From Candidatus Aenigmatarchaeota archaeon (GTDB taxonomy: Archaea; Aenigmatarchaeota; Aenigmatarchaeia; QMZP01; QMZT01): a DNA stretch of 64,000 bases. A program made the position numbers and the translations under genes. The notes beneath the pieces were generated by a model, which saw nothing but the letters and a program-made list of their open reading frames with translations, had not been told where the DNA came from and did no database searches. The stretch is taken from contig JBGPQP010000002.1 in assembly GCA_041489155.1 (NCBI GenBank), forward strand, positions 37,262 through 101,261, in the 5' to 3' direction. Below, piece after piece: positions 1 through 64,000 of the stretch (position 1 is the first letter of the stretch; each line of letters begins with the position of its first letter).

Positions 1-1
1 C

Positions 2-808
2 GAGCCGACACTTTACCCGCATATCAAGGAAGGGGTAAGGATAGCGAAGGATTGTGGCATGGTCGTGCATATGAACACAAACGGGTTTGTGCTGGTTAAA
101 AGCTTTGCAAAGGAGCTCAAAAGGGCAGGCCTCTCACAGATACAGACAAACATAGACAGCCTTGACCGGGAAAAACACGACTATATAAGGGGCAGAAAGG
201 GCTCCTTCGACAGGGCCGTCAGGGCCCTGAAGAACGGAAGGGAAGCTGGCCTGACCTGCACCTCCCAGACTGTTCTGACAAAAAAGAATGAAAATGAAAT
301 AATCGACATATTCAGGTTTGCGAGAAGCCTGAGCCTGCAGAGGTGCAGGGTATGGGACATGATGCCGGCAGAAGGCTGCGGGCTGAAAAACTCTGACATG
401 AGGCCGACAAACTACTTAAAAACCTTGTATGAGCTCACCCAATTCGCAGAGAGCACGGGAGGGAAACATATAGAATCAGGCGAGCCGTTTTTCCCGCTGA
501 ACCACAAAACAGGCATAAAGGTTTCGAATATTTCATGCGTGGCCATGCACGGCCTTTTGATCAACATTTCATACACCGGTGACGTTTATTACTGCGTCAC
601 GCAGAGAAAATCCATGCTTAATGTTTTCACGGAATCAGAAGGGGATCTGAAGGAGTCTTACAGGACGAAGCTGAAGGCCTTCCTGAATTCTATCAGGCTT
701 CCGGAAAAATGCCTAAATTGCCAGCTGGTCGAGAAGTGTCGCGGAGGATGCTATACCAGGTGCATGCATACGGAAAACAAAGCGGATTACTGGTGCCCCG
801 TGGCCTGA
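2..808 (+). CDS. radical SAM enzyme, C-terminal part with SPASM-type Cys cluster (5' end outside window)
   Basis: Frame is open from base 2 (EPTLYPHIKEGVRIAKDCG precedes the first Met at 59). The C-terminal cluster CLNCQLVEKCRGGCYTRC...WC matches SPASM/twitch auxiliary Fe-S domains. The CxxxCxxC core would lie upstream of the window. Confidence 0.6.
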   Translation, partial: EPTLYPHIKEGVRIAKDCGMVVHMNTNGFVLVKSFAKELKRAGLSQIQTNIDSLDREKHDYIRGRKGSFDRAVRALKNGREAGLTCTSQTVLTKKNENEIIDIFRFARSLSLQRCRVWDMMPAEGCGLKNSDMRPTNYLKTLYELTQFAESTGGKHIESGEPFFPLNHKTGIKVSNISCVAMHGLLINISYTGDVYYCVTQRKSMLNVFTESEGDLKESYRTKLKAFLNSIRLPEKCLNCQLVEKCRGGCYTRCMHTENKADYWCPVA

Positions 809-1813
809 TCATCTCCCGTATGTTACTCTGACGCACTTTCTCGATGCGGAAATTTTTCTGATTTTGAAATTCTTGTCTATCAGCCATAGATAGCCAAGGA
901 TTGAGTTTATCAGGAAATTCCAGTTGTCTTTCTCTTTCTGGATTCCGTACGGCGGATTCCTTATCTCGAAGAGTATGTTTTTCCTGACCATGATTTTTAC
1001 GGATCCCCATCCCATCGCCTGTAGAAGCCCTTTCAGCAGGTTAAGTTTTCCTTTCGGCGAGGAATTTCTCTCAACGGTTTTTTTGAAGAAATTGTATGAT
1101 ATTTCCGGCACCTTGTCCATCAGGATGCCCGTGTTTCCCAGAAGATGAAACAGGGTGTTTTCAACTGGATATAGGGGTCTGTCCCTGAAATAAATCCTGT
1201 TTTTCCTAAGCTTGAATAAATTATGCCTTAGGGCGCTTACGATGCTTGACCCTTCAAGCGAAGGGAGGGTGTTCAGCTGGTCATACACGTGTTTGGCTTT
1301 GTGTTCGATGCGGAAGGGTTTCGTTCCTCTGGTCCTGAAAACATACGTGTTTGAACTTCCGGACTGTAAGACGCTAATCACGTCTGCCTCCGAATTAAAC
1401 AGAATGTTGCAAATCCCCGTGAAAAGCCCTACGGAAAATTCGTTTTTCCCGACAACTTTTGTTATGGCCTCATTCCTGGTTTTAATCTCTATAAGGCCGT
1501 TTTTTTCTGATATGCTGAAGTCGTCCATCAGGCCGCCGTCGGCCCAGACATTCCTCATGACCCTGCCCAGGACAAAGAGGGGCAATTTTTTGATTGAGGC
1601 CGGGACGATTTCCATGAAGTAAAGCATCATCCATTTGCTGCCTGTCTCCTTCATCTCTTTGCCGTAGCCGGCATTCTCGCATGTCTTTATGTAGTCTGTG
1701 AATATGTCATTGAAAAACAGAGTATCTCTCCTTTTTCCTATTCTGAGTTTGTTCAGCAAGCCTCCGTGGGATGATTCCAGAATCTTCCTCCTCAAGAGCT
1801 CGGACATTCTCAT
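809..1813 (-). CDS. hypothetical protein (334 aa), last gene of the AbrB-like/KaiC-like unit; only a weak V4R-like resemblance
   Basis: Long clean ORF, co-oriented with and 45 nt downstream of the KaiC-like gene. No motif I can name with certainty. Confidence 0.5.
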   Translation of the reverse strand: MRMSELLRRKILESSHGGLLNKLRIGKRRDTLFFNDIFTDYIKTCENAGYGKEMKETGSKWMMLYFMEIVPASIKKLPLFVLGRVMRNVWADGGLMDDFSISEKNGLIEIKTRNEAITKVVGKNEFSVGLFTGICNILFNSEADVISVLQSGSSNTYVFRTRGTKPFRIEHKAKHVYDQLNTLPSLEGSSIVSALRHNLFKLRKNRIYFRDRPLYPVENTLFHLLGNTGILMDKVPEISYNFFKKTVERNSSPKGKLNLLKGLLQAMGWGSVKIMVRKNILFEIRNPPYGIQKEKDNWNFLINSILGYLWLIDKNFKIRKISASRKCVRVTYGR

Positions 1814-1858
1814 AGATATTTTTTGAATCCTGTATAAAAATTGATGCGAAGCCGGGGA

Positions 1859-2524
1859 TCAGATGATCTTCGTCTCTGCCAGTTTCAAATCTTTCTCATC
1901 TATGACAAATTCGTACGGTATCTTGGGTTCGAAATTCGCATAACGCATCTTGTGCACTGTCATCGTTCTCATCGGCTTTTCCTCCAGCTCGAGGAATGAA
2001 AGCGAAAGCACGCCGTCGCATTCGAACGACTCGCCGTTGCCCGTGTCCGTGTTCTCGCCCCTGGTCTCGCAGATAAGAAGCGTGCATCCCATGGATTTCA
2101 GGCTCCTGACGAGCTCGGAGAGATAGACCCTGTACGATCTGTCGTTCTCCGCGAATATGAGCAGCTTGTTGACGTTGTCTATCACGAGCCTGTCGATTTT
2201 CGGGTAAGAGGCGATTATGTCTATGAATTTCTTCATGGTTATGTTCTCGCCCAAGGGTATGTGCTCTATGGCAAAGTTCTTGCCCACGTATTTTTCGGCC
2301 TCGCTGAGTGCTTCTATACCCTTGCATGCGCGCAGGAGCTCTTCCTTGGTCTCATTCAAAGAGACGTAGCAGCACTTCTCCTTTTTCATAACGCCATCCA
2401 TCAGGAACTTGAGCGCGAAAAGTGTCTTGCCTGAACCAGGACCGCCTGAAACGAGTACGGTCGTCCTTGCGGGGAAACCGCCTCCCAGAAGCTTGTCGAG
2501 TTTTTTGATGCCTGTGGTTATCAT
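1859..2524 (-). CDS. KaiC/RecA-superfamily single-domain ATPase (KaiC-like, FlaH-sized)
   Basis: N-terminus GIKKLDKLLGGGFPARTTVLVSGGPGSGKTLFALKFL carries a Walker A in the typical KaiC/RadA context. Walker B-like LVIDNV. 221 aa. Confidence 0.8.
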   Translation of the reverse strand: MITTGIKKLDKLLGGGFPARTTVLVSGGPGSGKTLFALKFLMDGVMKKEKCCYVSLNETKEELLRACKGIEALSEAEKYVGKNFAIEHIPLGENITMKKFIDIIASYPKIDRLVIDNVNKLLIFAENDRSYRVYLSELVRSLKSMGCTLLICETRGENTDTGNGESFECDGVLSLSFLELEEKPMRTMTVHKMRYANFEPKIPYEFVIDEKDLKLAETKII

Positions 2525-2525
2525 A

Positions 2526-2867
2526 TCATCTCACCTCATCCTCATCCTTGAATACGGGTATGCCGAACGTGGATTTTTTGAGCCTTATGATAAGGAAAAC
2601 GTCATCGTGCAGTTTGAACGCCTTGGCCGGGACCTTTTTGTCCATGTTTTTTATTTCGAACTTTTCCAGTATCTTCTTGGGCATCATTATCCTGTTGCTG
2701 TTGCCAAGCTTCCCTGTCGTCAGGGAATTGACCATGAAGTTTGGCGCTGTCGGGATAAGAACGAGGTTTGTGGTCTGGTTGGTTATAAGGTCGTACTCGG
2801 CCTTCGAAACCTTCAGGTTTACTATTATTTCGTCTTTCTGGATGTCGACTGACTGCACATCGGCCAT
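2526..2867 (-). CDS. small protein with possible AbrB/SpoVT-type DNA-binding domain
   Basis: Its stop lies 1 nt upstream of the KaiC-like start (2524/2526). The C-terminal half NRIMMPKKILEKFEI...DDVFLIIRL resembles the swapped-hairpin AbrB/MazE motif. Confidence 0.45.
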   Translation of the reverse strand: MADVQSVDIQKDEIIVNLKVSKAEYDLITNQTTNLVLIPTAPNFMVNSLTTGKLGNSNRIMMPKKILEKFEIKNMDKKVPAKAFKLHDDVFLIIRLKKSTFGIPVFKDEDEVR

Positions 2868-2961
2868 AAGTTATATATTTTGTTCAAATATTTAAACTTT
2901 TGGACCGGTTTCTTATCGCAAACCGAGGAAAATTTATTAGCGCCCGATTCAATACTTCTAC

Positions 2962-3819
2962 ATGGCTTCTGGAAAGGGGAAAAAGACGGGCAAGAAGGAA
3001 GACAAAAAGACAGAGGAAATGGCAGAAAAAACAGAGGAAAGGGGGTTAAACAAAGAAAAGGCGAGGCCGGTGGAAAAGGAGGATTCCCGTTTCATAAAAA
3101 CGGGGATCTCCGGTTTTGACAAGCTGCTTGAAAAAGGGATACCAAAGGGGTCAGCGGTTCTGATAGCAGGCGGCGCAGGATCGGGCAAGACGATAATGTG
3201 CCTGCAGATCCTAGCTAATGCCGCGAAAAGCGGAAAGAAGTGCATGTACATGTCCTTCGAGGAATCCGAATCCCGCCTCCGCAAGCACATGGACGACTTC
3301 GGATGGAACCCCGCCAAACTCGAAAAAAACGGTAATCTTATGATAAAGAGGATGAATTCTTATGAGATCGCAAGGTCGGTGGAGGCGATGCTGACGAAGG
3401 AGCGCGGCGAGCTGATGATAGACATAGAGCCCGTCCTCTTGCCCGAAGGTTTCAGGCCGGACATTATAGTCGTCGATTCCCTAAGTTCGATAGCTTCCTA
3501 CTTCACCGGGAGAACCGAGCATTACAGGGGCTACATAGAGCAGATTTTCAGGCACTTCGAAAAGATGGGCATTACATCCTTCATGATAACCGAGACGAAG
3601 CAGATTCCCGAGACGTTCAGTCCGACGGGCGTCGAGGAGTTCCTGGCGGACGGCGTAGTCGTCCTGTACAACATACGCAAGGGCGACGTGCGCGAGAACG
3701 CCATCGAAATCCTCAAGCTCCGCGGGGCGAAACATCTGAAAAAGATAGTGGCCATGCAGATTGTCGACGGCGAAGGCATCGCAATCTATCCGGAGCAGGA
3801 AGTCTTCGGCGGCCTGTGA
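2962..3819 (+). CDS. KaiC-like ATPase with K/E-rich N-terminal extension
   Basis: GISGFDKLLEKGIPKGSAVLIAGGAGSGKTIMCLQIL (Walker A) and IIVVDSL (Walker B). About 45 aa of low-complexity K/E-rich leader. Divergent from the other KaiC-like gene. Confidence 0.8.
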   Translation: MASGKGKKTGKKEDKKTEEMAEKTEERGLNKEKARPVEKEDSRFIKTGISGFDKLLEKGIPKGSAVLIAGGAGSGKTIMCLQILANAAKSGKKCMYMSFEESESRLRKHMDDFGWNPAKLEKNGNLMIKRMNSYEIARSVEAMLTKERGELMIDIEPVLLPEGFRPDIIVVDSLSSIASYFTGRTEHYRGYIEQIFRHFEKMGITSFMITETKQIPETFSPTGVEEFLADGVVVLYNIRKGDVRENAIEILKLRGAKHLKKIVAMQIVDGEGIAIYPEQEVFGGL

Positions 3820-3853
3820 TTGCGGCGATTGCAGTCTTCTTATAATTCATGCC

Positions 3854-4063
3854 CTATGTCCAGAGCTCGTCCATTTCTTCCTGAGGCTCGAAGACCACGC
3901 CGAATTTCGAGAAAACGGTCGAACATTTGGGACAAATGAAAGCCTCAGGCTGCTTGTTCCACAGCTTCCCGTAAGTGCCGCAGGTGGGACAATTGTAATC
4001 GAACAGAAACATGCTTGTACCTTTCCCTCCCATCAACCGAACAAAAAGATTGCAAAAAAGCAA
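3854..4063 (-). CDS. small zinc-ribbon protein
   Basis: CPTCG-x16-CPKC four-Cys ribbon. The real start is probably an internal Met (4012 or 4033), because 4063 abuts the L32e stop. Confidence 0.45.
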   Translation of the reverse strand: MLFCNLFVRLMGGKGTSMFLFDYNCPTCGTYGKLWNKQPEAFICPKCSTVFSKFGVVFEPQEEMDELWT

Positions 4064-4459
4064 TCACTTTAATTTATTTTTGTTGCCAACTTTTATATTG
4101 TTTTTCTGTGCGTAATCAAGAATTGCGAGCCTTTTCTTCCTTCCGACAGTCGAGGCGATGATTGCGATTTCGTCTTTTTTGTTTATTTTTTCAATTTCCA
4201 TGACATTCCTCACAACGATTTCCATGTAGCCTTCCCTGTTGAGGCCGCGGACTCCGACGGGAGAGCCGTAACCCGGTCTTGGAAGCGCGCCTCTCGCTTT
4301 CCTGTGCTCGCGGAGTTTCGAGTGGATGCCCCTGGGCTTTCTCCACTTGTCGCCGACGCGCTTCATCCTGAACCATTCCTGGCGCCTGAAAGAGGGTTTC
4401 TTCTTCTTTATCCTTTTTCTGATTTCAAGCAGCTCTTCTTTGCTTTTATTGTTTTTCAT
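4064..4459 (-). CDS. rpl32e: 50S ribosomal protein L32e (eL32)
   Basis: RRQEWFRMKRVGDKWRKPRGIHSKLREHRKARGALPRPGYGSPVGVRG is the eL32 signature region. Confidence 0.9.
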   Translation of the reverse strand: MKNNKSKEELLEIRKRIKKKKPSFRRQEWFRMKRVGDKWRKPRGIHSKLREHRKARGALPRPGYGSPVGVRGLNREGYMEIVVRNVMEIEKINKKDEIAIIASTVGRKKRLAILDYAQKNNIKVGNKNKLK

Positions 4460-4994
4460 CCTCTCCCTCCACGTAAGGCGACCTGGTTATGTAAATGCCG
4501 TCCTGAAAAACACGCTTGTCGTAGCCCCTGATCTTGGTGGTCTGCTCTATTCTGCCGCAGACCTGCCCGACCCTTTCCTTATCCATGCCTGAAACATAAA
4601 CCGCGTTCTTGTCTATTTCGACTTTCATGTCCGCCGGGACCGGAACGGTTCTAGGGCTCTTCTCACCAAGGAAGTTGTCTATGTAAAGCTTGCCGCCCTC
4701 GATTTTCAGCTTCACCGGGAAATGGGTGTAAACCAGCTTGAGTTCGCCCTTCCATCCCTTGGTGACGCCGATGAACATGTTCCTTATCAGAACCTGCCAA
4801 GTTCCTATTATGGCCTTTACCTTTTTCCTGTCAATGCCGGAAACGAGGGTGATTTTCCTTCCCTCCAGCTTCAGGCTGACCTGCGGGTTCTGGAGCATCT
4901 TGCTGACGCTGCCTTTACTGCCCTTAACGTTAAGGGTGTTATTTTCCAGCGTCGCCTCGATTCCTTCCGGAATTTCTATTTCAGTTTTCAGCAT
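4446..4994 (-). CDS. rpl6: 50S ribosomal protein L6 (uL6)
   Basis: IEIPEGIEATLENNTLNVKGSKGSVSK... and a two-domain uL6 layout, 182 aa. Overlaps the rpl32e start. Confidence 0.9.
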   Translation of the reverse strand: MLKTEIEIPEGIEATLENNTLNVKGSKGSVSKMLQNPQVSLKLEGRKITLVSGIDRKKVKAIIGTWQVLIRNMFIGVTKGWKGELKLVYTHFPVKLKIEGGKLYIDNFLGEKSPRTVPVPADMKVEIDKNAVYVSGMDKERVGQVCGRIEQTTKIRGYDKRVFQDGIYITRSPYVEGEDEKQ

Positions 4995-5029
4995 ACCATG
5001 ACCTCTTGAAATATGAATATCTTTAGAAG

Positions 5030-5042
5030 GTAATATATTTAA
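5030..5042 (-). promoter_or_regulatory. candidate TATA box for the rpl6-rpl32e unit
   Basis: The minus strand reads TTAAATATATTA about 36-48 nt upstream of the rpl6 ATG (4994), immediately after the rpoA'' stop. Confidence 0.3.
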
Positions 5043-5045
5043 GCC

Positions 5046-6302
5046 TTATTTCTTTTTCCTGGAGGCTTTCTTCTCCTTGGTTTTCTTGGCTGCGGGAGGC
5101 CTTTCTCTTTTCTTCTCTTCCTTTGCCTTCTTTGCTGTTTCTTCCTTGGCCGCCTCTTTTTCTTGTTCGGGTTCCGCCTCTTCCTTCTTTATCTCAGGCA
5201 TGCGGCCGATCAGCGTGAAGGCGCCCGTTCCCATGGGTATCACCTGGTTCATTATTATGTTTTCCACGTGGCCCTTCAGAGGGTCCTTCAAGCCTTCTAT
5301 TGCGGCGGCTATAATATGTTTCTTGGTTTCCTCAAAGGCCATCCTGGCGAGGACCGAGTCCTTGTTGCCGGCTATGCCATAACGCCCTATGCCCATTATC
5401 CTTCCGTTCGACGTCATAAGGTCGGCAAGTATCGAGACATAGCGGATGTCGACGCCGAGGCCCTGCTCGCTTATGGTCTCGACCGCTTCCTTTATGATCG
5501 CGTTCCTCGCGGCCTCGACGCCAAGCACGTCGTATACCTCAAAGGGGTTGTTGCATGTCGTTCTCGTAGCATCGACGCCTTCGATTGAAAGCACCTTGCG
5601 CAGGTTCGAACCGAGCGTTGAAATCACCCATTCGCCGCTGTCCTCCTTGCTCACGATCACGTGGGAGATGTTCTTGACCCCCTTTATGTGGGTTTCCAGG
5701 AGCTTGTACTTGAGCTTGTGGAGGTTGATGCTCTCGGCCTTTTTGGAAGTGACTATGAGTTCCCTGCCCTTTGAATCGACATCGACGTTCTTCAGCTTTA
5801 CGTGCTTCGTCAGCTCCTTCGGGTCAAGGTCGAATTTCTTCAGCTTTTCTATGTCCAGATGGCACGAAACGGTCAGGTTTATCAGGTCTATGACATCGCT
5901 GAGCACGAAGTCCTTGAGCTTGACTTCCTTTATCTTCTTGGCGATTTCTATCGCCTTGTCTTCCGTGTTGTGCTCATGCATGAGGTATATGGTCATGCTC
6001 GGCGTCTCGGGCTCCTTCTTGGCGTCGAATATCTCGGCGAGCCTCGGAAGGCCCAGCGTGACCTGGATGCCCGCAGTACCTGCGAAATGGTACGTACGCA
6101 TGGTCATCTGCGTCGCAGGCTCTGAAAGCGACTGCGCTGTGACGACGCCGATCGCTTCTTCAGGGTCGTACATTGACATCTTGTAGAAGTGCCTGACCTT
6201 TTCCAGTATCTCCTTTCTTTTATCCTCGTCCAGCCCCTTCCTCTTGCAGTAATCCTCGACTTCATCTCTTATCTTTAAAGGCAGTCTGTCCATGTTAACC
6301 AT
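5046..6302 (-). CDS. rpoA2: DNA-directed RNA polymerase subunit A'' (Rpo1C) with K/E-rich C-terminal tail
   Basis: AIGVVTAQSLSEPATQMTMRTYHFAG... and GIAGNKDSVLARMAFEET are conserved Rpo1C blocks. Follows rpoA' with an 8-nt overlap. Confidence 0.95.
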   Translation of the reverse strand: MVNMDRLPLKIRDEVEDYCKRKGLDEDKRKEILEKVRHFYKMSMYDPEEAIGVVTAQSLSEPATQMTMRTYHFAGTAGIQVTLGLPRLAEIFDAKKEPETPSMTIYLMHEHNTEDKAIEIAKKIKEVKLKDFVLSDVIDLINLTVSCHLDIEKLKKFDLDPKELTKHVKLKNVDVDSKGRELIVTSKKAESINLHKLKYKLLETHIKGVKNISHVIVSKEDSGEWVISTLGSNLRKVLSIEGVDATRTTCNNPFEVYDVLGVEAARNAIIKEAVETISEQGLGVDIRYVSILADLMTSNGRIMGIGRYGIAGNKDSVLARMAFEETKKHIIAAAIEGLKDPLKGHVENIIMNQVIPMGTGAFTLIGRMPEIKKEEAEPEQEKEAAKEETAKKAKEEKKRERPPAAKKTKEKKASRKKK

Positions 6303-8829
6303 GCTCCACGTAATCCACCCAGTTTAGCTTGCCCCAGTCGGATTTGGTCGGGTCAATGCCGTCGTCTCCGGCATAGAACTGGATAACGTTGCCATTCGAA
6401 TCTCGTACGCTCATGTCGTCCCAGACCTTCAGATCCTGCAGGGAGTTCATGAGGCGGCGCTGCATGTAGCCCGATTTCCTCGTGCGCAGCGACTTGTCCA
6501 TGAGGCCCTCGCGGCCGTTCATCACGTTCCAGAAAAATTCGAAGGGCGTCAGCCCCTGTTTGAAGCCGCGCGCTACGAAGCCCCTTGTCTCGGCAGAAAG
6601 GTCGCCGACTCTGAAATGCGTCGTGGTCCTTCCCATGTAGCCTCTCTGTATCCTCTTTCCGAGAATGGTTTCCGAACCTACGCAGGCAGACATCTGGGTC
6701 GTGTTTATGTTCGAACCCTTCGCGCCTGAGCCGGACATCACGAGGATGTCGCTCGGCTTGATATTCTTTATCATGATATCGCTTACCTTGTTCAGGCCTT
6801 CGGCAAGGGTGGAAAGTATCTGGGTTTCAAGCGATTCCTCCGGCGTCATGCCGGGGAGGATTTTGAGCTTCCCCTCGCCGAACTTGTCGACCAGCTTGTC
6901 CGAATCTTTCATGGCCTTCTTTATCTCGTCCTCAATCACATGCTCGACCCTTGCCGGCACGTCGAGATCAGAAATGCCGATGGAAAACCCTCTCATCATG
7001 AGGTATGACGCACCGACCCTTCCGAGGCGGTCTATGAAGTTCTTTAGCTCGTCGTCGCTGACGAGGCGCCTTACCTTGTTGAGCATTTTCCCCTTGAAAG
7101 CGCCGACCGCCCTCGTGTCTATCACTCCACTTTTCAGCTCGCCGTTCTTTATGCAGACCCAGCAGTCGTGCTTGCATTCCTCCTTGGAGCACCTGTCGCA
7201 CTCCTTGCAGGCATTCGCCTTGAAATTCATGTTGAGCTTCTTGGGCAACAGAAGGCTTACTATTTCCTTGCCGGTGAACTCCTTCTTGTCGGGAAGCTCA
7301 AGGTCTATCGCCGCGCGCGATAAAAGCTCTGCCGCCGCCTTCCTCGAAAGGACAGTCTCACTCTTGGTAAGGAGGTACATGCCCGATACTTGATCGAGGT
7401 CCAGGCCCACCAGCGGGCCGCCGAACCTCGGGGAAATTATGTTATTCTTGACCTCCATGAGCATGGATGCTTCGACCTGCGCTTCCTCGGACTGGAGGGC
7501 ATGGATGTTCATCTCGTCGCCGTCGAAGTCTGCGTTGTAAGGCGCGCAAACGCTCGGGTTCATCCTGAACGTGCGGTAAGGCATTACCTTTACCCTGTGA
7601 ACCATTATGGAAACCCTGTGAAGCGAAGGCTGCCTGTTGAACAGGACGACGTCGCCGTCCTTAAGCTGCCTGTCAACGCTCCAGCCCGCTGCAAGGTTTG
7701 TAGTTATGTCCTTCCTGTTCTCTTCCGTGACCTTTATCTTCCTGCCGTCAGGCCTCGTTATGTAGTTCACCTTGCCGTCCTTTATCATGTCCTTTATGTT
7801 CTTGATGTTGAGCTGTGTGATGGTCTCCGGGATTGTCAGCTCTTTCGCGACCTCCTCAGCGGGAATGCCGACCTCGTTTATGGAAAGCGTCGGGTCGGGC
7901 GAGATGACCGTGCGTGACGAATAGTTAACCCTCTTGCCGAGCAGGTTCCCTCGTATGCGCCCTTCCTTTGCCTTCAATCTCTGGATTATGCCCTTTAACG
8001 GGCGTCCGGATCTGTGCCTCGCCTGGGGGATGCCGGTCAGCTCGTTGTCGAAATAAGTCGCGACATGATATTGCAGCAGCTCCCACAGATCGTTGAGTAT
8101 GAATTCGGGCGCGCCGATGTCTATGTTCTCCTTGAGCGACTGGTTTATCCTGACTATGTCGACTAGCTTGTGGGTGAGGTCGTCCTCCGAGCGCTCGCCC
8201 GTCTCCAGCGTAATCGACGGCCTCATGGTGACCGGCGGTATGGGGAAAAGCGTCAGTGCCAGCCATTCGGGCCGTCCGCCGCGGAAGCCGATCTTCTGAA
8301 GATCCTCGTCAGGCACGCGCTCGCACCATTCCCTTATCTGCATCGGGTTCAGCTCTTCCTTGCCGTAATAATAAGTATAAGGCTTGACGAATGTGACCTT
8401 GCTTCCCTGCTTTTCGCAGTGAGGGCATTTCCTTAGCGGCGCCTTGGAAACCTGATCCAGCGAGCGGGGCGCCTTGTGCAGGAGCCTGCCACATTTGGAG
8501 CACGTCGCTTTCAGCAGCTGGTATACCTGCTTGGTGTAGAGAACATGAACAACCGGCCTTGCCAGCTCGACGTAGCCGAAATGGCCCGGGCAGTCTCCTA
8601 TCGCGCCGCCGCATGTCCTGCAACGAAGGCCTGGATCAACGACTCCCATTCTCGGATCCATCGCCCCTCCGTCGACCGGGTAGCCGTCGGCGTCGTAAAG
8701 GTCGGACGTGACAATCCTTACCGTCGCCAGGGATTTCATTATGACCGGCGAAAGCAAGCCGAAATCAATTGAACTTATCTTCGATGAACTTATCTTCGAG
8801 AGATCCATACATCCACCATCAGATTTCAA
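6295..8829 (-). CDS. rpoA1: DNA-directed RNA polymerase subunit A' (Rpo1N)
   Basis: Zinc motifs CRTCGGAIGDCPGHFG and CSKCGRL, and the catalytic NADFDGDEMN motif. 844 aa; the start may be the internal Met at 8808. Confidence 0.95.
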   Translation of the reverse strand: MKSDGGCMDLSKISSSKISSIDFGLLSPVIMKSLATVRIVTSDLYDADGYPVDGGAMDPRMGVVDPGLRCRTCGGAIGDCPGHFGYVELARPVVHVLYTKQVYQLLKATCSKCGRLLHKAPRSLDQVSKAPLRKCPHCEKQGSKVTFVKPYTYYYGKEELNPMQIREWCERVPDEDLQKIGFRGGRPEWLALTLFPIPPVTMRPSITLETGERSEDDLTHKLVDIVRINQSLKENIDIGAPEFILNDLWELLQYHVATYFDNELTGIPQARHRSGRPLKGIIQRLKAKEGRIRGNLLGKRVNYSSRTVISPDPTLSINEVGIPAEEVAKELTIPETITQLNIKNIKDMIKDGKVNYITRPDGRKIKVTEENRKDITTNLAAGWSVDRQLKDGDVVLFNRQPSLHRVSIMVHRVKVMPYRTFRMNPSVCAPYNADFDGDEMNIHALQSEEAQVEASMLMEVKNNIISPRFGGPLVGLDLDQVSGMYLLTKSETVLSRKAAAELLSRAAIDLELPDKKEFTGKEIVSLLLPKKLNMNFKANACKECDRCSKEECKHDCWVCIKNGELKSGVIDTRAVGAFKGKMLNKVRRLVSDDELKNFIDRLGRVGASYLMMRGFSIGISDLDVPARVEHVIEDEIKKAMKDSDKLVDKFGEGKLKILPGMTPEESLETQILSTLAEGLNKVSDIMIKNIKPSDILVMSGSGAKGSNINTTQMSACVGSETILGKRIQRGYMGRTTTHFRVGDLSAETRGFVARGFKQGLTPFEFFWNVMNGREGLMDKSLRTRKSGYMQRRLMNSLQDLKVWDDMSVRDSNGNVIQFYAGDDGIDPTKSDWGKLNWVDYVEHG

Positions 8830-10621
8830 TCACGTTGAGTTTCGGGTATACGCCAAGCGATTTAAGCTCATCCATGGTCAGCTTGAAAGCGTACGACGTC
8901 GAAACCCAGAGTATCTTTGAGTCCTTGCATATCGGGCAGTACGTCTTGTTCTTCGTCTTGTCGTGTATCGCGATGAGGCCGCATGACTGGCATATGGGCA
9001 GCGACGTTTCGTCGGAACTGAACCTTTCCTTAAGTGTCAGCGCCGCGCCATGTCCTACAAGGCATTGCTGCTCCATCTCGCCGAGGCGAAGGCCGCCGCG
9101 CTTTGAGCGCCCTTCTGTCGGCTGCCTCGTGAGCAGGGTGACCGGTCCTTTCGACCTGGCATGAATCTTGTCAGCTACCATGTGGTCCAGTTTCATGTAA
9201 TACACGACCCCCGTGAAAATCATGACCTCGAATTTCCTTCCAGTCCTTCCATCGTAAAGCGTTTCCTTGCCGTCGTCCCTGAAGCCAAGTCTCTTCATTT
9301 CCTTGCGGATGAAGTCCTCCTTCATGCCGGAGAAGGCTGACGCATCGATCCTGCTGCCTGCTATGGAGCCGTACTTTCCGGCAAGAAGCTCAAGCAGCTG
9401 GCTCACCGTCATCCTAGAAGGGATGCCGTGCGGATTGAAGACGATGTCAGGAACGATGCCTTCTTTTGTGAAGGGCATGTCTTCCTGCGAGACCAGCAGC
9501 GCAGTCACGCCTTTTTGGCCGTGCCTGGTTGCGAACTTGTCTCCTAGCTCAGGAATGCGCTCGTCCCTTGTCCTCACCTTGAACAGCTGCTCGCCGCTCG
9601 AGGTCTCGCTTATCAGTATCCTGTCGACTATGCCCCTCTCGCCGTATCTTATCGTGACAGATGATTCGCGCTTGTTCTCGATGTCAGTCGTGAAGTCGCC
9701 TCCTGTCAGGAAGCGGAGCGGCGAGGTCTTGCCTATGAGGACGGAATCGGATTCCACCGGCGTTTCCGGGTTTATGATGCCGTCTTCAGGGATTTCCTTG
9801 TAGGCTTCCTCTCCCCTGTAGCCCTTTATGCCCGGCTCGGGGATGCTTATTATGTCCTCCTGGCCACCCCAGTAACGCTTGCGGATGGTTTCATACGTCC
9901 TGAAGTAGAATGACCTGAACATGCCCCTGTCGACGGACGCCTTGTTAAGCACGACGGCGTCGTTCATGTTGAAGCCGTCCCAGCACATGACTGCGACGAC
10001 GATGTTCTGGCCGTAGGGATGCTGGCACAAAATCTTGTCCGTCGCGGTGTCGACAAGCGGCATCTGCGCATACGTGAGTATGTTGAACTTGGTGTCGGTC
10101 CTCACATGGAAATTGTCGATCGGTGCGCCTATCGCCTGGCCCACCATTTTCGCGCCGTAGTTGACGCGGTCGCCGCGGTTGTATTCCGGGTAAGGCGTAA
10201 GGCTTGCGGAAATGCCAAGGATTATGATGGGGTTGAGCTCGACATGCGTGTGCTCTTTCGTTATCTTGCTCTCGTCTATCGCTATAAGCGTGTTCTCCTC
10301 TTCCTCGGCATCGATGTATTCCACGATGCCGTGCTTCACCAGGAAGCTCCACGTTATCTTGCTCTTGCCGAGCTTGTCTACGTGGTCCTTCGTCAGCTTG
10401 GATTTCCCGTCCTCGACCACGACAAGCGGCCGCCTCGCGCGGCCGGAATCAGTGTTTATCCTTATCTCGTTGAACATGGGATGGAAGGAAACGTTCAGCT
10501 GGTCCGGGAGCAGGCCGTGCCTTCTCTTCTTTCTTAGTTCCACTGTCAGCTCCTCGGGCTTGTTGGTTGTGCCTATGAAGTTGCCATTGAAGTAAATATC
10601 GCTCTCGTTCTTTCCCTTCAT
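8819..10621 (-). CDS. rpoB1: DNA-directed RNA polymerase subunit B' (Rpo2C, C-terminal half of B)
   Basis: GDKFATRHGQKGV, RMTVSQLLE and a C-terminal zinc ribbon CQSCG...CPICK. 600 aa. Confidence 0.95.
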   Translation of the reverse strand: MKGKNESDIYFNGNFIGTTNKPEELTVELRKKRRHGLLPDQLNVSFHPMFNEIRINTDSGRARRPLVVVEDGKSKLTKDHVDKLGKSKITWSFLVKHGIVEYIDAEEEENTLIAIDESKITKEHTHVELNPIIILGISASLTPYPEYNRGDRVNYGAKMVGQAIGAPIDNFHVRTDTKFNILTYAQMPLVDTATDKILCQHPYGQNIVVAVMCWDGFNMNDAVVLNKASVDRGMFRSFYFRTYETIRKRYWGGQEDIISIPEPGIKGYRGEEAYKEIPEDGIINPETPVESDSVLIGKTSPLRFLTGGDFTTDIENKRESSVTIRYGERGIVDRILISETSSGEQLFKVRTRDERIPELGDKFATRHGQKGVTALLVSQEDMPFTKEGIVPDIVFNPHGIPSRMTVSQLLELLAGKYGSIAGSRIDASAFSGMKEDFIRKEMKRLGFRDDGKETLYDGRTGRKFEVMIFTGVVYYMKLDHMVADKIHARSKGPVTLLTRQPTEGRSKRGGLRLGEMEQQCLVGHGAALTLKERFSSDETSLPICQSCGLIAIHDKTKNKTYCPICKDSKILWVSTSYAFKLTMDELKSLGVYPKLNVIEI

Positions 10622-12081
10622 TTTGCTTCACCCTTCAAAAGGCTGATTATAGCGTCTTCTTCCTCTTTCGAAATGCCCGGCGTTATTTCAGTGAGCAGCG
10701 CCAAGTGCTTCCTTAAACCGATGGAGCTTCCTTCTGGCGTTTCAGCCGGGCATAGCCTTCCCCACTCGGTCGGATGTATCTGCCTTGCCTTGAAATGCTC
10801 CTGCGTCGGCGTAAGCGGCGAGAGGACCGAGCGCAGGTGCGAAACCGTCTTTATGTAGGAGCTCCTGTCCAGCCGCTGTGACACGCCCGTTCGCCCGCCA
10901 ATCCAGGTCCCTGTCGCCAGCGACGAAAGAATCTGTTTCGTCACCGTGTTCGCCTCGATTATCGATTGCACGGACGGGAACTTGCCGCGCTTTACGAGTT
11001 TCTGGTAGTTGTACGTCATCTTCGCTATCAGGCCCCATCTTCCAAGGAGAATCGATCTGAAAAGCTGCTCGAAAAGCTCGCCTGACATGAGCAGGCGCTT
11101 GTTCGAATAATGGTCTATGTCGTCTTCCGGCGAGATGTCGAGTTTTACGGAAATGCATTTCCTTATGATCCTCGCCAGGTACTTGCTCTTCCTCAGCCTG
11201 TCGCCGACCTCTTGGCCCAGATGCGGCAGGAGGTAGCGGTCAAGTATCTGGTTAACCCGCTCTTCTATGTAATCCTTTGTGACCTTCAGCTTCTTGCCTA
11301 TGAAATCGACCGCTTCCTCGGTCGTGATGACGTCGGTTTCGTAAAGGTTCGTATAAAATTCATTCAGTATCCTGTCGTCTCTCGAGACCAGGTCGCACAG
11401 CTCCTTGTCGTTCTCAAGGCTCAGCGCTTTCAGCAGAACAACAATGGGGAGTTTCTTGATATTGGCAAAAGAAATCGTTATTTCACCGTCGGGTTTCATC
11501 TCGACGAGGTGCCTCTGCTTGAAGCCCGAGCGCTCGGAGTTTATCCTCACCGAGACGCCGTCTTCCTCAGTCTTTTCGAAAATCGGCTTGTTTGATGAGA
11601 TTTCCTCTATAAGAACAAGTACTCTTTCGGTCCCGTTGACAACAAAGTATCCGCCCGGATCAGTTGGGTCCTCGCCGGCCGCGATGAGCTCCTCGTCGCT
11701 TATGCCGTTGAGGTTGCATATCTTTGATTTTACCATGACAGGCAAATCGCCGACGTGGACATTCTCCGATTTCTCCTGCACGCCGTTGAATATGGGTGTT
11801 ATCTTGACGAATATGGGAGCCATGTAGTTGAGGTTGCGTACTCTCGCCTCGTTGGGGAAAATCGCGCGGCTCGAGCCGTCGGCTTCGTGCACGACCGGCT
11901 TGCCGAGCGTGACCTCGCCGAACTTGATTTTGAGGTCTTCCTTGTCCTGCGCGACTCGTATCGTCCCGACCTCGTTGATTATCTTCTGCAGGCCGAAGTC
12001 GATGAAGTTGTTGAAGGACTCTATCTGATACTTGACCCACTCCCTCTCCTTCCCGAAACCGCCAACGATAGCTACAATCAT
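10618..12081 (-). CDS. rpoB2: DNA-directed RNA polymerase subunit B'' (Rpo2N, N-terminal half of B)
   Basis: N-terminal Rpb2 blocks (QIESFNNFI..., DPGGYFVVNGTERVLV, RLCPAETPEG). ATGA overlap with rpoB' at 10618-10621. Confidence 0.95.
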   Translation of the reverse strand: MIVAIVGGFGKEREWVKYQIESFNNFIDFGLQKIINEVGTIRVAQDKEDLKIKFGEVTLGKPVVHEADGSSRAIFPNEARVRNLNYMAPIFVKITPIFNGVQEKSENVHVGDLPVMVKSKICNLNGISDEELIAAGEDPTDPGGYFVVNGTERVLVLIEEISSNKPIFEKTEEDGVSVRINSERSGFKQRHLVEMKPDGEITISFANIKKLPIVVLLKALSLENDKELCDLVSRDDRILNEFYTNLYETDVITTEEAVDFIGKKLKVTKDYIEERVNQILDRYLLPHLGQEVGDRLRKSKYLARIIRKCISVKLDISPEDDIDHYSNKRLLMSGELFEQLFRSILLGRWGLIAKMTYNYQKLVKRGKFPSVQSIIEANTVTKQILSSLATGTWIGGRTGVSQRLDRSSYIKTVSHLRSVLSPLTPTQEHFKARQIHPTEWGRLCPAETPEGSSIGLRKHLALLTEITPGISKEEEDAIISLLKGEAK

Positions 12082-12097
12082 GTTTCAACGCATCCGT

Positions 12098-12331
12098 TTA
12101 AACAACGATTCTGTAATACACGTATTCTCCGGCAACTTCCGACATCCGCTTTATCTCGAGAAGATCGCCCTTCTTCGCGCCTATTTTCTCAATAATCGGG
12201 TCCAGACCAAGAATCTTAGGCAGCTTGTCGGGTGTGGTCCTGAATTTCTCAAGGATTGTCTTTTTTTCCTCTTCAGAAAGAACTCTGAATTTTGGCACTA
12301 GCACATGATCCAAAATGTTAAATGTGACCAC
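12098..12331 (-). CDS. rpoH: DNA-directed RNA polymerase subunit H (Rpo5)
   Basis: HVLVPKFRVLSEEEKKTILEKF...LPKILGLDPI...GDLLEIKR matches the Rpb5 C-terminal domain. 77 aa, first gene of the rpo operon. Confidence 0.9.
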   Translation of the reverse strand: MVTFNILDHVLVPKFRVLSEEEKKTILEKFRTTPDKLPKILGLDPIIEKIGAKKGDLLEIKRMSEVAGEYVYYRIVV

Positions 12332-12490
12332 CCTTTAACTCTCGAGGCTCAGCAGCCGGGACCGGAGTTAACAGATATACTGTACAGTACGTTGGTTATT
12401 AAGTTAATTAAATGGCACAAGCATTTAAATACTTTTCGGATTTATGATTTCTGGGCTTTGCACACGCTTTCAATGACAAAAAAGATGAAA

Positions 12491-12660
12491 TGGGCCCGGC
12501 GGGAATCGAACCCGCGACCCCCAGATATCTTTCCGCACCGTATTCTGTCATCAACAAAAACGCAGACCTACACAGGTGAAACCTGTGTCATGCGCTTGTT
12601 TCAGCATACTTTTATCCAACAGATAAAAGTCTGGTGCTCTACCGATTGAGCTACGAGCCC
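12491..12660 (-). tRNA. tRNA-Lys(UUU) with a 97-nt intron at the canonical 37/38 position
   Basis: Minus strand: GGGCTCG TA GCTC AATCGGTA GAGC A CCAGA CTTTTA [intron] A TCTGG GGGTC GCGGG TTCGATT CCCGC CGGGCCC A. All four stems pair. No encoded CCA. Confidence 0.85.
12527..12623 (-). other. intron of tRNA-Lys (97 nt)
   Basis: Lies between A37 (12624) and A38 (12526). Contains a perfect 8-bp hairpin ACACAGGT-TTC-ACCTGTGT. The boundary is ambiguous by a few nt because TCTG occurs at both ends. Confidence 0.7.
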
Positions 12661-12701
12661 ACGAAGCGAAAGGCACAGGCTTCGCCTATATGCCAATCAC
12701 A

Positions 12702-12774
12702 CGCCCTGGCCGGGATTTGAACCCGGGTCCTCGGAGTGACAGTCCGAGATGATAGACCACTACACTACCAGGGC
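12702..12774 (-). tRNA. tRNA-Asp(GUC), intron-less
   Basis: Minus strand: GCCCTGG TA GTGT AGTGGTCTA TCAT C TCGGA CTGTCAC TCCGA GGAC CCGGG TTCAAAT CCCGG CCAGGGC G. Has the G10:U25 wobble typical of tRNA-Asp. Confidence 0.9.
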
Positions 12775-12892
12775 ACCGTATTTAGCTTGTGCTTGTTTGC
12801 CAGTGTTATATGTATTATTTCTAATCGAGTCCGATATTTATAAGTTTAACAAACACAGAAAGCCAAAAAGCAAAAAGGATAAAATTAACAGT

Positions 12893-13007
12893 AGTGAGCA
12901 GCTATCTGGATTTCCCCCTTTTCAGGAGTACTTTCCAGACCGCCGGGGAGTTTAACTTCCGTGTTCGAAATGGGAACGGGTGAACCTCCCCACTTTGGCC
13001 GCTCGTA
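12893..13007 (-). rRNA. rrf: 5S ribosomal RNA (ends approximate)
   Basis: Minus strand reads GAGCGGCCAAAGTGGGGAGGTTCACCCGTTCCCATTTCGAACACGGAAGTTAAACTCCCCGGCGG...CCAGATAGCTGCTC. It holds the conserved CCCGUUCCCAUUUCGAACACGGAAGUUAA block and a terminal helix GAGCGGC/GCTGCTC. Confidence 0.75.
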
Positions 13008-13326
13008 ATTTTATTGCTTGTCACTCTTTATAAGCTTTGCGCCTTTCGCTGGATATTCCCAGTATATTCTCCTGTGTGTCGTTGCTTTCTAGACCGGAGA
13101 AAAAGTTTGGTCCGGCCTAGACCTTGAGCATGATTATGAGGACAATGGCCAAGGCTATGCCAGCCATGTACAGCCTTCTCTCAAGCCTTGCCATGTTTAT
13201 GCTCATGAAATCACGAAGTTGAAGTATATTATGAAGGTTAACCTTTTTATACATGACCCCTTTGTCTCGTTCGCTTTTTAGGTTTTGTATTATGAGAGGA
13301 AGAAAAAGAAATCCCCCGGGTGAGAT

Positions 13327-13392
13327 TTGTTCCGCAGCTTATCTTTTGCTCCACAGCTTTTGCGCAAGCGGGAGCTGCCGGAAAAGCTGAGC
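13327..13392 (-). other. tRNA-Tyr intron 2 (non-canonical, in the T-loop, 66 nt)
   Basis: Removing it restores the T-arm GTGAG-TTCAAAT-CTCAC. The intron itself folds (TTCCGGCAGCT pairs with AGCTGCGGAA; GCTCC pairs with GGAGC). The exact junction is ambiguous within a run of A residues. Confidence 0.65.
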
Positions 13393-13413
13393 TTGAACTC
13401 ACAGCCTATCGGT

Positions 13414-13477
13414 TTCTGAGCGACTGCGAACGACCAACGCACTCGTTAAACCGAGTTTTCAGTCACCGCGCGAAAGT
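13414..13477 (-). other. tRNA-Tyr intron 1 (canonical 37/38 position, 64 nt)
   Basis: Removing it restores the 7-nt loop CTGTAGA and the 5-bp stem ATCGG/CCGAT. Confidence 0.7.
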
Positions 13478-13593
13478 CTACAGCCGATCGCTCTACCAGG
13501 TTGAGCTACCGAGGGATTCGATAACTACGCGGATTGCGCGTAATACTATATAAACTGAAGCAGAATTTAAATTTAACAATTGCTCTTTTGCCG

Positions 13594-14937
13594 CTACTCA
13601 AGAACTACTTCCCTGGAGAAAACCCTGATTTTCGTTTCCTCGTCCGTCCTGTAGCTCAGGGTCGCCCTAGGCATTTTGAGCTGCGCCTCAATAAGGGGTT
13701 GTATCCTGTAGGAAAGGTATATCTCGCTCCTTGGCCTTAAATCGCCCAAGCTCCATATCAGTTCTGTCCCGGTCTCGCTCTCTCTCACGACAGGCTTCGG
13801 GCCGCCGAATTCAGGTATAACTCTGCCCAGCGGGGAAACCCAGTCCTTGACTATGACGCCTTTTATGCCGCTTGCCACAGGGCCCTTTATCTGCAGGACG
13901 ATGGTGTGCTCGTTCCTCTTCCTGACGTGCCTTTTCTTTATGTTCGGCGTCCTGACCTTGACAACTCCCATGCCCAGCAGCGCGACCAGGCAGAAAACCA
14001 TGATGAAAGCGCCTACAAGCATCGGAAGCCTGTTTATGTTGTATCTTACCGTTACGCTCTTGCCGACCGCGAGGCCTTCAAGCTTCCAGTTGTAATTAAC
14101 GTTACTGCCCTCAACATACGCGTTGGTGGGGTTGTTGCCAAAATCGACATACTGATTCGTCTGCACGGTGTCCTTTACATTGTAGTCCTCGATTGTGTTG
14201 CCCTCATTCGTTACGGTTATGACGACCTCTTGGCCGAAGGGCGTTGAGACTGTCTCCCTCTTCGTCAAGACGTTGTGTACGGGTTGTATGTAAAAGCTCG
14301 TCTCGCTTTTGACATCGAACTGGGGTATGACCGTTCTGACATAATAATTGCCGGCAAGCAGATCGCCGACTGGAACAGTTTTCTTTATTTCTTTTGTTCC
14401 CTCTATCACTTCCGTCATCTCCGAGTACTGTACCCTGTTTTCATTGCTGTCCAAGATCTCAAGCGGTATGGTTATTGTCCTTTTCTCCTTGGCCGTGATT
14501 TTCATGCTTATCTGGAGATCGCTGCCCACCTTCTGGCTGGTAAACTCGACAATTTTCAGCTCTTTCTCAGGAGCGACTTTAAGCGTTATGATTTTCGAAG
14601 CCCTTTCATTTTCGTTGTTTCTCGAATAAACGAGGACCTCGAAGTCGTAGGAGTTTTCAAGGCTGGGGTAAAAGTAAACCTTGACGTTGCGTGTTTCGGA
14701 GGGCTGTACCGTCACGTAATAACTCTCGAGATTCAGCCACTCCAGATGCGGACCCAGAACGGTGATGACATATCCGTCAGTGTAGTAATTGTCGTTGCTT
14801 ACATGTATCGTGTACCAAGCCTGCTCGTTGACCGAAGTTTCGCCAACGGAAGGCGATACGTCAAGCGTCACTGCTTGGGCGGAATTCAAGAAAAACAAGA
14901 GTGATATAAAGGAGGCTAAAAATAATATTTTCTTCAT
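13594..14937 (-). CDS. secreted/membrane-anchored beta-rich surface protein (CARDB/DUF11-like architecture)
   Basis: Signal peptide MKKILFLASFISLLFFLNSAQA, a beta-rich ectodomain, one TM (LPMLVGAFIMVFCLVALLGMGVV) and a basic stop-transfer KKRHVRKR followed by a cytoplasmic domain. Confidence 0.6.
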   Translation of the reverse strand: MKKILFLASFISLLFFLNSAQAVTLDVSPSVGETSVNEQAWYTIHVSNDNYYTDGYVITVLGPHLEWLNLESYYVTVQPSETRNVKVYFYPSLENSYDFEVLVYSRNNENERASKIITLKVAPEKELKIVEFTSQKVGSDLQISMKITAKEKRTITIPLEILDSNENRVQYSEMTEVIEGTKEIKKTVPVGDLLAGNYYVRTVIPQFDVKSETSFYIQPVHNVLTKRETVSTPFGQEVVITVTNEGNTIEDYNVKDTVQTNQYVDFGNNPTNAYVEGSNVNYNWKLEGLAVGKSVTVRYNINRLPMLVGAFIMVFCLVALLGMGVVKVRTPNIKKRHVRKRNEHTIVLQIKGPVASGIKGVIVKDWVSPLGRVIPEFGGPKPVVRESETGTELIWSLGDLRPRSEIYLSYRIQPLIEAQLKMPRATLSYRTDEETKIRVFSREVVLE

Positions 14938-15085
14938 GTGTATTTTATCGCGCGCAGCTTTAAATTATTTTACTGTATACTGTTTTACCTATAACTATCT
15001 ATAATTTTGCACCAGCCGCAAAAAAGCTCACCCGGGAAGACAAAATACAGGGAAAATTTTTAAAAGCAGGCTTACAATTAAGATT

Positions 15086-15769
15086 ATGAAACCTGCGAAA
15101 CCCGTATTGCTGATTAACCTTAAGACCTACGAAGAAGGTACAGGCAAGAACGCGCTGTCACTCGCGCGAACAGCCGCCTCGCTGGCCAACGAAGATGTGG
15201 AAATAATACTGGCAGCGCAGCCGATGGACATACGCGCTGTCACGGAAAGCGTGAGCATCCCCGTCTTCGCGCAGCACATCGACCCCGTGACCTACGGCTC
15301 GCGCACGGGCTGGATATTGCCCGAAGCGGTCAAGGCGGCAGGGGCGAAGGGCACGCTGCTCAACCATTCTGAAAGGCGCATCGACATTGAGACTATAAAA
15401 AAATCCCTCGCGCGTTGCAGGGAGGCCGGGCTAACGACGGTGGTGTGCGCCGAAACGCCGGAGAAGGCAAAGGAAATCGCTGCACTGCATCCTGATTATA
15501 TTGCGATAGAGCCTCCGGAACTCATCGGAGGCGACATCTCGGTCTCAAAGGCGAGGCCGGAAGTAATAACAGAATCCGTCGAGAAAGTCAATTCCGTCGC
15601 CCGCATTCCCGTGCTGTGCGGAGCCGGCGTAAAAGACGCGGAAGACGTGAGGAAAGCGATCGAGCTTGGCGCAAAAGGCATACTGGTCGCTTCCGGTGTG
15701 ATAAAAACGAAAAACCAGAAGGAAGCGATAATCGATCTTCTGAAGGGCTTCGGAAGGAGCAGGGAGTGA
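15086..15769 (+). CDS. tpiA: triosephosphate isomerase, archaeal type
   Basis: LINLKTYEEGTG, LLNHSERR and IAIEPPELIGG are archaeal TIM motifs. 227 aa (short archaeal form). Confidence 0.9.
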   Translation: MKPAKPVLLINLKTYEEGTGKNALSLARTAASLANEDVEIILAAQPMDIRAVTESVSIPVFAQHIDPVTYGSRTGWILPEAVKAAGAKGTLLNHSERRIDIETIKKSLARCREAGLTTVVCAETPEKAKEIAALHPDYIAIEPPELIGGDISVSKARPEVITESVEKVNSVARIPVLCGAGVKDAEDVRKAIELGAKGILVASGVIKTKNQKEAIIDLLKGFGRSRE

Positions 15770-15773
15770 AAAA

Positions 15774-16277
15774 ATGTACGAGCACTACATCTTCTCTCCG
15801 TGCAGGATGAACTGGATAAAAGGCAGCAAGAAAAAAAACAAAAACGCTGGCTGCGTCTTCTGCAAAATCGCGAAAGGCAACAAACAAATACCGCAGAAGG
15901 TCCTGTACAAATCGCGGACTTTGATGGTACTCATGAACGTCTTTCCTTACAACACCGGCCACCTGCAGGTGATGCCTGCAAGGCACGCAGAGAAGCTTGA
16001 AGACCTGAGCGACGATGAAATCTCTTCGCTTTTTATAATGGTCAAGAAATGTGTCAGGCTCCTGAAAAAGATCGTCAAGCCCGACGGCTTCAACATCGGC
16101 ATCAACTTGGGAGGCGATGCCGGCGGCGCGAGCGTACATCATCTGCACATTCACATTGTCCCGCGCTTCCGCAGGGATCTGGGCTTCATGGAATCAATTG
16201 CCGACACGAAGGTTCTCCCATCTACGCTTGACCAGACCTACAAAGAACTGAAAAAAGCAGTAAAGATGCTGGAATGA
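15774..16277 (+). CDS. HIT-family nucleotide hydrolase/transferase
   Basis: Histidine triad VHHLHIHIVPR; N-terminal CVFC motif. Starts 4 nt after the tpiA stop. Confidence 0.85.
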   Translation: MYEHYIFSPCRMNWIKGSKKKNKNAGCVFCKIAKGNKQIPQKVLYKSRTLMVLMNVFPYNTGHLQVMPARHAEKLEDLSDDEISSLFIMVKKCVRLLKKIVKPDGFNIGINLGGDAGGASVHHLHIHIVPRFRRDLGFMESIADTKVLPSTLDQTYKELKKAVKMLE

Positions 16278-16299
16278 GCAGGCTATTTCTTTTTGCTTC

Positions 16300-17418
16300 T
16301 TACTTGTTTTCCCCGCGGACTATGAATTTATTGTCAAGTTCCTTCATGATCTCGACTATGCCGCCGTATTCCAGCTCGCTGTAGGGCAGCATCGCCGGGC
16401 CGGAGAAGCCCTGGCGCCTAATCTCGTGCGCCTTCCTGGCGACTCTTCTCCTGACATAGTCCCAGTATGGGTGGTCAAAAGCGTCAGCCGCTTCCGTCAG
16501 CTTGCCGTCGTGTATGCAGAAGGCAGCGCAGCTCACGATAGGCGGGCCGTCGAAGAAGGATATCGACGAGTTGAGCTTCACGGGCATCAGAGGTCCGATA
16601 TGCGAGCCTCGCATGAAGCCAGCTACATAATGGCCTATAGTGAATGGCGAAAGCACCTCGCCTGTCGCCGGGAAATCTTTCTGCACGCGCACCAGCATTA
16701 TCGGATCGTCCTTGCCTGTGTATTTGCCCGCGATGTTGTGCAGCCTCGTTGTGCTGACTGATACTGCAATGTCTTTGGTGTTTCTGGATTGTATCGATTC
16801 GACCACGAACCTGTTGTTGTCGCGCAAAAGCGCGGCGATCTTGTACGCGTCTTCCGGCGTGTTGAGCTCTATTACCCTGTCGCCTTTCGTGTGCTCGACG
16901 TCCATGATGGTGAAGCGGAAGCCTTTTCCCATGCCGCTGCTGAGCAGCAGGCCCGCGCAGTGCATAGGGTCGGAGAAGGCGAGATACAACGGAAGATTGT
17001 ACGCGCCGGGCTCGGTCTTGTCGGCAGCGAAGAAAAGGAACGGTTCGTTGGGGCGCTCCTCAAACTCCATTTCAGCGACGGCCGGACCCATGCCCTTCAC
17101 GTTGCCTGAAAACGAGTCCTTCAGCAGGTCCTGACCGGCGCCGTAAAGACCCTGGTTCTTCGCAACCAGCGTGCCTGCCTTGAACGCTTCCCACGCCAGC
17201 TTGTGTATCTTCTCGTTGCCCTTCCCGAGCGTGTGCGTCATCAGAATCGCGATGTCGTCGCCCGTGTAGCTGATGTAATAATCCTTGAGCAGGCCCTTGC
17301 CGTATTCCCTTATATAATCGAGAACCGTCTCCATGAGCAGCCTGCTCGGCTTTATGTGGCCGCCTATGCTGCCCACATCGGCTTTTATGGCAGAAACAGT
17401 GATCTTCATAACCAACAC
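16300..17418 (-). CDS. fbp: bifunctional fructose-1,6-bisphosphate aldolase/phosphatase (class V FBPase)
   Basis: MKITVSAIKADVGSIGGH... N-terminus and overall similarity to archaeal FBPA/P, about 370 aa. The start may be the Met at 17409. Confidence 0.9.
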   Translation of the reverse strand: MLVMKITVSAIKADVGSIGGHIKPSRLLMETVLDYIREYGKGLLKDYYISYTGDDIAILMTHTLGKGNEKIHKLAWEAFKAGTLVAKNQGLYGAGQDLLKDSFSGNVKGMGPAVAEMEFEERPNEPFLFFAADKTEPGAYNLPLYLAFSDPMHCAGLLLSSGMGKGFRFTIMDVEHTKGDRVIELNTPEDAYKIAALLRDNNRFVVESIQSRNTKDIAVSVSTTRLHNIAGKYTGKDDPIMLVRVQKDFPATGEVLSPFTIGHYVAGFMRGSHIGPLMPVKLNSSISFFDGPPIVSCAAFCIHDGKLTEAADAFDHPYWDYVRRRVARKAHEIRRQGFSGPAMLPYSELEYGGIVEIMKELDNKFIVRGENK

Positions 17419-17530
17419 CTCCGCTCGCTTCTGAACGCATGCGTCAGAGCCTGTTAGTTAAATCTGCGCAGTACGCAATAAAAAGTTTTCGGGAAGCTGG
17501 AAAACAGTCTTCCGCTGCTTTTAGAAGCCG

Positions 17531-17767
17531 CTAGTCCTCTGTGTCGGTTTTCGAGGCAGTGAAGCTGGCGTAGCCGCATTTGCCGCAATACAAGCGATTT
17601 TTCTGCTTGGAAAGCCATACGCCACCTCCGCATCTGGGGCAGAAGTTGTTCTTTCTCGCGACGGTTTCGCCCTTGATTTCGTATTTCTTCCATATCTTCA
17701 CTGATTCGTGCTTTCTTCCCTTTCTTACGCGCTTGCCTTTTTTCCTTGTTTTCTTTTCCTTCGCCAT
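17531..17767 (-). CDS. rps27ae: 30S ribosomal protein S27ae (eS31)
   Basis: YEIKGETVARKNNFCPRCGGGVWLSKQKNRLYCGKCGY matches the S27ae zinc ribbon. Basic N-terminal extension. Confidence 0.85.
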   Translation of the reverse strand: MAKEKKTRKKGKRVRKGRKHESVKIWKKYEIKGETVARKNNFCPRCGGGVWLSKQKNRLYCGKCGYASFTASKTDTED

Positions 17768-17806
17768 TTGTTCACCTTATAATCATCTTAATTAATTGAG
17801 CCGGCT

Positions 17807-18091
17807 TCATGTGAGCTCGAATTTCTTGACCCTGAAGCCTTTCTTCGTATGCATCTTGCCGCACTGTTTGCATATCAGGCGCAGGTCAACCTTCTTGGTC
17901 GGCTTGCCCTCGCCGCTCGGCTTTGGCCTGGGGAAAGATCCGTAGCCCTCCATCTTCCGCTTGAACCTTCTCTGCGACTGGGACAAGGGATGAGCTGACG
18001 AACGGCCTTTTCTCTTCGCCACCTTCACCGTATGCTCCGTGTGCTTCCTGCACGTCGGGCAGTAGGTGTTGATCATCTTCGGGAATTTCAT
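17807..18091 (-). CDS. rpl44e: 50S ribosomal protein L44e (eL42)
   Basis: [14 protein letters not shown]...[10 protein letters not shown]...[22 protein letters not shown]; 94 aa. Confidence 0.9.
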
Positions 18092-18231
18092 GTCCGCACC
18101 TGTTTCGTTTTTCGCTTAAGCCTTTTCCTAAAGGCTTATAACAAGTTTATTACGTCAAACAATTTATAAGCTTTTTAAGCAAACGCAACAGCACAATATG
18201 GGTTTAAATTTTTTATAATTAACTACTAACT

Positions 18232-18660
18232 ATGCTTTCATTGCACTGGTTCAGGCACTGGGACAAGATATTCTGGACATTTTTCGCACTCATTGGTTTG
18301 ACTGTTGCGATAGGCGGTTTCGCAGGCCTGATGCCGGCCGAGTTCCTGATGCTTCTAGGGGCTTTCATAATCATAATAGGCGCCGGCAAGCTCGCCGAAG
18401 AGATAACGAAGCGCAAGCTCATGGGCTACCAGGACGACATCTACAGGAAGATGCACCAGATCTCACAGCATCTCGAAAAAACGTTCGACATCGCCAGCAT
18501 GAACAAGGACAAGACAGAGTTCCGAATTCAAAAGCTCGACCAGAAAAGGGGCGAGATGGAGAAGCAGATGAACAAGAACTACCGCGAGCTTGCCAGGAAG
18601 ATAATAGAGCTTGAGAACAGGATGAACAAGCTGACCAAAGCGATGGAGAAGAGAAAATAA
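18232..18660 (+). CDS. small membrane protein with C-terminal coiled coil
   Basis: Two hydrophobic helices (FWTFFALIGLTVAIGGFAGL and LMLLGAFIIIIGAG), then a K/E-rich helical tail. Confidence 0.5.
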   Translation: MLSLHWFRHWDKIFWTFFALIGLTVAIGGFAGLMPAEFLMLLGAFIIIIGAGKLAEEITKRKLMGYQDDIYRKMHQISQHLEKTFDIASMNKDKTEFRIQKLDQKRGEMEKQMNKNYRELARKIIELENRMNKLTKAMEKRK

Positions 18661-18680
18661 TCTTATTATTCAATTTTAAT

Positions 18681-19982
18681 TCATTTCTCCCCGCCGATGA
18701 GCGATTTTTCCTTTATTATTATCGGCGAGCCGCCTGCGTGCCACGAGAAGCGCGGCCTGACCTGGATCTGGTAGATGCGCTCGGAGTTGTCGTCCAGCAG
18801 GATGGCAGAGCCTTTTGTTTTGGGAAGGTCGTTGAGGTAGTCTTGTATATCCTCAAGCATGTAGGTCTGCATTATCGAGCGCAGCGCCTCGATGTCCGCT
18901 TTCGAGGTCAGGCGGTGGGAGATTATGATGTCAGCCTGGGACAGCGCGTCTTCGTGGAGCTTGTTGGGCCGCTGCGTTATCAGCAGGACCGAGATGCCCG
19001 GCTCCCTGCCCTCCTTGATGAGCGTGAGCAGCGGGCCTGTCGCCGCTGTCGTCTCGCCGTTGGGGACGAACTGGTGCGCCTCGTCCATCATCACCCAGAC
19101 CATGGGCAGCGTCTTTTTGATCTGCCCCGTTATCTGGCCGTACTCTTCGGCCTTTCTGGACATCAGGCGCTGTTCGAAAATTTTCCTGGAGATAAGGCCG
19201 ACTACCATGGATCTTATCGACCACGACTCGGAAACGCGCATGTAATGGGAGACGTCGAGGATCGATATGACTCCGGGCTTCAGGAAGTCGTCTATCCTCG
19301 TGCCCTGCTCCTCGAAAAGGCCCCAGCTCTCGGCTGCGATGAACCTGTTCGCCAGGGCGTCTTTCACCTTCTTCTCAGTCGTCTTGTCCTTGTCTATCGC
19401 ATCGATGATGTCCTGCAGCGAGAATTTGTCTCCAAACTTTTCGACGAGGTCCTCCATGATCTTTTCCAGCAGTATGCCGTGCTCGTCTATCATCGAGAAG
19501 CCGAACGTGACGGCCCAGTCCTCCGCTGTCAGCTCGCTGACCGAGATGGTGAAAGGCGCGTCCACCGCTATGCCTGTCTCCTTGTACTCGGCCATGTAGC
19601 CCTTCGGCACGAAGAGCTTCACATTCATGCCTTCAGGCTTTATGTTCCATTCCTTCAGCATATCAATTTCCTTCTCGTTGGGCAGCTTCATGGACCAGTA
19701 GATGCCCATCGTGTCTATGAGGATGACAGCGAGATTCCTGCGCAGCTCGTCGGGCAGCTTGTATATCTCCTCGGCGATGACGCCTGCGGAATAGCTCTTA
19801 CCCGTGCCGCGCTTGCCGCAGATCAGCACGATGTGCGGCCTTGTGATGTCCATGAGAATGGGATTCGTGAGATGAGACTCATCGCCCTTGCCGACTATGT
19901 GCCTGCCGATAAACGCCGTCCCCTTCTCGCCGAACTTTTTCAGGTCCTTCCAGTCCTTCCCTATGATTATCTTTTCGACCAT
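18681..19982 (-). CDS. HerA/FtsK-superfamily P-loop ATPase (DUF87/COG0433-like), no HAS-barrel
   Basis: Walker A ICGKRGTGKSYSAG at residues ~54-67, Walker B VWVMMDEAHQFVP, and LLITQRPNKL. Typical HerA-like central domain, 433 aa. Confidence 0.8.
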   Translation of the reverse strand: MVEKIIIGKDWKDLKKFGEKGTAFIGRHIVGKGDESHLTNPILMDITRPHIVLICGKRGTGKSYSAGVIAEEIYKLPDELRRNLAVILIDTMGIYWSMKLPNEKEIDMLKEWNIKPEGMNVKLFVPKGYMAEYKETGIAVDAPFTISVSELTAEDWAVTFGFSMIDEHGILLEKIMEDLVEKFGDKFSLQDIIDAIDKDKTTEKKVKDALANRFIAAESWGLFEEQGTRIDDFLKPGVISILDVSHYMRVSESWSIRSMVVGLISRKIFEQRLMSRKAEEYGQITGQIKKTLPMVWVMMDEAHQFVPNGETTAATGPLLTLIKEGREPGISVLLITQRPNKLHEDALSQADIIISHRLTSKADIEALRSIMQTYMLEDIQDYLNDLPKTKGSAILLDDNSERIYQIQVRPRFSWHAGGSPIIIKEKSLIGGEK

Positions 19983-20049
19983 ATTATAGATTTGGCCAGC
20001 CTGTATAAAAAAGATGAAACAAAAAACAGAAAAACATATTGATGCGAAG

Positions 20050-20099
20050 CAGAGCTAAAAATAAAAAAAGCAAAAAAGAGATGAAAAAAGAAAGTCTCT
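20050..20099 (-). terminator. oligo-T terminator region after the pilin gene
   Basis: The minus strand directly after the pilin stop reads AAAGAGACTTTCTTTTTTCATCTCTTTTTTGCTTTTTTTATTTTT. It has a short inverted repeat (AAAGAGA/TCTCTTT) and four T-tracts, the usual archaeal termination signal. Confidence 0.4.
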
Positions 20100-20558
20100 T
20101 TAGCTAACAACGCCAGTCACAGTCCCCGTGTCCGTGTGGTTGAGTCCGCCCGCGTTGTAAACTATTGCCAATTTGACAGAATAGCTCGAGCCTGTTGTTA
20201 GTAGTGGAAGTGTTGGGAATGTTATGCTTCCGGATGCTCCCGGGCCAAGTACCAAACTAGTCGGGTTGTAAGTACTAGCCGTTCCACTTATCGTAGCGGT
20301 TATATTGAGTATAGTCACTGCTGTTGCCATTTTGTTGTTGGCAAGGTTCAGTGTAAGGTTACCTGCGGTCGTTAAATCCCAGTCTGTCGGCGCTCCCAAC
20401 ACCTGGAATCCCGTCGCTGTCCTTCCTGTAAATGTCGCTGGGTTGAATACGCCTAACGCGTATAACGCCGCTGCCACTATTATGACGATCAGTATAGCCC
20501 AACCGTACGTCATCAGGTACTCCATCGCGGACTGTCCCTTTTTATTCGCAAATTTCAT
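20100..20558 (-). CDS. archaeal type IV pilin with class III signal peptide (DUF361/EppA-type, Gln at +1)
   Basis: MKFANKKG|QSAMEYLMTYGWAILIVIIVAAALYAL: basic leader, KG cleavage motif, Q+1 and the QxxxEY signature, hydrophobic helix. Beta-rich T/G/N-rich body. Confidence 0.75.
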   Translation of the reverse strand: MKFANKKGQSAMEYLMTYGWAILIVIIVAAALYALGVFNPATFTGRTATGFQVLGAPTDWDLTTAGNLTLNLANNKMATAVTILNITATISGTASTYNPTSLVLGPGASGSITFPTLPLLTTGSSYSVKLAIVYNAGGLNHTDTGTVTGVVS

Positions 20559-20636
20559 AAATGATCAATTTATAATTGGTTTAAACTGGTATATATAAGT
20601 TCTTCCATGCTTCGTTTTGTTTCCCGTCTGTTTGTT

Positions 20637-21590
20637 CTAATGCGGCATGAAACTGGAGAACATGCTGTTTATGACGAAATTCGCCCCGAAGAACACAATA
20701 AGGGCGATTATCATGAAGATGGGCACGTATTTTATCCCGCCCTTCTCCTTGCCCGTTTCTATCAGGCCGATTATCAGGCCGGAGAAGAAAGTGGTTATGA
20801 TGATCGAGACGACCGAGAAGGCCATCAGGAAATCGGGCGAAATTGATATGCCGCCCTTGAACATCGGGACGCCCTTCGACATGACCTCGCTGCTCACCAC
20901 GCTGGAGCCGGTGAGGGAGGTAAGCGTGGTTATGAGATAAAGCGACAGCGCATAGAGGACGGGCGCGCCCATCACGCCGGAGAAGACAATGAATATCCCG
21001 TACATTATGATGTTGGCCTTTATCTCCTTCTTTATCGCCTGCTTCCTGCGGATGTCGACTGCGTTCTCATCCAGCAGAGAAACGAGCTGGCCGCCGAACT
21101 TCGAGCCCTCGTTTATCAGGTTTATCGCGCGCTGGAGGATGTCCGATTTTATGTAGCGCGGGATTTCGTTCAGGCCCTCGGCAAGCGATTTGCCTGTCAG
21201 GATTTCCTTGCCCGACTTCTTTATCGCCTCCGCGAGCGGGCCGAACTCGCTGCGTGCGCTCAGTAACAAAGCCTTGCTGGGTATGTAGCCTGCGCGCATG
21301 TTGGCTGCCATAAGCTCTAGCGCATCCGGCAGGACATTCTCGACGAAAGTCTTTCTCTTCTCGACGGCAAGCGTGAGGTAGGCGTTGAACATCAGGAAAG
21401 CGCCCATGAAAACGCCTATGAAGATGTAAATGGCGTATGTTCTTACAACCACCGCCAGAACCGCTGCGAGTATGAGGCTTATAATGAACGATTTGTTTAT
21501 GTAGGACTCGCTGGTGGTGGTCATGCCGGCGAGCAGCAATTTCTCTCTTATGTGCTCCCGGTAATTCTGGGGGAAAAACCTGTATATCAT
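20637..21590 (-). CDS. type II secretion system F-domain membrane protein (TadC/FlaJ-like platform, half-size)
   Basis: One T2SSF repeat: LPDALELMAANMRAGYIPSKALL...GPLAEAIKK...LTGKSLAEGL...GGQLVSLLDE, flanked by TM helices. Confidence 0.8.
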   Translation of the reverse strand: MIYRFFPQNYREHIREKLLLAGMTTTSESYINKSFIISLILAAVLAVVVRTYAIYIFIGVFMGAFLMFNAYLTLAVEKRKTFVENVLPDALELMAANMRAGYIPSKALLLSARSEFGPLAEAIKKSGKEILTGKSLAEGLNEIPRYIKSDILQRAINLINEGSKFGGQLVSLLDENAVDIRRKQAIKKEIKANIIMYGIFIVFSGVMGAPVLYALSLYLITTLTSLTGSSVVSSEVMSKGVPMFKGGISISPDFLMAFSVVSIIITTFFSGLIIGLIETGKEKGGIKYVPIFMIIALIVFFGANFVINSMFSSFMPH

Positions 21591-21600
21591 ATCAATCCCT

Positions 21601-22494
21601 TTAATCGATGCCTACCGGCCTCCTTGATTTTATAAGGCCTATGAACATGAACTGGAAAAGGACGAGGACGCCTAGTAGCCCGGCCAGCACGATTTGAAGG
21701 TTGAACTTCAGGCCGGTGAAGGATGCGAGGACGAGGAGGAAGGTGATGCCCAGCGTCGGGAATATCACGGCGAAAAGCATGTACATGAGGGCGAGAGGGT
21801 TCAGCTGCGCGCCGTATTTTTTGATAGCGACTCTCTGCTCGACCGCCAGGTTTTCTACTATCTCTTTCATCGTGTGTCCGATGTCGGCGCCGGATTTGAG
21901 CGCGTTTATGATCTGCCACATGACGCGGCGGAAGAAGAACGAAGGCGTCTCTCTCGTTATTTTTTCCAGCGCTTCCGCCTCGGACTTGCCCGTGTTTATC
22001 TCGTTTACCACGCGCCTCATCTCCTTTGAAAGCGTCCCGTAGTCGCCCCTCGCTATCGAGACGAGCGTGTCGTAAAGCGGCACGCCTGACCTTACCTGGA
22101 CGAGGATGTGATGCAGAACGTACGGGAGATTCTTCTCTATGTCGCCTACCTTCTTCTGCGCGGAAAGCTTCGGGTAGAAGGAAAGGAACATGAACGTCCC
22201 CGTCCCTATCGCCAGGCCGGCGAACGTCGCCACCGTCAGCGCCCTCTGCATCTCTATCCTGGCAACGAGCGTTATCAGGAACACGAGGCCGAACAGCAGC
22301 AGGAAGTAGAACATGAACGCGAACAGGGCGATGGACATCCAGCGGCGCGGCGAGATTTCGAAGCCTGACTGCTCGAGGTCAAATTCAAGGGAAGGGAACA
22401 TTTTTGACAGGTTCTCCCCCAAGCCCAGAAAGTGCTCTGTTATCCCCCTTACTTTTTCATATGGCAGGGGCAAGAATGGAATTTTGTTTTTCAC
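21601..22494 (-). CDS. type II secretion system F-domain membrane protein (TadB-like platform, half-size)
   Basis: One T2SSF repeat: NLPYVLHHILVQVRSGVPLYDTLVSIARGDYG.LSKEMRRVVNEINTGKSEAEALEK, with TM helices on both sides. Confidence 0.8.
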   Translation of the reverse strand: MKNKIPFLPLPYEKVRGITEHFLGLGENLSKMFPSLEFDLEQSGFEISPRRWMSIALFAFMFYFLLLFGLVFLITLVARIEMQRALTVATFAGLAIGTGTFMFLSFYPKLSAQKKVGDIEKNLPYVLHHILVQVRSGVPLYDTLVSIARGDYGTLSKEMRRVVNEINTGKSEAEALEKITRETPSFFFRRVMWQIINALKSGADIGHTMKEIVENLAVEQRVAIKKYGAQLNPLALMYMLFAVIFPTLGITFLLVLASFTGLKFNLQIVLAGLLGVLVLFQFMFIGLIKSRRPVGID

Positions 22495-22524
22495 ATAAAA
22501 TTATTGGAGAACTGAGTATATATT

Positions 22525-23184
22525 TCATGCGAGTTCTATTGTCAGCACGCCGTTCTTGAATGTCTGGTTGAAGATGCTGGTTTCAGGAGGCTTTGTGAGA
22601 ATCTTGAAATACGCCTTTTCGCCTGCTATGGCTTTGACTTCGATGGAGTTCTCAAGCTTCTTCACCTCAATGTCATTCGCGTTCCTGACGCCGGGCAGTT
22701 TTATCTCAACAAGTGTTTTGCTGCCTACCTTCTTCATGCAGGTCACAGGCTCTTCGGTGTGCTTTGCACTGTCAAAGCATATGCCCTGCGCTCCACTGCT
22801 TTCAGTTTTTTCAGGCCTTATTGCCTTGGATATGCGGTCTCCGAAGCCCATCTTGTCCGCTTCCTTCTCTATCGCCTTCTTCGGGACGTCGCCGAAGGTC
22901 TGTATCGAAACCTTTGGCTTGTGGCCGGTGCCCTGCGTTATCTTTATGGAGAAGCCGCTGCCCCTCATGGGCTTGGTGTTTTTGGGGAACATTGGTATAA
23001 GGTCTGCGAACTCGAAATTCTTTTCCAGGGCCTTGTTCATCTCGCTCATTTCGCGTTCCATGCGCTCGAACACATCGCCGAATAAAGCGCGTTCTTTAAT
23101 CTCCAGCTCCGCGCCGCAGCTGGGGCAGAACTTCCATCTCGCGTCCGTTTCTCTGCCGCAGTTGGCGCATCTCATATGTATCAT
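22525..23184 (-). CDS. zinc-ribbon / Hsp20 (alpha-crystallin domain) fusion protein
   Basis: N-terminal CANCG-x10-CPSCG ribbon. C-terminal ...LVEIKLPGVRNANDIEVKKLENSIEVKA...FKNGVLTIEL is a small-HSP ACD signature. Confidence 0.7.
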   Translation of the reverse strand: MIHMRCANCGRETDARWKFCPSCGAELEIKERALFGDVFERMEREMSEMNKALEKNFEFADLIPMFPKNTKPMRGSGFSIKITQGTGHKPKVSIQTFGDVPKKAIEKEADKMGFGDRISKAIRPEKTESSGAQGICFDSAKHTEEPVTCMKKVGSKTLVEIKLPGVRNANDIEVKKLENSIEVKAIAGEKAYFKILTKPPETSIFNQTFKNGVLTIELA

Positions 23185-23197
23185 GTTTTATTTGAAA

Positions 23198-25540
23198 TTA
23201 TAAAAGTTTTCTGGCCATAGTCACGAGCCTCGGCTTTTTCATCAGGATCAGGGCGAGCCTCTTGAAGCCAGACGCTCTCGCGAAGCCGACGAGTTCGTCG
23301 CCATTAAGGTATTCGGCCAGCCAGTTGAGTTCGTCATCCTTCAGGTTTTCGACGACGTGCCTCAGCTTCAGGATTCTCTTCAACCTTTCCCCGCGTTCCT
23401 TCCACCATCTTCTCTCGTATTCGGCGAGCTTCGCCTTTGAATAATCATTCGCTTTTATCGCCTTTGCAATCGTTTCGCTTGCCATGCGACCTGCGACATA
23501 CGCTTCAGCTATGCCGCCTCCGTGAATCGGGTTGACCTGATGCGCTGCATCGCCGACGACGACGAAATTGTCAGCCACCATGCTTCTGAGGAAGCCGCCG
23601 ACAGGCACGCCGCCCGAGTTGGCTTCTATGGTCGATCCCTTGCGCAGGGCTTCGCGCTCCCTTATGAAATCCCTGAGGTATGATATCGCCGACCTTTTTG
23701 AGAAGGGCTTTCTCACGCCTATGCCGACATTCGCGCTGTCCTTCCCTTTCGGGAATATCCAACAATTATGCACAATAAAACCAGGGCAGAATGAACCGTT
23801 AGATTGGATATCATATACCTTTCCTGTATATTTTTCACGTCTTAGGCTTCTTACACCCATAAACAAAAATCCTTCTTTTACAAACGACCTGCTGTTTTTC
23901 AATTCTCCATATTTGCATTCACCGAATATTGTATCTAGCTTTTTCAATTGTTTGCCATAAATTCGTAAACGATATGCATTTTTCTTTTTTATTCTTCCAA
24001 CTGAACCAGCTATATTTATTGTTGATAAAAACATCCACAAGTCGTATAACATTCGTTTTGACGTTGTGGTAAGGTTTAAATGTTCATCTTCACGTTTTGA
24101 TTTTTTCTCTTTGTTCCCGTCACCTCTGAAAAGACCTTTTAAAAACGCTATCTTTAGCTCATCATCCAGACCAAAGAAAAAATGCGGTATATGTTTATTA
24201 TGGCAACCTCTTCCGAATAAAGACTCGAATAATTGTTTTAAAATTTTGGAAGCAAAATGCACTTGCACGCATGTTTTTTCTCCTGATGTTTTTTTATTTT
24301 TCCATAGGCTGGCCTCAAATCCGAATGTCTCCTCTCCTATTTCTTCCACTCTATTTATTATGTTTTTATCTGTATTGCTTATAATAATGCCATTGGAGTT
24401 TGTGTTACCCTCTGACACATAATAACCAAAAAACTCCATCAATTTTTCTGTTATTTCTAGATTATTTTTTATGCCATGTTTATATGCAAATTCAGCCCCA
24501 AATTGATTTCTGCCTATAGGATATGTTTTACCATCTTTTACTATACCTTTCACGTAATCCTGAATTTTAATGTGTGTAATTCGTTTCTCTTTTGGGATGG
24601 GTAATATTAGGTAATCGCCATCTCTGTGATTACCCCTCCTTCCCTTTATTATTTCCTTTGCCTTTTTCCATGCAAATCCATCTTTTTTGTTCCATATATA
24701 GACTAGATGGCCCGGGGTTAGTCTAACTTCATTATTGAACATAAAGGGAGTTATGGTGATGATTTCTCCATCGTATTCCCTTATAGAGATAGCGGAAGCA
24801 GGGACCCATCCTTTCATCGTGAATACTTCTTCACCGATTTTAACATCAGAAATTGGTTTGAGCGTATTTTTAGTGATAATTTCTGTATCAGGTGTCAGAC
24901 AATATCCGCCAGGCGCGATAGCGTTGCCGAAGTAGAGCTCGATCCTGTCGGGATCTATGCTCACGTTCGTCATCTCGAACTGCGCGCAGGACGCAATCTC
25001 GGAAAGCGGGAGCGTGGTGTCTATGCCCATCATTCTCGGGAGCCTTGACTCGATGCCGTCGCAAGCGACAAGAATCTTGCACCCGATTTCAAGGGTTTCG
25101 TTGCCAGACCTCAGTTTTACAGCGAGCCTGTTCCCGTTCCTTCTCGCTCCTATGACCTCGGTTTTGGTCAGGACCCTGGCGCCCGCCTGAACGGCGAGTT
25201 TCGCCAGGTACTTGTCAAGCATCTTCCTCTCGATTATCCATCCCTCAGGCCCGTCGAAATCGGCGGTTATCTTCTTGCCGTTGGGCGCGTAAATGCTCGC
25301 ACCCTTTACGACTTTAGAAATCCACGAATTATCGACCTTTATTTCCATCCTTTCCGCGGCGGACCTCGAAAGGCCCTCGCCGCAGCGCTTCGGGCTGCCT
25401 ATCTCCTGCCGCTTCTCGACTGCTAGGGTTTTCAGGCCTTTTTCAGCGCAGTGTCTCGCGACTGAAGAGCCAGCGGGCCCGACGCCGACAACCAGCACAT
25501 CATACTCCCTGTCAATATACTCGAACATAATATCACCCAA
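23198..25540 (-). CDS. geranylgeranyl reductase family FAD oxidoreductase (lipid saturase) interrupted by an intein
   Basis: YDVLVVGVGPAGSSVARHCAEKG (FAD GxGxxG), ...APGGY / CWIFPKG... and C-terminal VVVGDAAHQVNPIHGGGI are GGR motifs. The exteins sum to 401 aa, the normal GGR size. Confidence 0.85.
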   Translation of the reverse strand: MGDIMFEYIDREYDVLVVGVGPAGSSVARHCAEKGLKTLAVEKRQEIGSPKRCGEGLSRSAAERMEIKVDNSWISKVVKGASIYAPNGKKITADFDGPEGWIIERKMLDKYLAKLAVQAGARVLTKTEVIGARRNGNRLAVKLRSGNETLEIGCKILVACDGIESRLPRMMGIDTTLPLSEIASCAQFEMTNVSIDPDRIELYFGNAIAPGGYCLTPDTEIITKNTLKPISDVKIGEEVFTMKGWVPASAISIREYDGEIITITPFMFNNEVRLTPGHLVYIWNKKDGFAWKKAKEIIKGRRGNHRDGDYLILPIPKEKRITHIKIQDYVKGIVKDGKTYPIGRNQFGAEFAYKHGIKNNLEITEKLMEFFGYYVSEGNTNSNGIIISNTDKNIINRVEEIGEETFGFEASLWKNKKTSGEKTCVQVHFASKILKQLFESLFGRGCHNKHIPHFFFGLDDELKIAFLKGLFRGDGNKEKKSKREDEHLNLTTTSKRMLYDLWMFLSTINIAGSVGRIKKKNAYRLRIYGKQLKKLDTIFGECKYGELKNSRSFVKEGFLFMGVRSLRREKYTGKVYDIQSNGSFCPGFIVHNCWIFPKGKDSANVGIGVRKPFSKRSAISYLRDFIREREALRKGSTIEANSGGVPVGGFLRSMVADNFVVVGDAAHQVNPIHGGGIAEAYVAGRMASETIAKAIKANDYSKAKLAEYERRWWKERGERLKRILKLRHVVENLKDDELNWLAEYLNGDELVGFARASGFKRLALILMKKPRLVTMARKLL
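23765..24901 (-). mobile_element. intein (379 aa) with LAGLIDADG homing-endonuclease domain
   Basis: Block A CLTPDTEII (Cys1 codon 24899-24901), block B LTPGHLV, LAGLIDADG motifs FFGYYVSEGN and FLKGLFRGDGN, block F VYDIQSNGSFCPG, block G FIVHN followed by +1 Cys (23762-23764). The region is strongly AT-rich relative to the flanking exteins. Confidence 0.85.
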
Positions 25541-25598
25541 TAAATCTTTTTAATAGCCTATTTATTTATAAAATAAGATATAAAAAGTTCGTTAAGAG

Positions 25599-26075
25599 TT
25601 GGTGGTGTTTGTGTCGTTTTTCGGTAAGAAGAGGGAAGGCATCAAGAGGAATGTTGCTCTGTTTGTGGACGGACCGAATATAATAAGAAGGGAATTCAGC
25701 ATTGATCTGGACGAGCTTAGGAAGAACATAGAGAAGTACGGCAGAATCGTGACCGGAAAAGTCTTCCTTAACCAGCATGCCCCCGACAAGCTGATCGAAG
25801 CCGTCGCCAATCAGGGCTTTGAGCCTAAAGTCGTGCTGGCCGGCGAGGCCGAAGCGGACGTTGACGTCAGCGTCGCGGTCGAAATAGTCAAGGCCGCTTA
25901 CAACGATAAAATCGACGTGATCGCCCTCGCTTCTAGAGACGCTGATTATCTGCCTGCGATACAGCTTGCCAAGGAGAAGGACAAAATCATCGTGATAATC
26001 GGCATAAACCCCGGCTTTTCCAGGGCCCTGCAGAACGTCGCGGACAGCGTTGAAATTCTGACCAAAAGGGTTTGA
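25599..26075 (+). CDS. NYN-domain (LabA/DUF88-like) putative RNase
   Basis: VALFVDGPNI..., DVDVSVAVEIV and VIALASRDADYLPAIQLAKEKDKIIVIIG match the NYN/LabA layout. Confidence 0.75.
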   Translation: MVVFVSFFGKKREGIKRNVALFVDGPNIIRREFSIDLDELRKNIEKYGRIVTGKVFLNQHAPDKLIEAVANQGFEPKVVLAGEAEADVDVSVAVEIVKAAYNDKIDVIALASRDADYLPAIQLAKEKDKIIVIIGINPGFSRALQNVADSVEILTKRV

Positions 26076-26741
26076 ATGAGAGTGAAAGAAAACCTATCGG
26101 CGGTTAGAAAGCAGATCGAACAGGCAGCGAAAAAATCGGGGAGATGTGCCGAAGACATAGTTCTCGTCGGCATTTCCAAGACCGCCAGCGTCGAGCTAGT
26201 GAAAGAAGCCGTAGGCTGCGGTCTTGCCGACATCGGGGAGAACCGCGTGCAGGAAGCCGAAAAGAAATTCCCCCTGCTTTCCGGCGTCAGGAAGCATTTC
26301 GTCGGTCACCTGCAGTCCAACAAGGTAAAAAAAGCGGTTGAAATATTTGATGTCATCCAGTCTGTCGATTCAATCGAGATCGCCAGGAAAATCGATGAGC
26401 AAGCGCTTCGGATGGGCAAGACCATGCCTGTCCTCATCCAGGTGCGCACGGATGAAATGAAGGAGTTCGGGATAAGGCCTGTCGAAACCGAAAAATTTCT
26501 CAGGAAAGCGGCAAAGCTTGAAGGCACACGTATTCTGGGTTTAATGACAATCGGGCCGGCATTTGAAAATCCCGAAGATTCGCGTCACGTATTCAGGGAA
26601 ACGAAAAAGCTTTTCGACTCGCTAGCGCGAATACCGCACGTGGAAATGCGCTATCTCTCTATGGGCATGAGTTTCGATTTCAGAATAGCGATAGAAGAAG
26701 GCGCAAACATGGTGAGAGTGGGAAGGGCAATTTTTGACTAG
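26076..26741 (+). CDS. yggS: YggS-family pyridoxal-phosphate homeostasis protein (PLPBP)
   Basis: LVGISKT (PLP lysine), IGENRVQEAEKKF, HFVGHLQSNKVKK, LSMGMSFDF. Start directly abuts the NYN gene stop. Confidence 0.85.
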   Translation: MRVKENLSAVRKQIEQAAKKSGRCAEDIVLVGISKTASVELVKEAVGCGLADIGENRVQEAEKKFPLLSGVRKHFVGHLQSNKVKKAVEIFDVIQSVDSIEIARKIDEQALRMGKTMPVLIQVRTDEMKEFGIRPVETEKFLRKAAKLEGTRILGLMTIGPAFENPEDSRHVFRETKKLFDSLARIPHVEMRYLSMGMSFDFRIAIEEGANMVRVGRAIFD

Positions 26742-26998
26742 AATGCGGGCCCGTTTTTTGAAAATTGCAGATAAAAATAAAAATCACAAAATCAAAATAT
26801 TATATGCATGTTTTGAAGAAATATCAACTGTTTTTTCCGCATGCAAAACATCCTTGTTACCAGCCGGCGCCTGTATATTATTCTAATACATATTTTTCAC
26901 GAAGTAACCCAAGGGATAAGGCGATAGAAACCTATTTCAGAAGAGGACAAATCCACCACAAATACCACAATTCAGGAAAACATTAAGCCACAAAAAGT

Positions 26999-27970
26999 TC
27001 ACGCACCGGTCCTGAGCTCGCTTTTTATGCTGCTGACGAAATACGCTCCTATCAGGATGAGGACGCTACCTAAAAGCTGGATTACCGGCAGCGGTTCGCC
27101 GAAAAACATGATGCCGATCAATAGCGACACGACAGGCGCGAGCAGCAGCAACGCGGAGGCCTTCGAGACGTTTATGTAGCGTATGCTCCTGTACCAGAAG
27201 TAAACGTAGGCGAAGAGGAATATCACGGAAACGAATATGTTGTTCCACTGCTCCACGGTCAGGTAGAAAAGCATGTCGAGCCTGTTAACGAACGCAGCGA
27301 CGCCGAAAAGTATCACGCCTCCGAAGAACATCCTGGCGAACGAGACTACGAGGTGATTGCCTCCTTCAGTCATTACTTTTCTGGCAGCCACGTTTTCGAC
27401 GGCCCACATTATTGCAGCGCCTATGATCAGCATATCACCCATCTGCGGGTTGCTCCACCATTCGGTTGGCTCGATCTGAGAGGCAAAAATGAAGAACGTC
27501 CCGGCCAGCATCAGGCCAAGCGCATAAACCTGTTTCCTGGGTATCCTTTCCTTAAGGAATATGAAGGCGAAGACAGCGATGTACAGGGGGAGGGTTTTTT
27601 GGAGGAACGCGGCCCTGCCTGCAGTCGTCAGGCTAAGGCCGGTGAAGAACATGAGGAAGGCGAAGGCTCCTCCTATTACCGCTATCAGTGCCAGGTATTT
27701 CCAGTGCTTTTTAAGCTCGTTCCTGTGGAGGCTGTGCGTCCCGAAGGAAAGCAGAAGGAATACGAAGCCTATTATTATCGCCCTGACCGCGGTGAAAATT
27801 GTGGGATCGATGTCAACCACGAAAATCTTGTTGAGGGGGATGGAAATACCGCTTATGACCGCGGCGAACAGGGCGAAAACCGTCCCTATGATTTCCCTGC
27901 TCCTGCCTGTCTTTTTCAAGGGTTTTGCAGGTTCTTTTTTCTTCTCTTTTGCGGTTCTGCCCTTTCTCAT
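26999..27970 (-). CDS. EamA/DMT-family transporter
   Basis: About ten hydrophobic helices in two EamA-like halves. K-rich N-terminal leader. ATGA overlap with the upstream gene at 27967-27970. Confidence 0.75.
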   Translation of the reverse strand: MRKGRTAKEKKKEPAKPLKKTGRSREIIGTVFALFAAVISGISIPLNKIFVVDIDPTIFTAVRAIIIGFVFLLLSFGTHSLHRNELKKHWKYLALIAVIGGAFAFLMFFTGLSLTTAGRAAFLQKTLPLYIAVFAFIFLKERIPRKQVYALGLMLAGTFFIFASQIEPTEWWSNPQMGDMLIIGAAIMWAVENVAARKVMTEGGNHLVVSFARMFFGGVILFGVAAFVNRLDMLFYLTVEQWNNIFVSVIFLFAYVYFWYRSIRYINVSKASALLLLAPVVSLLIGIMFFGEPLPVIQLLGSVLILIGAYFVSSIKSELRTGA

Positions 27971-28491
27971 CTCTTCGACCCCTTCATCCTCCCCGCATAA
28001 ACAGGATTTATCTTCTCAGAAATATAATCGTAATGCACGCTTACCCAGTCCTTCGCTGCCAGCCCGTGGGCGAAATCGTTCCTGAAAAGCCTGTCGCCGA
28101 GAGGCGTCCTCACGAGGATGTTGCCTTCGTTTATTTTCAGAACCCTGCCGGGGTGAACTAGGCAATCCTCAAGCTTCAGCTCGGGCCGCACCTGCTGCCT
28201 CCATTTTATCGCGTTTTCATGCTCTACGAGGAAATATCTTCTGATTACCTCGGCGTCTATCTCATGCTTGCCCATCTGCTTTGCGATTATCGTGCACATG
28301 CGTGCGGCGACATTGAAGACTTTTTCTATCGGTATTGCCGTTCCGCTTCCGTTCCTCACCGCTTCGTTGAGGCTGTCCAGCACTTCGCCTTTCAGCTCGC
28401 CCCTTTTCACCAGGAATTCCCCGCACGGGATCGCATAGCGTAAAAACAATTCCCTGTCCTTTATCGGCAGCACCTTGAACATAATGATCAA
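27967..28491 (-). CDS. hypothetical protein with C-terminal HypC/HupF-like OB domain
   Basis: The C-terminal CLVHPGRVLKINEGNILVRTPLG...AKDWVSVHYDYISEKI parallels the HypC pattern MCLxxPGxVxxI...GDYVLVHxGFAIxKI, but the Cys is internal. The N-terminal ~115 aa are unknown. Confidence 0.45.
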   Translation of the reverse strand: MIIMFKVLPIKDRELFLRYAIPCGEFLVKRGELKGEVLDSLNEAVRNGSGTAIPIEKVFNVAARMCTIIAKQMGKHEIDAEVIRRYFLVEHENAIKWRQQVRPELKLEDCLVHPGRVLKINEGNILVRTPLGDRLFRNDFAHGLAAKDWVSVHYDYISEKINPVYAGRMKGSKR

Positions 28492-28507
28492 TTAATCTCT
28501 CAATCTC

Positions 28508-28666
28508 TCAAAGCTTTTCTATCACGAAATCGTTGAACACGAGCACTTTGTCTCCCCTTCTCACCTTTATGAACTCGGCATTCGCCTTCCTTCGCACGCC
28601 GTCGAAGTCGACAAGCGCCTGTCCGCCCTCAACACCAACGACTTTCCCGGTCAACGCCAAACACAT
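28508..28666 (-). CDS. small HypC/HupF-family protein (52 aa; not in the supplied ORF track)
   Basis: Hand translation of the minus strand gives MCLALTGKVVGVEGGQALVDFDGVRRKANAEFIKVRRGDKVLVFNDFVIEKL*. It has the N-terminal Met-Cys-Leu and the C-terminal GDxVLV...F(A/V)IEKL pattern of HypC. Confidence 0.55.
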   Translation of the reverse strand: MCLALTGKVVGVEGGQALVDFDGVRRKANAEFIKVRRGDKVLVFNDFVIEKL

Positions 28667-28714
28667 GTTACCTTTTCTTAATATGGATTACGGCTAAATA
28701 AAAGTTTCAATTTG

Positions 28715-29626
28715 TCATATGCCCTTCAGCAGGTAAAGCATTATCGCTTTCTGTGCGTGAAGCCTGTTCTCGGCCTGGTCGAAAACAACAGATTGCGGGC
28801 CGTCTATGACGTCATCGGTTATTTCATGTCCCCTGTGGGCAGGCAGGCAGTGCATAACTATTGCGTCATGTTTAGCATGCTGGAGGAGTTTTGCGTTGAG
28901 CTGGTAAGGCTTCAGGTCGGCGATTCTCTGGTCGGCGTTTTCCTGGCCCATCGACACCCACGCATCCGTGTGCACGACGTCAGCGTCCTTTATGCCTTTC
29001 ACCGGGTCGTGCTCTATCTTTATGCTGCCCTTCGCGTGCTTCTTCGCGCGTTCCACGAGCGAAGGGTCGGGCATGTATTCCTTCTTCGGCGGGCAGACGC
29101 CGACGACGTTGGACCACATCTTGGAGAAGCCTATCATGGTCGAGTTGAACATGTTGAAGCCGCAGTCGCCGAGGAAGACGACCTTGAGATCCTCGAGCTT
29201 CCCTTTCTTTTCCATTACCGTCAGCATGTCGGCCATGGTCTGGCACGGGTGGAATTTTTCGCTCAGACCGTTTATAACAGGGATTTTCGAGACAGCGGCC
29301 ATTTTTTCCAAATCGCTGTGCTTGTTGACCCTCGCCATTATGATGTCGCAGTATCTTTCAAGCGTCTTGGTGGTGTCTTCTATTGTCTCGCCGCGGCCAA
29401 GCTGCGTCGTTCGCATGTCTATGAAAATCGCATGGCCGGCGAGCTGGGTCATCCCTGTTTCGAACGACACGCGCGTCCTGGTCGAAGGCTTTTCGAATAG
29501 CATGGCAAGCGTCTTGCCGTCAAGCTTCTCGTTAAGTTCGCCTGCTTTTATTTTGAGGGCGAGATCAAGCATGTGTTTTATCTCCTTTTCAGAAAAATCC
29601 AGCAGAGTCAGGAAATGTCTTGCCAT
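28715..29626 (-). CDS. argF: ornithine carbamoyltransferase
   Basis: STRTRVSFE (carbamoyl-phosphate site), HPCQ, DAWVSMGQE (ornithine site), HCLPAHRG. 303 aa. Confidence 0.9.
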   Translation of the reverse strand: MARHFLTLLDFSEKEIKHMLDLALKIKAGELNEKLDGKTLAMLFEKPSTRTRVSFETGMTQLAGHAIFIDMRTTQLGRGETIEDTTKTLERYCDIIMARVNKHSDLEKMAAVSKIPVINGLSEKFHPCQTMADMLTVMEKKGKLEDLKVVFLGDCGFNMFNSTMIGFSKMWSNVVGVCPPKKEYMPDPSLVERAKKHAKGSIKIEHDPVKGIKDADVVHTDAWVSMGQENADQRIADLKPYQLNAKLLQHAKHDAIVMHCLPAHRGHEITDDVIDGPQSVVFDQAENRLHAQKAIMLYLLKGI

Positions 29627-29674
29627 ACAACCACCTCAAGCCAAAATCGTTTTTTATAAATAACGCAACAGTCT

Positions 29675-30964
29675 TTAAAACCGTTTTCCATAATCCTTTG
29701 CCTTTTTCAGAACGAAAACCGCGTCTTCAACCGCGCTGTAGATGGGAAAGGTGTCGCCCAGGAAGAACTTCACTTTCTTATAATCCTCATCCCCCGGGGC
29801 GCAATCGACCACTATTTTTCCTGTCTTCAGCCGTTTCAGCAGTTCGAGCTCCTCGGGTTTGAGCAGGCAGGATTTCAGCTGATTTATGATGAGGATGGCA
29901 TCGACATTCCTGTCCTTCGCGACGATGTCCAGAACGAACTTGTATCTCTTTCCATCCGCATCAGCGGCCATGTCAATCGGATTCAGCACTTTTATCCTTG
30001 GATATTTCTGCGCTATTTTTCTTCTGGTATCTTCCGATAACTGAGCCAGCTCCAGGCCCAACTTGTGGCAGAAATCCGATGCTACTATTGATGAGCCCCC
30101 GGTGTTTGAAACTATTGCGATCCTGTTCATCGTCCTCCTCTCGTATCTTTCGAAGAGCTGGCCGCAGTTGAAAAGCTCGCGCACGCTTTCGACCTCCATC
30201 GCGCCCGTCTGCCTGAAGGCGGCTGAGTATATTTCAGCATCTGTTGAAAGCGAATCCGTATGCGTTAGCGCGCGCTCTTTTGATGCCTCCGATATCCCCG
30301 CTTTCAGGATTATGACTGGCTTGACCGAACGCCTGGCGACGGCCATGAATCTCCTCGGGTCCCTTATTGATTCGAGATACATGAGTATGACCTTAGTCTG
30401 CCTGTCCGCTGCCAGATATTCGAGCAGGTCGCATTCATTTACGTCGACAGCATCGCCTATCCATGCGAATTTCGAAATCCCGGCGGAATTCGATATCATG
30501 TAATCAAGCATCGTCACGCCTATCCCGCCTGATTGCGAAACGACCGATATCCTGCCGGGCCTCATTTTCATTTCTCCCTCGAACGTCGTGTTAAGCGAGT
30601 TCTGGGTATTCAAAAGGCCGCAAACCGAGTTTGGACCCAGTATGCGATACCTAGAAGCGAAGGCTTTCAGTTTCTTTCGCTGCTCGCTATTGAAACCGCC
30701 GGAAAGGATGAGCAGGCATCTGGTCTTGAGCTTCGGCAGGATTTCGAGGATTTTATCGGGCGGCAGCGTAACTACGGCAAGGTCGCAGGGAGGGAATTCG
30801 CCTTTTTCCCCGGTGTCGCAGACAAACAGCTTTCCGGAAAAGCCCCGCAGATTGATTCCGACCCTCCTGAATATTTCAGGCGTTACCATCATGCCGGTTT
30901 CCTTCGCTTTCGATGAGCCTACCAAGAGAATGGACCTCGGGTTGAAAAAAGAAGCGATGTTCAT
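29675..30964 (-). CDS. acdA: acetate--CoA ligase (ADP-forming), alpha subunit (NDP-forming acyl-CoA synthetase)
   Basis: FFNPRSILLVGSS..., ILGPNSVCGLLN, VSQSGGIGVTMLD and LTHTDSLS (position of the phospho-His motif) match the CoA-binding/ligase-CoA domain order. Confidence 0.75.
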   Translation of the reverse strand: MNIASFFNPRSILLVGSSKAKETGMMVTPEIFRRVGINLRGFSGKLFVCDTGEKGEFPPCDLAVVTLPPDKILEILPKLKTRCLLILSGGFNSEQRKKLKAFASRYRILGPNSVCGLLNTQNSLNTTFEGEMKMRPGRISVVSQSGGIGVTMLDYMISNSAGISKFAWIGDAVDVNECDLLEYLAADRQTKVILMYLESIRDPRRFMAVARRSVKPVIILKAGISEASKERALTHTDSLSTDAEIYSAAFRQTGAMEVESVRELFNCGQLFERYERRTMNRIAIVSNTGGSSIVASDFCHKLGLELAQLSEDTRRKIAQKYPRIKVLNPIDMAADADGKRYKFVLDIVAKDRNVDAILIINQLKSCLLKPEELELLKRLKTGKIVVDCAPGDEDYKKVKFFLGDTFPIYSAVEDAVFVLKKAKDYGKRF

Positions 30965-30978
30965 ATATTAAATATGAA

Positions 30979-31677
30979 TTGGGTAAAATAATAATTATGA
31001 AAAACAATGCAGGCAGCCAGGCAGAAAAAAGACTGACCGAATTCGAGGCCAAAAATTTTCTCGCGAAGCATGGAATTCCCATAACAAAGGAATTTCTTGC
31101 GAAGACGCTACAAGAAGCAAAGAGGTTCGCGAACAGGATAGGCTATCCCGTGGCAATGAAAATACAATCGCCAGACATACTGCACAAAACAGATGCAGGC
31201 GGGGTTGAGCTGAACCTGAAAAACGGCGATGATGTTGCAAAGGCGTTCGACAGGATAATCAAGAATGCGAAAGACTACAACAAAAACGCCAAAATCCTCG
31301 GAGTCCTAGTGCAGGAAATGCTCACCGAAGGGCACCAGTGCATAATAGGCTCCAACAAGGACCCGCAGTTCGGGCCTGTGATCATGTTCGGCCTGGGCGG
31401 CATATTCGTCGAGGTGATGAAAGACGTTTCCTTCAGGATAATACCCATAAACAGGAAAGACGCAAAGGCGCTTATTTCTGAAATAAGGGCGTACGGCGTC
31501 CTTAAAGGCGTCCGCGGTTACAAGGCTGTAAATTTCAAGGCGCTTGAAGACACGCTTCTGAAAGTATCGAACATGATCTGGAAGGAAAGGAAAATAAAGG
31601 AACTGGACATAAACCCGCTGTTCGTCAGCCCGAAGGGCGTCAAGGCAGCGGATGCGAGGATCGTCCTGGAGATGTGA
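30979..31677 (+). CDS. acdB: acetate--CoA ligase (ADP-forming), beta subunit (ATP-grasp)
   Basis: LTEFEAKNFLAKHGIPITKE..., YPVAMKIQSPDILHKTDAGGVELNL and INPLFV are ATP-grasp_5 hallmarks. Divergent from acdA. Confidence 0.8.
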   Translation: MGKIIIMKNNAGSQAEKRLTEFEAKNFLAKHGIPITKEFLAKTLQEAKRFANRIGYPVAMKIQSPDILHKTDAGGVELNLKNGDDVAKAFDRIIKNAKDYNKNAKILGVLVQEMLTEGHQCIIGSNKDPQFGPVIMFGLGGIFVEVMKDVSFRIIPINRKDAKALISEIRAYGVLKGVRGYKAVNFKALEDTLLKVSNMIWKERKIKELDINPLFVSPKGVKAADARIVLEM

Positions 31678-31678
31678 G

Positions 31679-32287
31679 ATGAAATTCTTGATCGAGGGGG
31701 AAAGGTTAATCAAGAGATTTAGCCAGTCTAGGATGGTTCAATACAAACTTTATTTTGGTGCCGTCATTCTTTTTCTGGTGCCGGTATTTTACAATTATTA
31801 CAAGGTACAGCTCCCGGTACCGGATTTATACGTAATGATCGCGCCTGCCGCAATCGGCATCATACTGATCCTGATGGCGGAGCTGAAAACAAGGCTTGGC
31901 AACTATTACATAACCAACTACAGAATCGTAAGCTCAAGGGGCGCCCTGAAAAAAACAATAGATTCATGCACATACGACAAGATAGTCAATGTCAAGGTTA
32001 TGCAGAGTTTCGTGCAGAGGATTTTTGGAATGGGAACAATAGACATAACCACTTATCAAAGGACTGAAATACTCCTCAGCTCGATTTCGAACCCCAGCGA
32101 GATAGAACGTTTGATATACGGCGCTATGGAAAAACTGGCCGGCCAGCAGCCGTCAAAACCGGAAAGACAAGGAACACAGCAGCCTTCGCAGCAACAAAGC
32201 CCTCCTCAGCAGCCGCCATCGCCGCCGCCTTACCAGCCACCGCCTGGGGAGCAGCCTTCCGAAAAATCGCGGTTCAGATCTTTTTGA
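31679..32287 (+). CDS. membrane protein with bacterial-type PH (YdbS/DUF304-like) domain and P/Q-rich tail
   Basis: Two TM helices followed by YYITNYRIVSSRG...YDKIVNVKVMQSFVQRIFGMGTIDI. The tail is QQPSQQQSPPQQPPSPPPYQPPPGEQP. Start chosen at the ATG at 31679, just after the acdB stop. Confidence 0.55.
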   Translation: MKFLIEGERLIKRFSQSRMVQYKLYFGAVILFLVPVFYNYYKVQLPVPDLYVMIAPAAIGIILILMAELKTRLGNYYITNYRIVSSRGALKKTIDSCTYDKIVNVKVMQSFVQRIFGMGTIDITTYQRTEILLSSISNPSEIERLIYGAMEKLAGQQPSKPERQGTQQPSQQQSPPQQPPSPPPYQPPPGEQPSEKSRFRSF

Positions 32288-32300
32288 GCGAGGTTCTGAT

Positions 32301-32759
32301 ATGGACTGGAAATCCCACATGCTAGTTCCGCTTCTGCTGTACATCGCAATAATATTGATTTTCCAGTTCCAGTTTTTGTATTCTGTCCAGGCGCTTTTCC
32401 TCGTAATATTTTCAGCCTTCCTTCCGGAGCTTGACCACCCGCGCTCAGTTGCCAGGAGAATATTTTTCGTGATTTTGTTTTACGCGATGGTGTTCGCGAT
32501 AACCATTGAAGTGTCGATGGAAATGTGGCTCAAGTTCGTTGTGATAACCATGCTGCTGGTGCTGGCGAGATACGCTTACAAAAAGCTTCCGATAAGGCAC
32601 AGGGGCAAGCATTCGCTGCATCTGTGGCGCTACTGCCTCGTAATCCCGACTTTTTTCGTGTTTGTTTTCATGCTCGCAAACATAAATATCTCGCTGGCTT
32701 CATTTATAATTGTGGGATACGGCTCGCATCTTGCGCTAGACAAGATAAATAAATTTTAA
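32301..32759 (+). CDS. integral membrane protein (possibly DUF457/YdjM-like)
   Basis: Four to five hydrophobic helices with His residues near helix ends. No firm family call. Confidence 0.4.
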   Translation: MDWKSHMLVPLLLYIAIILIFQFQFLYSVQALFLVIFSAFLPELDHPRSVARRIFFVILFYAMVFAITIEVSMEMWLKFVVITMLLVLARYAYKKLPIRHRGKHSLHLWRYCLVIPTFFVFVFMLANINISLASFIIVGYGSHLALDKINKF

Positions 32760-32764
32760 GGGGG

Positions 32765-33076
32765 ATGGGAATGGAAAAGCAGGAAACGCTAATCGCACGA
32801 TATCAGGTGCTGGTCTCCGAGTGGAACACGGTTTCGATCGTCTGCGCGATCCTGTTCGCCTCGACGCTTGTTGGCCTTGTCTTCGGCCTCATTTACTTCA
32901 ACATGTCAGTGGTTTTCATAACGCTTGTGCTGATGTTCTCCTTCGCCACATTTGAATACCGCTCGAGAACGATATACGTGGATGCAAAGCGGGAGCTTGA
33001 AGAAGAGATTTTCAAGTACAGCGGCCTCAAAAAGGCGAAAAGGAAAGACCTGGTAAACAAAGGCCTGATCTGGTAA
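32765..33076 (+). CDS. small membrane protein
   Basis: Two adjacent TM helices (IVCAILFASTLVGLVFGLIYF and VVFITLVLMFSFATF) and a K/E-rich tail. Confidence 0.4.
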   Translation: MGMEKQETLIARYQVLVSEWNTVSIVCAILFASTLVGLVFGLIYFNMSVVFITLVLMFSFATFEYRSRTIYVDAKRELEEEIFKYSGLKKAKRKDLVNKGLIW

Positions 33077-33138
33077 GAAGTTTGATAGGAACTGTGTGTG
33101 CTATCTTTCTTCTATTATATTTTATAAAACAGGCTAGA

Positions 33139-33636
33139 TTATACCTCGATCCTGAAATCCTCCTTCATGACATTGAGGGCAACGTGGGTATTGGTTCTCT
33201 CCACGTATCTCATGGCTAACAGCGATTTTATGAACGCGCTCATCTCACTTCTTTTCCTGAACCTTGCCAGTATCAGTGCATCCGTCGAACCTGTTATATC
33301 ATAAACAGCGAAGACGTTTTGCATTGCAGCTATCTCTTTTTCGACTTCCAGCAGCTTGCCTTTGGAAACAACTATTTCTATCACCGCAGTGAGGTCGTAT
33401 CCAACCATTTCAGGATCCACTATTGCGGCGTACCCTTTCAGCAGGCCGGATTTCTCCATGGCAGAGATCCTGGTGGAAAGTGTTGTTATAGAGATTCCAA
33501 GCCTTCTGGACATCTTGCGCAGCGAGCGTCTCGCATCATGTGAGAGTTCCTTTATTATGCGCCTGTCAAGCTCATCCAAGGTTTTCATATGATCACCAAT
33601 TCCTAATTTTTGTGCATTTTTATAGATATTTGTCAA
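33139..33636 (-). CDS. lrp: Lrp/AsnC-family transcriptional regulator
   Basis: LDELDRRIIKELSHDARRSLRKMSRRLGISITTLSTRISAMEKSGLLKGY (HTH_AsnC) plus a C-terminal RAM domain. The start may be the Met at 33588. Confidence 0.9.
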   Translation of the reverse strand: MTNIYKNAQKLGIGDHMKTLDELDRRIIKELSHDARRSLRKMSRRLGISITTLSTRISAMEKSGLLKGYAAIVDPEMVGYDLTAVIEIVVSKGKLLEVEKEIAAMQNVFAVYDITGSTDALILARFRKRSEMSAFIKSLLAMRYVERTNTHVALNVMKEDFRIEV

Positions 33637-33680
33637 TCATATTTAAAAATATTGTTTCATTCGTCCAATAAAATGTGTAA

Positions 33681-35051
33681 ATGATTTATATTTTTAGGAT
33701 GAACAAAAATATTATGTCAACTGCGGACAAAAAAATCATCGTTGCGGCAGGGAAAAACGGCGTGAAATTCATAAATCTGCAGTTCACTGACATAATAGGC
33801 AACGTAAAAAACGTGACCATACCTGTGAAGCACCTGCCAAACGCCCTGGAGAAGGGAGTGTGGTTTGACGGCTCATCAGTCGAGGGCTTCGCCAGGATAC
33901 ACGAAAGTGACATGTTTCTGAAGCCGGATATTGCAACATACAGAGTGATACCATGGTACAAGGGCGAGGAAAAAACTGCAAGACTGATATGTGATGTGTA
34001 TACCCCTGACGGAAAGCCGTTCGAGAGCGATCCCCGATACGTTCTGAAAAAGACCCTGGAAGAAGCGAGAAAGATGGGCTTTGTGTTCAATACCGGGCCG
34101 GAACTGGAATTTTTCCTTTTCAAGAAGGACAACGGCGACATAAAACCACTTCCGCATGACAAGGGAGGGTATTTTGATTTGTCAATGGACCTCGCTTTCG
34201 AGGTAAGGAAGGATATGGTGCTTGCCCTTGAAAAAATGGGGATAGACGCAGAAGCATCGCATCACGAATGTTCTCACGCGCAACATGAAATAGATTTCCG
34301 TTATGACAATGCCTTGGCTACCGCAGATAATGCCATAACATTCAAGGCGACACTGAAGGCAATAGCCCAAAAACACGAACTGCACGCGACCTTCATGCCA
34401 AAGCCCATATTCGGCATAAACGGTTCGGGTATGCATGTACACCAGAGCCTTTTCGATACGAAAGGCGGGAGGAATCATTTCTACGACCCGACAGACAAAT
34501 ACAAACTGTCGAAAACAGCATATCATTACGTCGCAGGTCAGCTCGAGCATGTGAAAGGTATGGCGGCGATATTGGCGCCGCTCGTCAATTCATACAAAAG
34601 GCTCGTGCCTGGTTACGAGGCACCTGTCTACATATGCTGGGCCCAGATAAACCGTTCAGCCCTCATACGCATACCTAGGGTTTCAGAGGGCAGTGAAAAA
34701 TCGGTGAGATGCGAACTCCGCTGTCCTGACCCAAGCTGCAACCCTTACCTCGCGTTTGCAGTCATGCTCAAGGCAGGCCTTGACGGCATAAGAAGGAAGC
34801 TTGTTGCGCCTCCGCCGGTGGAGGAAAACGTTTACGATTTTGACGATTCAAAACTGAAGCGTCTTAACATCGATGTCCTGCCTCACTCTTTGTGGGAAGC
34901 CATAAGAGAGATGAAAAAGAGCAGAATAGTGCAGGAAGCGCTTGGCAGGAGGCTTTTCGAGAAATATATCGAGGCCAAAACCTCAGAGTGGGACGATTTC
35001 AGAACACATGTCACAGAATGGGAGATTAAAAGATATCTGGAAAACACATAA
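33681..35051 (+). CDS. glnA: glutamine synthetase type I
   Basis: VKFINLQFTDIIGNVK, GSSVEGF, NGSGMHVHQSL and RIPR...ELRCPDPSCNPYLAFA are GS-I motifs. The likely true start is the ATG at 33714 (MSTADKK). Confidence 0.9.
   Translation: MIYIFRMNKNIMSTADKKIIVAAGKNGVKFINLQFTDIIGNVKNVTIPVKHLPNALEKGVWFDGSSVEGFARIHESDMFLKPDIATYRVIPWYKGEEKTARLICDVYTPDGKPFESDPRYVLKKTLEEARKMGFVFNTGPELEFFLFKKDNGDIKPLPHDKGGYFDLSMDLAFEVRKDMVLALEKMGIDAEASHHECSHAQHEIDFRYDNALATADNAITFKATLKAIAQKHELHATFMPKPIFGINGSGMHVHQSLFDTKGGRNHFYDPTDKYKLSKTAYHYVAGQLEHVKGMAAILAPLVNSYKRLVPGYEAPVYICWAQINRSALIRIPRVSEGSEKSVRCELRCPDPSCNPYLAFAVMLKAGLDGIRRKLVAPPPVEENVYDFDDSKLKRLNIDVLPHSLWEAIREMKKSRIVQEALGRRLFEKYIEAKTSEWDDFRTHVTEWEIKRYLENT
33685..33693 (+). 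promoter_or_regulatory. candidate TATA box for glnA in the lrp-glnA divergent spacer
   Basis: TTTATATTT lies 21-29 nt upstream of the ATG at 33714, spacing compatible with a leaderless or very short-leader glnA mRNA. Confidence 0.3.
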
Positions 35052-35071
35052 TTTTCCGGCCAGGCCGTTCA

Positions 35072-36019
35072 TCATTCAAACTCTATTGTGCCTGGCGGCT
35101 TGTTGGTTATATCGTAAACCACGCGGTTCACTTTCTTTCCCAGGGAATTGGTTATTCTTACCGAAATTTTGTCCAGAATTTCGTGGGGAATTTTCGAATA
35201 GGATGCGCTCATGCCGTCGATGCTCTCGACAGAGCGCAAGGCAATCATGTAACCATAGTTCCTGACATCGCCGTGGACGCCTACGCTTTTCACCGGCAGC
35301 AGGACTGCGAAATACTGCCACGGTTTCGAAACCTTGTTCTCCGCGAACGCCTTCTGCATCTCCTCCTCCATTATCGCATTAGCTTCTCTCGCTATTTCGA
35401 CATTCTCCCTAGTGAGCTTGCCTACGACCCTCACAGCAAGGCCGGGCCCAGGGAACGGCTGGCGTTCATGGACTTCGATATTTAGGTATTTGGCAATCTT
35501 CCTGACCTCGTCCTTGTAGATATCGCGCAGCGGTTCTACGATTTCAAGCTCCATCTCTTCCGGTAGCCCGCCGACGTTGTGATGCGACTTTATCCTGTCC
35601 CTCGCTCCGCCTCCGGACTCTATCCAGTCCGGCGCTATAGTGCCCTGAATGAGATACTTGGCCTTTTCGCTTTCCGCTATGCGTTCGAAGATGCGTATGA
35701 ACTTCTCGCCGATTATCTTGCGCTTCGTTTCAGGTTCGGTCACGTCTTTTAGCGCGGCAAAGAACTCATCCTCGGCTTTCACGAAATGCAAGTTCAGGCC
35801 GATTTTCTCCAGCATGCGCTTCACGCTCTCCGTCTCGCCCTTGCGCATGAAGCCTGTGTCGACGAAGACCGCAACAAGGTTTTTTCCTATCGCCTCTTTA
35901 GCAAGCGCGGCCGCGACCGTCGAATCCACTCCGCCCGAGCAGGCGATTATAGCTTTCCCGTGCAAGCATTTCCTAAGGCGGTCTGTTTCCCTTTTCACGA
36001 ACTTCGCTGCATCGAACAT
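35072..36019 (-). CDS. guaAB: GMP synthase subunit B (ATP pyrophosphatase)
   Basis: AIIACSGGVDSTVAAAL (PP-loop SGGxDS), IKSHHNVGGLP, and a C-terminal dimerisation domain ending GTIEFE. Confidence 0.9.
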   Translation of the reverse strand: MFDAAKFVKRETDRLRKCLHGKAIIACSGGVDSTVAAALAKEAIGKNLVAVFVDTGFMRKGETESVKRMLEKIGLNLHFVKAEDEFFAALKDVTEPETKRKIIGEKFIRIFERIAESEKAKYLIQGTIAPDWIESGGGARDRIKSHHNVGGLPEEMELEIVEPLRDIYKDEVRKIAKYLNIEVHERQPFPGPGLAVRVVGKLTRENVEIAREANAIMEEEMQKAFAENKVSKPWQYFAVLLPVKSVGVHGDVRNYGYMIALRSVESIDGMSASYSKIPHEILDKISVRITNSLGKKVNRVVYDITNKPPGTIEFE

Positions 36020-36028
36020 GACATCACA

Positions 36029-36613
36029 TTACTTTTTGGCTTTTTTAAACTCCCTGCATATCTCGACAAAATTACTGAATATCTCGGTTCCGAACTGCGT
36101 ATCCTCCACTTCAGGATGGAACTGGAGGCCGAATAAAGGCTTTTTCTTGTGCTGAATCGCCTGCGTGCTGCAGCTCGGCGACGAAGCCACTATCTCGAAC
36201 TGCTCCGGAAGGTTTTTTATCTCGTCGTTGTGGGATTCCCAAACTATGAATTTTTTCGGCAGGCCGCTGAAAAGCGGCGAATTCCTGCGGATCTCAATCT
36301 GCATCTTGCCGAATTCAGGCGTTTCCGCAGGCCCGGCCGAGCCGCCGTAATGCATGGCCATGAACTGGTGGGCGAGGCACATGCCGAGTATGGGGAACTT
36401 CGCCTTGTCAAGATACTCACCCACGTTGCCGAGCTTGCTCGATTCCCACGCTATTCGCGCCGCGCCTCCTGAAAGGACGAGTCCGTCGAGATCCTTTATT
36501 TCCTCGAAGGGTGTGTCGTTCGGTATTATCTTCGTTTCCACGCCAATATCCCTAAGCACGCGCCACTCCCTGTGCGTCCACTGGCCGCCGTTGTCCACAA
36601 CGTAAATCTTCAT
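36029..36613 (-). CDS. guaAA: GMP synthase subunit A (class I glutamine amidotransferase)
   Basis: LGMCLAHQ (catalytic Cys) and GLQFHPEV (His/Glu). 194 aa, immediately upstream of subunit B. Confidence 0.9.
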   Translation of the reverse strand: MKIYVVDNGGQWTHREWRVLRDIGVETKIIPNDTPFEEIKDLDGLVLSGGAARIAWESSKLGNVGEYLDKAKFPILGMCLAHQFMAMHYGGSAGPAETPEFGKMQIEIRRNSPLFSGLPKKFIVWESHNDEIKNLPEQFEIVASSPSCSTQAIQHKKKPLFGLQFHPEVEDTQFGTEIFSNFVEICREFKKAKK

Positions 36614-36693
36614 GTTTCAAATTCGCTTTTGTTAAATAAATGTTTTAGCGCATTTCTGGTAAAGTTTTTAAATCTCTGCCTTGAAAGATTATT

Positions 36694-38298
36694 ATGCCGA
36701 AGAAAACCCAGTACATCGTTGTAACCGGCGGAGTGATATCCGGTCTTGGCAAGGGGATATTCACTGCTTCTCTAGGAAAACTGCTCCAGTCAAGGGGTTT
36801 CAAGGTCGTTCCCATCAAGATCGATCCTTACATGAACGTCGATGCAGGAACGATGAACCCGATAGAACACGGAGAGGTCTTCGTCCTCGATGACGGCAGC
36901 GAGGTCGACATGGATCTGGGAACATATGAACGCTTCCTCGACATCAACCTGAAAAGCGAAAACAACATAACGACCGGAAAAATCTACCAGAAAGTCATCG
37001 AAAAGGAAAGGGAAGGCAAATACCTCGGCAAGACTGTCCAGATAATACCGCACATAACAGACGAGATACAGAACTGGTTCAAAAAAGTCGCTGAGGATTA
37101 CAAAGCAGAAATAATCATGATAGAAATAGGCGGAACGGTAGGAGACATAGAGAACCTAGTCTTCCTCGAGGCATGCAGGCAGTTATCTTTGAAAGAGGAT
37201 GTGATATTCGTACACTGCACCCTTGTTCCGGTGATGAGCGTGGTGGGCGAGCAGAAAACGAAACCCACACAACAAAGCGTGCAGAAGCTCAGGGAGATAG
37301 GCATAATGCCTCACTTCCTTTTCTGCAGAGCCCATGAACAGATAAAACCAAAAATAAAGGAAAAACTTTCTCTCTTCTGCGGCCTGCCGGAGGAAAACGT
37401 CATATCAGGCCCTGACCTGGACAGCATATACAAGCTGCCACTAATCCTCGAGAAGCAGGGTGTGACAAAAAAGGTTCTTGAAAAACTGGGCCTTGTCCCC
37501 AAGAAAAAGGACATGAAAGATTGGGAGCAGGCAGTAAGGAACATGGTGAATGCAAAGAAGATCGTAAACATTGCCATCACTGGCAAATACACGGAGTTGC
37601 ACGATTCTTACGTCTCTATAATGGAGTCGCTTAAAGCTTCATGCGGAAAGCTTGGAGTGAAAATAAAGATAAAATGGATAGAAACGACTGACATTGAAAA
37701 CAAAAAAGTAAAGGTTGCTGATGCCCTGAAGAACATAGACGGTATAATAGTGCCTGGCGGTTTTGGCCCAAGAGGAACTGAAGGCAAGATAGAATGCATA
37801 CGCTATGCCAGAGAGAGGAAAATACCCTTCCTCGGCTTGTGTTATGGTTTCCAGCTGGCGACCATCGAGTTCTCAAGGAACGTGTGCGGCCTCAAAAACG
37901 CGAACTCTACGGAAATCGACCCGAATAGCCCCCATCCGGTAATTGATCTGCTGCCAGAGCAGAGAAAAATTTACAAAAAAGGCGGAACTATGCGCCTTGG
38001 AGGCCACGACGTGATAATCAGGAAGGGCACGCTGGCCAGCAGGGTTTACGGCTCGCTGAGCACGAGAGAAAGATTCCGCCACCGCTGGGAGTTCGTCCCA
38101 AAATACAGGGAAAAGGTTGAATGTAAGGGTTTTGTCTTTTCCGGCCATGACAAATCCGGCAATATAATGCAGATACTGGAACTAAACGGGCATCCTTTCT
38201 TCATGGCGTCGCAGTTCCATCCGGAATTCACAACGCGAGTTCTCAAACCGAATCCGCTGTTCCTGAACTTCATCAGGGCAGCATCCAAGAACGCTTAA
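36694..38298 (+). CDS. pyrG: CTP synthase
   Basis: [39 protein letters not shown] (GATase Cys), SQFHPEF. Confidence 0.95.
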
Positions 38299-38343
38299 AA
38301 TCATCGCATACAATATGAGGATATCTATCAAAAAGGTGGGATT

Positions 38344-39798
38344 TTGAAAAAAGACTGGTCCAAGAAGGAAGCTTGTGGTGTTTTTGGTATACGTGCCCTT
38401 GACGGCCGGGACGTATCGAAAATGATATTCAATGGCCTCATCACCCTCCAGCACAGAGGCCAGGAAGCAAGCGGCATATCGACTTTGAACGAGAACCATA
38501 TACACCTCAGGAAATCCCTTGGCCTAGTAAACGCTTCTTATTCAGAAAAAACTTTAGGCAATCTGAAAGGTTCGATGGGCATAGGCCACGTGAGGTATTC
38601 GACGGTCGGCTCTTCAACCATCACCGACGCCCAGCCCTTCAAAAGGGATTACCCGCGCAAAGGCCTGGTTGTGGCTCACAACGGAAACCTAGTCAATTAT
38701 ATCGACATGAGGAACATTCTCATGAAGGAAGGAAGGAACTTCGAATCAACGTGCGACGCTGAAATAATAGCCAATAAGTTAGCCGACGAACTCGTGAAGA
38801 CGAAGGACATCGAGAAATCGATTTACAATTACATGGAAGCAGCAGAGGGTTCGTATTCGGCTGGCATGTTCACCGGGGAAAGGGAGCTGATCGCCTTCCG
38901 CGATCCGAACGGCATAAGACCGTTCAGCTTCGGCGTCAACGACAAACTGGCGATATTCGCTTCTGAAAGCGTAGCGCTGAACATAAACGGCATTGACGAG
39001 ACGCATGACGTAAAGCCGGGGGAGATGGTATTGTTCGGCGAGGATGGGAAAATTGAAAGGAAAGTACTGATGAAAGGCGAGAGGAAACACTGTATGTTCG
39101 AGTACGTTTACTTTTCGAGGCCTGACAGCGTGATAGAGGGGAAATGGGTCTACGACGTCAGGATAGAGCTCGGCAGAAGCCTCGCAAAAACCTATTCATC
39201 CGAAGCCGACGTTATAGTTCCCATACCGGACACGTCGAGATCCGCCGCCGAAGGAATAGCAAGGGAGACAGGGATACATGTCGCCGAGGGGTTGATGAAG
39301 AACCGTTACATATACAGGACATTCATTATGCCAGAGCAGCGCACCAGAGCGCTTTCGGTGGACATGAAGCTCAACCCGGTGAAATCGGTTCTGAAGGACA
39401 AGCACGTACTTCTTGTTGACGATTCTATCGTGAGAGGCACGACCACGAGAAAAATAGCCGAAATGGTAAGGAAAGCCGGAGCGAAGAAGATAGACCTGTG
39501 GATAACATGCCCGCCCGTGGTTTCTCCATGCTTTTACGGCATTGACATAGCAACCCACAACGAGCTGATAGCCTTCAAACACAAGGTGGAGGAAATACAG
39601 AAGATTACCAATGTTGACAGGCTCTGTTACCAGACCATCGACGGCCTTGTTAAATCAATCGGCCTTGGAGAAAACATATGCAAGGCCTGCCTCACCGGCG
39701 AATATCCGACCTGCATGGCACAGAAGATCGCCGACAGGATGAAGACGCAGAAAAATCTAGAACAGAAAAGATACTACGAGATAGCGCACAAATGCTGA
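38344..39798 (+). CDS. purF: amidophosphoribosyltransferase
   Basis: Propeptide then CGVFGI (Ntn Cys), LQHRGQEASGI, PRTase loop VLLVDDSIVRGTT, C-terminal Fe-S cysteines CKACLTGEYP. Confidence 0.9.
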   Translation: MKKDWSKKEACGVFGIRALDGRDVSKMIFNGLITLQHRGQEASGISTLNENHIHLRKSLGLVNASYSEKTLGNLKGSMGIGHVRYSTVGSSTITDAQPFKRDYPRKGLVVAHNGNLVNYIDMRNILMKEGRNFESTCDAEIIANKLADELVKTKDIEKSIYNYMEAAEGSYSAGMFTGERELIAFRDPNGIRPFSFGVNDKLAIFASESVALNINGIDETHDVKPGEMVLFGEDGKIERKVLMKGERKHCMFEYVYFSRPDSVIEGKWVYDVRIELGRSLAKTYSSEADVIVPIPDTSRSAAEGIARETGIHVAEGLMKNRYIYRTFIMPEQRTRALSVDMKLNPVKSVLKDKHVLLVDDSIVRGTTTRKIAEMVRKAGAKKIDLWITCPPVVSPCFYGIDIATHNELIAFKHKVEEIQKITNVDRLCYQTIDGLVKSIGLGENICKACLTGEYPTCMAQKIADRMKTQKNLEQKRYYEIAHKC

Positions 39799-39799
39799 T

Positions 39800-40477
39800 C
39801 TACTTGTTTGCTTCTTTTTCATACTCCTGGTTAAGCAAATCCCATATCTTCTTTGCCTTTATCTTGCCTATGCCGTCGACCTTCATTAATCTCTCAGGCT
39901 TCGCTGAGAAAACGCTTTTTGGCGTCCTGAATTTCTTGAGCAGATTTTTGCTGAGTTTCGTGTTTATGTCCGGCAATCCCGCTATCAGGAATTCCTGCTG
40001 GCCGCGGACGCTTTTCTTTTTGGCGGGGCAGCGGATGGCGACGCTTCTCTTGCCTCCGATTTGCTCCCTGTAAGCGATCCAGTAAAGCTGTTGCGCCGTC
40101 TCTTTCGCGCTCCTCGTCCAGATTATGGGGATGCGGTAATCTATCGCGATCGACGCGAGTGCCCCGCGGATCGCGTTGGGATGGACGTTCCTCTCCATAA
40201 ACAGCAGGTCAGGGTCCCCCTCTATGATCAGCACAGGCCTCTCGAAGCATTCCTGCATTTTGGAAACCTGCTCGAAAATCCTGCGGTCCAGCAGCGACTG
40301 GACGAAATCGGCGACGGTCTTCCTCTCGACAGCGACCCTGTCCGAACAGATGTAGTCGCCAGTCTTCAGCTGCTCGCGCACGAGTTCGGAATCCGTGTCC
40401 TTGAGGTGCATGAAAACGTGGTTCTTCGCTTCCCTGTGGTCCACAACTATTTTAACTTTTGCCTGCATTTCTGCCAT
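39800..40477 (-). CDS. xpf: short-form XPF/ERCC4-type structure-specific nuclease with HhH2
   Basis: VVDHRE...GDYICSDRVAVERKTVADFVQSL (ERCC4 GDxnERKx3D) and a C-terminal IAGLPDIN...VDGIGKIKAKKI helix-hairpin-helix pair. 225 aa, no helicase domain. Confidence 0.8.
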   Translation of the reverse strand: MAEMQAKVKIVVDHREAKNHVFMHLKDTDSELVREQLKTGDYICSDRVAVERKTVADFVQSLLDRRIFEQVSKMQECFERPVLIIEGDPDLLFMERNVHPNAIRGALASIAIDYRIPIIWTRSAKETAQQLYWIAYREQIGGKRSVAIRCPAKKKSVRGQQEFLIAGLPDINTKLSKNLLKKFRTPKSVFSAKPERLMKVDGIGKIKAKKIWDLLNQEYEKEANK

Positions 40478-40583
40478 AGAGAATTATTGTGACGCGAATG
40501 TTTTTATTTTAAAAGGTCACCGGAAGCGAACTGACCGCAACATTTGCTCAACTTTTTATACGGGCGGACCGGAATTATATAAT

Positions 40584-41192
40584 ATGAACGCGAAGAAAGC
40601 GGAAACAGGGAAGAAGGGTGCAATAGAACTGAGCCTTGGGTTCATAGTGATGATCGTTTTCGCGGTCGTGCTTCTCAGCCTTGCAATAGTATGGCTCAGG
40701 GGCATGATGGAAAACATTACAGGACTGACAGATACCCAGATATCCAGCGCCAATGCAGAACTTGACGAGGTCTTCCAGAGGCAGCTTACGTTTTTCGCCC
40801 TTTCGAAGAATCTTATAAACAATCCTCCGGCGCAGAGGAGCAAAGCCTACCCGATAAGTGTTGGCTTCAAAAACAATCTCGACACCAGCAAGCTCGATGC
40901 AGATGGCTATGCCTATTTCGCGGTTGACGTCGAAGCCGTCGGAGGCCCTGACGACACCAAGCTTAGCGTCTACCAGGAATGGATAAAGTGCAGCCCCAAA
41001 AGCATATGGGTCCAGAAAGGCGATACGATAGGCAGGATAATGTGCTCCTTTGTTGCAGATGCATCAGCAGATGCCGGAACTTACTCATATCTCTTCTCCG
41101 GCTGCACGGCAACCACTGAAATAACCGACGGCTGCACTGGCAAGGAGAAATTCGGCGGTACGCAGCTGACCTTGCAGGTTGTCGTAAAGTAG
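40584..41192 (+). CDS. pilin-like protein with class III signal peptide
   Basis: MNAKKAETGKKG|AIELSLGFIVMIVFAVVLLSLAIVWL. Start set at the ATG at 40584 (the upstream part of the track ORF overlaps xpf antisense). Confidence 0.55.
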   Translation: MNAKKAETGKKGAIELSLGFIVMIVFAVVLLSLAIVWLRGMMENITGLTDTQISSANAELDEVFQRQLTFFALSKNLINNPPAQRSKAYPISVGFKNNLDTSKLDADGYAYFAVDVEAVGGPDDTKLSVYQEWIKCSPKSIWVQKGDTIGRIMCSFVADASADAGTYSYLFSGCTATTEITDGCTGKEKFGGTQLTLQVVVK

Positions 41193-41300
41193 GATGCCTG
41201 AAGCGTCAAGAAACCCCTTTTATTTTTAGTATTTTCTATACTAATGTTTTTTCAATCTTTATTTGATTGCTTTTTATTTGAGCCATGACATGATTTTAAT

Positions 41301-41765
41301 ATGGATGTCGGCTTGATTTTCGGGATAATATTTGCGTCCATTTTAATAGGCTTTCTGATGTTTTTTGGCATTAAATATATCGGAGAGATGCAGGATATGA
41401 GCTGCCGCTCGCAGCTGGGGCAGCAGATAGATAGCCTGAAAACCAGCACGAAGTACGTACTCAGCCTTTCTATGGGGTCTTCGCAGAGCTTTACTTTCAT
41501 GGTCCCTGGCTGCGCAAAAAAAGTGTGCTTCGTCAACGCAGATTCTCCGGAGGAGAACAAGGAACTCGACTGGGACCCGCAAACCGTCGAGAGGATGCTG
41601 GTGGTAAACGAGAAGTACAATGTTCTCATTTATAATCCCGACGGTTCCATCAGTGGTCACAAATTGGATAAGCTGAGGCCACTGGTTAATTTCTGCATCA
41701 GAAAGACCGAGGACATCAGGCTGAAAAATATCGGAACCCTAGTTGAACTGTCGCCGCCGGCTTAG
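41301..41765 (+). CDS. N-terminally anchored secreted protein (pilin-cluster member)
   Basis: MDVGLIFGIIFASILIGFLMFFGI N-terminal hydrophobic helix and a Cys-containing globular body. Confidence 0.45.
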   Translation: MDVGLIFGIIFASILIGFLMFFGIKYIGEMQDMSCRSQLGQQIDSLKTSTKYVLSLSMGSSQSFTFMVPGCAKKVCFVNADSPEENKELDWDPQTVERMLVVNEKYNVLIYNPDGSISGHKLDKLRPLVNFCIRKTEDIRLKNIGTLVELSPPA

Positions 41766-41781
41766 CTGCAAAGGTACGAGT

Positions 41782-42855
41782 ATGTTAAACGTATTCGATA
41801 TTTTCAAGATAATTCTCGGGATAATAATTTCCATCTTCGTCCTCTTCATACTGCTGAGATTTGCGGGTTCTTACATGCAGATAGGCGAATCCAGCAGGCA
41901 GGTCTCGATAATGGTCAATTTCAAAAAAACCCTGGAAAACGTATACACGACAGGAGTATCGGACGATTTCGAGTTCGCGGGCACCGAAGTGATAACGAAT
42001 TACGCGCCGCCATTCCTGATGACAACCTTTTCATCGTCAGTCGACATGGAGCCAATACCGCTTTTGCTCGTGCTAGGCAAAAAGCTTTCCGTATACAGGA
42101 ACGAGTATGATGTAGGCTGGTGGAAGTTCTATTTCATAGAAGCTCTGCCCGACACGAAAATTCTATTTGTCCCGAAAGGCGATGCGGACAAGACCATACC
42201 AGTCATCAGAAGCGTAGCGCTTATGCTGCCTTCAACCGAAAATACTGCAACAAAGACGAATTTTTACGTAGGATGCGATGACGATGCGACAGGCCACTAT
42301 GACATGAGGGAAAGGTACAAGTTTCTGGAAGAAAAGATTTACCTGTTAATGACCAAAATGGAATCCGGTTACGAGCCAGCCCTGTGCGATGAGGAATATT
42401 TCAAGGAAAAAAACTACAGCGTAATAACGATATCAGAAAAGATGGAGGAAGTCGACTTTCTTGTAAAGCCTGTTGAAAACGGGATGGGCTACGTTTACAT
42501 AAAGAGCAAGGATGGATACGAGGAATATGTTTACAAAAACGGGTTTGACGTTGTCGCCCTGCTTCTTGGAGGGAAGGGCATGTATGAATACGCGAATGAG
42601 AAGTTTTTCAGGGAGATGGACGTCGCTATCAGCCTTTCAATAAACGAAGCAGGGATACTGATGTCGAATCCTAGTACGAACAAAAGATGCGGAAACCAGC
42701 TTAACGAATTCATATCCGTACTGAGTTCGATAAAGGAAAACACGCCGAAAATAAGAAGCCAGAACCCGAAACAGGAAGACGTGGCTGAGTTCATTTCGCT
42801 GATGGACCAGTCGGCAGAAAAATACAGGGAACTGGACAGTTTGGGGTGCGGATGA
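41782..42855 (+). CDS. N-terminally anchored secreted protein (pilin-cluster member, 357 aa)
   Basis: MLNVFDIFKIILGIIISIFVLFILLRF anchor. Start set at the ATG at 41782. Confidence 0.45.
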   Translation: MLNVFDIFKIILGIIISIFVLFILLRFAGSYMQIGESSRQVSIMVNFKKTLENVYTTGVSDDFEFAGTEVITNYAPPFLMTTFSSSVDMEPIPLLLVLGKKLSVYRNEYDVGWWKFYFIEALPDTKILFVPKGDADKTIPVIRSVALMLPSTENTATKTNFYVGCDDDATGHYDMRERYKFLEEKIYLLMTKMESGYEPALCDEEYFKEKNYSVITISEKMEEVDFLVKPVENGMGYVYIKSKDGYEEYVYKNGFDVVALLLGGKGMYEYANEKFFREMDVAISLSINEAGILMSNPSTNKRCGNQLNEFISVLSSIKENTPKIRSQNPKQEDVAEFISLMDQSAEKYRELDSLGCG

Positions 42856-43346
42856 TGAAAGGGCAGGCTCACTTGATGGAATACGTGCTGCTAAGCTTTT
42901 TCGTACTCCTTGTAATAGTCATGTTCACATTTTTGCTTACAGGATGGCAGATGAGCACGATAGGCTCCGAAAGGGAAAGGTTGAAATATTCAAAGGCCGA
43001 GTTTCTGTTCCGTGCCTTCACCAACTCGCCGTACATAAACAAGAACACATACAAAGAGGGTTCAATGTTTGAGGATTCCAAACTGACGGCCATAACTTGC
43101 GAGGAACTACAGCAGCTTTACGGAACCGGATGGTATGCTGAAGTCGAGTGGATAGAGCCGGTGGACACGTATCTGGAATTCAAGGACATCACCTGTACAC
43201 TGGACACGTATCCAGAATGCGGCAAATGGAGCTATTGCAAAACAGAAGGCGATGCGAGGATTTACGAACTCCCGATAAACATACACAGGAAGACAACAGG
43301 GAAGATAGGCATGGGCATGCTAAGGGTGGGCCTTTACGAAAGCTGA
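42852..43346 (+). CDS. pilin-like protein, DUF361/EppA-type signal (Q+1)
   Basis: MMKG|QAHLMEYVLLSFFVLLVIVMFTF parallels the KKG|QSAMEYL of the 20.1-kb pilin. ATGA overlap with the upstream gene. Confidence 0.55.
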   Translation: MMKGQAHLMEYVLLSFFVLLVIVMFTFLLTGWQMSTIGSERERLKYSKAEFLFRAFTNSPYINKNTYKEGSMFEDSKLTAITCEELQQLYGTGWYAEVEWIEPVDTYLEFKDITCTLDTYPECGKWSYCKTEGDARIYELPINIHRKTTGKIGMGMLRVGLYES

Positions 43347-43353
43347 GAGGCGT

Positions 43354-43845
43354 ATGATGGGAAAGAAAATCTCCGGTCAGACGAGCATGATACTCATAGT
43401 ACTGGTAATAGTGATATTCATAGCGCTGAGCATATTTTTGCTGATATCCTCCCTCAAACCAGTCCACGACGATTATTACAACCTTTATGCCCATAACCTT
43501 CTGCTGTCGGTCCTCAGGTGGGACACTGGTTTGGGCGGAGACTGCGATACCATATCCTCGACGATATCCTGCGCCTACATGACGCCTTACACAAGATGCG
43601 GCATAACTGACTGCAGGACCCTTGCTCAGGAAGTTGTGCCTCAGGTTGTAGCCAGCATTGTAAAAACGACTTTCGATTACTGCATTATAGTCGAACCGGA
43701 AAACAAGACCTCGTATGAAGAGACGATGATCTACGGTCCGAGGTGTGATGTGGCGCAGTCGAAATCAACGAGATGGACGGCGAACGAGAAAATCCTGCAG
43801 TACGAGGCGAACATCGACATAAAGATGATAATAGCAGAGAGCTAA
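43354..43845 (+). CDS. pilin-like protein with class III-type signal
   Basis: MMGKKISG|QTSMILIVLVIVIFIALSIFLL; Cys-rich body. Confidence 0.5.
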   Translation: MMGKKISGQTSMILIVLVIVIFIALSIFLLISSLKPVHDDYYNLYAHNLLLSVLRWDTGLGGDCDTISSTISCAYMTPYTRCGITDCRTLAQEVVPQVVASIVKTTFDYCIIVEPENKTSYEETMIYGPRCDVAQSKSTRWTANEKILQYEANIDIKMIIAES

Positions 43846-43907
43846 AATAATGCTTATTGGGCTCAATGCACGGATAAAAAACTTCTGAATAATCTTTATT
43901 TGTTAAC

Positions 43908-44816
43908 ATGAAAAAATATGTACCGGACCTGGTTACACGCTCTGATGCAGCTAAATATTTAGATATCTCAGGGGAGCAGGTAGACAAATATCTAAGGCCG
44001 GTAATGCGGGATGGAAAGCCCCATAAGAAGGGAAGAGAGTTCGCATATTTTAGAGTCGATTTGATACAAGCAAAAATTGAAAAGGACAAAGCCGAAAAAA
44101 GAGCTAGAATGACGACACTTGGGCCGGAAAATCTTGATCCATCTGAGAAAGAGAAACTGGATGGAAGCTCATTAATTTATGAGGCATGGTGTGCCTTGGG
44201 CGACAGAATAGGTGAACTTTCCGAACCTCAGAGAAAGATAATAGAAGGGATATTGGGTAAAAATGAGACATACACTGGGGATAAAATTATAAAAAGCATT
44301 TCTTATGGCTGGTCAACGAAGATCAAGCTCAAACCTAGCATCATATCAAAATACGTCGACCCTTCGGTGCTTGAAAGAGAAGGTGTGATAGAAACCGGTT
44401 ATAATGAGAAAGTATGGATGGAGGGTGGGCGGGAAATCATCAGAGATCAGCTGTATGCCGTGCTCCAGAAATTTGAAAAAATATGCAAAAGAGGGAAAGT
44501 GGATGTTACTACAATGAACCAAAAGGCTTTCAATGGATTTGTAACTGATTTTTCAAAAAAATATGGCGTTGAAATACCTCCAAGCATTTTGAAGAGAATG
44601 CTGACTGATTATAAAAACCAGAATCTAACAGACGACAAACTAGGAAATTACGCAAGAAATCTTTTCACAAGAACCGTATCTAAAAAACTTAAAACCAGAA
44701 ATCTTAGGATAACCATGGCTGACAAGCAGCTCATAGAGCAGATAGCTCGAGGTAGGGCAGAAAAATTGGATTTCCCAGAGTTACAGCACGTTTTAAACTT
44801 GCTGCTTGGCGAGTGA
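43908..44816 (+). CDS. hypothetical protein with N-terminal excisionase/MerR-like HTH
   Basis: LVTRSDAAKYLDISGEQVDKYL resembles a helix-turn-helix. The rest is unrecognised. The gene is more AT-rich than its neighbours. Confidence 0.45.
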   Translation: MKKYVPDLVTRSDAAKYLDISGEQVDKYLRPVMRDGKPHKKGREFAYFRVDLIQAKIEKDKAEKRARMTTLGPENLDPSEKEKLDGSSLIYEAWCALGDRIGELSEPQRKIIEGILGKNETYTGDKIIKSISYGWSTKIKLKPSIISKYVDPSVLEREGVIETGYNEKVWMEGGREIIRDQLYAVLQKFEKICKRGKVDVTTMNQKAFNGFVTDFSKKYGVEIPPSILKRMLTDYKNQNLTDDKLGNYARNLFTRTVSKKLKTRNLRITMADKQLIEQIARGRAEKLDFPELQHVLNLLLGE

Positions 44817-44845
44817 TTTTTAAACCAAAGCCGTTATTTCTCATT

Positions 44846-46096
44846 ATGAAACGCGTTTACATGGAGACATACGGCTGTTCTGCAAATCAGGCGCATGCCG
44901 AGACAATGCAAGGCGTCCTGGCAGACAACGGCTTCAGCATCGTGAAAAATTCAGAAAAGGCGGACGTGCTTCTCATAAACACATGCATCGTCAAAAGCCA
45001 GACGGAAAACAAGATAAGACACAGGCTCATGTATCTGGCGGAAAAATATCCCCGAAAGAAAATGCTCATAGCCGGCTGCGCTGCTGACGTTGGTTTGTTC
45101 AGGAACATCGCCAAGAATGCAGCCTTCCTGTCCTCGCTTAAGCCTGAAGATGCGGCTAGGTTGCTGAAAAACCAGACAAAAGAAAGCAAGAGGAAGGCCA
45201 GAAGAAACCCGCTCGTGGGCATAACCGAGATTGCAAGCGGCTGCCTAGGCAACTGCGCTTACTGCATAGTCAGGCTGGCGAAAGGCGACCTGAAATCAAG
45301 AAGCCCGGAGGCAATTGTGCAAGAAGTTGAAAACGCGATAAAAGAAGGCTGTGAAGAGATATGGGTAACATCGCAGGACTGCGGCTGTTACGGCCTTGAC
45401 AAAAAAACCGATCTTGCAGAACTTCTGGAAAAAATCGTTGGAATAAAGGGAAATTTCAGAATACGCATTGGCATGATGAACCCGGTACACATAGAACCAA
45501 TTACTGATGCTCTGATTGACATTTACAAGAACCCGAAGATATACAAATTTGTCCACATTCCGGTGCAGTCCGGCTCTGACAGAATTCTGAGACTTATGAA
45601 AAGAGGATACGGGGCCGGTGATTTTGAGAAAATTGTTGAACGTTTCAGGGGAGCAGTAGGGAACATGACCCTGTCAACGGACATAATAGTCGGCTTCCCT
45701 GGAGAAACAGAACAAGATTTCTGCAAAACGCTTGAGATGATAAAAAGAGTTAAACCTGACATAGTCAATTTATCTAAATTCGGCCCGAGGCCAGGAACTG
45801 AAGCAGCCAAAATGAAGCAGGTTGAAAACAGAATAATAAAGGAGAGATCATCAAAAATTGCGAGGCTTCTGAAGGAAATCGAAACGGGGAAAAATATGGA
45901 ATGGATCGGGAAGGAATGCGAGATAGTTATAACCGAAAGAGGAAAGAAGGCTAATCAGTTCATGGGAAGGAACGAAAGCTACAAGCCTGTTGTTGTTGAA
46001 AGTAAAAAGAACTTGATGGGCAAAGTCTTGAGGGTAAGGATTTCGGATGCCGACCAGACATATCTTAGCGCCGAAATCATTCAAAAGTCGGCATGA
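44846..46096 (+). CDS. radical SAM methylthiotransferase, MiaB/CDKAL1-like (archaeal MtaB type)
   Basis: YMETYGCSANQAHAE (UPF0004 domain), radical SAM CLGNCAYC, and a C-terminal TRAM domain (GKVLRVRISD). Confidence 0.85.
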   Translation: MKRVYMETYGCSANQAHAETMQGVLADNGFSIVKNSEKADVLLINTCIVKSQTENKIRHRLMYLAEKYPRKKMLIAGCAADVGLFRNIAKNAAFLSSLKPEDAARLLKNQTKESKRKARRNPLVGITEIASGCLGNCAYCIVRLAKGDLKSRSPEAIVQEVENAIKEGCEEIWVTSQDCGCYGLDKKTDLAELLEKIVGIKGNFRIRIGMMNPVHIEPITDALIDIYKNPKIYKFVHIPVQSGSDRILRLMKRGYGAGDFEKIVERFRGAVGNMTLSTDIIVGFPGETEQDFCKTLEMIKRVKPDIVNLSKFGPRPGTEAAKMKQVENRIIKERSSKIARLLKEIETGKNMEWIGKECEIVITERGKKANQFMGRNESYKPVVVESKKNLMGKVLRVRISDADQTYLSAEIIQKSA

Positions 46097-46505
46097 AACC
46101 GCTTGCCATCCCGATAAGCATGGGCACAAGGAAGATACTCAATGCGAAACCTATTATGCCTGTAATTATCGCGTGCGAGAACTTCATTTCCTTGAAGAAC
46201 ATTTTTATCAGTATTACCCATATCAGAATCGGCAAGACCCATGTTATCATCGGTATGAACGAGACATAAGGCGATATGAGTGCCACTACGCCAAGAAGGT
46301 TGATGATGTTTATTATGAGAACCACTAGAAACGCGTTCACCGGGTGAATCTTTTCCTTGAATTTCTTGCCGAATATTTCCACGATTACGAGAAGCACGAT
46401 GCCTCCTATAAGCGTGGACAATATCAGGTTCATTGCCAGCGTTATCGGGTGCGCGAAATCGACGCCGAGATTTGTGACCAGATTGGTCAATGCGTCTCCT
46501 GCCAT
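46077..46505 (-). CDS. integral membrane protein (4 TM)
   Basis: Four hydrophobic helices. No recognisable family. Confidence 0.4.
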   Translation of the reverse strand: MAGDALTNLVTNLGVDFAHPITLAMNLILSTLIGGIVLLVIVEIFGKKFKEKIHPVNAFLVVLIINIINLLGVVALISPYVSFIPMITWVLPILIWVILIKMFFKEMKFSHAIITGIIGFALSIFLVPMLIGMASGFMPTFE

Positions 46506-46536
46506 ATTAATAATTTGTCTGCTGCCGCTTTTAAAT

Positions 46537-48294
46537 CTACTTTACTGTTACCGATTTTGCCAGATTCCTCGGTGTATCTATTTCACATCCTCTCTGCAGG
46601 CCGAGGTGATAGGCCAGCAGCTGGATCGGGATTATGTTCACAAGCGGCGAAGCGAGACCGACATCCGGCGTCTTTATCCAGAAATCGAAAACGTCATATT
46701 TCTTCGGCCCGACTCCGATTATGTAACCGCCCCGCGCCTTGATTTCCATGGCGTTGCTTATCGTGTCATGGTCAGCGCCGCCTCCGGTCAGAACTATGCA
46801 GGGCGTGTTTTTTTCTATAAGCGCGATAGGCCCGTGCTTCAGCTCGCCTCCGGCGAAACCATGGGCGTGTATGTAGCTGACCTCCATTATCTTAAGGGCG
46901 GATTCCAAGGCGACCGGATAGTTGAGGGACCGTCCTATCACATAGATGTTCCTTTTCCTGCATATCTGCTTAGCCAAGTTCTTTATCCTTTCATCGTATC
47001 TGGGATTAAGCATGTCATTTATTTTACCGGCGGCGTCAAGCAGAAGCCATTTGCCTTCATCCATCTTGCCTTTGCATGCATATGCAATAAGATATATTAT
47101 TGCAAGCTGTGCGGTCGTGGCTTTCGTAGAAGCTACTGCTTTTTCCGGGCCTGCATTTATGAAAAAGGTGAAATCTGACATGCGGTCTAGTGATGAACCT
47201 TTAACGTTTATCAGCGATATTACCTTTACGCCTTTTGTCTTGGCCGCCTTCACGGCTTCCAAGACATCCGCAGTCTCCCCGCTCTGGGAAACGGTTATCA
47301 GCAGGGTTTTCTTTGTGAGAAAATCCGTGTAATTCGGGAATTCGGAAGAAACTATGTAATTGACATGCTTGTTGGCAATGGCAGAAAATATGTACTCGCC
47401 GGTATGGCATACGTTTCCGGCAGTTCCGCATCCTGTAAGGAAAACGCCGTAAGCCTTGTTTATCTCTTTTGCTACCTTCTCTATTTCCCTGTCGTTCTGG
47501 TTTATCGCCCTGATGATGGTTTCCTTCTGCTCCATTATTTCTTTTATCATGAAATGTTCGTAGTCGCCTTTCTCTGCCTGCCTCGCATCCCAGTCTATCC
47601 TTATTATCCTTTTTTCGATGTTCTTGCCGCTTTCTATGCTCAGGAATACTGGTTTTTTGTATCTTTCAAGAACGACCATTTCCCCGTCATCAAGATACAT
47701 GACATTGTTTGTTCTCTTCAGAAACGCGGGAACGTCCGATGCAATGAAGTATTCATTGCTGCCTACCCCGAGAATAAGAGGCGAGCCGTTCCTTGCGGCA
47801 ACGATGCCGTCAAAATCATCTTTTATGGCCAGAACAGCAGACCTGCCCTTCAATAATCTCATGGTCCTTCTCAAAGCTTCCGGCAGGCCGAGCTCGATGT
47901 TGTCTTCTATGAGATGCGCTACAATCTCGCTGTCGGTTTCTGATCTGAACACGTGCCCTTTCTTTGCCAGACTCTTCCTGATTGCCTCGAAGTTCTCTAT
48001 TATACCGTTATGGATTATTGCTATGCGCTTTTCGCAGTCAAGATGTGGGTGCGCATTCGCCTTGGAAGCCTTGCCATGCGTTGCCCATCTGGTATGCGCA
48101 ATCCCAAGGGAACCAGGAAGTTTTTCGAAGCCTGCCTCGCTTACCTTTCCCTTGCTCTTTCTTACCCATATCTTTCCGTTTTCAAGCGTTGCGAAGCCAT
48201 AGGAATCATAACCACGGTATTCGAGCTTCCGCAGACCATCAAAAAGCAGGGGTGTCGCGTCGCTTTTTCCTATGTAGCCTATTATGCCGCACAT
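46537..48294 (-). CDS. glmS: glutamine--fructose-6-phosphate aminotransferase
   Basis: MCGIIGY (Ntn Cys), AHTRWATHG, two SIS domains, C-terminal NLAKSVTV. Confidence 0.95.
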   Translation of the reverse strand: MCGIIGYIGKSDATPLLFDGLRKLEYRGYDSYGFATLENGKIWVRKSKGKVSEAGFEKLPGSLGIAHTRWATHGKASKANAHPHLDCEKRIAIIHNGIIENFEAIRKSLAKKGHVFRSETDSEIVAHLIEDNIELGLPEALRRTMRLLKGRSAVLAIKDDFDGIVAARNGSPLILGVGSNEYFIASDVPAFLKRTNNVMYLDDGEMVVLERYKKPVFLSIESGKNIEKRIIRIDWDARQAEKGDYEHFMIKEIMEQKETIIRAINQNDREIEKVAKEINKAYGVFLTGCGTAGNVCHTGEYIFSAIANKHVNYIVSSEFPNYTDFLTKKTLLITVSQSGETADVLEAVKAAKTKGVKVISLINVKGSSLDRMSDFTFFINAGPEKAVASTKATTAQLAIIYLIAYACKGKMDEGKWLLLDAAGKINDMLNPRYDERIKNLAKQICRKRNIYVIGRSLNYPVALESALKIMEVSYIHAHGFAGGELKHGPIALIEKNTPCIVLTGGGADHDTISNAMEIKARGGYIIGVGPKKYDVFDFWIKTPDVGLASPLVNIIPIQLLAYHLGLQRGCEIDTPRNLAKSVTVK

Positions 48295-48427
48295 GAGAAT
48301 TCATTCTCCTTCGTTATATAAACGCTTTATTGAAAAATTTTTCATAATATTACGCTTCCTTGAGCAGCATGTTTATATAACTTTGTTATGATAAAGTTTT
48401 AAATATTATAAAAAAATTTATAATATT

Positions 48428-49354
48428 ATGAAAGAGAAATACTACATCCTAAGAACCGGGAAAGCAAACGAAATCTCGAATGCGAAGGTTTTTGAAAGAC
48501 CCGAGGTCATGAAATCCATGACCAGCCCTCTAGGCATCAGAATACTGCAAGCGCTTTCTTCGCCGAAATGCCCGATGGATATAGCCAGAAAACTCGGCGA
48601 GCATGAGCAGAAAATCTATTATTATATAAACAAGTTCAGGAAACACGGCCTTATAGAAGAAATCAGAACGGAAAAAAGGAAAGGGACGCTGGCTAAATTC
48701 TACCAGATAACCAGCAACGCATTCATAGTCAGAATAGGCGAAACCAGATGGGAAAAATTTGACTCTTCCTCGCCACACCAGAAAAAATCGCTCGAACCTT
48801 TCATAAAGAATGGGAAAATTGATTTTACCATAATTATCGGCTCCCCTGATCCTCACGGCCCATGGAAGGAGCGCGCGCTGGATTCGCCGGCAGCGATTGA
48901 CCTCGCCCTTTTCCTGGGATCTTTTGCAAAGGAAAAGATTTCGCCCAATTACAAATTGGATATAGAGATTCGCGAAAAGGATCTGAAAAACAATCTGATA
49001 CTGATAGGAGGGCCCGTCGTCAACATGGTAACCAAAAGGCTGAACAAATCAATGCCCGTGAACTTCGATTTCAAGGGCAGGGACATAATGTCCGGCATTT
49101 CAAAAAACGTCTACAAGGACGACCAGTTCGGCATCATAAACCTGATCGAAAACCCATGGAACCGCTCGAAAAAGATTCTGGTTTTCGCTGGCAAGCGCTT
49201 TCCAGGGACGAGAGCGGCGATACTTGCCTTCATGAGCGATCCAGAGCGTATACTCAGAGGCAACCGCTTCGACCATTCGAAAATATCGAAGGTCGTCAGA
49301 GGATATGACATGGACGGCGACGGCATCATAGACAAGGCGGAGATACTGGAATAA
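48428..49354 (+). CDS. ArsR-like winged-helix regulator fused to an uncharacterised C-terminal domain
   Basis: MTSPLGIRILQALSSPKCPMDIARKLGEHEQKIYYYINKFRKHGLIEE (wHTH). C-terminal LILIGGPVVN... and a DMDGDGIIDKAE Ca-binding-like loop. Confidence 0.6.
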   Translation: MKEKYYILRTGKANEISNAKVFERPEVMKSMTSPLGIRILQALSSPKCPMDIARKLGEHEQKIYYYINKFRKHGLIEEIRTEKRKGTLAKFYQITSNAFIVRIGETRWEKFDSSSPHQKKSLEPFIKNGKIDFTIIIGSPDPHGPWKERALDSPAAIDLALFLGSFAKEKISPNYKLDIEIREKDLKNNLILIGGPVVNMVTKRLNKSMPVNFDFKGRDIMSGISKNVYKDDQFGIINLIENPWNRSKKILVFAGKRFPGTRAAILAFMSDPERILRGNRFDHSKISKVVRGYDMDGDGIIDKAEILE

Positions 49355-49365
49355 AAAGTCCTGTT

Positions 49366-50439
49366 TTATTTTAATTTAACAGTCCAATATGACGGATCTG
49401 GTTTAGCTCCCATTTCCCTCTTAAAATCATCCAGACTTTTGAGTTCGGACCCTCCAAGGAGAACTTCTTCAATACCATTTGATTTCAAATCTTCAAACAG
49501 TGTGAGATAAGCTCCTATTGGCATCGCGGTTAAACCTCTTTTCCTTTCTGGTTCATTTCCGAGAATTTCATCGACATTCCTTATCGTAAATGGTGTATAT
49601 AACGCGACTCTTCTGTCAGAAACCTTTTCGCCAACAAACAATGAGACGGGCACGCAGTCATCCAAAAAACCGAGATATGAAAATACCGAATTCAATTTTG
49701 TCAAGTTCGGATCTATGGAGTTATAATGGTCTTCTGGAACCGAACTGATTTGTCTACCCATTTTCCTGAGCATCTCAAAATGTTTTCTTATAATTAGTTT
49801 TGCAGTATCATGATCTTCTTTTCCGTGATAACGCCTAAGATTATACTCCAAACCATTTCTTTTCAAGAAATTATCGAACCTGTTGGATGCCAGCCTTAAT
49901 TTTCTATTGGTAATATCGTTTAGAGTTATCAAAGAATGTGAAAAGGTCTCGTCTTCTCTGGGAGCAGACTGATGCCATGGATTATTGGATTCATCGACGG
50001 ATACGAAACCCTCATAAAGCAATTCATCTTGTTGCTTTCTTGCCAAAAAGCGCACATAAACTCCTTTGCAGAGTATTTTGCAATCACTTATTGCAACATC
50101 AGTAAATTTCATGATTTTCTTTGTCGCGTTTTTACCTCTTGGTGCAACCACAAAAAGATAACCATCAGACTCTTCTGGTTCCAACTCTTTCCTATAATAG
50201 CCGATGGAAAATAAGGTTTCCCCATCTTCAAAAACCATCCCGTAGGGATACCTTGAACTTCTTCCCCTAGGATTAAGGCCGTTTGAATAAAGAGCGAAAG
50301 CTAAATTACTTAGTCCATAGCTACCGTCTTTATACTTTTCGATTATTCCACTTTCTTTTGGAGTATAGGGTCTGACTACCCCCTTAAACTTGTTTAACAA
50401 AATGCTTTCTGCGATATCTCTCCTGGTACCTATAGTCAT
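49366..50439 (-). CDS. hypothetical protein (357 aa), possibly DUF2156/GNAT-fold like
   Basis: Clean long ORF in a conspicuously AT-rich stretch. Only a weak resemblance to the lysyl-PG-synthase C-terminal fold (..VLLGGSELKSLDDFKREMGAKP..). Confidence 0.4.
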   Translation of the reverse strand: MTIGTRRDIAESILLNKFKGVVRPYTPKESGIIEKYKDGSYGLSNLAFALYSNGLNPRGRSSRYPYGMVFEDGETLFSIGYYRKELEPEESDGYLFVVAPRGKNATKKIMKFTDVAISDCKILCKGVYVRFLARKQQDELLYEGFVSVDESNNPWHQSAPREDETFSHSLITLNDITNRKLRLASNRFDNFLKRNGLEYNLRRYHGKEDHDTAKLIIRKHFEMLRKMGRQISSVPEDHYNSIDPNLTKLNSVFSYLGFLDDCVPVSLFVGEKVSDRRVALYTPFTIRNVDEILGNEPERKRGLTAMPIGAYLTLFEDLKSNGIEEVLLGGSELKSLDDFKREMGAKPDPSYWTVKLK

Positions 50440-50533
50440 TTTATCACTAAATGATAGTTATTACTAGACTATATTAAATATTGTAGTAAAAACTTTTACG
50501 AAAATATTTAAATATGGAAGGCAATCTAATTTT

Positions 50534-51259
50534 ATGAAAGAAGTGCTGAAAGAGCTTGGCCTCACGAACAACGAGATTGAGGTGTATCTAACGCTCCTGA
50601 GAAAGGGGTCGATATCGGTCAATGAGATTGCGCAGCGATCAGGCCTTCACAGGCAGGCCGTTTACGACGCGCTGGAGCGGCTTCTCGAGAAAGGGTTCGT
50701 CAGCTTCGTCATAAAAAACGGCAAGAAATATTTCCAAGGAATTGCTCCCGGAAAAATACTGGGCTACCTCAAGGAAAGGGAAGATAGATTCAGGTCGATA
50801 TTGCCTGAACTGATAGGTATGACCAAACTCCCGATGGAAGACACGACGGTCGAGGTTTTCAAGGGCAGAAGAATCGTAAAAACAATCTACAGGGACATAA
50901 TAAATGAATTCCAGAAAAAACCCGGGGAAATCTTTATTTCAGGGGTCGATGAGAGGAGATTTGTGGATGAGGATAAAATCGCCCTGTACCAGCACTTGAA
51001 GAGGCTTCAAAAATTAGATTGCTCCGAGAGGATACTGGTAAAGGAAGGTGATACTTATTTTGTCAAAGGTACCCAGACTGAATACAGATGGATTCCTAAG
51101 GAATCGTTTAACCCGACTCCGATTTATGTATATGGCAACAAGCTCACAATAGTTATCTGGGGCAGTCCAAATTACGCGATAATAATCGAGAATAGAAATC
51201 TAGCCGATTCGTACAGGAAGCAGTTCAATCTGCTTTGGAAGATTTCCAAAAGGGTGTGA
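50534..51259 (+). CDS. trmB: TrmB-family transcriptional regulator
   Basis: LGLTNNEIEVYLTLLRKGSISVNEIAQRSGLHRQAVYDALERLLEKGFV is the TrmB wHTH. Confidence 0.85.
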   Translation: MKEVLKELGLTNNEIEVYLTLLRKGSISVNEIAQRSGLHRQAVYDALERLLEKGFVSFVIKNGKKYFQGIAPGKILGYLKEREDRFRSILPELIGMTKLPMEDTTVEVFKGRRIVKTIYRDIINEFQKKPGEIFISGVDERRFVDEDKIALYQHLKRLQKLDCSERILVKEGDTYFVKGTQTEYRWIPKESFNPTPIYVYGNKLTIVIWGSPNYAIIIENRNLADSYRKQFNLLWKISKRV

Positions 51260-51300
51260 TGACACATCCTTTATTTAAAATTTTAAGGGAAATAATCAAC

Positions 51301-51528
51301 ATGAAAACTGGAGAAAAAGGCAAGGACCGGGATTTGCCGGTCATACTTTACGGCTTTATTATAGTAATCATAGCAGTGCTTGGAATACTGGCCTTGAATT
51401 TAGGTGCGAGCCGCATAACGGGAGGTATCGCTTCCCTTTCCCAGTCACCTGAAATAATGCTTGCCATGGTGTTTTTTGCAGTGGTTCTAATCGGCGGGTT
51501 TTATCTGTTCAAGAACAAGGAAGTATGA
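51301..51528 (+). CDS. small membrane protein (2 TM)
   Basis: LPVILYGFIIVIIAVLGILALNL and MLAMVFFAVVLIGGFYLF. Start set at the ATG at 51301 to avoid overlap with trmB. Confidence 0.4.
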   Translation: MKTGEKGKDRDLPVILYGFIIVIIAVLGILALNLGASRITGGIASLSQSPEIMLAMVFFAVVLIGGFYLFKNKEV

Positions 51529-51538
51529 TCAAAAAACA

Positions 51539-52732
51539 TTATTCGAAAATCATTGCTCTCGGCTGTTTCGAGCGCTCTGTCTCCCGCTCCTCGAACATTC
51601 CGATTGCCTGATCTATATCGGTTTTCATCTTCTCAAAGCGCTGCTCGTAGTTATTGACGAAGTCGTTTATGAACTGCGTCATGTGGGCGCGGAATACCTT
51701 TATCTCCTCTGACTTCTTGGCGAGGTCCGACGAGGTTTTCGCCTCGCCCAGCGAGAGACGTGCAATTATTTTGTCGCTTGCCTCGTTAAGCTTTGCGACG
51801 AGATTCTCCTTGAAGATCTTGTTTTCCTCGGCGAATTTCGCGAAATTCTCCTCGCTGATTTTCTTAAGGTTTTCAAGGCCGAGTTCTACGTTCTTCAGCC
51901 TGTGGTCGAAATAGGAATCCTTTTCCTTCATGGAATCCAAGCGCCCTGCAACGTTCTTGAACTCGTTCATGAGCGAGCCGAAGTCCCTCTTGAGATTCTC
52001 CTTTTTCACGCTGAACATGTCGAGCTTGCCTGCAACGCTCATTTCGAACTCCTCTATTTTTGCTTTCTGCTCGTCAGCGAATTTCTCGAAGTCCTTTACG
52101 TCCTTCGTCAGCCTAGCTTCAAGGGCTTTTGCCTTCGCGACCTCTGACATCAGCTCTTTTTCGACTAAATTCATCCTCTCGTTTATTCCGCTTTTCAATG
52201 CATCCTGCCTTCCCGAGAGCTCTGAAATGGATTTGTTCAGTAAATTCACATCATTACAAAGCTTAGCGATGTTTTTGGCGTATTCCTCGTTTCTTTCGAT
52301 GGTTTTTCGTATGCTTTCCTTCAAAGCCTGTGTATCTTTGAGGTTTTTGTCCATCGTGTCCTTTAACTGAGAAGAAAGGGTGGCGCTTATCGCTTTCGAC
52401 CTTTCAGTAAGCTGTGCATTTATCTCCCTTCCTATGAGCTTTATGTCCTCCTCTGACTTATTTTTCAGGGCAATCTGCTTGCTCTCGACAGAAGCGATTG
52501 CCTTTTCAAGCGAGCTCATGAAAGAGCGGATATTCGTAAGCGTGTCGTCTTTTCTCTCGAGCTTTTCCTGCGCGATTTGCAGTTCGCCCTTGAGAAGCCC
52601 GATTTCCTGCGAGTTTTTGTCGCCCGTTTTTTTCACCTGTTCAATTATGTAGTCGTGTTTCTGGCGAAGCTCTTCTTTCTCTTTCTTTATCTCGTTTATT
52701 CTTTCCTTTATCCTGTCAATTTTTTCGCTCAT
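51539..52732 (-). CDS. coiled-coil protein (397 aa), last gene of the MinD/coiled-coil operon
   Basis: K/E/L-rich and poor in Pro/Cys/Trp, with heptad-like hydrophobic spacing throughout. ATGA overlap with the upstream gene (52729-52732). Confidence 0.6.
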   Translation of the reverse strand: MSEKIDRIKERINEIKKEKEELRQKHDYIIEQVKKTGDKNSQEIGLLKGELQIAQEKLERKDDTLTNIRSFMSSLEKAIASVESKQIALKNKSEEDIKLIGREINAQLTERSKAISATLSSQLKDTMDKNLKDTQALKESIRKTIERNEEYAKNIAKLCNDVNLLNKSISELSGRQDALKSGINERMNLVEKELMSEVAKAKALEARLTKDVKDFEKFADEQKAKIEEFEMSVAGKLDMFSVKKENLKRDFGSLMNEFKNVAGRLDSMKEKDSYFDHRLKNVELGLENLKKISEENFAKFAEENKIFKENLVAKLNEASDKIIARLSLGEAKTSSDLAKKSEEIKVFRAHMTQFINDFVNNYEQRFEKMKTDIDQAIGMFEERETERSKQPRAMIFE

Positions 52733-55700
52733 GATTCCACGTGCCTGAGAAGTTCTTCAAGCTCCTCTTCCTTCTCCTTTTTGGTTTTCGTGATGCTCTC
52801 AGCAACAGAATCGATTTTCTTTTCCGTTTCTCCAATTCTGATATTAAGCACGGACTCCTGTGTTTTCATGCGCTTTTCAAGATCCTTCATGAAGTCCCTC
52901 AGCTTAAGGTCAACATTGTCTTCTACTGCCCTGTTTATCGATTTAACATTCTCTATGACTAGGGTTCTCGCCTTTTTGACGGTGTAAACATCATCCCTTA
53001 CGGCTTCGATCTTGCCGCCAAGCCTTTCAATCTTCTCGCTCAACTTTTCAAGAACCATTTGCAGCTCTACCACCTCGGTCCTCAATGATTTTTTGGTTTC
53101 AGAGATGTCGCCTTTTTTGTCCTTTGAGAACGCCAGAAGTTTGTTGTCGATAAGCGAGGTGCTTTCCTTCATAACTTCGTTCTTTATGGAATCCTTTATA
53201 TCGTAAAACTTCTTGGTCTCCCCATCCAGGTCATTGAGCCTCCTGCCGATCTCGCCCTTGACTGCCATGAGTTCCTTGAGGGATTTGTTGGTTTCGATCC
53301 ATCTCTCTCTTTCGCCTGCTTGGAATTTGACCTTGAGGCTTTCGATGAGCGCATCGGTGTCTTTCTTTGCCTTTTCTGTTTTTTCGAGTCTTCTTGCCTC
53401 GCTCGTGTCGAAGTCCTTCTTGATGGACGAGAGTCTCTTTTCAAACTCTGCCTTCGCGAAGGAAAGGTCCGACTTTATCATGTCAAGATTATCCGAGATG
53501 TCTGAGATGGTCGCCTTGACCCTTTGTTCAACGTCAGCCTTCAGCTTTTCAACGACCTTGTCCACCTCTCCGGTCTTTTTGCCGGTGGCCTTGTCCACGT
53601 CGCTCGTAAGCTTCCCGATCGTTTTCCCGAGCTCAACCTTGAATTGTGAGAGGTTCGCTTCGACCTCCCTTACTCTCATGTCAACGGTTTTCATAAGCTC
53701 GTTTATCTTGGTGTCGGTGTCGTCCCTTGCGTTTTCGAATCTCTCCCCTATTCCTTCCACGATGTCCTTTACTCTTTCATTCACGCCCGAAAGGCTTTCC
53801 TTGTAAATCTCCTTCTTAAGCTCTTTCCTCATTTCGGATAATTCGGCTATTTTTATGTCGATTTGCTTCAGCTTCTCGTCTATCTTGCCTTTCTCCGCAA
53901 TGAATTCCTTGAGGGTCTTGTCGACCTCTGTGCGCTTCTGGACTTCTGTTTTCTGTATCTCCTTTTTGAAGTCGCTTATGGCAATATTTATTTCCCTTTC
54001 TTTTGCCTTGGCGTCGGCTGACACAGCGCTGACCATCGTTTCGAAGTCCCTGGATTTCTCCTTTATTATAGAGTCGAATTTCTGGCTCAGATTAACAGTG
54101 AAACTGTCAACCTCCTTTCTAAGGGAAGTGGTTTCGGCTGCAATCTGCTTTATCTGTGTGCTGGTGTTGGCTGCAAGTGCGGAAAATCTGCCATCGATGT
54201 CTTTTTGGAGAGTTTTTGAAAGCAGGTCTGCATTCTTGTCCATAGCTAGGTCGCGCTTTTCGAACTCCTTCCTAAGGGTTTCCATTTTCTTTTCGATATC
54301 TGCCTTTATGGAGGCGGTAATGCCCTGGAAGCTTGCGTTGAGATCGTCAACGTCGCTTTCCATGGCAGAAATCTTGTCAACCATGCTGTCCTCGACGACT
54401 TCGAACTTCTTCTCCAGTTCGTCGATTATCATCTTAAGCTTTTCCTGCACTCCGGCCAGGCTTTCCTTGGTTATCTGCTTGCGCAGGGTTTCGGAAGCAT
54501 GAGAGAACTTTTCCAGTTCTGCTGAAACCTCGTTTATCTTCTCGTCGACCTGGCCTTTCACGGCCATGAATTCCTTTATTATCCCGCTGATCTCCGCCTT
54601 CCTCTTGGTTTCGCCTGTTTCGGCGGATCTGTTAAGCATATCGATTGATTTCGCAAGGTTCGCTTTCAGGCCATCGATGTCCTCGTTTATGCCCGTTATC
54701 TGTTCGTAAAGCTTTTCAGCCTCTGCTTCAAGCCTCTTGCCGAGGGATGCGTTTATGCGGGTAAGGGACGCATCAAGCTTCTTCTCTCTTCTTTCCTCCC
54801 CTGCCTCGACCTTCCTGTTTATGGTCGCTACCAGTTTTTCGACTTCTTCCTTGGTGGTTATGAGGTCGGTTCTCAGCGAGCCGAGGTTCTTGTCCCAGAC
54901 ATTAGCTGAATCAAGGACCTGCTTGTCTACCTTGTCCTTCATGCCGGCAAGGACAGCGTCAAATTCCTTTGATTTCGAAACCATGAAATCGCGCGTGTCC
55001 ACCTTTGCTTTGCCCAGCGTTTTCTCAAGTTCGACCCTGAATCTGGTCAGCTCGCTTTCCGCGTCCATTATCTTCTTGCCAAGGTTCGCCTTGAGCTCTT
55101 CGACATCGCCGCTTACCTCGGCAACATGAGCATATATGTCGTCAGTCGTGTTTTCCAGCTTCTTGTTCAGCGCGCTGTTTAGCCTCGCCATTTCACTGTC
55201 TATTCTTTTCTCCCTTCTTTCCTCGCCTATCTCGACCTTCCTGTTTATGGTCGCTATCAGCTTTTCGACATCGCTTTTAAGGGCAACGATTTCGGTTCTG
55301 AGGGAGCCGAGCTTCTTGTCCCACTCGCTCGCTGACGCCTGAAGCTGGGCATTCATTTTCTCTTTCAGTTCAGCCAGAAGGGTGTCGAATTCCTTGGACT
55401 TGGTTGCGACAAAGTCGCGCGTGTCCACTTTGGCCTTGCTTAGCGTTTTCTCAAGCTCGACCCTGAACCTGTTAAGATGCTCCTCGGCCACAATAACCTT
55501 TTTGTCGACGTCCGCGGCAAGGCTGCTGAACTTGTCTTCCAGATTGGCAGAAAGCGTTTCAAGCGCCTGGTTCATCTCCTTCGTTTTCTTTACGTCAAGC
55601 CTCTCGACGATTCCTTCCATAGATGCGATGGCTTTTGAGAAATCGACCTTGGTTTTGTCGAGCTCCTCTGTCACGTGCGCCAGAGCCTCGCCCAGCTCCT

Positions 55701-56334
55701 TCGCTTTCTTTATGTCCACCTTTTCCATTTCGTTGCGCAAGGCGTTCGCTTGGCGCTCAAATTCCTTCTTGAAGTTGTCTATCGAATTCCCTACGCCTAT
55801 TTTCAGGACGCTGAACTGGTCCTCAATCTTCCTGACGTCCTCGCCGAATTTCGCCTTTATCTCCTCTACCTTCTCGGCGAGCTCTTCGGAGCCGAACGTC
55901 TGGACGGTGGAGATGCGCTTTGCCATGTCTGCGACGGCCTTCTTGAATTCGCCCATGGTCGCCATCATGGCTGCCTGCTTCTCGCTGTTCTTGACCATCT
56001 CGTTCTTGAAATTACCGACTATGACGTTGAAATCATCAACTTTTTTGAGGGCGGAATTTATTGAAACGTCGTATTCCTTTATCTTATGCAACCTCACCTC
56101 GAACTCGTCGAGCTTCGCCCTTACAGGCTTTATGTTCTGGTCGACGAAGTCAATAAGACGCCTCCCTGACTCCTCGTAAAGGATGCCTGCCTGCTTGAGC
56201 TTCTCGATGAGGTACCTGTTCCTCTCTTCAAGATAATTCTTCTCGTTCTCGAGTTCCGTAAGAAGGCGCTTCTTCTCTTGGTTATCCTTCTTGAGATTCC
56301 TCAGGCCTTCCTCGAGTTCCTTGAGTTCGGTCAT
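52729..56334 (-). CDS. giant coiled-coil protein (1201 aa) with internal tandem repeats
   Basis: Continuous helical, K/E/D/L-rich sequence with no Walker A (so not SMC/Rad50). A 142-aa tandem duplication and a thrice-repeated module ..LKEF(I/M)A(V/E)KG.(I/V)DEK... TAATG overlap with the upstream gene. Confidence 0.65.
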   Translation of the reverse strand: MTELKELEEGLRNLKKDNQEKKRLLTELENEKNYLEERNRYLIEKLKQAGILYEESGRRLIDFVDQNIKPVRAKLDEFEVRLHKIKEYDVSINSALKKVDDFNVIVGNFKNEMVKNSEKQAAMMATMGEFKKAVADMAKRISTVQTFGSEELAEKVEEIKAKFGEDVRKIEDQFSVLKIGVGNSIDNFKKEFERQANALRNEMEKVDIKKAKELGEALAHVTEELDKTKVDFSKAIASMEGIVERLDVKKTKEMNQALETLSANLEDKFSSLAADVDKKVIVAEEHLNRFRVELEKTLSKAKVDTRDFVATKSKEFDTLLAELKEKMNAQLQASASEWDKKLGSLRTEIVALKSDVEKLIATINRKVEIGEERREKRIDSEMARLNSALNKKLENTTDDIYAHVAEVSGDVEELKANLGKKIMDAESELTRFRVELEKTLGKAKVDTRDFMVSKSKEFDAVLAGMKDKVDKQVLDSANVWDKNLGSLRTDLITTKEEVEKLVATINRKVEAGEERREKKLDASLTRINASLGKRLEAEAEKLYEQITGINEDIDGLKANLAKSIDMLNRSAETGETKRKAEISGIIKEFMAVKGQVDEKINEVSAELEKFSHASETLRKQITKESLAGVQEKLKMIIDELEKKFEVVEDSMVDKISAMESDVDDLNASFQGITASIKADIEKKMETLRKEFEKRDLAMDKNADLLSKTLQKDIDGRFSALAANTSTQIKQIAAETTSLRKEVDSFTVNLSQKFDSIIKEKSRDFETMVSAVSADAKAKEREINIAISDFKKEIQKTEVQKRTEVDKTLKEFIAEKGKIDEKLKQIDIKIAELSEMRKELKKEIYKESLSGVNERVKDIVEGIGERFENARDDTDTKINELMKTVDMRVREVEANLSQFKVELGKTIGKLTSDVDKATGKKTGEVDKVVEKLKADVEQRVKATISDISDNLDMIKSDLSFAKAEFEKRLSSIKKDFDTSEARRLEKTEKAKKDTDALIESLKVKFQAGERERWIETNKSLKELMAVKGEIGRRLNDLDGETKKFYDIKDSIKNEVMKESTSLIDNKLLAFSKDKKGDISETKKSLRTEVVELQMVLEKLSEKIERLGGKIEAVRDDVYTVKKARTLVIENVKSINRAVEDNVDLKLRDFMKDLEKRMKTQESVLNIRIGETEKKIDSVAESITKTKKEKEEELEELLRHVES
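54637..55488 (-). repeat. in-frame tandem duplication, 2 x 426 bp (142 aa) inside the 1201-aa gene
   Basis: Residues ~283-424 and ~425-566 align (..RFRVELEKTL(S/G)KAKVDTRDF.. / ..ATINRKVE(I/A)GEERREK..). DNA strings such as CTCGACCTTCCTGTTTATGGTCGCTA recur at 54805 and 55231. Confidence 0.8.
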
Positions 56335-58247
56335 TAACTCTTCAACTCTTTAAGAAGTATATTTATTTTGTCCCTCTGCCTGTGGGACTCTTCCTCGAAT
56401 TTCCTTTTGTCAGCAAGTGTCTGTTTTACAATAGTGTCAAATTCCTTTGACACCTCGTTCAGCCTGCTCTCCAACACCAGGAACCTCTTTTCGCTCTCCT
56501 TGTTTCTCAGCTCGTTGGCCTTGACCCATTCCCACACGGAAGCGATAGATTTCTCGACTTCGGCGATTTCCTTCAGCGATTCCCTCATCTGGGTCTGGCC
56601 TTCCTTGAGCTTCTCGGTTCTCGTGTCAAGCTTGGATATGTCGTTTTTCAGAAGATTGAGCGTCGGGTTGACGACGTTCTGGAACTGGACGAATTCGGCT
56701 TCGGAATCCTCCAGCCTGCCGCTGACGTCTTTAGTGAACTTCGCGACATCGGCCCTTATGTTCTTAAGGTCCGGACCGGCGATGTCTGTGAAAAGGCCTT
56801 TCGCCTTCTCCTCGAGCTCGTTCTGGAATTCGGCCTGGTTAACCTTGATTTTCTCTGTTCTAGTGCCCATCTTCTCAAGCTCTTCTTTTATCATGGAAAG
56901 CGTCGGGTTGACGACGTTCTGGAACTGGACGAACTTGGAAACCATGTCGTTGACCTTCGCCCTTGCCACGGCGAGGTTCTTCTCCGTCCTGTCCTCCAGC
57001 TCGAGGAACTTCGACTCTGTCATGTCGTCGAAGAACTCCTTTGTTTTGGTCTCTATCTTGCCGGTGAAGGCCTTGTCGAACTTCAGTATCTGGTCGTTAA
57101 GCAGATCGGTCCTCTTCTTGAGAAGCGCCTCGAGCCTGTTGGCCATTGCGATGAGATTCGCTTCCTTCTCCTTTATCCTGTCGTATATCTTGTCCTTCTC
57201 CGTCTGCAGGTCGGAGATGTAATCCCCCATCTTGTAAAGCGTCTTTATCTCGCCCTTGAAGTAGTTCACCTCGTTGAAAAGCGTTTTTATGTTTTCGCTC
57301 AGTTTCTCCACGTCGCTTCTGACGCCTTTTATGTCGTTGAAGACGGGCGTCATCTCCTTGCCCATCTTCTTCTCTATTTCGTTGGGTATTATCTCGCCGG
57401 TTATCTCGTCGGCTGAAAATATGAACTTCTTGAGCTTCTCGACGTTGCCCGGGCTCATGCGCTCTATGAGGCCTTCAAGCTTTTCCTCGAAAGTCGGGAA
57501 GCGTTCAAGAATTTTTATCTGCTCCTTTATCCTCGTGATTCTAGTGTCCATTTCATCCTTTAGCTCGCGGATGCTCTTCTCCTGGTCCTTCAGCGAGCTC
57601 TTTATCTCGAGCATGTCGTTTTTAATGTCCACCCGGCCGCCGAAGACGGCTAGGCCTTTCGAAACCTCCTCCTCCTTCCTCGGCTGCTCCATGCGCTCGA
57701 CCATCTTCCTTATCTCTTCCTGCAGGTCGGCAATCTTCTTCGAGGTGTCCGCCTGGACCTGGTCCACCATGTCACGCAGCTTGCTACTCGCCTTTTCCGG
57801 CTTCTCGGCTTTGGCGACCTCCTCTATCTTGGTGCTCATGGCTGTGAGCGCTGCCTGGACATTCTTCATCTGCGATTGCATCTGTTCGCCCATCTTGCTC
57901 TCCGCGGCCCTGACCCTGGAATCAACATCAACAGAACGTGCTTCCTTCTCCTGTTCGTTCGCTTCGCTTTCATCGCCAGAAGTGGATACCTTCTCTATTA
58001 TTTCGGCGAGGCTCTTGGATTTTTCCCGTTCCCTCTCCAGCTCATCCTTGAGGGATTCGACGTCCCCTTCAGAAGCCTTGGCCTTTTTCTTTGCCTTCCC
58101 TTCTTCGCCCTTTTCCTTTTCTTCCGGTTTCGTGGCATCAAAATTCTCTATGTCTTTTATCATGTCTTCGGTCGACTCCTCAGCTTCGTCGACGCCCTTG
58201 CCGAGATCGCCCATTTTCTCAAATTCGCCTTTTTTCTTCGCCATCAA
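56334..58247 (-). CDS. coiled-coil protein (637 aa) with acidic/basic low-complexity N-terminus
   Basis: K/E-rich leader, then a long helical region. Internal 80-aa repeat marked by FVQFQNVVNPTL (twice). Confidence 0.65.
   Translation of the reverse strand: MMAKKKGEFEKMGDLGKGVDEAEESTEDMIKDIENFDATKPEEKEKGEEGKAKKKAKASEGDVESLKDELEREREKSKSLAEIIEKVSTSGDESEANEQEKEARSVDVDSRVRAAESKMGEQMQSQMKNVQAALTAMSTKIEEVAKAEKPEKASSKLRDMVDQVQADTSKKIADLQEEIRKMVERMEQPRKEEEVSKGLAVFGGRVDIKNDMLEIKSSLKDQEKSIRELKDEMDTRITRIKEQIKILERFPTFEEKLEGLIERMSPGNVEKLKKFIFSADEITGEIIPNEIEKKMGKEMTPVFNDIKGVRSDVEKLSENIKTLFNEVNYFKGEIKTLYKMGDYISDLQTEKDKIYDRIKEKEANLIAMANRLEALLKKRTDLLNDQILKFDKAFTGKIETKTKEFFDDMTESKFLELEDRTEKNLAVARAKVNDMVSKFVQFQNVVNPTLSMIKEELEKMGTRTEKIKVNQAEFQNELEEKAKGLFTDIAGPDLKNIRADVAKFTKDVSGRLEDSEAEFVQFQNVVNPTLNLLKNDISKLDTRTEKLKEGQTQMRESLKEIAEVEKSIASVWEWVKANELRNKESEKRFLVLESRLNEVSKEFDTIVKQTLADKRKFEEESHRQRDKINILLKELKS
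56598..56933 (-). repeat. in-frame 240-bp repeat pair with a 35-nt identical core
   Basis: AGCGTCGGGTTGACGACGTTCTGGAACTGGACGAA occurs identically at 56659-56693 and 56899-56933 (plus strand), while the flanking repeat sequence has diverged. Confidence 0.8.
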
Positions 58248-58259
58248 GACACCCCAACC

Positions 58260-58526
58260 CTAACCAAGTTCTTCAATAAGCTTTTCAACGACTTTCTCAT
58301 TCCTTTCTATCCGCTTTTCCAAGTCTGAAATTCTGCCGCCAATGTCCCTGAACCTCATCACGGTTTCTTTGCCTTTGTCCTCATCGAGATCCATCAAATC
58401 CATCTTAAGATTCCGAGGTATAAAATCGCTTTTACCCTTGCCCTCTGTATATTTTAATCTATATAACTTGTATAATAAAAAGCAAATCACCGCAAGCAGC
58501 GCTATTATCGCCAACTCGTACATCAT
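58260..58526 (-). CDS. small single-pass membrane protein with helical cytoplasmic tail (88 aa)
   Basis: MMYELAIIALLAVICFLLYKLY TM, then ..RISDLEKRIERNEKVVEKLIEEL. It lies 12 nt upstream of the 637-aa gene and 28 nt downstream of minD. Confidence 0.5.
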   Translation of the reverse strand: MMYELAIIALLAVICFLLYKLYRLKYTEGKGKSDFIPRNLKMDLMDLDEDKGKETVMRFRDIGGRISDLEKRIERNEKVVEKLIEELG

Positions 58527-58554
58527 ATAAATAATTTTGGCAGGACCCTATAAA

Positions 58555-59328
58555 TTACTTCTTAATCCCTAATAGTTTCATAAAGTTGGAAAGCAGGCTT
58601 TCGGGCTTCTTTTCCTCCTCGCCCAGAATCTTGGCAGCGAGCCTCAGGAACTCCCTGCTGGAGGGGGAATTCGGGGAGAAAAGCACGACAGGCATCTTGA
58701 GCGCAAGGCTGCGCAAAACGTTCTTGTCCATGGGTATGCTTGAAATGACGGATAGCTCTATGAGCTCCTCGACTTCTTTCGGCGTCAGCTCGTATTTCTC
58801 ATTGCCCACCATGTTGAGCACTACGCCCAGAGGCTTGACGCCCATTTCATTCGCCACCTGGTGGCATTTGATTATGTCCATCGTTGACGGGACGAAAGGC
58901 GTGTTTACGAATATGACCTCGTCCGACGCCCGCACTGTCGCCATCGCCTCCCTTCCAAGGCCGGGCGCGGCGTCAAGCAAAACGATGTCCGCCTTCCCGA
59001 AGAGTTTTTTAATCACGTTCTTCAGTCTCGCAATGTCGACGCCCTTCAGATCGCTGTAGGAAAGCGACGCCGGTATGACACGCAGGCCGCTTATGTGGTA
59101 CTGGTATATCGCGTCTTCTATCTTCGCCTCCCCTGTAAGGACCTGATTAAGCGTAACGGGCGTGTAATACATACCAAGGTAAAGACCCAGATGCGAAGTC
59201 GATACGTTGCAGTCGATGACTATGACTTCCTTTTTGAATTTCTGCGCCATGACAGAGCCGAGGTTAGCGACAAGCGTGGTTTTTCCGACGCCGCCCTTCC
59301 CCGAGATTATCCCTATTACCCTCGTCAT
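58555..59328 (-). CDS. minD: MinD/ParA-family ATPase (archaeal MinD-like)
   Basis: Deviant Walker A IISGKGGVGKTTLVANLG, Walker B VLLDAAPG, and a C-terminal amphipathic LLSNFMKLLGIKK resembling a membrane-targeting helix. Confidence 0.9.
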   Translation of the reverse strand: MTRVIGIISGKGGVGKTTLVANLGSVMAQKFKKEVIVIDCNVSTSHLGLYLGMYYTPVTLNQVLTGEAKIEDAIYQYHISGLRVIPASLSYSDLKGVDIARLKNVIKKLFGKADIVLLDAAPGLGREAMATVRASDEVIFVNTPFVPSTMDIIKCHQVANEMGVKPLGVVLNMVGNEKYELTPKEVEELIELSVISSIPMDKNVLRSLALKMPVVLFSPNSPSSREFLRLAAKILGEEEKKPESLLSNFMKLLGIKK

Positions 59329-59362
59329 ACCCTACCATATGTTGTTTTGGAGTTTTATATTT

Positions 59363-60034
59363 CTACCATTTAAGCGCGCAAAGTATCCTCGACAGCTCGT
59401 TTTCGTCCTTCACGAGCACTGGGAAATCTACCACGTTCCTCAGCTTCGAGTCCGCCATGCGCATGTAATTCAGCAAATCCCTCTCAGCCGAGAGGGAGAT
59501 CATGGTCGCTATCATGCGCAAAACAACGTCCGCTTCGTATTTCCTGCAGAATAGCCTGAGGTTCGAAAACAGGACGTAAAGGAAAACGTCCGCGAATATG
59601 TGCGGGCCGTATTTCCCGAGAACCTCCTTGTCGTTTTTGTAAAGTATTTTCAGGTTCTTTTTGTCGAATAGCACGGCATGGTATTTTTCCATGAATTTCT
59701 GCACCGCCGGCCATCTCGTGCGGAGCAGGAAATCAGGAACCCAGTTTTCCGCGGTTTCCTTGGCAAAATACCTCTCTCGTACGTAAGCGGGAATCCATGC
59801 GTACTCGGCTCTCAGGCGTTTGCCTTCTTTAGTTATGTAGTTTTCCCTTATCATGCAACGGAAGAGGGGACTTTTCAGGCCGACCTCGTTGTGATAAAGG
59901 TAGTTGGTCTTGACGTCCCACGTGGTCTGTATCTCAAAAAGCGAAATCCCTCTGTCGCCGCCAGCCGAGTTTATCCATATCAGCCAGAAGTTCTTGTAAT
60001 CCGTGATCTTCTCCTTGATGCGCATGGTTCTCAC
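59363..60034 (-). CDS. hypothetical protein (223 aa), first gene of the MinD/coiled-coil operon
   Basis: Clean ORF 34 nt upstream of minD. W/Y/F/R-rich globular sequence with no recognised motif. A TATA-like GTATATTTATATAA lies just upstream (60044-60057, minus strand). Confidence 0.5.
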   Translation of the reverse strand: MRTMRIKEKITDYKNFWLIWINSAGGDRGISLFEIQTTWDVKTNYLYHNEVGLKSPLFRCMIRENYITKEGKRLRAEYAWIPAYVRERYFAKETAENWVPDFLLRTRWPAVQKFMEKYHAVLFDKKNLKILYKNDKEVLGKYGPHIFADVFLYVLFSNLRLFCRKYEADVVLRMIATMISLSAERDLLNYMRMADSKLRNVVDFPVLVKDENELSRILCALKW

Positions 60035-60177
60035 TTATATAAATATACTATTCTGAAGGGGCATATAAAATACCACCCCCCGTCCTGGAACATTAACCGT
60101 TTGTTAAACCGAAGAAAAAAATTGTGGTAATTTTATATGAATATACTATTTATTCCATGAGAACCGACAGGCGCTTT

Positions 60178-63100
60178 CTATTTGACAGCGGACTTTATCT
60201 GCTCGATTTTCGCGAGCTTTTCCTCGTTCCTAGTTTTAAGGCTCATGTACGCGTTTTCTGTTATGAGGCCCTCTTTAAACTGCCTCTCGAGGAGATTAAG
60301 GACTCTTCTGATGTTCATTTCCTCCTTTTCAAGCGTCTCCCTTTCCTTCATCCTTTCGACGACGACAGTCGTCTTCATCGCGCCCTGGGCTCCGCCGGGG
60401 GCCTGTAGCCTGAAAATCCTGTCGAAAACGCCCCTCATCTTCCTGACTAAGACCAGCAATATCGCTATTACCACGACCAGAACGAGGAGTATCGCTATCA
60501 GCCACGGCGGGAAGATGGTTTCAATCAGTATCTGGACAAACGGCGCCTGGGAAAGGAGGTAAATCGCCTTTTCCAGCGCACTCCACCCAGAATGGACCTC
60601 GCTCAGCGAATCATCGTACATCTTTTTCTCCAGATAATCTTCAGCCAGCCTTATGTGCTCTTTTATCTGGTCGATGTAAGGCAGAACTTCCTTCGTGTCC
60701 TTGCCTGCCTTTTTGGCGTTTTCGACATCCACCTGGAATTCCTGGAATGCCTTCTTTAGCCTGTCTATCTCCCATCTTATGAGCTGGGCCCTGCTCGAGA
60801 AAACGGTGAGTGTAAAGCTCTTCTCATCCCTTGTGACATTCGCGTCCGCTATTATCTGGCCAATGTACTCCTTTGCTTCAGCGGTCGAGGGGATTTTAAG
60901 GGTTAGGGTGAAGATAGAACTGTTGCCTACGGCGAGTTCTGGTATGATTTTTGGCGAGATGTCCTGTATCCAAGGCGAAGGGATGCCTGTTACGCGAAGG
61001 ATTACGTTGTAAAGCTTCGAGCCGCCTGTGTTCTTGACTTCAACAGTCGGGTATTTAACCACGTCCATCTCCATTCCCAGCTCAGGAGAATATTTTATTA
61101 TCTCAATTTTTGCAGGCTGCGAGGGAGCGGCTCCTGCGCCTCCGGCTGCGCCGCCACCGCCTGGCGACGGCGGCTGGGGAGGAGCGCCGCCTTCAACGAC
61201 AAAAAATGTCCGTTCAGCTGTAGCCGGTTCTATGTTAGGATCATACGTTACCTTAACGTTCAGGGTATACTGACCAAGAGGTTGGAATGAGTATACGAAC
61301 AAACTTCTCAAAAGCGTCCTGTTAGCATGTGCATTCACTTGGATGGAAGCGTTGCCATAATCCCAAGTTTGGTTCGCTCCTGATATCCAGTATTCGACTT
61401 TAACATCCTGCTGGGATATATCGCCCCTGTTCTCGATTAGCATCTCGAAATCGAGATAATCATTTCTCGGGACTTCATTTTCTATCGATGTAACCTCAAC
61501 ATCGTAAGGGCCACCTTTTGCTATACTGAAAGAATATACCGTATCACTTGCATGTTTCCCGTGGCGTGTAACACTCAAGATAGCCCGATAAGTTCCGCTT
61601 GCTGTTGTATTTTCACTTAGTATTTCTGATGGATAACTATAGGAGCCAGGATATATTTCTGTGAAATCGCTTTTACTTAAATGTCCCCATGGGCGGGTAA
61701 CTTCCAGCCATCCGTATGGAGTTTGATATTCAATAGTGAGGTTTATCGAGTCTGGTTCAACCGATATGCCATGATCTTTAATCTCAACACCAATTTGCAT
61801 ACTTCGCGAAATATAAAAGTATTGACCTTCATCTATACCAATTTTGGCTTCTAGTTCACCGGCCTCTTCGACCTCAAACGTATAAGAACTTGTGTTATAG
61901 ATTATTGTGTTAACACTAGTTTCATAGTAAGACGAATTCGCCGAAAAGGTGTAATTTCCGAGTATGGCATTTGGTGGTATGTTGTAAAGACTGCCCGCAT
62001 CACCATTTGAATTTGTAACAAAATATTTGTCAACGTCATCTATCAAGTAATCAGCATTTCTTCCATATGGGTCTGTGAGTGTTAGATTGACATTAGCTCC
62101 ACCCAAAGGCGTGACAACGGCATCACGCGACTTTATCCATATTACTTTTCCAAGTTGTCCTTGATACGCATATTTGTCAGTATCCAAGTCGACGAACAGC
62201 TTGTAATATATGTAAAAGTAGCTGGTGTTGACGGTATTGTTCTTTCCCTGGTTATCCAGAGCAAAGACGGTAATGTTGTAATAGCCTTTATTGGTCGTGT
62301 TGCCCCACGCCACTCCTTGGTAAGGTTCGTCACTATAAACGTAATATCTGGCCCTCCATCTTGACGTGCCCCCTGTTTTCGACCCGCCGTAGAAAAACAT
62401 TACCATTGTGTCGTTCGAGCCGTCCGGCCTCCTGACCGTAACCGTGACGTTGCCGTCATTTACTCCTGCACCTCCCTGATCCGTAACATTCGCGTATACC
62501 CACACATATTCAGTCTGCTCAGTCATATTGGGCGAAATCTGGACAGATATACCGGGCTTAATGTAAGGATTTAGTATAACCTGTAGAATCACATAATCCG
62601 GGTTTGAGCCGCTCTCCACGGCGTTGATTGTGTAGTTGGCGTAATAGAATTTTATGGTCTGGTTAGTCACGTTGTAATAAATTGATAAAACCAGCGACTG
62701 CCCCTTGTTCAGAAGTAAGCCATTTACACTGGTCCACGTGTGATTGAACTGGCTTGATACATTAGCCACAGGCGTTATGGTGAAATTTATCTGGGTGTTG
62801 CCGGTGTTGTTTATGAACACGTCGCAGGCCGTCCCCTCTTCGGGTGATTCGACCTTTTCGCAGTAGGTTGTGTTGGTAGTCCATGTCCTGTTTGTCGGGA
62901 TTTCGATTGTGAGATTTATCTCTTTGTAGCCGTCATTCGATGTCGTTACGTTGAGTATGCCGGTGTAGATGCCGGGTGCCTGGCCATATGCAACGGAAAG
63001 GTTTATCTTGACGCCCTGCGGATATTCGCCGCCAAGGCTAGGGACGTTAGGAGGCATGATTTCGAAATAGAAGCTTGAGCTGAAGTTATAAACGGTGAAG

Positions 63101-64000
63101 ATTATGTTCTCGACGGGATCGTTACCGGTCGAGTTGAGTGACAACGTTCCTATTTCCTTCTCTGTACCATGCGTAACATTGTTTGAAATGGCGTTTTGAA
63201 GTATGGTGAAGTTGATCCGGGAAAGTACTGTTATGTTTATCAGGGTCGAGTTAAAATTCGTGCCTTTTTCCGGGTCCTCCCACTGCACGCTCAGGTTAGC
63301 GGTGTAGTTGCCCGAATGTGTCTGGGCCAGTATGGTTATAAGGAATGACGTATTGCAGCTCTCCCACTTGGGTACGTTGCCGCAATAAAAGGACGATACG
63401 TTTGAAGTTATACCTGCAGAGGAAAAATTCAAATTGATGCTCACGTTGTAGGCAGTCGAATTGCCTATGTTTACAGTGCTGACGAAAACAGGAAAGGACT
63501 GATTCTGGTACCATGTGACATTGCCGGCAGTGAAATTGTACACGTCGCTATCGATGGTTATGTTGGTACCTGAAACCGAAACTGTTAGGTTGATAGTTTT
63601 GAAGCCGTCATTCGCCGTCGTTACATTTATTGTCCCGTTGTATTCGCCGGGCGGGGTGTCAAGAGTTGCGTTGACCCACAGCTGGACCATCTGCGAATTG
63701 CCCCACCACAGAGCAGGTATGCTGGACGGGACCAAGCTGAAGGTGAAATTGCCGGAGAAGCCCTGAATAGTCATGTTAAGTGTATACAGGGGTTCGTTGC
63801 CTATCGAGTATACCGTGAAATTCTTTACGTTCCTCAGGGGCTTGTCTGCCGCTATTATGCCCAAGACGAAGGTGTCAGAAACGTTAAGCTGCGGGTTTGG
63901 CAGGACCGTCACGTTAATGAGCGTGCTGTTGTAGCCTGGCACGGATGCGTTTGAATTCCTCCAGGCTGCGCTTATGTTTACAGAATAGTTGCCTGCAGGC
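60178..64000 (-). CDS. giant N-glycosylation-sequon-rich surface protein with C-terminal TM anchor and cytoplasmic helical tail (5' end outside window)
   Basis: The frame stays open to base 64000 (upstream codons read ..PAGNYSVNISAAWRNSNAS before the track's GTG). Repeated beta-rich modules, a P/G/A linker PPQPPSPGGGGAAGGAGAAPSQP, a TM PPWLIAILLVLVVVIAILLVLV, and an ~85-aa K/E-rich tail. Confidence 0.7.
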   Translation of the reverse strand, partial: PAGNYSVNISAAWRNSNASVPGYNSTLINVTVLPNPQLNVSDTFVLGIIAADKPLRNVKNFTVYSIGNEPLYTLNMTIQGFSGNFTFSLVPSSIPALWWGNSQMVQLWVNATLDTPPGEYNGTINVTTANDGFKTINLTVSVSGTNITIDSDVYNFTAGNVTWYQNQSFPVFVSTVNIGNSTAYNVSINLNFSSAGITSNVSSFYCGNVPKWESCNTSFLITILAQTHSGNYTANLSVQWEDPEKGTNFNSTLINITVLSRINFTILQNAISNNVTHGTEKEIGTLSLNSTGNDPVENIIFTVYNFSSSFYFEIMPPNVPSLGGEYPQGVKINLSVAYGQAPGIYTGILNVTTSNDGYKEINLTIEIPTNRTWTTNTTYCEKVESPEEGTACDVFINNTGNTQINFTITPVANVSSQFNHTWTSVNGLLLNKGQSLVLSIYYNVTNQTIKFYYANYTINAVESGSNPDYVILQVILNPYIKPGISVQISPNMTEQTEYVWVYANVTDQGGAGVNDGNVTVTVRRPDGSNDTMVMFFYGGSKTGGTSRWRARYYVYSDEPYQGVAWGNTTNKGYYNITVFALDNQGKNNTVNTSYFYIYYKLFVDLDTDKYAYQGQLGKVIWIKSRDAVVTPLGGANVNLTLTDPYGRNADYLIDDVDKYFVTNSNGDAGSLYNIPPNAILGNYTFSANSSYYETSVNTIIYNTSSYTFEVEEAGELEAKIGIDEGQYFYISRSMQIGVEIKDHGISVEPDSINLTIEYQTPYGWLEVTRPWGHLSKSDFTEIYPGSYSYPSEILSENTTASGTYRAILSVTRHGKHASDTVYSFSIAKGGPYDVEVTSIENEVPRNDYLDFEMLIENRGDISQQDVKVEYWISGANQTWDYGNASIQVNAHANRTLLRSLFVYSFQPLGQYTLNVKVTYDPNIEPATAERTFFVVEGGAPPQPPSPGGGGAAGGAGAAPSQPAKIEIIKYSPELGMEMDVVKYPTVEVKNTGGSKLYNVILRVTGIPSPWIQDISPKIIPELAVGNSSIFTLTLKIPSTAEAKEYIGQIIADANVTRDEKSFTLTVFSSRAQLIRWEIDRLKKAFQEFQVDVENAKKAGKDTKEVLPYIDQIKEHIRLAEDYLEKKMYDDSLSEVHSGWSALEKAIYLLSQAPFVQILIETIFPPWLIAILLVLVVVIAILLVLVRKMRGVFDRIFRLQAPGGAQGAMKTTVVVERMKERETLEKEEMNIRRVLNLLERQFKEGLITENAYMSLKTRNEEKLAKIEQIKSAVK

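Follow-up and report, generated by a model that had tools for sequence, protein, structure and literature searches.

In a Candidatus Aenigmatarchaeota contig, a stretch of 64,000 nucleotides (the window) carries an open reading frame (ORF) of 780 aa (23198..25540, minus strand) that encodes a geranylgeranyl reductase (GGR)-family flavoprotein with an in-frame insert. What is the insert, can it leave the enzyme, and how did it enter a gene of membrane-lipid metabolism? Roughly three in four archaeal intein hosts act in replication and repair or in nucleotide metabolism (COG category L, 67%; category F, 8%; PMC4760082). The first-pass annotation, made from the sequence alone, regarded the insert as a full-length LAGLIDADG intein in an unusual host. 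In this analysis, we evaluated the host gene, the insertion site, the splicing and endonuclease regions, and the relatives of the insert in public data.

The interrupted gene and its insertion site

The 780-aa ORF and the boundaries of the 379-aa insert were confirmed to the base (Table 1). The insert starts with CLTPDTEI at residue 214 of the ORF and ends at the HN/CWIFPKG boundary at residue 592 (the slash denotes an insertion junction here and below), and the frame runs uninterrupted over 776 codons. Excision had been expected to give a 401-aa protein. This length holds for the TTG start of the ORF; from the ATG at 25528, the spliced product is 397 aa. The ATG is probably the true start of a 776-aa precursor because the orthologues are all 397 aa, all start with MFE, and exactly this 776-aa product was also called on JGI and Logan contigs. 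An assembly chimera or artefact was ruled out by the identical 776-aa sequence in independent assemblies (JGI 3300052989, Logan SRR29605724, and one NCBI record). The JGI pipeline labels the protein "flavin-dependent dehydrogenase/intein/homing endonuclease".

Table 1. Features of the interrupted GGR-family gene (window positions).
Feature	Position	Strand	Description
Precursor gene (GGR-family flavoprotein and intein)	23198..25528	-	776 aa from the probable start ATG 25528; stop codon 23198..23200; ORF extends to TTG 25540
N-extein	24902..25528	-	209 aa; FAD-binding GxGxxG (GVGPAG), active-site Cys (RCGEG); C-terminal end ...NAIAPGGY, Tyr at -1
C-extein	23201..23764	-	188 aa; +1 Cys (codon 23762..23764) first, motif resumes as CWIFPKGKDSANVGIG; GDAA and GGG motif
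Split catalytic-cavity motif YxWxFPx8GxG	23717..24904	-	Tyr (-1, 24902..24904) on the N side, CWIFPKGKDSANVGIG (23717..23764) on the C side; intein at x
Probable intein, class 1, with nested LAGLIDADG homing endonuclease	23765..24901	-	379 aa; AT-rich island, GC 34%, GC3 0.30
N-terminal splicing (Hint) region	24518..24901	-	Intein residues 1 to ~128; block A Cys1 (codon 24899..24901); block B T62-x-x-H65 (24707..24718); all-beta in model, pLDDT 75-96
C-terminal splicing region	23765..23887	-	Intein residues ~339-379; block F VYD364IQ; block G GFIVH378N379 (23765..23782); beta strands in model, pLDDT 85-94
LAGLIDADG homing-endonuclease domain	23912..24469	-	Intein residues ~145-330; Pfam LAGLIDADG_3 1.1e-17 in two stretches; PI-PkoII sequence match 2e-9; I-DmoI and PI-SceI fold matches
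LAGLIDADG motif 1 LMEFFGYYVSEGN	24404..24442	-	Catalytic acid E164 (...YYVSE164GN); Glu in 29/37 alleles
LAGLIDADG motif 2 KIAFLKGLFRGDGN	24113..24154	-	Catalytic acid D261 (...FRGD261GN); Asp or Glu in 29/37 alleles

The assignment of the host to the GGR family of FAD enzymes was upheld. TIGR02032 (GG-red-SF) matched the spliced sequence as a single stretch at 258.2 bits (cut-off, 158.8), and Pfam GGR_cat matched at 1e-20. The GGR motifs, as defined in PMC6309074 and PMC4244643, where the role of the catalytic-cavity motif YxWxFPx8GxG is also described, are all kept in the spliced extein as GVGPAG (GxGxxG), RCGEG (active-site Cys), YCWIFPKGKDSANVGIG (YxWxFPx7-8GxG), and HGGG (GGG). The equivalog models for digeranylgeranylglycerophospholipid (DGGGPL) reductase scored below their cut-offs (NF041160, 292 of 780 bits; NF041080, 215 of 580; NF041385, 92 of 700); therefore, the protein is filed at the level of the GGR family rather than under a specific substrate. 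No second GGR paralogue was found within the window.

The alignment proposed in the first-pass annotation, with the Thermoplasma acidophilum digeranylgeranylglycerophospholipid reductase (3OZ2) and the Sulfolobus acidocaldarius GGR (3ATQ/4OPC), confirmed the insertion point. Both proteins align end to end with the spliced extein (E 3.7e-80 and 4e-33, respectively) and share its FAD motif, active-site Cys, YxWxFPx7-8GxG, and GGG; the match to 3OZ2 is ungapped and continuous across the junction. Neither contains an intein, and they carry Ile (T. acidophilum) and Trp (S. acidocaldarius) at motif position x, as opposed to Cys here. The predicted continuity of PGGY-x-W-x-FP after excision also held in GGR homologues: the Y, W, P, and K of the motif are invariant among the 120 closest intein-less GGRs, with x distributed as V61/A43/I5/F3/C3/G3. 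By alignment, the intein site is the sole variable residue of an otherwise invariant GGY-x-WIFPKG motif, and the predicted spliced product has Cys at this position versus Val or Ala in relatives.

Intein-less alleles were sought in related genomes and found. Related Aenigmarchaeota (DPANN) have syntenic, orthologous loci in which the site is empty and which encode GGRs of 397 aa, the same length as the spliced protein; the closest is 79% identical at the protein level. A candidate homing target was rebuilt from three empty alleles (L015, L017, and L018), with AACGCTATCGCGCCGGGCGGATAC and GTCTGGATATTCCCGAAGGGCAAGGAC, and variants, on the two sides of the insertion point.

Splicing and endonuclease regions of the insert

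The canonical intein blocks and the two LAGLIDADG motifs listed in the first-pass annotation are borne out by the residues. C1, T62, H65, D364, H378, and N379 are present and followed by the +1 Cys; these six residues are invariant in 37/37 alleles with an insert at the same site, while adjoining positions vary. An AF2 model of the insert, predicted from a shallow alignment (5 sequences), had a pLDDT of 81.7 and a pTM of 0.82 and shows an all-beta structure at residues 1-128 and 339-379. Its fold matched the whole endonuclease-bearing inteins TliVMA, PI-PkoII, PhoVMA, PI-SceI, and PI-PfuI with TMq values of 0.5-0.69 (TliVMA, 0.66-0.69), against just 0.34 for endonuclease-only structures; thus, the Hint half is matched too. 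The suggested search with Hint and LAGLIDADG profiles was successful for the endonuclease (LAGLIDADG_3, 1.1e-17) but not for the splicing domain: Pfam Intein_splicing reached 22.8 bits, under the cut-off of 35.8, and at E<=0.01 none of the TIGR models for intein N or C termini matched the insert. Hence, the Hint assignment rests on the motifs, the predicted fold, and conservation in the family. Overall, we regard the insert as a real and probably active intein.

The endonuclease region has a double-motif LAGLIDADG architecture. Both catalytic acids and the block-D lysine K236 (NKHIP, upstream of motif 2; Lys in 34/37 alleles) are kept, and the predicted secondary structure agrees with the pair of alpha-beta-beta-alpha-beta-beta-alpha lobes of monomeric enzymes, as do the I-DmoI and PI-SceI fold matches. 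In NCBIfam, the insert was matched best by NF045703 (3e-18, intein residues 139-368), an exception model for "tetraether lipid synthase Tes, intein-containing". This protein is also an archaeal membrane-lipid enzyme with a LAGLIDADG intein; however, its host part is a radical-SAM enzyme and the likeness to our insert is confined to the endonuclease region. At 65 bits, far below the cut-off of 1700 bits, the GGR precursor is therefore not a member.

The inteins of solved structure, TliVMA and PhoVMA (7QSS, 7QSU, 7QST), PI-PkoII (2CW7), PI-PfuI (1DQ3), and yeast PI-SceI (1VDE), share the architecture of a horseshoe-shaped Hint domain interrupted by a double-LAGLIDADG endonuclease, together with Cys1, TxxH, the block D Lys, the block F Asp, and a terminal HN followed by a nucleophile. 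They differ in sequence, with only 12-17% identity to the GGR intein (best sequence match, 2e-9), and in host, which is V-ATPase, DNA polymerase, or ribonucleotide reductase rather than an FAD-dependent lipid reductase. The splicing domain of the GGR intein is too divergent for the Pfam and TIGR intein thresholds.

Base composition and same-site relatives

The insert was described as far more AT-rich than the exteins, and the full-length values agree. GC content is 34.2% in the intein, 55.9% in the N-extein, 54.1% in the C-extein, and 48.4% in the window; GC3 is 0.296 in the intein versus 0.70 and 0.67 in the N- and C-extein (0.68 together). Other large ORFs of the window mostly have a GC3 of 0.52-0.80, with lower values in two ORFs without a Pfam match (0.34 and 0.39). 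Unsupervised two-breakpoint segmentation of 22600..26100 put the boundaries at 23754 and 24888, at a distance of 11-13 nt from the ends of the intein (log-likelihood gain, 52.6). The intein is alone in the window: a phmmer search with it against all ORFs of at least 150 aa found only itself, and Pfam found no Hint or LAGLIDADG domain in the window's classic intein hosts RpoA', RpoA'', split RpoB, GlmS, CTP synthase, and glutamine synthetase.

A word-indexed protein search returned only 4 relatives of the intein; the family was revealed by an exhaustive HMMER search. At least 37 non-identical inteins occupy this same position in GGR-family genes from DPANN archaea and Nitrososphaerota. The insertion point, GY/C...HN/CW.FPK, is identical in, for example, Ca. 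Diapherotrites PIN98562.1 ("hypothetical protein"), Ca. Anstonellales MGB9719592.1 ("LAGLIDADG family homing endonuclease"), and the Nitrososphaerota MAGs L010-L014. The same-site inteins in other DPANN phyla and Nitrososphaerota have the same invariant splicing residues and 33-61% identity to the Aenigmarchaeota intein, in exteins only 26-60% identical. The Cys1 and +1 Cys pair is found in all alleles, and the Cys of GSFC372P is frequent. Among the 37 alleles, endonuclease residues are decayed in 8 and the whole domain is deleted in 1. This 198-aa mini-intein keeps exactly the two splicing halves, and both full-length and mini-intein forms are found in hosts sharing 91% identity in their exteins. 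The host is unusual, as first thought, against the published bias, but with at least 37 same-site alleles it is no one-off.

Among allele pairs with an extein identity below 60%, the intein was more similar than the extein in 216/216, which points to horizontal spread. In pairs from closely related hosts, the intein was less similar than the extein in 105/109, and r was 0.78 overall. Horizontal acquisition of the intein, suggested from composition at first, is supported by the GC3 contrast and by this comparison of intein and extein similarity. The strongly foreign codon usage of this copy points to a fairly recent arrival from an AT-rich donor, although it does not prove recency. The nearest intein-bearing allele (L022), with an intein 61% identical, has the same GC3 contrast, and same-site inteins are AT-richer than their own exteins in most high-GC hosts; therefore, part of the GC3 bias may belong to the element itself and not mark a recent arrival. 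Intein GC3 is near that of the host in low- or moderate-GC DPANN hosts and approximately 0.1-0.2 lower in high-GC Nitrososphaerota, whereas the gap is far larger here and in L022 (0.30 vs 0.68). The most plausible donors are other DPANN archaea with the same intein. No near-identical donor intein was found; L022 was the best match. Among viral contigs, the only matches were two weak, partial ones to non-GGR proteins, at 30-31% identity over the first 91-115 residues, and hence there is no evidence for a viral vector.

Proposed mechanism, alternatives, and significance

We consider it likely, with a probability of roughly 0.85, that the insert is a class-1 intein with a nested LAGLIDADG endonuclease, set in frame in an Aenigmarchaeota GGR gene, self-excising, capable of homing, and fairly recently acquired. 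This reading draws on the sequence and the structural model. The 776-aa precursor would be translated with its substrate-positioning motif split between Tyr and the variable residue, and would be catalytically dead because of this split. As the residues suggest, splicing would begin with an N-S acyl shift at Cys1, aided by block-B Thr62 and His65, and proceed by trans-thioesterification to the +1 Cys. Cyclisation of Asn379, aided by His378 and block-F Asp364, would then be followed by an S-N shift, giving a 397-aa GGR with Cys at motif x. In homing, the endonuclease would cleave alleles that lack the intein, at the conserved site ...GGxTAy/GTxTGGATATTCCC..., and repair would copy the intein in.

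A different history would leave splicing intact but the endonuclease inactive or without targets, making the intein a fixed, vertically inherited passenger late in the homing cycle. Endonuclease decay is indeed common, with residues or the whole domain lost in 9/37 same-site alleles; in close hosts, the intein tracks the extein while evolving faster, and even the nearest intein relative is fairly distant. However, E164, K236, and D261 are kept in this copy, and the two-lobed LAGLIDADG domain is complete and confidently folded in the model. An intein GC3 of 0.30 in a host near 0.7 is also hard to square with long residence, and the empty sites in the closest syntenic relatives mean that targets exist in the lineage. 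We consider the passenger history unlikely. A reading in which the insert does not splice and leaves the GGR gene a disrupted pseudogene, or in which it is no intein but a lineage-specific domain, is scarcely credible. DPANN genomes are reduced, and the loss of a lipid enzyme could be tolerated; the splicing-domain score below the Pfam threshold would also fit. Against it, the frame is open over 776 codons, the splicing residues are invariant among variable neighbours, the exteins keep every catalytic motif and their 79% identity to intein-less orthologues, the fold matches whole inteins, and the mini-intein retains precisely the splicing halves.

It is very improbable that the intein has been recruited as a conditional switch, in which redox or temperature gates splicing and hence lipid saturation, for example by a disulfide via Cys1, the +1 Cys, or the conserved block-F/G Cys372. 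For replisome inteins, a role of some as environmental sensors has been proposed (PMC4760082). Because the intein interrupts the catalytic cavity of a redox flavoenzyme, an inactive precursor is expected, and the cysteines concerned are conserved or frequent in the family. Nevertheless, the element is sporadic among close relatives and missing from the closest orthologues, its foreign composition and the decay of endonucleases in the family mark it as a selfish element, and Cys is simply the most common nucleophile in intein chemistry. The broader proposal also seems improbable that a "GGR-a" intein is an undescribed allele moving horizontally among DPANN episymbionts (Aenigmarchaeota, Diapherotrites/Iainarchaeota, and Micrarchaeota) and Nitrososphaerota, with redox- or temperature-conditional splicing that gates lipid saturation. 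If true, it would provide a gene-flow marker among ultra-small archaea and a natural post-translational switch outside the replisome.

For the self-excising, homing-capable intein that we favour, no new mechanism is implied. The searchable literature gave no description of an intein in a GGR or DGGGPL reductase; the sole co-occurrence, in a Nodularia genome paper, was unrelated. The gene adds a new host and insertion site, both unpublished, to a familiar type of element, and same-site copies lie unremarked in public archaeal data. Some GenBank entries now called "LAGLIDADG family homing endonuclease" or "hypothetical protein" are mis-annotated GGRs. The site itself is a clean case of the usual rule, with the element at one tolerant residue within an invariant catalytic motif. 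As a natural set of related Cys1 and +1 Cys inteins, including the mini-intein, the family is a possible source for protein engineering. A well-populated allele in a membrane-lipid flavoenzyme widens the functions of intein hosts, with full-length, endonuclease-dead, and mini-intein stages all seen. Since the inteins resemble one another more closely than their hosts do, their spread over several DPANN phyla and Nitrososphaerota could trace gene exchange in uncultivated archaea.

The intein and its host gene

The first-pass annotation had placed a 379-aa intein inside a 780-aa open reading frame (ORF) for a geranylgeranyl reductase (GGR) family protein. The ORF was recovered by ORF listing at 23198..25540 on the minus strand, and the insert boundaries agreed exactly: CLTPDTEI and HN/CWIFPKG (slash, intein boundary) flank residues 214-592. 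The spliced length needed correction. The long ORF gives 401 aa; the orthologues are 397 aa each and all begin with MFE, so ATG 25528 is the probable start codon and the product would be 397 aa. The same 776-aa precursor from ATG 25528 was called on a 66.8-kb JGI metagenome contig and also occurs in a Logan assembly and an NCBI entry, and this identity across independent assemblies rules out an assembly artefact.

With the insert removed, the sequence matched TIGR02032 (geranylgeranyl reductase family) in a single stretch at 258 bits (cut-off 158.8), and Pfam GGR_cat, split in the precursor, became contiguous. The best solved-structure match of the spliced sequence was the Thermoplasma acidophilum digeranylgeranylglycerophospholipid reductase 3OZ2 (E 3.7e-80), aligned without a gap at the junction (query APGGYCWIFPKGK vs. 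APAGYIWVFPKGE), followed by the S. acidocaldarius GGR (4e-33). The exteins, i.e. the host parts on either side of the intein, retain GxGxxG, the active-site Cys (RCGEG), YxWxFPx8GxG, and the GGG motif. In the profile search, the spliced sequence fell below the DGGGPL reductase equivalog cut-offs; hence, the protein is assigned by sequence to the GGR family, with a putative substrate.

The insert matched Pfam LAGLIDADG_3 in two stretches (1.1e-17) and Intein_splicing at 22.8 bits, under the 35.8 cut-off. Its NCBIfam matches were the intein parts of intein-containing models, with tetraether lipid synthase Tes on top, followed by RpoA'', GyrA, PolII, and V-ATPase; PDB sequence matches were PI-PkoII (2e-9) and V-ATPase inteins. 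In an AlphaFold2 model (pLDDT 81.7, pTM 0.82; input alignment of 5 sequences), residues 1-128 and 339-379 were all-beta around an alpha/beta core. Foldseek against the PDB returned whole endonuclease-bearing inteins on top (TliVMA, TMq 0.66-0.69, then PI-PkoII, PhoVMA, PI-SceI, and PI-PfuI), whereas free-standing LAGLIDADG enzymes such as I-DmoI reached just 0.34, indicating that the Hint and endonuclease halves are both matched. The class-1 splicing residues are complete (Cys1, Thr62-x-x-His65, block-F Asp364, His378, Asn379, and +1 Cys), and the endonuclease part retains the LAGLIDADG acids E164 and D261 and the block-D lysine K236.

The AT-richness of the insert noted earlier was confirmed for the insert as a whole: GC was 34.2%, vs. 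55.9% and 54.1% in the exteins and 48.4% across the window. The contrast exceeds an effect of amino-acid content because third-codon-position GC (GC3) differs too, at 0.296 in the insert vs. 0.70 and 0.67 in the exteins. The other large ORFs of the window are mostly at 0.52-0.80, and two are lower (Table). A blind two-breakpoint segmentation of 22600..26100 placed the breaks at 23754 and 24888, 11-13 nt from the intein ends.

Features of the window discussed in the text
Feature	Position (strand)	Remarks
Precursor gene	23198..25528 (-)	
N-extein	24902..25528 (-)	
Intein	23765..24901 (-)	379 aa
C-extein	23201..23764 (-)	
tRNA gene	12491-12660 (-)	Rfam 59 bits, missed by ARAGORN; a 98-nt insertion follows the anticodon loop (CUUUUA), so presumably tRNA-Lys(UUU) with an intron
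tRNA-Asp(GUC)	12701-12775	adjoins the tRNA gene with the insertion
5S rRNA	12893-13006	near the same tRNA genes
ORFs of 1201, 637, and 1254 aa	52729-58247 (-), 60178-63942 (-)	Pfam matches weak and repeat-like (Baculo_PEP_C, apolipoprotein-like, NPCBM_assoc); likely coiled-coil or surface proteins
ORF of 302 aa	43908-44816 (+)	GC3 0.39; no Pfam match; may be further foreign DNA
ORF of 357 aa	49366-50439 (-)	GC3 0.34; no Pfam match; may be further foreign DNA
Classic intein-host genes, no intein	5046-12081 (-), 36694-38298 (+), 46537-48294 (-)	

Insertion site and related alleles

Among the 120 closest intein-less GGRs, GGY-x-WIFPKG was essentially invariant but for x, which was Val in 61, Ala in 43, Ile in 5, and Phe, Cys, and Gly in 3 each. 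The intein lies directly ahead of x, where all intein-bearing alleles have Cys as the +1 nucleophile. The site is a classic intein niche, a highly conserved DNA target with one tolerant residue able to supply the nucleophile. Three intein-less GGRs (P0044, P0085, and P0089; 59-63% identical to the extein) also read GGYCWIFPKG, so Cys is evidently tolerated there, judging from these relatives; such genes could have lost an intein precisely, leaving Cys as a scar, or could be pre-adapted targets.

The host belongs to Aenigmarchaeota (DPANN): RpoB'' and CTP synthase cluster at 90% identity with NCBI-named Candidatus Aenigmarchaeota proteins, and the closest GGRs bear that name as well. The gene order HypC, unnamed ORF, EamA, Ala_racemase_N (PF01168), NYN, GGR, zinc-ribbon, T2SSF, T2SSF is shared by related genomes, among them a 1.1-Mb contig, and their syntenic GGRs are unbroken at 397 aa and 74-79% identical. 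The reconstructed empty site differed from the closest syntenic empty allele (L015) at 7 of 51 nt, three of them within the +1 codon (GTC vs. TGT).

Searching 1.84 billion representative proteins exhaustively with HMMER yielded 4288 relatives of the intein at E<=0.001, 27 of them at E<=1e-30, and the top matches were GGR-family proteins with an intein at the same site. A GTDB species-genome scan, a lower bound since one peptide pattern was used, gave at least 9 loci, all at this site (Diapherotrites, Iainarchaeum, 2 Micrarchaeota, 3 Nitrososphaerota/Nitrosopumilales, and 2 unclassified archaeal MAGs). A metagenome scan gave 49 loci, about 35 of which were GGR hosts with the intein at the same site. 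Two alleles look truncated or frameshifted and may be pseudogenes or assembly errors: the C-extein frame of L011 ends after 37 aa, and L054 has stop codons past intein residue ~318.

Related inteins were also seen elsewhere. That of P0128 (706 aa, NCBI, 77.6-kb contig), 42% identical, interrupts a divergent flavoprotein of GGR-like sequence; it is inserted three residues upstream of the usual site and uses a Ser nucleophile (...RPYPGL/CVTADT...LIHN/SGYYWYFPLG), which suggests that it moved ectopically into a paralogue at a shifted position. Outside GGR, the next-closest inteins (P0133, P0141, and P0145) were 31-33% identical; the P0141 host is a GT1-family glycosyltransferase, also non-replicative, and Pfam detected no host domain in P0133.

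Predicted splicing and homing, and horizontal movement

The precursor, in which 379 residues interrupt the substrate-cavity motif, is expected to be inactive. Splicing by the standard class-1 route would join Tyr(-1) to Cys(+1) and release the intein; the free intein, or the precursor, would act as a LAGLIDADG endonuclease on empty alleles. The resulting GGR would carry Cys as the variable residue of the motif. The splicing residues are invariant, the frame is intact, the exteins are conserved, and the predicted fold matches inteins, all of which contradicts a non-splicing insertion or a pseudogene. In the pooled set of 37 non-identical inteins at the GGR site, C1, T62, H65, D364, H378, and N379 were unchanged in all 37; the endonuclease residues were intact in 28 and substituted in 8, and the domain was deleted in 1. 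For a selfish intein, the homing-cycle model predicts just this combination of strict selection for splicing and endonuclease decay. A 198-aa mini-intein that has cleanly lost its endonuclease domain (P0003; L003 5001-6809; L053) and a 383-aa intein (P0126) occupy the same site in exteins 91% identical, which by sequence comparison is a snapshot of endonuclease loss in one lineage; both hosts are Micrarchaeota/Anstonellales. It is plausible that the endonuclease of the window copy is already inactive and that the element is fixed and in decay. There is no direct support for conditional or regulatory splicing.

Intein and extein similarity were compared across 325 pairs of complete alleles. Where exteins were <60% identical, the intein was the more similar part in 216/216 pairs; where they were >=60% identical, it was the less similar part in 105/109. 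The pattern indicates that the intein evolves faster than the host gene within lineages, and that across lineages it is younger than the host-gene divergence and has moved between divergent GGRs. The horizontal acquisition proposed earlier is thus supported by the distant pairs and by GC3 (0.30 vs. 0.68). This GC3 contrast was, along with that of L022, the largest seen. The closest relatives of the window copy lack the intein (79% extein identity); L022, the nearest intein-bearing allele, has 59.5% extein and 61% intein identity. Inteins that are 54-56% identical and share the GFIVHN terminus occur in DPANN genomes with GC3 of 0.2-0.27, and no near-identical donor intein was found among the relatives searched. 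We infer that the window copy was imported relatively recently from an AT-rich DPANN-like donor. Confidence in recency is moderate, since part of the AT bias may be intrinsic: in most high-GC hosts of the Nitrososphaerota type (L033-L045, L012-L014), intein GC3 lies ~0.1-0.24 below the exteins (about 0.57-0.68 vs. 0.74-0.87). In low- or moderate-GC DPANN hosts, intein GC3 comes closer to the host value or matches it. Apparently, either this intein family is systematically AT-biased or AT-rich donors continue to supply it.

Host range

Within the window, an intein was seen in no gene other than the lipid reductase; the classic intein hosts RpoA'', RpoA', split RpoB'/B'', CTP synthase, and GlmS there have no intein. 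JGI labels the window protein 'flavin-dependent dehydrogenase/intein/homing endonuclease', and NCBI names its relatives 'LAGLIDADG family homing endonuclease' or 'hypothetical protein'. The searchable literature yielded no account of a geranylgeranyl reductase intein. Another archaeal lipid enzyme, Tes, is already modelled with an intein in NCBIfam. By the figures given in PMC4760082, 66.9% of archaeal intein hosts fall in COG category L and 8.3% in F. Archaeal inteins are found predominantly in proteins of replication, repair, and nucleotide metabolism, and GGR belongs to none of these categories. As an element type, the intein is textbook; the host and insertion site are new.

Follow-up and report, generated by a model that had tools for sequence, protein, structure and literature searches.

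MinD and large coiled-coil proteins encoded beside giant surface-protein genes: a conserved gene set in Aenigmarchaeota with no published description found

Introduction

In Streptomyces, ParA works with the coiled-coil protein Scy, which belongs with FilP and DivIVA to the tip-organising centre; ParA binds the CC51 domain of Scy directly, and Scy is composed of the domains CC7 (63 aa) and CC51 (1226 aa, with 3.64 residues per turn, since 14 turns take up 51 residues) (PMC3718342). In Bacillus subtilis, a MinD with a membrane helix leads through the membrane protein MinJ to the coiled-coil scaffold DivIVA, which marks the site. The PomX/PomY/PomZ system of Myxococcus joins a ParA/MinD ATPase, with the nucleoid as its matrix, to two large coiled-coil-rich partners in one large cluster; two reports (PMC7993993, PMC13170346) describe PomX and PomY as coiled-coil activators of the ATPase that act through an N-terminal peptide. 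This peptide is basic. Among archaea, the MinD-family proteins MinD4 and MinD2 of Haloferax volcanii position envelope machines, namely the archaellum and the chemosensory arrays, and not the divisome (summarised in PMC13228585).

The locus described here belongs to a DPANN archaeon (Candidatus Aenigmarchaeota; tiny, symbiotic-type) and encodes a MinD, the protein p223, an 88-aa membrane protein and three coiled-coil proteins (cc637, cc1201 and cc397). It resembles the Bacillus system in the succession of MinD, membrane protein and coiled-coil proteins; however, the 88-aa protein has a single transmembrane (TM) segment and no PDZ domain, MinC is absent, no DivIVA domain was detected, and the coiled-coil proteins measure 400–1200 aa, the length of DivIVA being 164 aa. 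As in PomXYZ, large coiled-coil-rich proteins accompany the ATPase and conserved basic N-terminal peptides occur, here on both cc637 and p223, but the MinD tail is of the membrane type, and neither sequence similarity to the Pom proteins nor a link to FtsZ was seen. The Haloferax MinDs come from a different phylum, and partners resembling p223, the TM anchor or the giant coiled-coil proteins are not described for them; in the present locus the cargo would consist of assemblies of giant surface proteins and ATPases. No paper describing a module of MinD, anchor and coiled-coil proteins was found in the literature, in line with the earlier sequence-only reading, which had regarded it as uncharacterised in archaea.

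Results

Within the window, i.e. the whole analysed stretch of 64,000 nt, all six co-directional minus-strand ORFs of that reading were re-found (59363–60034, 58555–59328, 58260–58526, 56334–58247, 52729–56334 and 51539–52732), together with its junctions. The genes of cc637 and cc1201 overlap by 1 nt at 56334 (TAATG) and those of cc1201 and cc397 by 4 nt at 52729–52732 (ATGA), while the intergenic gaps are 34 nt (p223–MinD), 28 nt (MinD–TM protein) and 12 nt (TM protein–cc637). Two of the sizes had to be revised: public gene calls and family alignment place the start of p223 at ATG 60025 (220 instead of 223 aa) and that of cc637 at ATG 58244 (636 instead of 637 aa). The six genes are indeed contiguous, but the unit extends past 60034, since the conserved neighbourhood includes the upstream ORF of a surface protein. 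The features are as follows.

60178..64000, minus strand: C-terminal portion of a surface protein whose ORF runs on to the window edge
60133..60148, minus strand: distal 16-mer TAGTATATTCATATAA, locus-specific, exact copy
60051..60132, minus strand: conserved intergenic block between the 16-mers
60035..60050, minus strand: proximal 16-mer TAGTATATTTATATAA, candidate promoter or operator
59363..60025, minus strand: p223, a 220-aa orphan protein, constant partner of MinD
58555..59328, minus strand: archaeal MinD ATPase, matching TIGR01969
58260..58526, minus strand: 88-aa single-pass membrane protein, layout common to 24 orthologs
56334..58244, minus strand: cc637 (636 aa), first coiled-coil protein, from positional orthologs and an AF2 model
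52729..56334, minus strand: cc1201, second coiled-coil protein, from periodicity and internal repeats
51539..52732, minus strand: cc397, third coiled-coil protein, heptad-like, with positional orthologs

MinD lies directly downstream of p223 in 43 of the 50 p223-bearing loci, and the coiled-coil genes are adjacent in 37 of the 38 assessable MinD loci, which represent species-level Aenigmarchaeota genomes; the linkage to MinD expected in relatives is thus present, and in two gene orientations. The arrangement is co-directional in 24 genomes and divergent in 13, a complete chromosome included, so that the set has been kept through an inversion. The term operon, apt for the co-directional genes here, therefore does not extend to the 13 genomes in which p223–MinD and the coiled-coil genes diverge. 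The surface-protein side of the block is conserved and the opposite flank is different in every genome. In the complete 742-kb genome of L041, MinD and p223 are accompanied by no more than two short K/E-rich genes. Among DPANN phyla the module is confined to Aenigmarchaeota, and its functional coupling is read solely from gene neighbourhood within that phylum.

The MinD of the locus is a bona fide archaeal MinD. It matches TIGR01969 (minD_arch) with 238.8 bits (cutoff 201.75), its top PDB sequence match is MinD-1 of Archaeoglobus (1HYQ, E=1e-48), and the deviant Walker A motif SGKGGVGKTT is intact and conserved in orthologs. The C-terminal amphipathic helix proposed earlier is likewise borne out by an amphipathic, basic tail conserved in about 40 orthologs, which is predicted to be membrane-targeting-like.

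The most constant and tightest partner of MinD is p223, which the sequence-only reading had listed simply as an unknown protein. It is an orphan: a Pfam search of 35 members gave zero matches and no HTH family, and the family is confined to Aenigmarchaeota (at least 125 clusters); a set of 1.84 billion proteins contains no more than 33 representative clusters of it. A basic N-terminal tail is followed by an N-terminal domain that, judged by the topology of the AF2 model (H-H-H-strand-strand, pLDDT 88), appears winged-helix-like, and by a helical C-terminal domain. Foldseek of this model against PDB gave no significant match, the top ranks being held by wHTH regulators (E of at least 0.6).

In the 88-aa protein the N-terminal TM segment is followed by basic residues and then by a short coiled-coil at the C-terminus, with KLIEELG as its last residues; the C-terminus is predicted to be cytoplasmic. 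This layout and the conserved tail are found in 24 orthologs, and family searches gave no match. In co-directional loci its gene separates those of MinD and cc637, and some divergent loci have it ahead of cc637. A C-terminal docking motif common to the anchor and the coiled coils was suspected but failed a profile test.

All three large proteins consist almost wholly of helices. Recomputed composition agrees with the earlier description as K/E/D-rich and poor in Pro, Cys and Trp (K+E+D 34–36%, Pro 0–1.6%, Cys 0–1, Trp 0–2), and a Walker A motif, sought in all three, was not found. They are fast-evolving positional orthologs, with about 25% identity compared with about 70% for MinD. The AF2 model of cc637 is all-helical (helices of up to 178 residues, pLDDT 57); its conserved basic N-terminal peptide (KK-K-GEFEKMGDL-KGV, EDIIKEIExFDATK) lies in a disordered region followed by the long helices, and the protein also contains an internal duplication of 80 aa. 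Its homologs form 37 clusters, all from Aenigmarchaeota, and its positional orthologs are matched with E=1e-59 to 2e-24 at ~25% identity. The most variable of the three is cc397, whose positional orthologs (246–1131 aa) share a conserved N-terminal segment.

The heptad-like spacing ascribed to all three proteins holds for cc637 and cc397 but not for the rod of cc1201 (residues 150–1010), which has a period of ~3.64 and almost no power at 3.5. This protein comprises a heptad N-terminal segment of ~150 aa and a non-heptad rod of ~860 aa built of internal repeats of 142 aa and ~215 aa; its autocorrelation is highest at lags of 11, 18, 29, 40 and 51. Its orthologs range from 643 to 1913 aa, the N-terminal 45 aa are conserved in both architectures, and the layout is conserved among second-position orthologs. 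It corresponds to the CC7 plus CC51 layout of Scy, which supports the proposed analogy with Scy/FilP: both proteins have a short heptad segment before a long non-canonical rod, and each works with, or is encoded beside, a ParA/MinD-family ATPase. No sequence relationship between the two is shown, however, and convergence is likely. Furthermore, ParA–Scy is actinobacterial with a nucleoid-binding ParA, whereas the present set is archaeal with a membrane-type MinD and adds a dedicated TM anchor, two more coiled-coil proteins and the orphan p223; it is also physically linked, unlike scy and parA, which are not known to share an operon.

As the sequence-only reading had anticipated, the large proteins fit no named family, searches of Pfam, NCBIfam, PADLOC, PHROGs and PDB sequences giving no confident placement. 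The sole match formally above cutoff, Baculo_PEP_C (58 bits), rose to 64 bits when the sequence was reversed and was lost on full shuffling, and thus reflects periodicity, not homology. Matches to SMC, Rad50, ZorA and Apolipoprotein models are artefacts of the same kind, because reversed sequences score as well; cc1201 reached 50 bits with the tail region of ZorA profiles and 55 bits with the Apolipoprotein model, and its reversed sequence scores equal or higher on Pfam models. What cc1201 has in common with the ZorA tail of Zorya defence and with apolipoprotein-type 11-mer repeats is a non-heptad amphipathic periodicity, but it lacks a MotA/ExbB membrane domain, and a ZorB is missing.

The ORF at 60178..64000 encodes the C-terminal ~1254–1270 aa of a ~1992-aa surface protein, the rest of which lies beyond the window; its identity to residues 739–1992 of the L001 protein is 99.9%. 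The protein is sequon-rich, with Ig-like/NPCBM_assoc domains (NPCBM_assoc, 44 bits), a C-terminal TM segment and a cytoplasmic helical tail of ~90 aa. In each of the 26 co-directional loci the surface gene directly precedes p223, and in 4 divergent loci it converges with MinD; some divergent-type loci have no adjacent surface gene of ~2000 aa. One giant neighbour protein is fused to a cytoplasmic HerA/FtsK-type ATPase, its DUF87/HerA_C domain scoring above Pfam cutoffs in 4 lineages. Other DPANN phyla possess giant adhesin-ATPase genes without MinD, p223 or the coiled-coil trio; this machinery can therefore do without the scaffold.

The 16-mers TAGTATATTCATATAA and TAGTATATTTATATAA are the only two exact copies in the window, the chance expectation being 0.4 copies even with 3 mismatches allowed. 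The proximal copy, a candidate promoter or operator, ends 10 nt before the ATG of p223, and its spacing from the distal copy is 96–98 nt in seven species. Across related loci of 20 kb the 16-mer occurs nowhere else, except for one copy in the MinD–cc637 gap of L024. The block between the copies contains a conserved AAYAAAC followed by a pyrimidine/G-rich mini-hairpin and has no Rfam match.

Discussion

We tentatively interpret the locus, as the most likely reading although at slightly less than an even chance, as a lineage-specific ParA/MinD-type spatial-organisation module: a scaffold anchored in the membrane and positioned by MinD, with a link to the envelope or to host-contact machinery, its function being inferred. 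ATP-bound MinD dimers would reach the membrane via the C-terminal helix, and p223, the basic N-terminal peptide of cc637 or both may be the partners that recruit MinD or stimulate its ATPase, as ParB, MinE, PomX and McdB do with their own ATPases. The 88-aa protein would hold the coiled-coil proteins at the membrane's inner face, where these, with cc1201 as a Scy-like member, may assemble into an extended scaffold whose place and number are set by the ATP cycle of MinD. Such a scaffold could organise the tails and ATPase domains that the giant surface proteins have in the cytoplasm, the most plausible place being a cell–cell (host) contact or attachment zone. MinD4 and MinD2 of Haloferax are a precedent for archaeal MinDs that serve envelope machines.

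A role in placing the division site, analogous to Myxococcus PomXYZ or Bacillus MinD–MinJ–DivIVA, is unlikely but the best of the alternatives. The anchored coiled-coil assembly would mark midcell or the poles, and MinD would direct or exclude assembly of the FtsZ/SepF ring. The component logic (ParA/MinD ATPase, small TM adaptor, coiled-coil scaffolds) is the same, and DipABC, the sole system known to position the divisome in archaea, was found among DPANN in Nanohalarchaeota only, which leaves Aenigmarchaeota without a known positioning system. However, the four Haloferax MinDs have no part in division, profile searches gave no DivIVA, MinJ, MinC or MinE signatures, and the conserved neighbourhood contains giant surface-protein genes instead of FtsZ, SepF or Cdv genes.

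Chromosome or DNA anchoring and segregation is more doubtful still: p223 would be an adaptor that binds DNA site-specifically at the paired 16-mers, taken as centromere- or operator-like, with MinD as the ParA-type motor and the membrane-anchored coiled-coil proteins as anchoring matrix, comparable to ParA–Scy, PopZ–ParB and RacA–DivIVA. The winged-helix topology of p223 and its Foldseek ranks, the confinement of the regularly spaced pair to the region upstream of p223 and the binding of ParA by Scy speak for it, and operon-adjacent repeats are typical of ParG-, SegB- and AspA-type systems. Those ranks are not significant, though, and the tail of MinD is of the membrane-targeting type and not a demonstrated DNA-binding surface; the 16-mer may simply be a duplicated promoter, because a TATA-like core lies inside it, and p223 could be a mere autoregulator, compatible with any other model.

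That generic structural, stress or SMC/Rad50/SbcC-like proteins merely stand beside MinD with no common function, as source annotations ('DNA repair exonuclease SbcCD ATPase subunit', 'chromosome segregation ATPase') and weak SMC, Rad50 and ASRP matches might suggest, is very improbable and largely refuted, since these matches reach 15–30 bits against cutoffs of 300–1087 and cover coiled-coil arms only, there is no Walker A/B head (the earlier reading had rejected SMC/Rad50 for want of a Walker A motif), no hinge or zinc hook and at most one Cys, the adjacency to p223–MinD in 37 of 38 assessable genomes outlasts an inversion, and both coiled-coil junctions have start/stop overlaps.

The family and linkage tests thus did not refute the polar, shape or attachment-site scaffold first proposed, and the results support it, its role being what we infer. 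To our knowledge, no Aenigmarchaeote is in culture. The gene set is conserved and so far undescribed and, because MinD, anchor and coiled-coil proteins adjoin giant surface-protein genes, it is a good candidate for envelope-organising or host-contact machinery in these archaea.

Organisation of the module

The sequence-only reading had placed six minus-strand genes in one unit, and the ORFs found here match its positions exactly: an orphan protein (p223), MinD, an 88-aa single-pass membrane protein (the TM anchor) and three large coiled-coil proteins (cc637, cc1201 and cc397, in this order). Its junctions were recovered as well, namely a stop/start overlap of 1 nt at 56334 (TAATG) and an overlap of 4 nt at 52729–52732 (ATGA), and the remaining intergenic gaps of 34, 28 and 12 nt lie within the 12–34 nt claimed. 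The protein sizes held except at two starts, which were moved on the basis of public gene calls and family alignments to ATG 60025 for p223 (220 aa, not 223) and to ATG 58244 for cc637 (636 aa, not 637).

Features of the window
12491–12660, 12701–12775 and 12893–13006, minus strand: 170-nt Rfam tRNA match uncalled by ARAGORN (probably an intron-containing tRNA), beside tRNA-Asp and a 5S rRNA gene
18681–19982, minus strand: DUF87/AAA ATPase, a second HerA-like ATPase in the window
20637–22494, minus strand: gene for a T2SSF-family membrane protein (20637–21590) and a second ORF (21601–22494), near the DUF87/AAA ATPase
23198–25540, minus strand: 780-aa geranylgeranyl reductase-like FAD protein split by a LAGLIDADG domain, which is probably an intein
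48428–49354, plus strand: gene of a 308-aa protein (S_layer_C-like domain), just downstream of the module
50534–51259, plus strand: TrmB-family regulator, just downstream of the module
51539–60034, minus strand: the six-gene module
51654–58328, plus strand: antisense ORFs inside the three coiled-coil genes
60035–60050 and 60133–60148, minus strand: two copies of a 16-mer
60051–60132, minus strand: block between the 16-mers
60178–64000, minus strand: 1254-aa ORF, the C-terminal part of a sequon-rich surface protein of ~1992 aa, cut at the window edge

The many antisense ORFs (60–330 aa) are artefacts of the K/E-rich codon composition of the coiled-coil genes and not genes themselves; they form a potential trap for gene callers, and a greedy ORF picker was misled at two related loci (L026 and L041). 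Other genomes do not share the downstream flank (48428–51259). Elsewhere the window is ordinary chromosome and encodes RNA polymerase with split subunits, FBP aldolase/phosphatase, GlnA, PyrG, PurF and GuaA, and the genes at 18681–22494 resemble an assembly locus of the type-IV-pilus or archaellum kind.

Conservation of the linkage to MinD

The gene neighbourhood was compared at 53 loci from a profile scan of species-representative genomes, using our own ORF caller and jackhmmer on both strands; for one of them, on a complete chromosome, independent public gene calls served as a cross-check. MinD was found directly downstream of p223 in 43 of 50 loci. Conserved linkage in relatives, on which the sequence-only reading had made its case depend, is present at most of these (see the table); jackhmmer labels may drift among coiled-coil families, and whatever the label, the coiled-coil positions hold large ORFs whose K/E/D content is at least 27%.

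Neighbourhood of the 43 p223–MinD loci
cc637-like gene adjacent: 37
contig ends, neighbours not assessable: 5
reduced version, on a complete 742-kb chromosome with just two short K/E-rich genes: 1

At the reduced locus (L041, CP070804.1), p223 and MinD are followed by K/E-rich genes of 110 and 365 aa alone, and a 141-aa remnant-like piece similar to the C-terminus of the surface protein lies upstream.

Two architectures were distinguished. In 24 loci all genes are co-directional, running from the surface protein through p223, MinD and a ~90-aa TM protein to three coiled-coil genes, while in the 13 divergent loci the TM and coiled-coil genes read away from p223–MinD, with the surface-protein operon convergent to MinD in 4 of the 13. 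The flank opposite the surface-protein side differs from genome to genome. According to context look-ups, the gene order around remote p223 homologues (48–55% identity) is unchanged and reaches further upstream. The remotest homologues (L052–L058, ~40% identity) are without an adjacent MinD; some of the corresponding MAG labels read Bathyarchaeota or Nanohalarchaeota, and at four of these loci (L054, L056–L058) the p223 homologue adjoins a membrane protein of ~280 aa on the opposite strand.

The module proteins diverge at very different rates when the same genomes are compared, and the coiled-coil matches are significant despite their low identity (e.g. E=1e-59 for cc637).

Identity of the module proteins, same genomes compared
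MinD: ~70%
p223: ~50%
TM anchor: ~30%
coiled-coil proteins: 21–26%

All named homologues of p223, cc637 and the neighbouring genes come from MAGs of Candidatus Aenigmarchaeota/Aenigmatarchaeota (DPANN). Four proteins encoded in the window recur as exact copies on an NCBI contig of 118 kb. The p223 family comprises merely 33 representative clusters within 1.84 billion proteins and the cc637 family 37 clusters, the latter from Aenigmarchaeota only; the partner families of the module are all lineage-restricted.

MinD and its candidate contacts

With 238.8 bits on TIGR01969 (cutoff 201.75), MinD is an archaeal MinD of the ParA/MinD superfamily, its closest PDB sequences being the archaeal MinDs 1HYQ, 1ION and 1G3Q. 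The deviant Walker A motif (xKGGxGK[T/S], with the signature lysine) noted from the sequence reads SGKGGVGKTT in the window protein and is present in 42 of the 42 orthologues listed. The amphipathic C-terminus, also noted previously, passes into a basic stretch (e.g. PESLLSNFMKLLGIKK, PEGFFFNILKFFKKK) and is kept in most of the ~40 module-linked orthologues; this tail has the form of a membrane-targeting sequence, from which we infer that MinD may bind the membrane. In one clade (L020, L022, L024) the ~90-aa TM gene was not called, a gap of ~270 nt separates MinD from cc637, and MinD carries a C-terminal extension of ~20 aa.

The TM anchor consists of an N-terminal TM segment, basic residues, a short coiled coil and a KLIEELG end, and its C-terminus is predicted to be cytoplasmic since the basic residues directly follow the TM segment. 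A C-terminal docking motif (…LLKELxG) common to the anchor, cc637 and cc1201 was considered and rejected, as an HMM of the anchor tail matches no coiled-coil C-terminus.

The AF2 model of p223 (pLDDT 88) comprises an N-terminal domain of three helices and two strands, in that order, and a C-terminal domain that is helical, one helix being 45 residues long. The N-terminal domain as modelled appears winged-helix-like in topology; Foldseek against the PDB gave no significant match, the best ranks being PadR, IclR and GntR-type winged-helix regulators with E-values of at least 0.6, and no family member scanned matched Pfam. Furthermore, the first residues of p223 form a basic tail that is conserved (M-[RK]-x-K-x-K). 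A basic cluster is likewise common to the cc637 orthologues; EFEKMGDLxKGV and EDIIKEIExFDATK come after it, within the stretch modelled as disordered. ParB, MinE, PomX and McdB are partners of ParA/MinD ATPases and typically act via N-terminal basic peptides. PomX is described as such a partner in PMC7993993. By analogy with these partners, p223 and/or cc637 are proposed to contact MinD through their own basic N-terminal peptides.

The large proteins belong to no known family

The composition described earlier for the coiled-coil trio was borne out, with K+E+D at 34–36% and Pro, Cys and Trp nearly absent. The statement that they fit no named family also stands: searches of Pfam, NCBIfam, PADLOC, PHROGs and PDB sequences give only coiled-coil noise, with low scores on coiled-coil arms (SMC, Rad50, ASRP, LmuB, JetC), on tails of ZorA and on the models Apolipoprotein, Baculo_PEP_C and DUF1664. 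As the same reading had concluded, the trio are not SMC/Rad50 proteins; a P-loop is absent from all three on inspection of the sequences, and matches to SMC/Rad50/SbcC profiles reach 15–30 bits against cutoffs of 567–1087 and align to coiled-coil arms only. Neither an N- and C-terminal ABC-type ATPase head with Walker A and B motifs nor a CxxC zinc hook was found in the trio (cysteines number 0, 0 and 1 in cc637, cc1201 and cc397), and SMC_hinge gave no Pfam match. In public records these proteins are labelled 'SbcCD ATPase subunit' and 'chromosome segregation ATPase', which are annotation artefacts.

The sole match above a curated cutoff was that of cc1201 to Baculo_PEP_C (PF04513; 58.3 bits vs 38). 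In control scans against Baculo_PEP_C and Apolipoprotein, the reversed cc1201 sequence scored 64.4 and 68.5 bits, respectively, whereas the fully shuffled sequence gave zero matches. Since the reversed sequence scores higher and the shuffled one not at all, these matches reflect amphipathic periodicity and composition rather than homology. Identity of cc1201 with ZorA of the Zorya system was rejected too: the PADLOC matches align to profile tail positions alone, cc1201 has no TM segment and no MotA/ExbB-type membrane domain, and no ZorB partner is present.

Periodicity and likeness to Scy

The heptad-like spacing attributed to all three proteins applies to cc637 and cc397 (hydrophobic period 3.5–3.56) and to residues 1–150 of cc1201, where autocorrelation peaks at lags 7, 14, 21 and 28, but not to residues 150–1010 of cc1201. 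There the local period is 3.63–3.67 with almost no power at 3.5, and lags 11, 18, 29, 40, 51 and 62 show autocorrelation values between +0.31 and +0.35 (shuffle SD 0.037), those at lags 22, 33, 44 and 55 being lower. The cc1201 rod is a mixed heptad/hendecad coil of ~3.64 residues per turn. Windows with a period of 3.60–3.70 make up 42% in second-position orthologues vs 12–14% in the first- and third-position families.

In Streptomyces Scy, a canonical coil of 63 aa precedes one of 1226 aa with a repeat of 51 residues in 14 turns, and ParA directly binds this latter, non-canonical coil (PMC3718342). With its short N-terminal heptad coil and long rod of 51/14 = 3.64, cc1201 shows the layout published for Scy, so that the Scy/FilP analogy drawn from the sequence appears apt as a likeness of layout. 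Pfam and NCBIfam returned no Scy or FilP family for the trio, and in view of the taxonomic distance convergence is more likely.

A windowed BLOSUM diagonal scan revealed internal repeats that BLAST self-comparison does not detect, namely a 142-aa tandem duplication and three copies of a ~215-aa unit in cc1201 and a duplication of 80 aa in cc637. The modular repeats of cc1201 account for orthologue lengths of 643–1913 aa. The AF2 model of cc637, based on an alignment of 21 sequences, is nearly all helix (the longest of 178 residues) with the first ~60 residues disordered; its low confidence (pLDDT 57) is the expected look of a monomer model for what would be an obligate oligomeric coiled coil.

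A repeated element upstream of p223

Two copies of a 16-mer, TAGTATATT(T/C)ATATAA, precede p223, and no other exact copy occurs in the 64 kb. The spacing between copies is 96–98 nt in seven species. In related loci (up to 20 kb, allowing up to 2 mismatches) the 16-mer is confined to the region upstream of p223 with one exception, a single copy in the MinD–cc637 gap of L024 (11612), which belongs to the clade without the TM gene. The intervening block contains a conserved AAYAAAC and a G-rich mini-hairpin and has no Rfam match. A structured RNA at this place is doubtful, as the hairpin is just 3–5 bp with a variable loop, its register is lost in the MAFFT alignment and Rfam is empty. The repeated element could represent a promoter duplication, two operator- or centromere-like sites for p223, or a small-RNA promoter.

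Giant surface proteins and a HerA/FtsK-type ATPase

Upstream of the ~1992-aa surface-protein gene, related loci encode a K/E-rich cytoplasmic protein of 490–740 aa; at L001 it has 526 aa and lies between the two giant genes (1590–3170, within the neighbourhood at 1–9151). Further upstream, outside the window, follows a surface protein of 2522–6351 aa whose cytoplasmic end, after a TM segment, is a HerA/FtsK-type ATPase. In four lineages (L001, L003, L005 and L007) this ATPase scores 34–44 bits on DUF87 (cutoff 23.2) and 30–37 bits on HerA_C (cutoff 22), and it retains intact motifs for Walker A (AAGATGSGKS) and Walker B (LLIYDEVHRL). No description of such a fusion was found in the literature searched. 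SHOCT/GvpG-like motifs (…GLITENAY…, …GFISKEAYEK…) in the surface-protein tail (~60178–60440) and the 526-aa protein stay below threshold, at ~14 bits against a cutoff of 24, and are at most a hint.

Relatives of the ATPase domain with 47–50% identity occur in Woesearchaeota, Pacearchaeota and Nanoarchaeota, again fused to or beside giant Ig-like proteins, and in those loci MinD, p223 and the trio are not adjacent to it. The adhesin–ATPase unit is thus DPANN-wide, with the module of MinD, p223, anchor and coiled coils as an addition specific to Aenigmarchaeota.

Possible roles of the module

The idea of an undescribed MinD-linked scaffold module has withstood the comparison, given that the trio fall into no known family and the linkage to MinD persists. 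Literature searches likewise returned no description of such a module in archaea, as the sequence-only reading had supposed, which is not proof since subscription journals were thinly covered. We tentatively favour, with confidence somewhat short of even, a spatial organiser of the ParA/MinD type whose coiled-coil scaffold would be anchored in the membrane and coupled to the giant envelope proteins, a function read from gene neighbourhood and sequence.

A more specific version, possible if doubtful, is that the module organises, from the cytoplasm, an apparatus for host contact in a DPANN archaeon. MinD and p223 would determine where a membrane-anchored coiled-coil platform of Scy-like layout forms and in what number, and the platform would cluster the giant adhesins and the surface protein fused to the HerA/FtsK-type translocase at the site touching the host. 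If true, DPANN archaea would have their first scaffold of an 'attachment organelle' defined by its genes, and ParA/MinD ATPases would gain a new class of cargo.

Control of the division site, in the manner of PomXYZ or DivIVA, seems rather unlikely; neither the DivIVA domain nor PDZ has a match in the module (Pfam, NCBIfam), and MinJ is a multi-TM protein with a PDZ domain whereas the module's anchor has one TM segment in 88 aa. Room for a division role is left by the distribution of DipABC, the known archaeal system, which among DPANN is found only in Nanohalarchaeota, and the MinDs of Haloferax have no role in division (PMC13228585). DipABC itself, a divisome-positioning system, was discarded as a relative of the module because it is GTPase-based and has no MinD (PMC13228585).

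Anchoring or segregation of DNA, with p223 as adaptor, is quite improbable. The model for it would be ParABS/SegAB-type partition, in which a site-specific DNA-binding adaptor acts with a repeated cis-acting site beside the operon; the paired 16-mers, with their conserved spacing, would be the counterpart of that site, and p223, with its winged-helix-like model, the candidate adaptor. That the module genes share no functional link is scarcely credible, for the set has stayed intact through inversion while its surroundings change, which is good evidence for functional coupling beyond inherited order.

In bacteria, a ParA/MinD ATPase paired with a coiled-coil scaffold is a recurrent answer to spatial order; we know of no such partnership described in archaea, and to our knowledge almost nothing is known of DPANN cell biology beyond a few cultured lineages. 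The spatial organiser favoured here is thus of a known kind, ParA/MinD ATPases with coiled-coil scaffolds, and what is new is its build from orphan proteins in an uncultured phylum. The module is conserved phylum-wide, every protein but MinD is an orphan, and its analysis corrects misleading public annotations. Its genes are linked to those for giant surface proteins and for a HerA/FtsK-type ATPase anchored in the membrane, which are the best candidates for interaction with the host, and it supplies testable gene targets on how archaea of ultra-small size order their envelope, attach themselves or divide.
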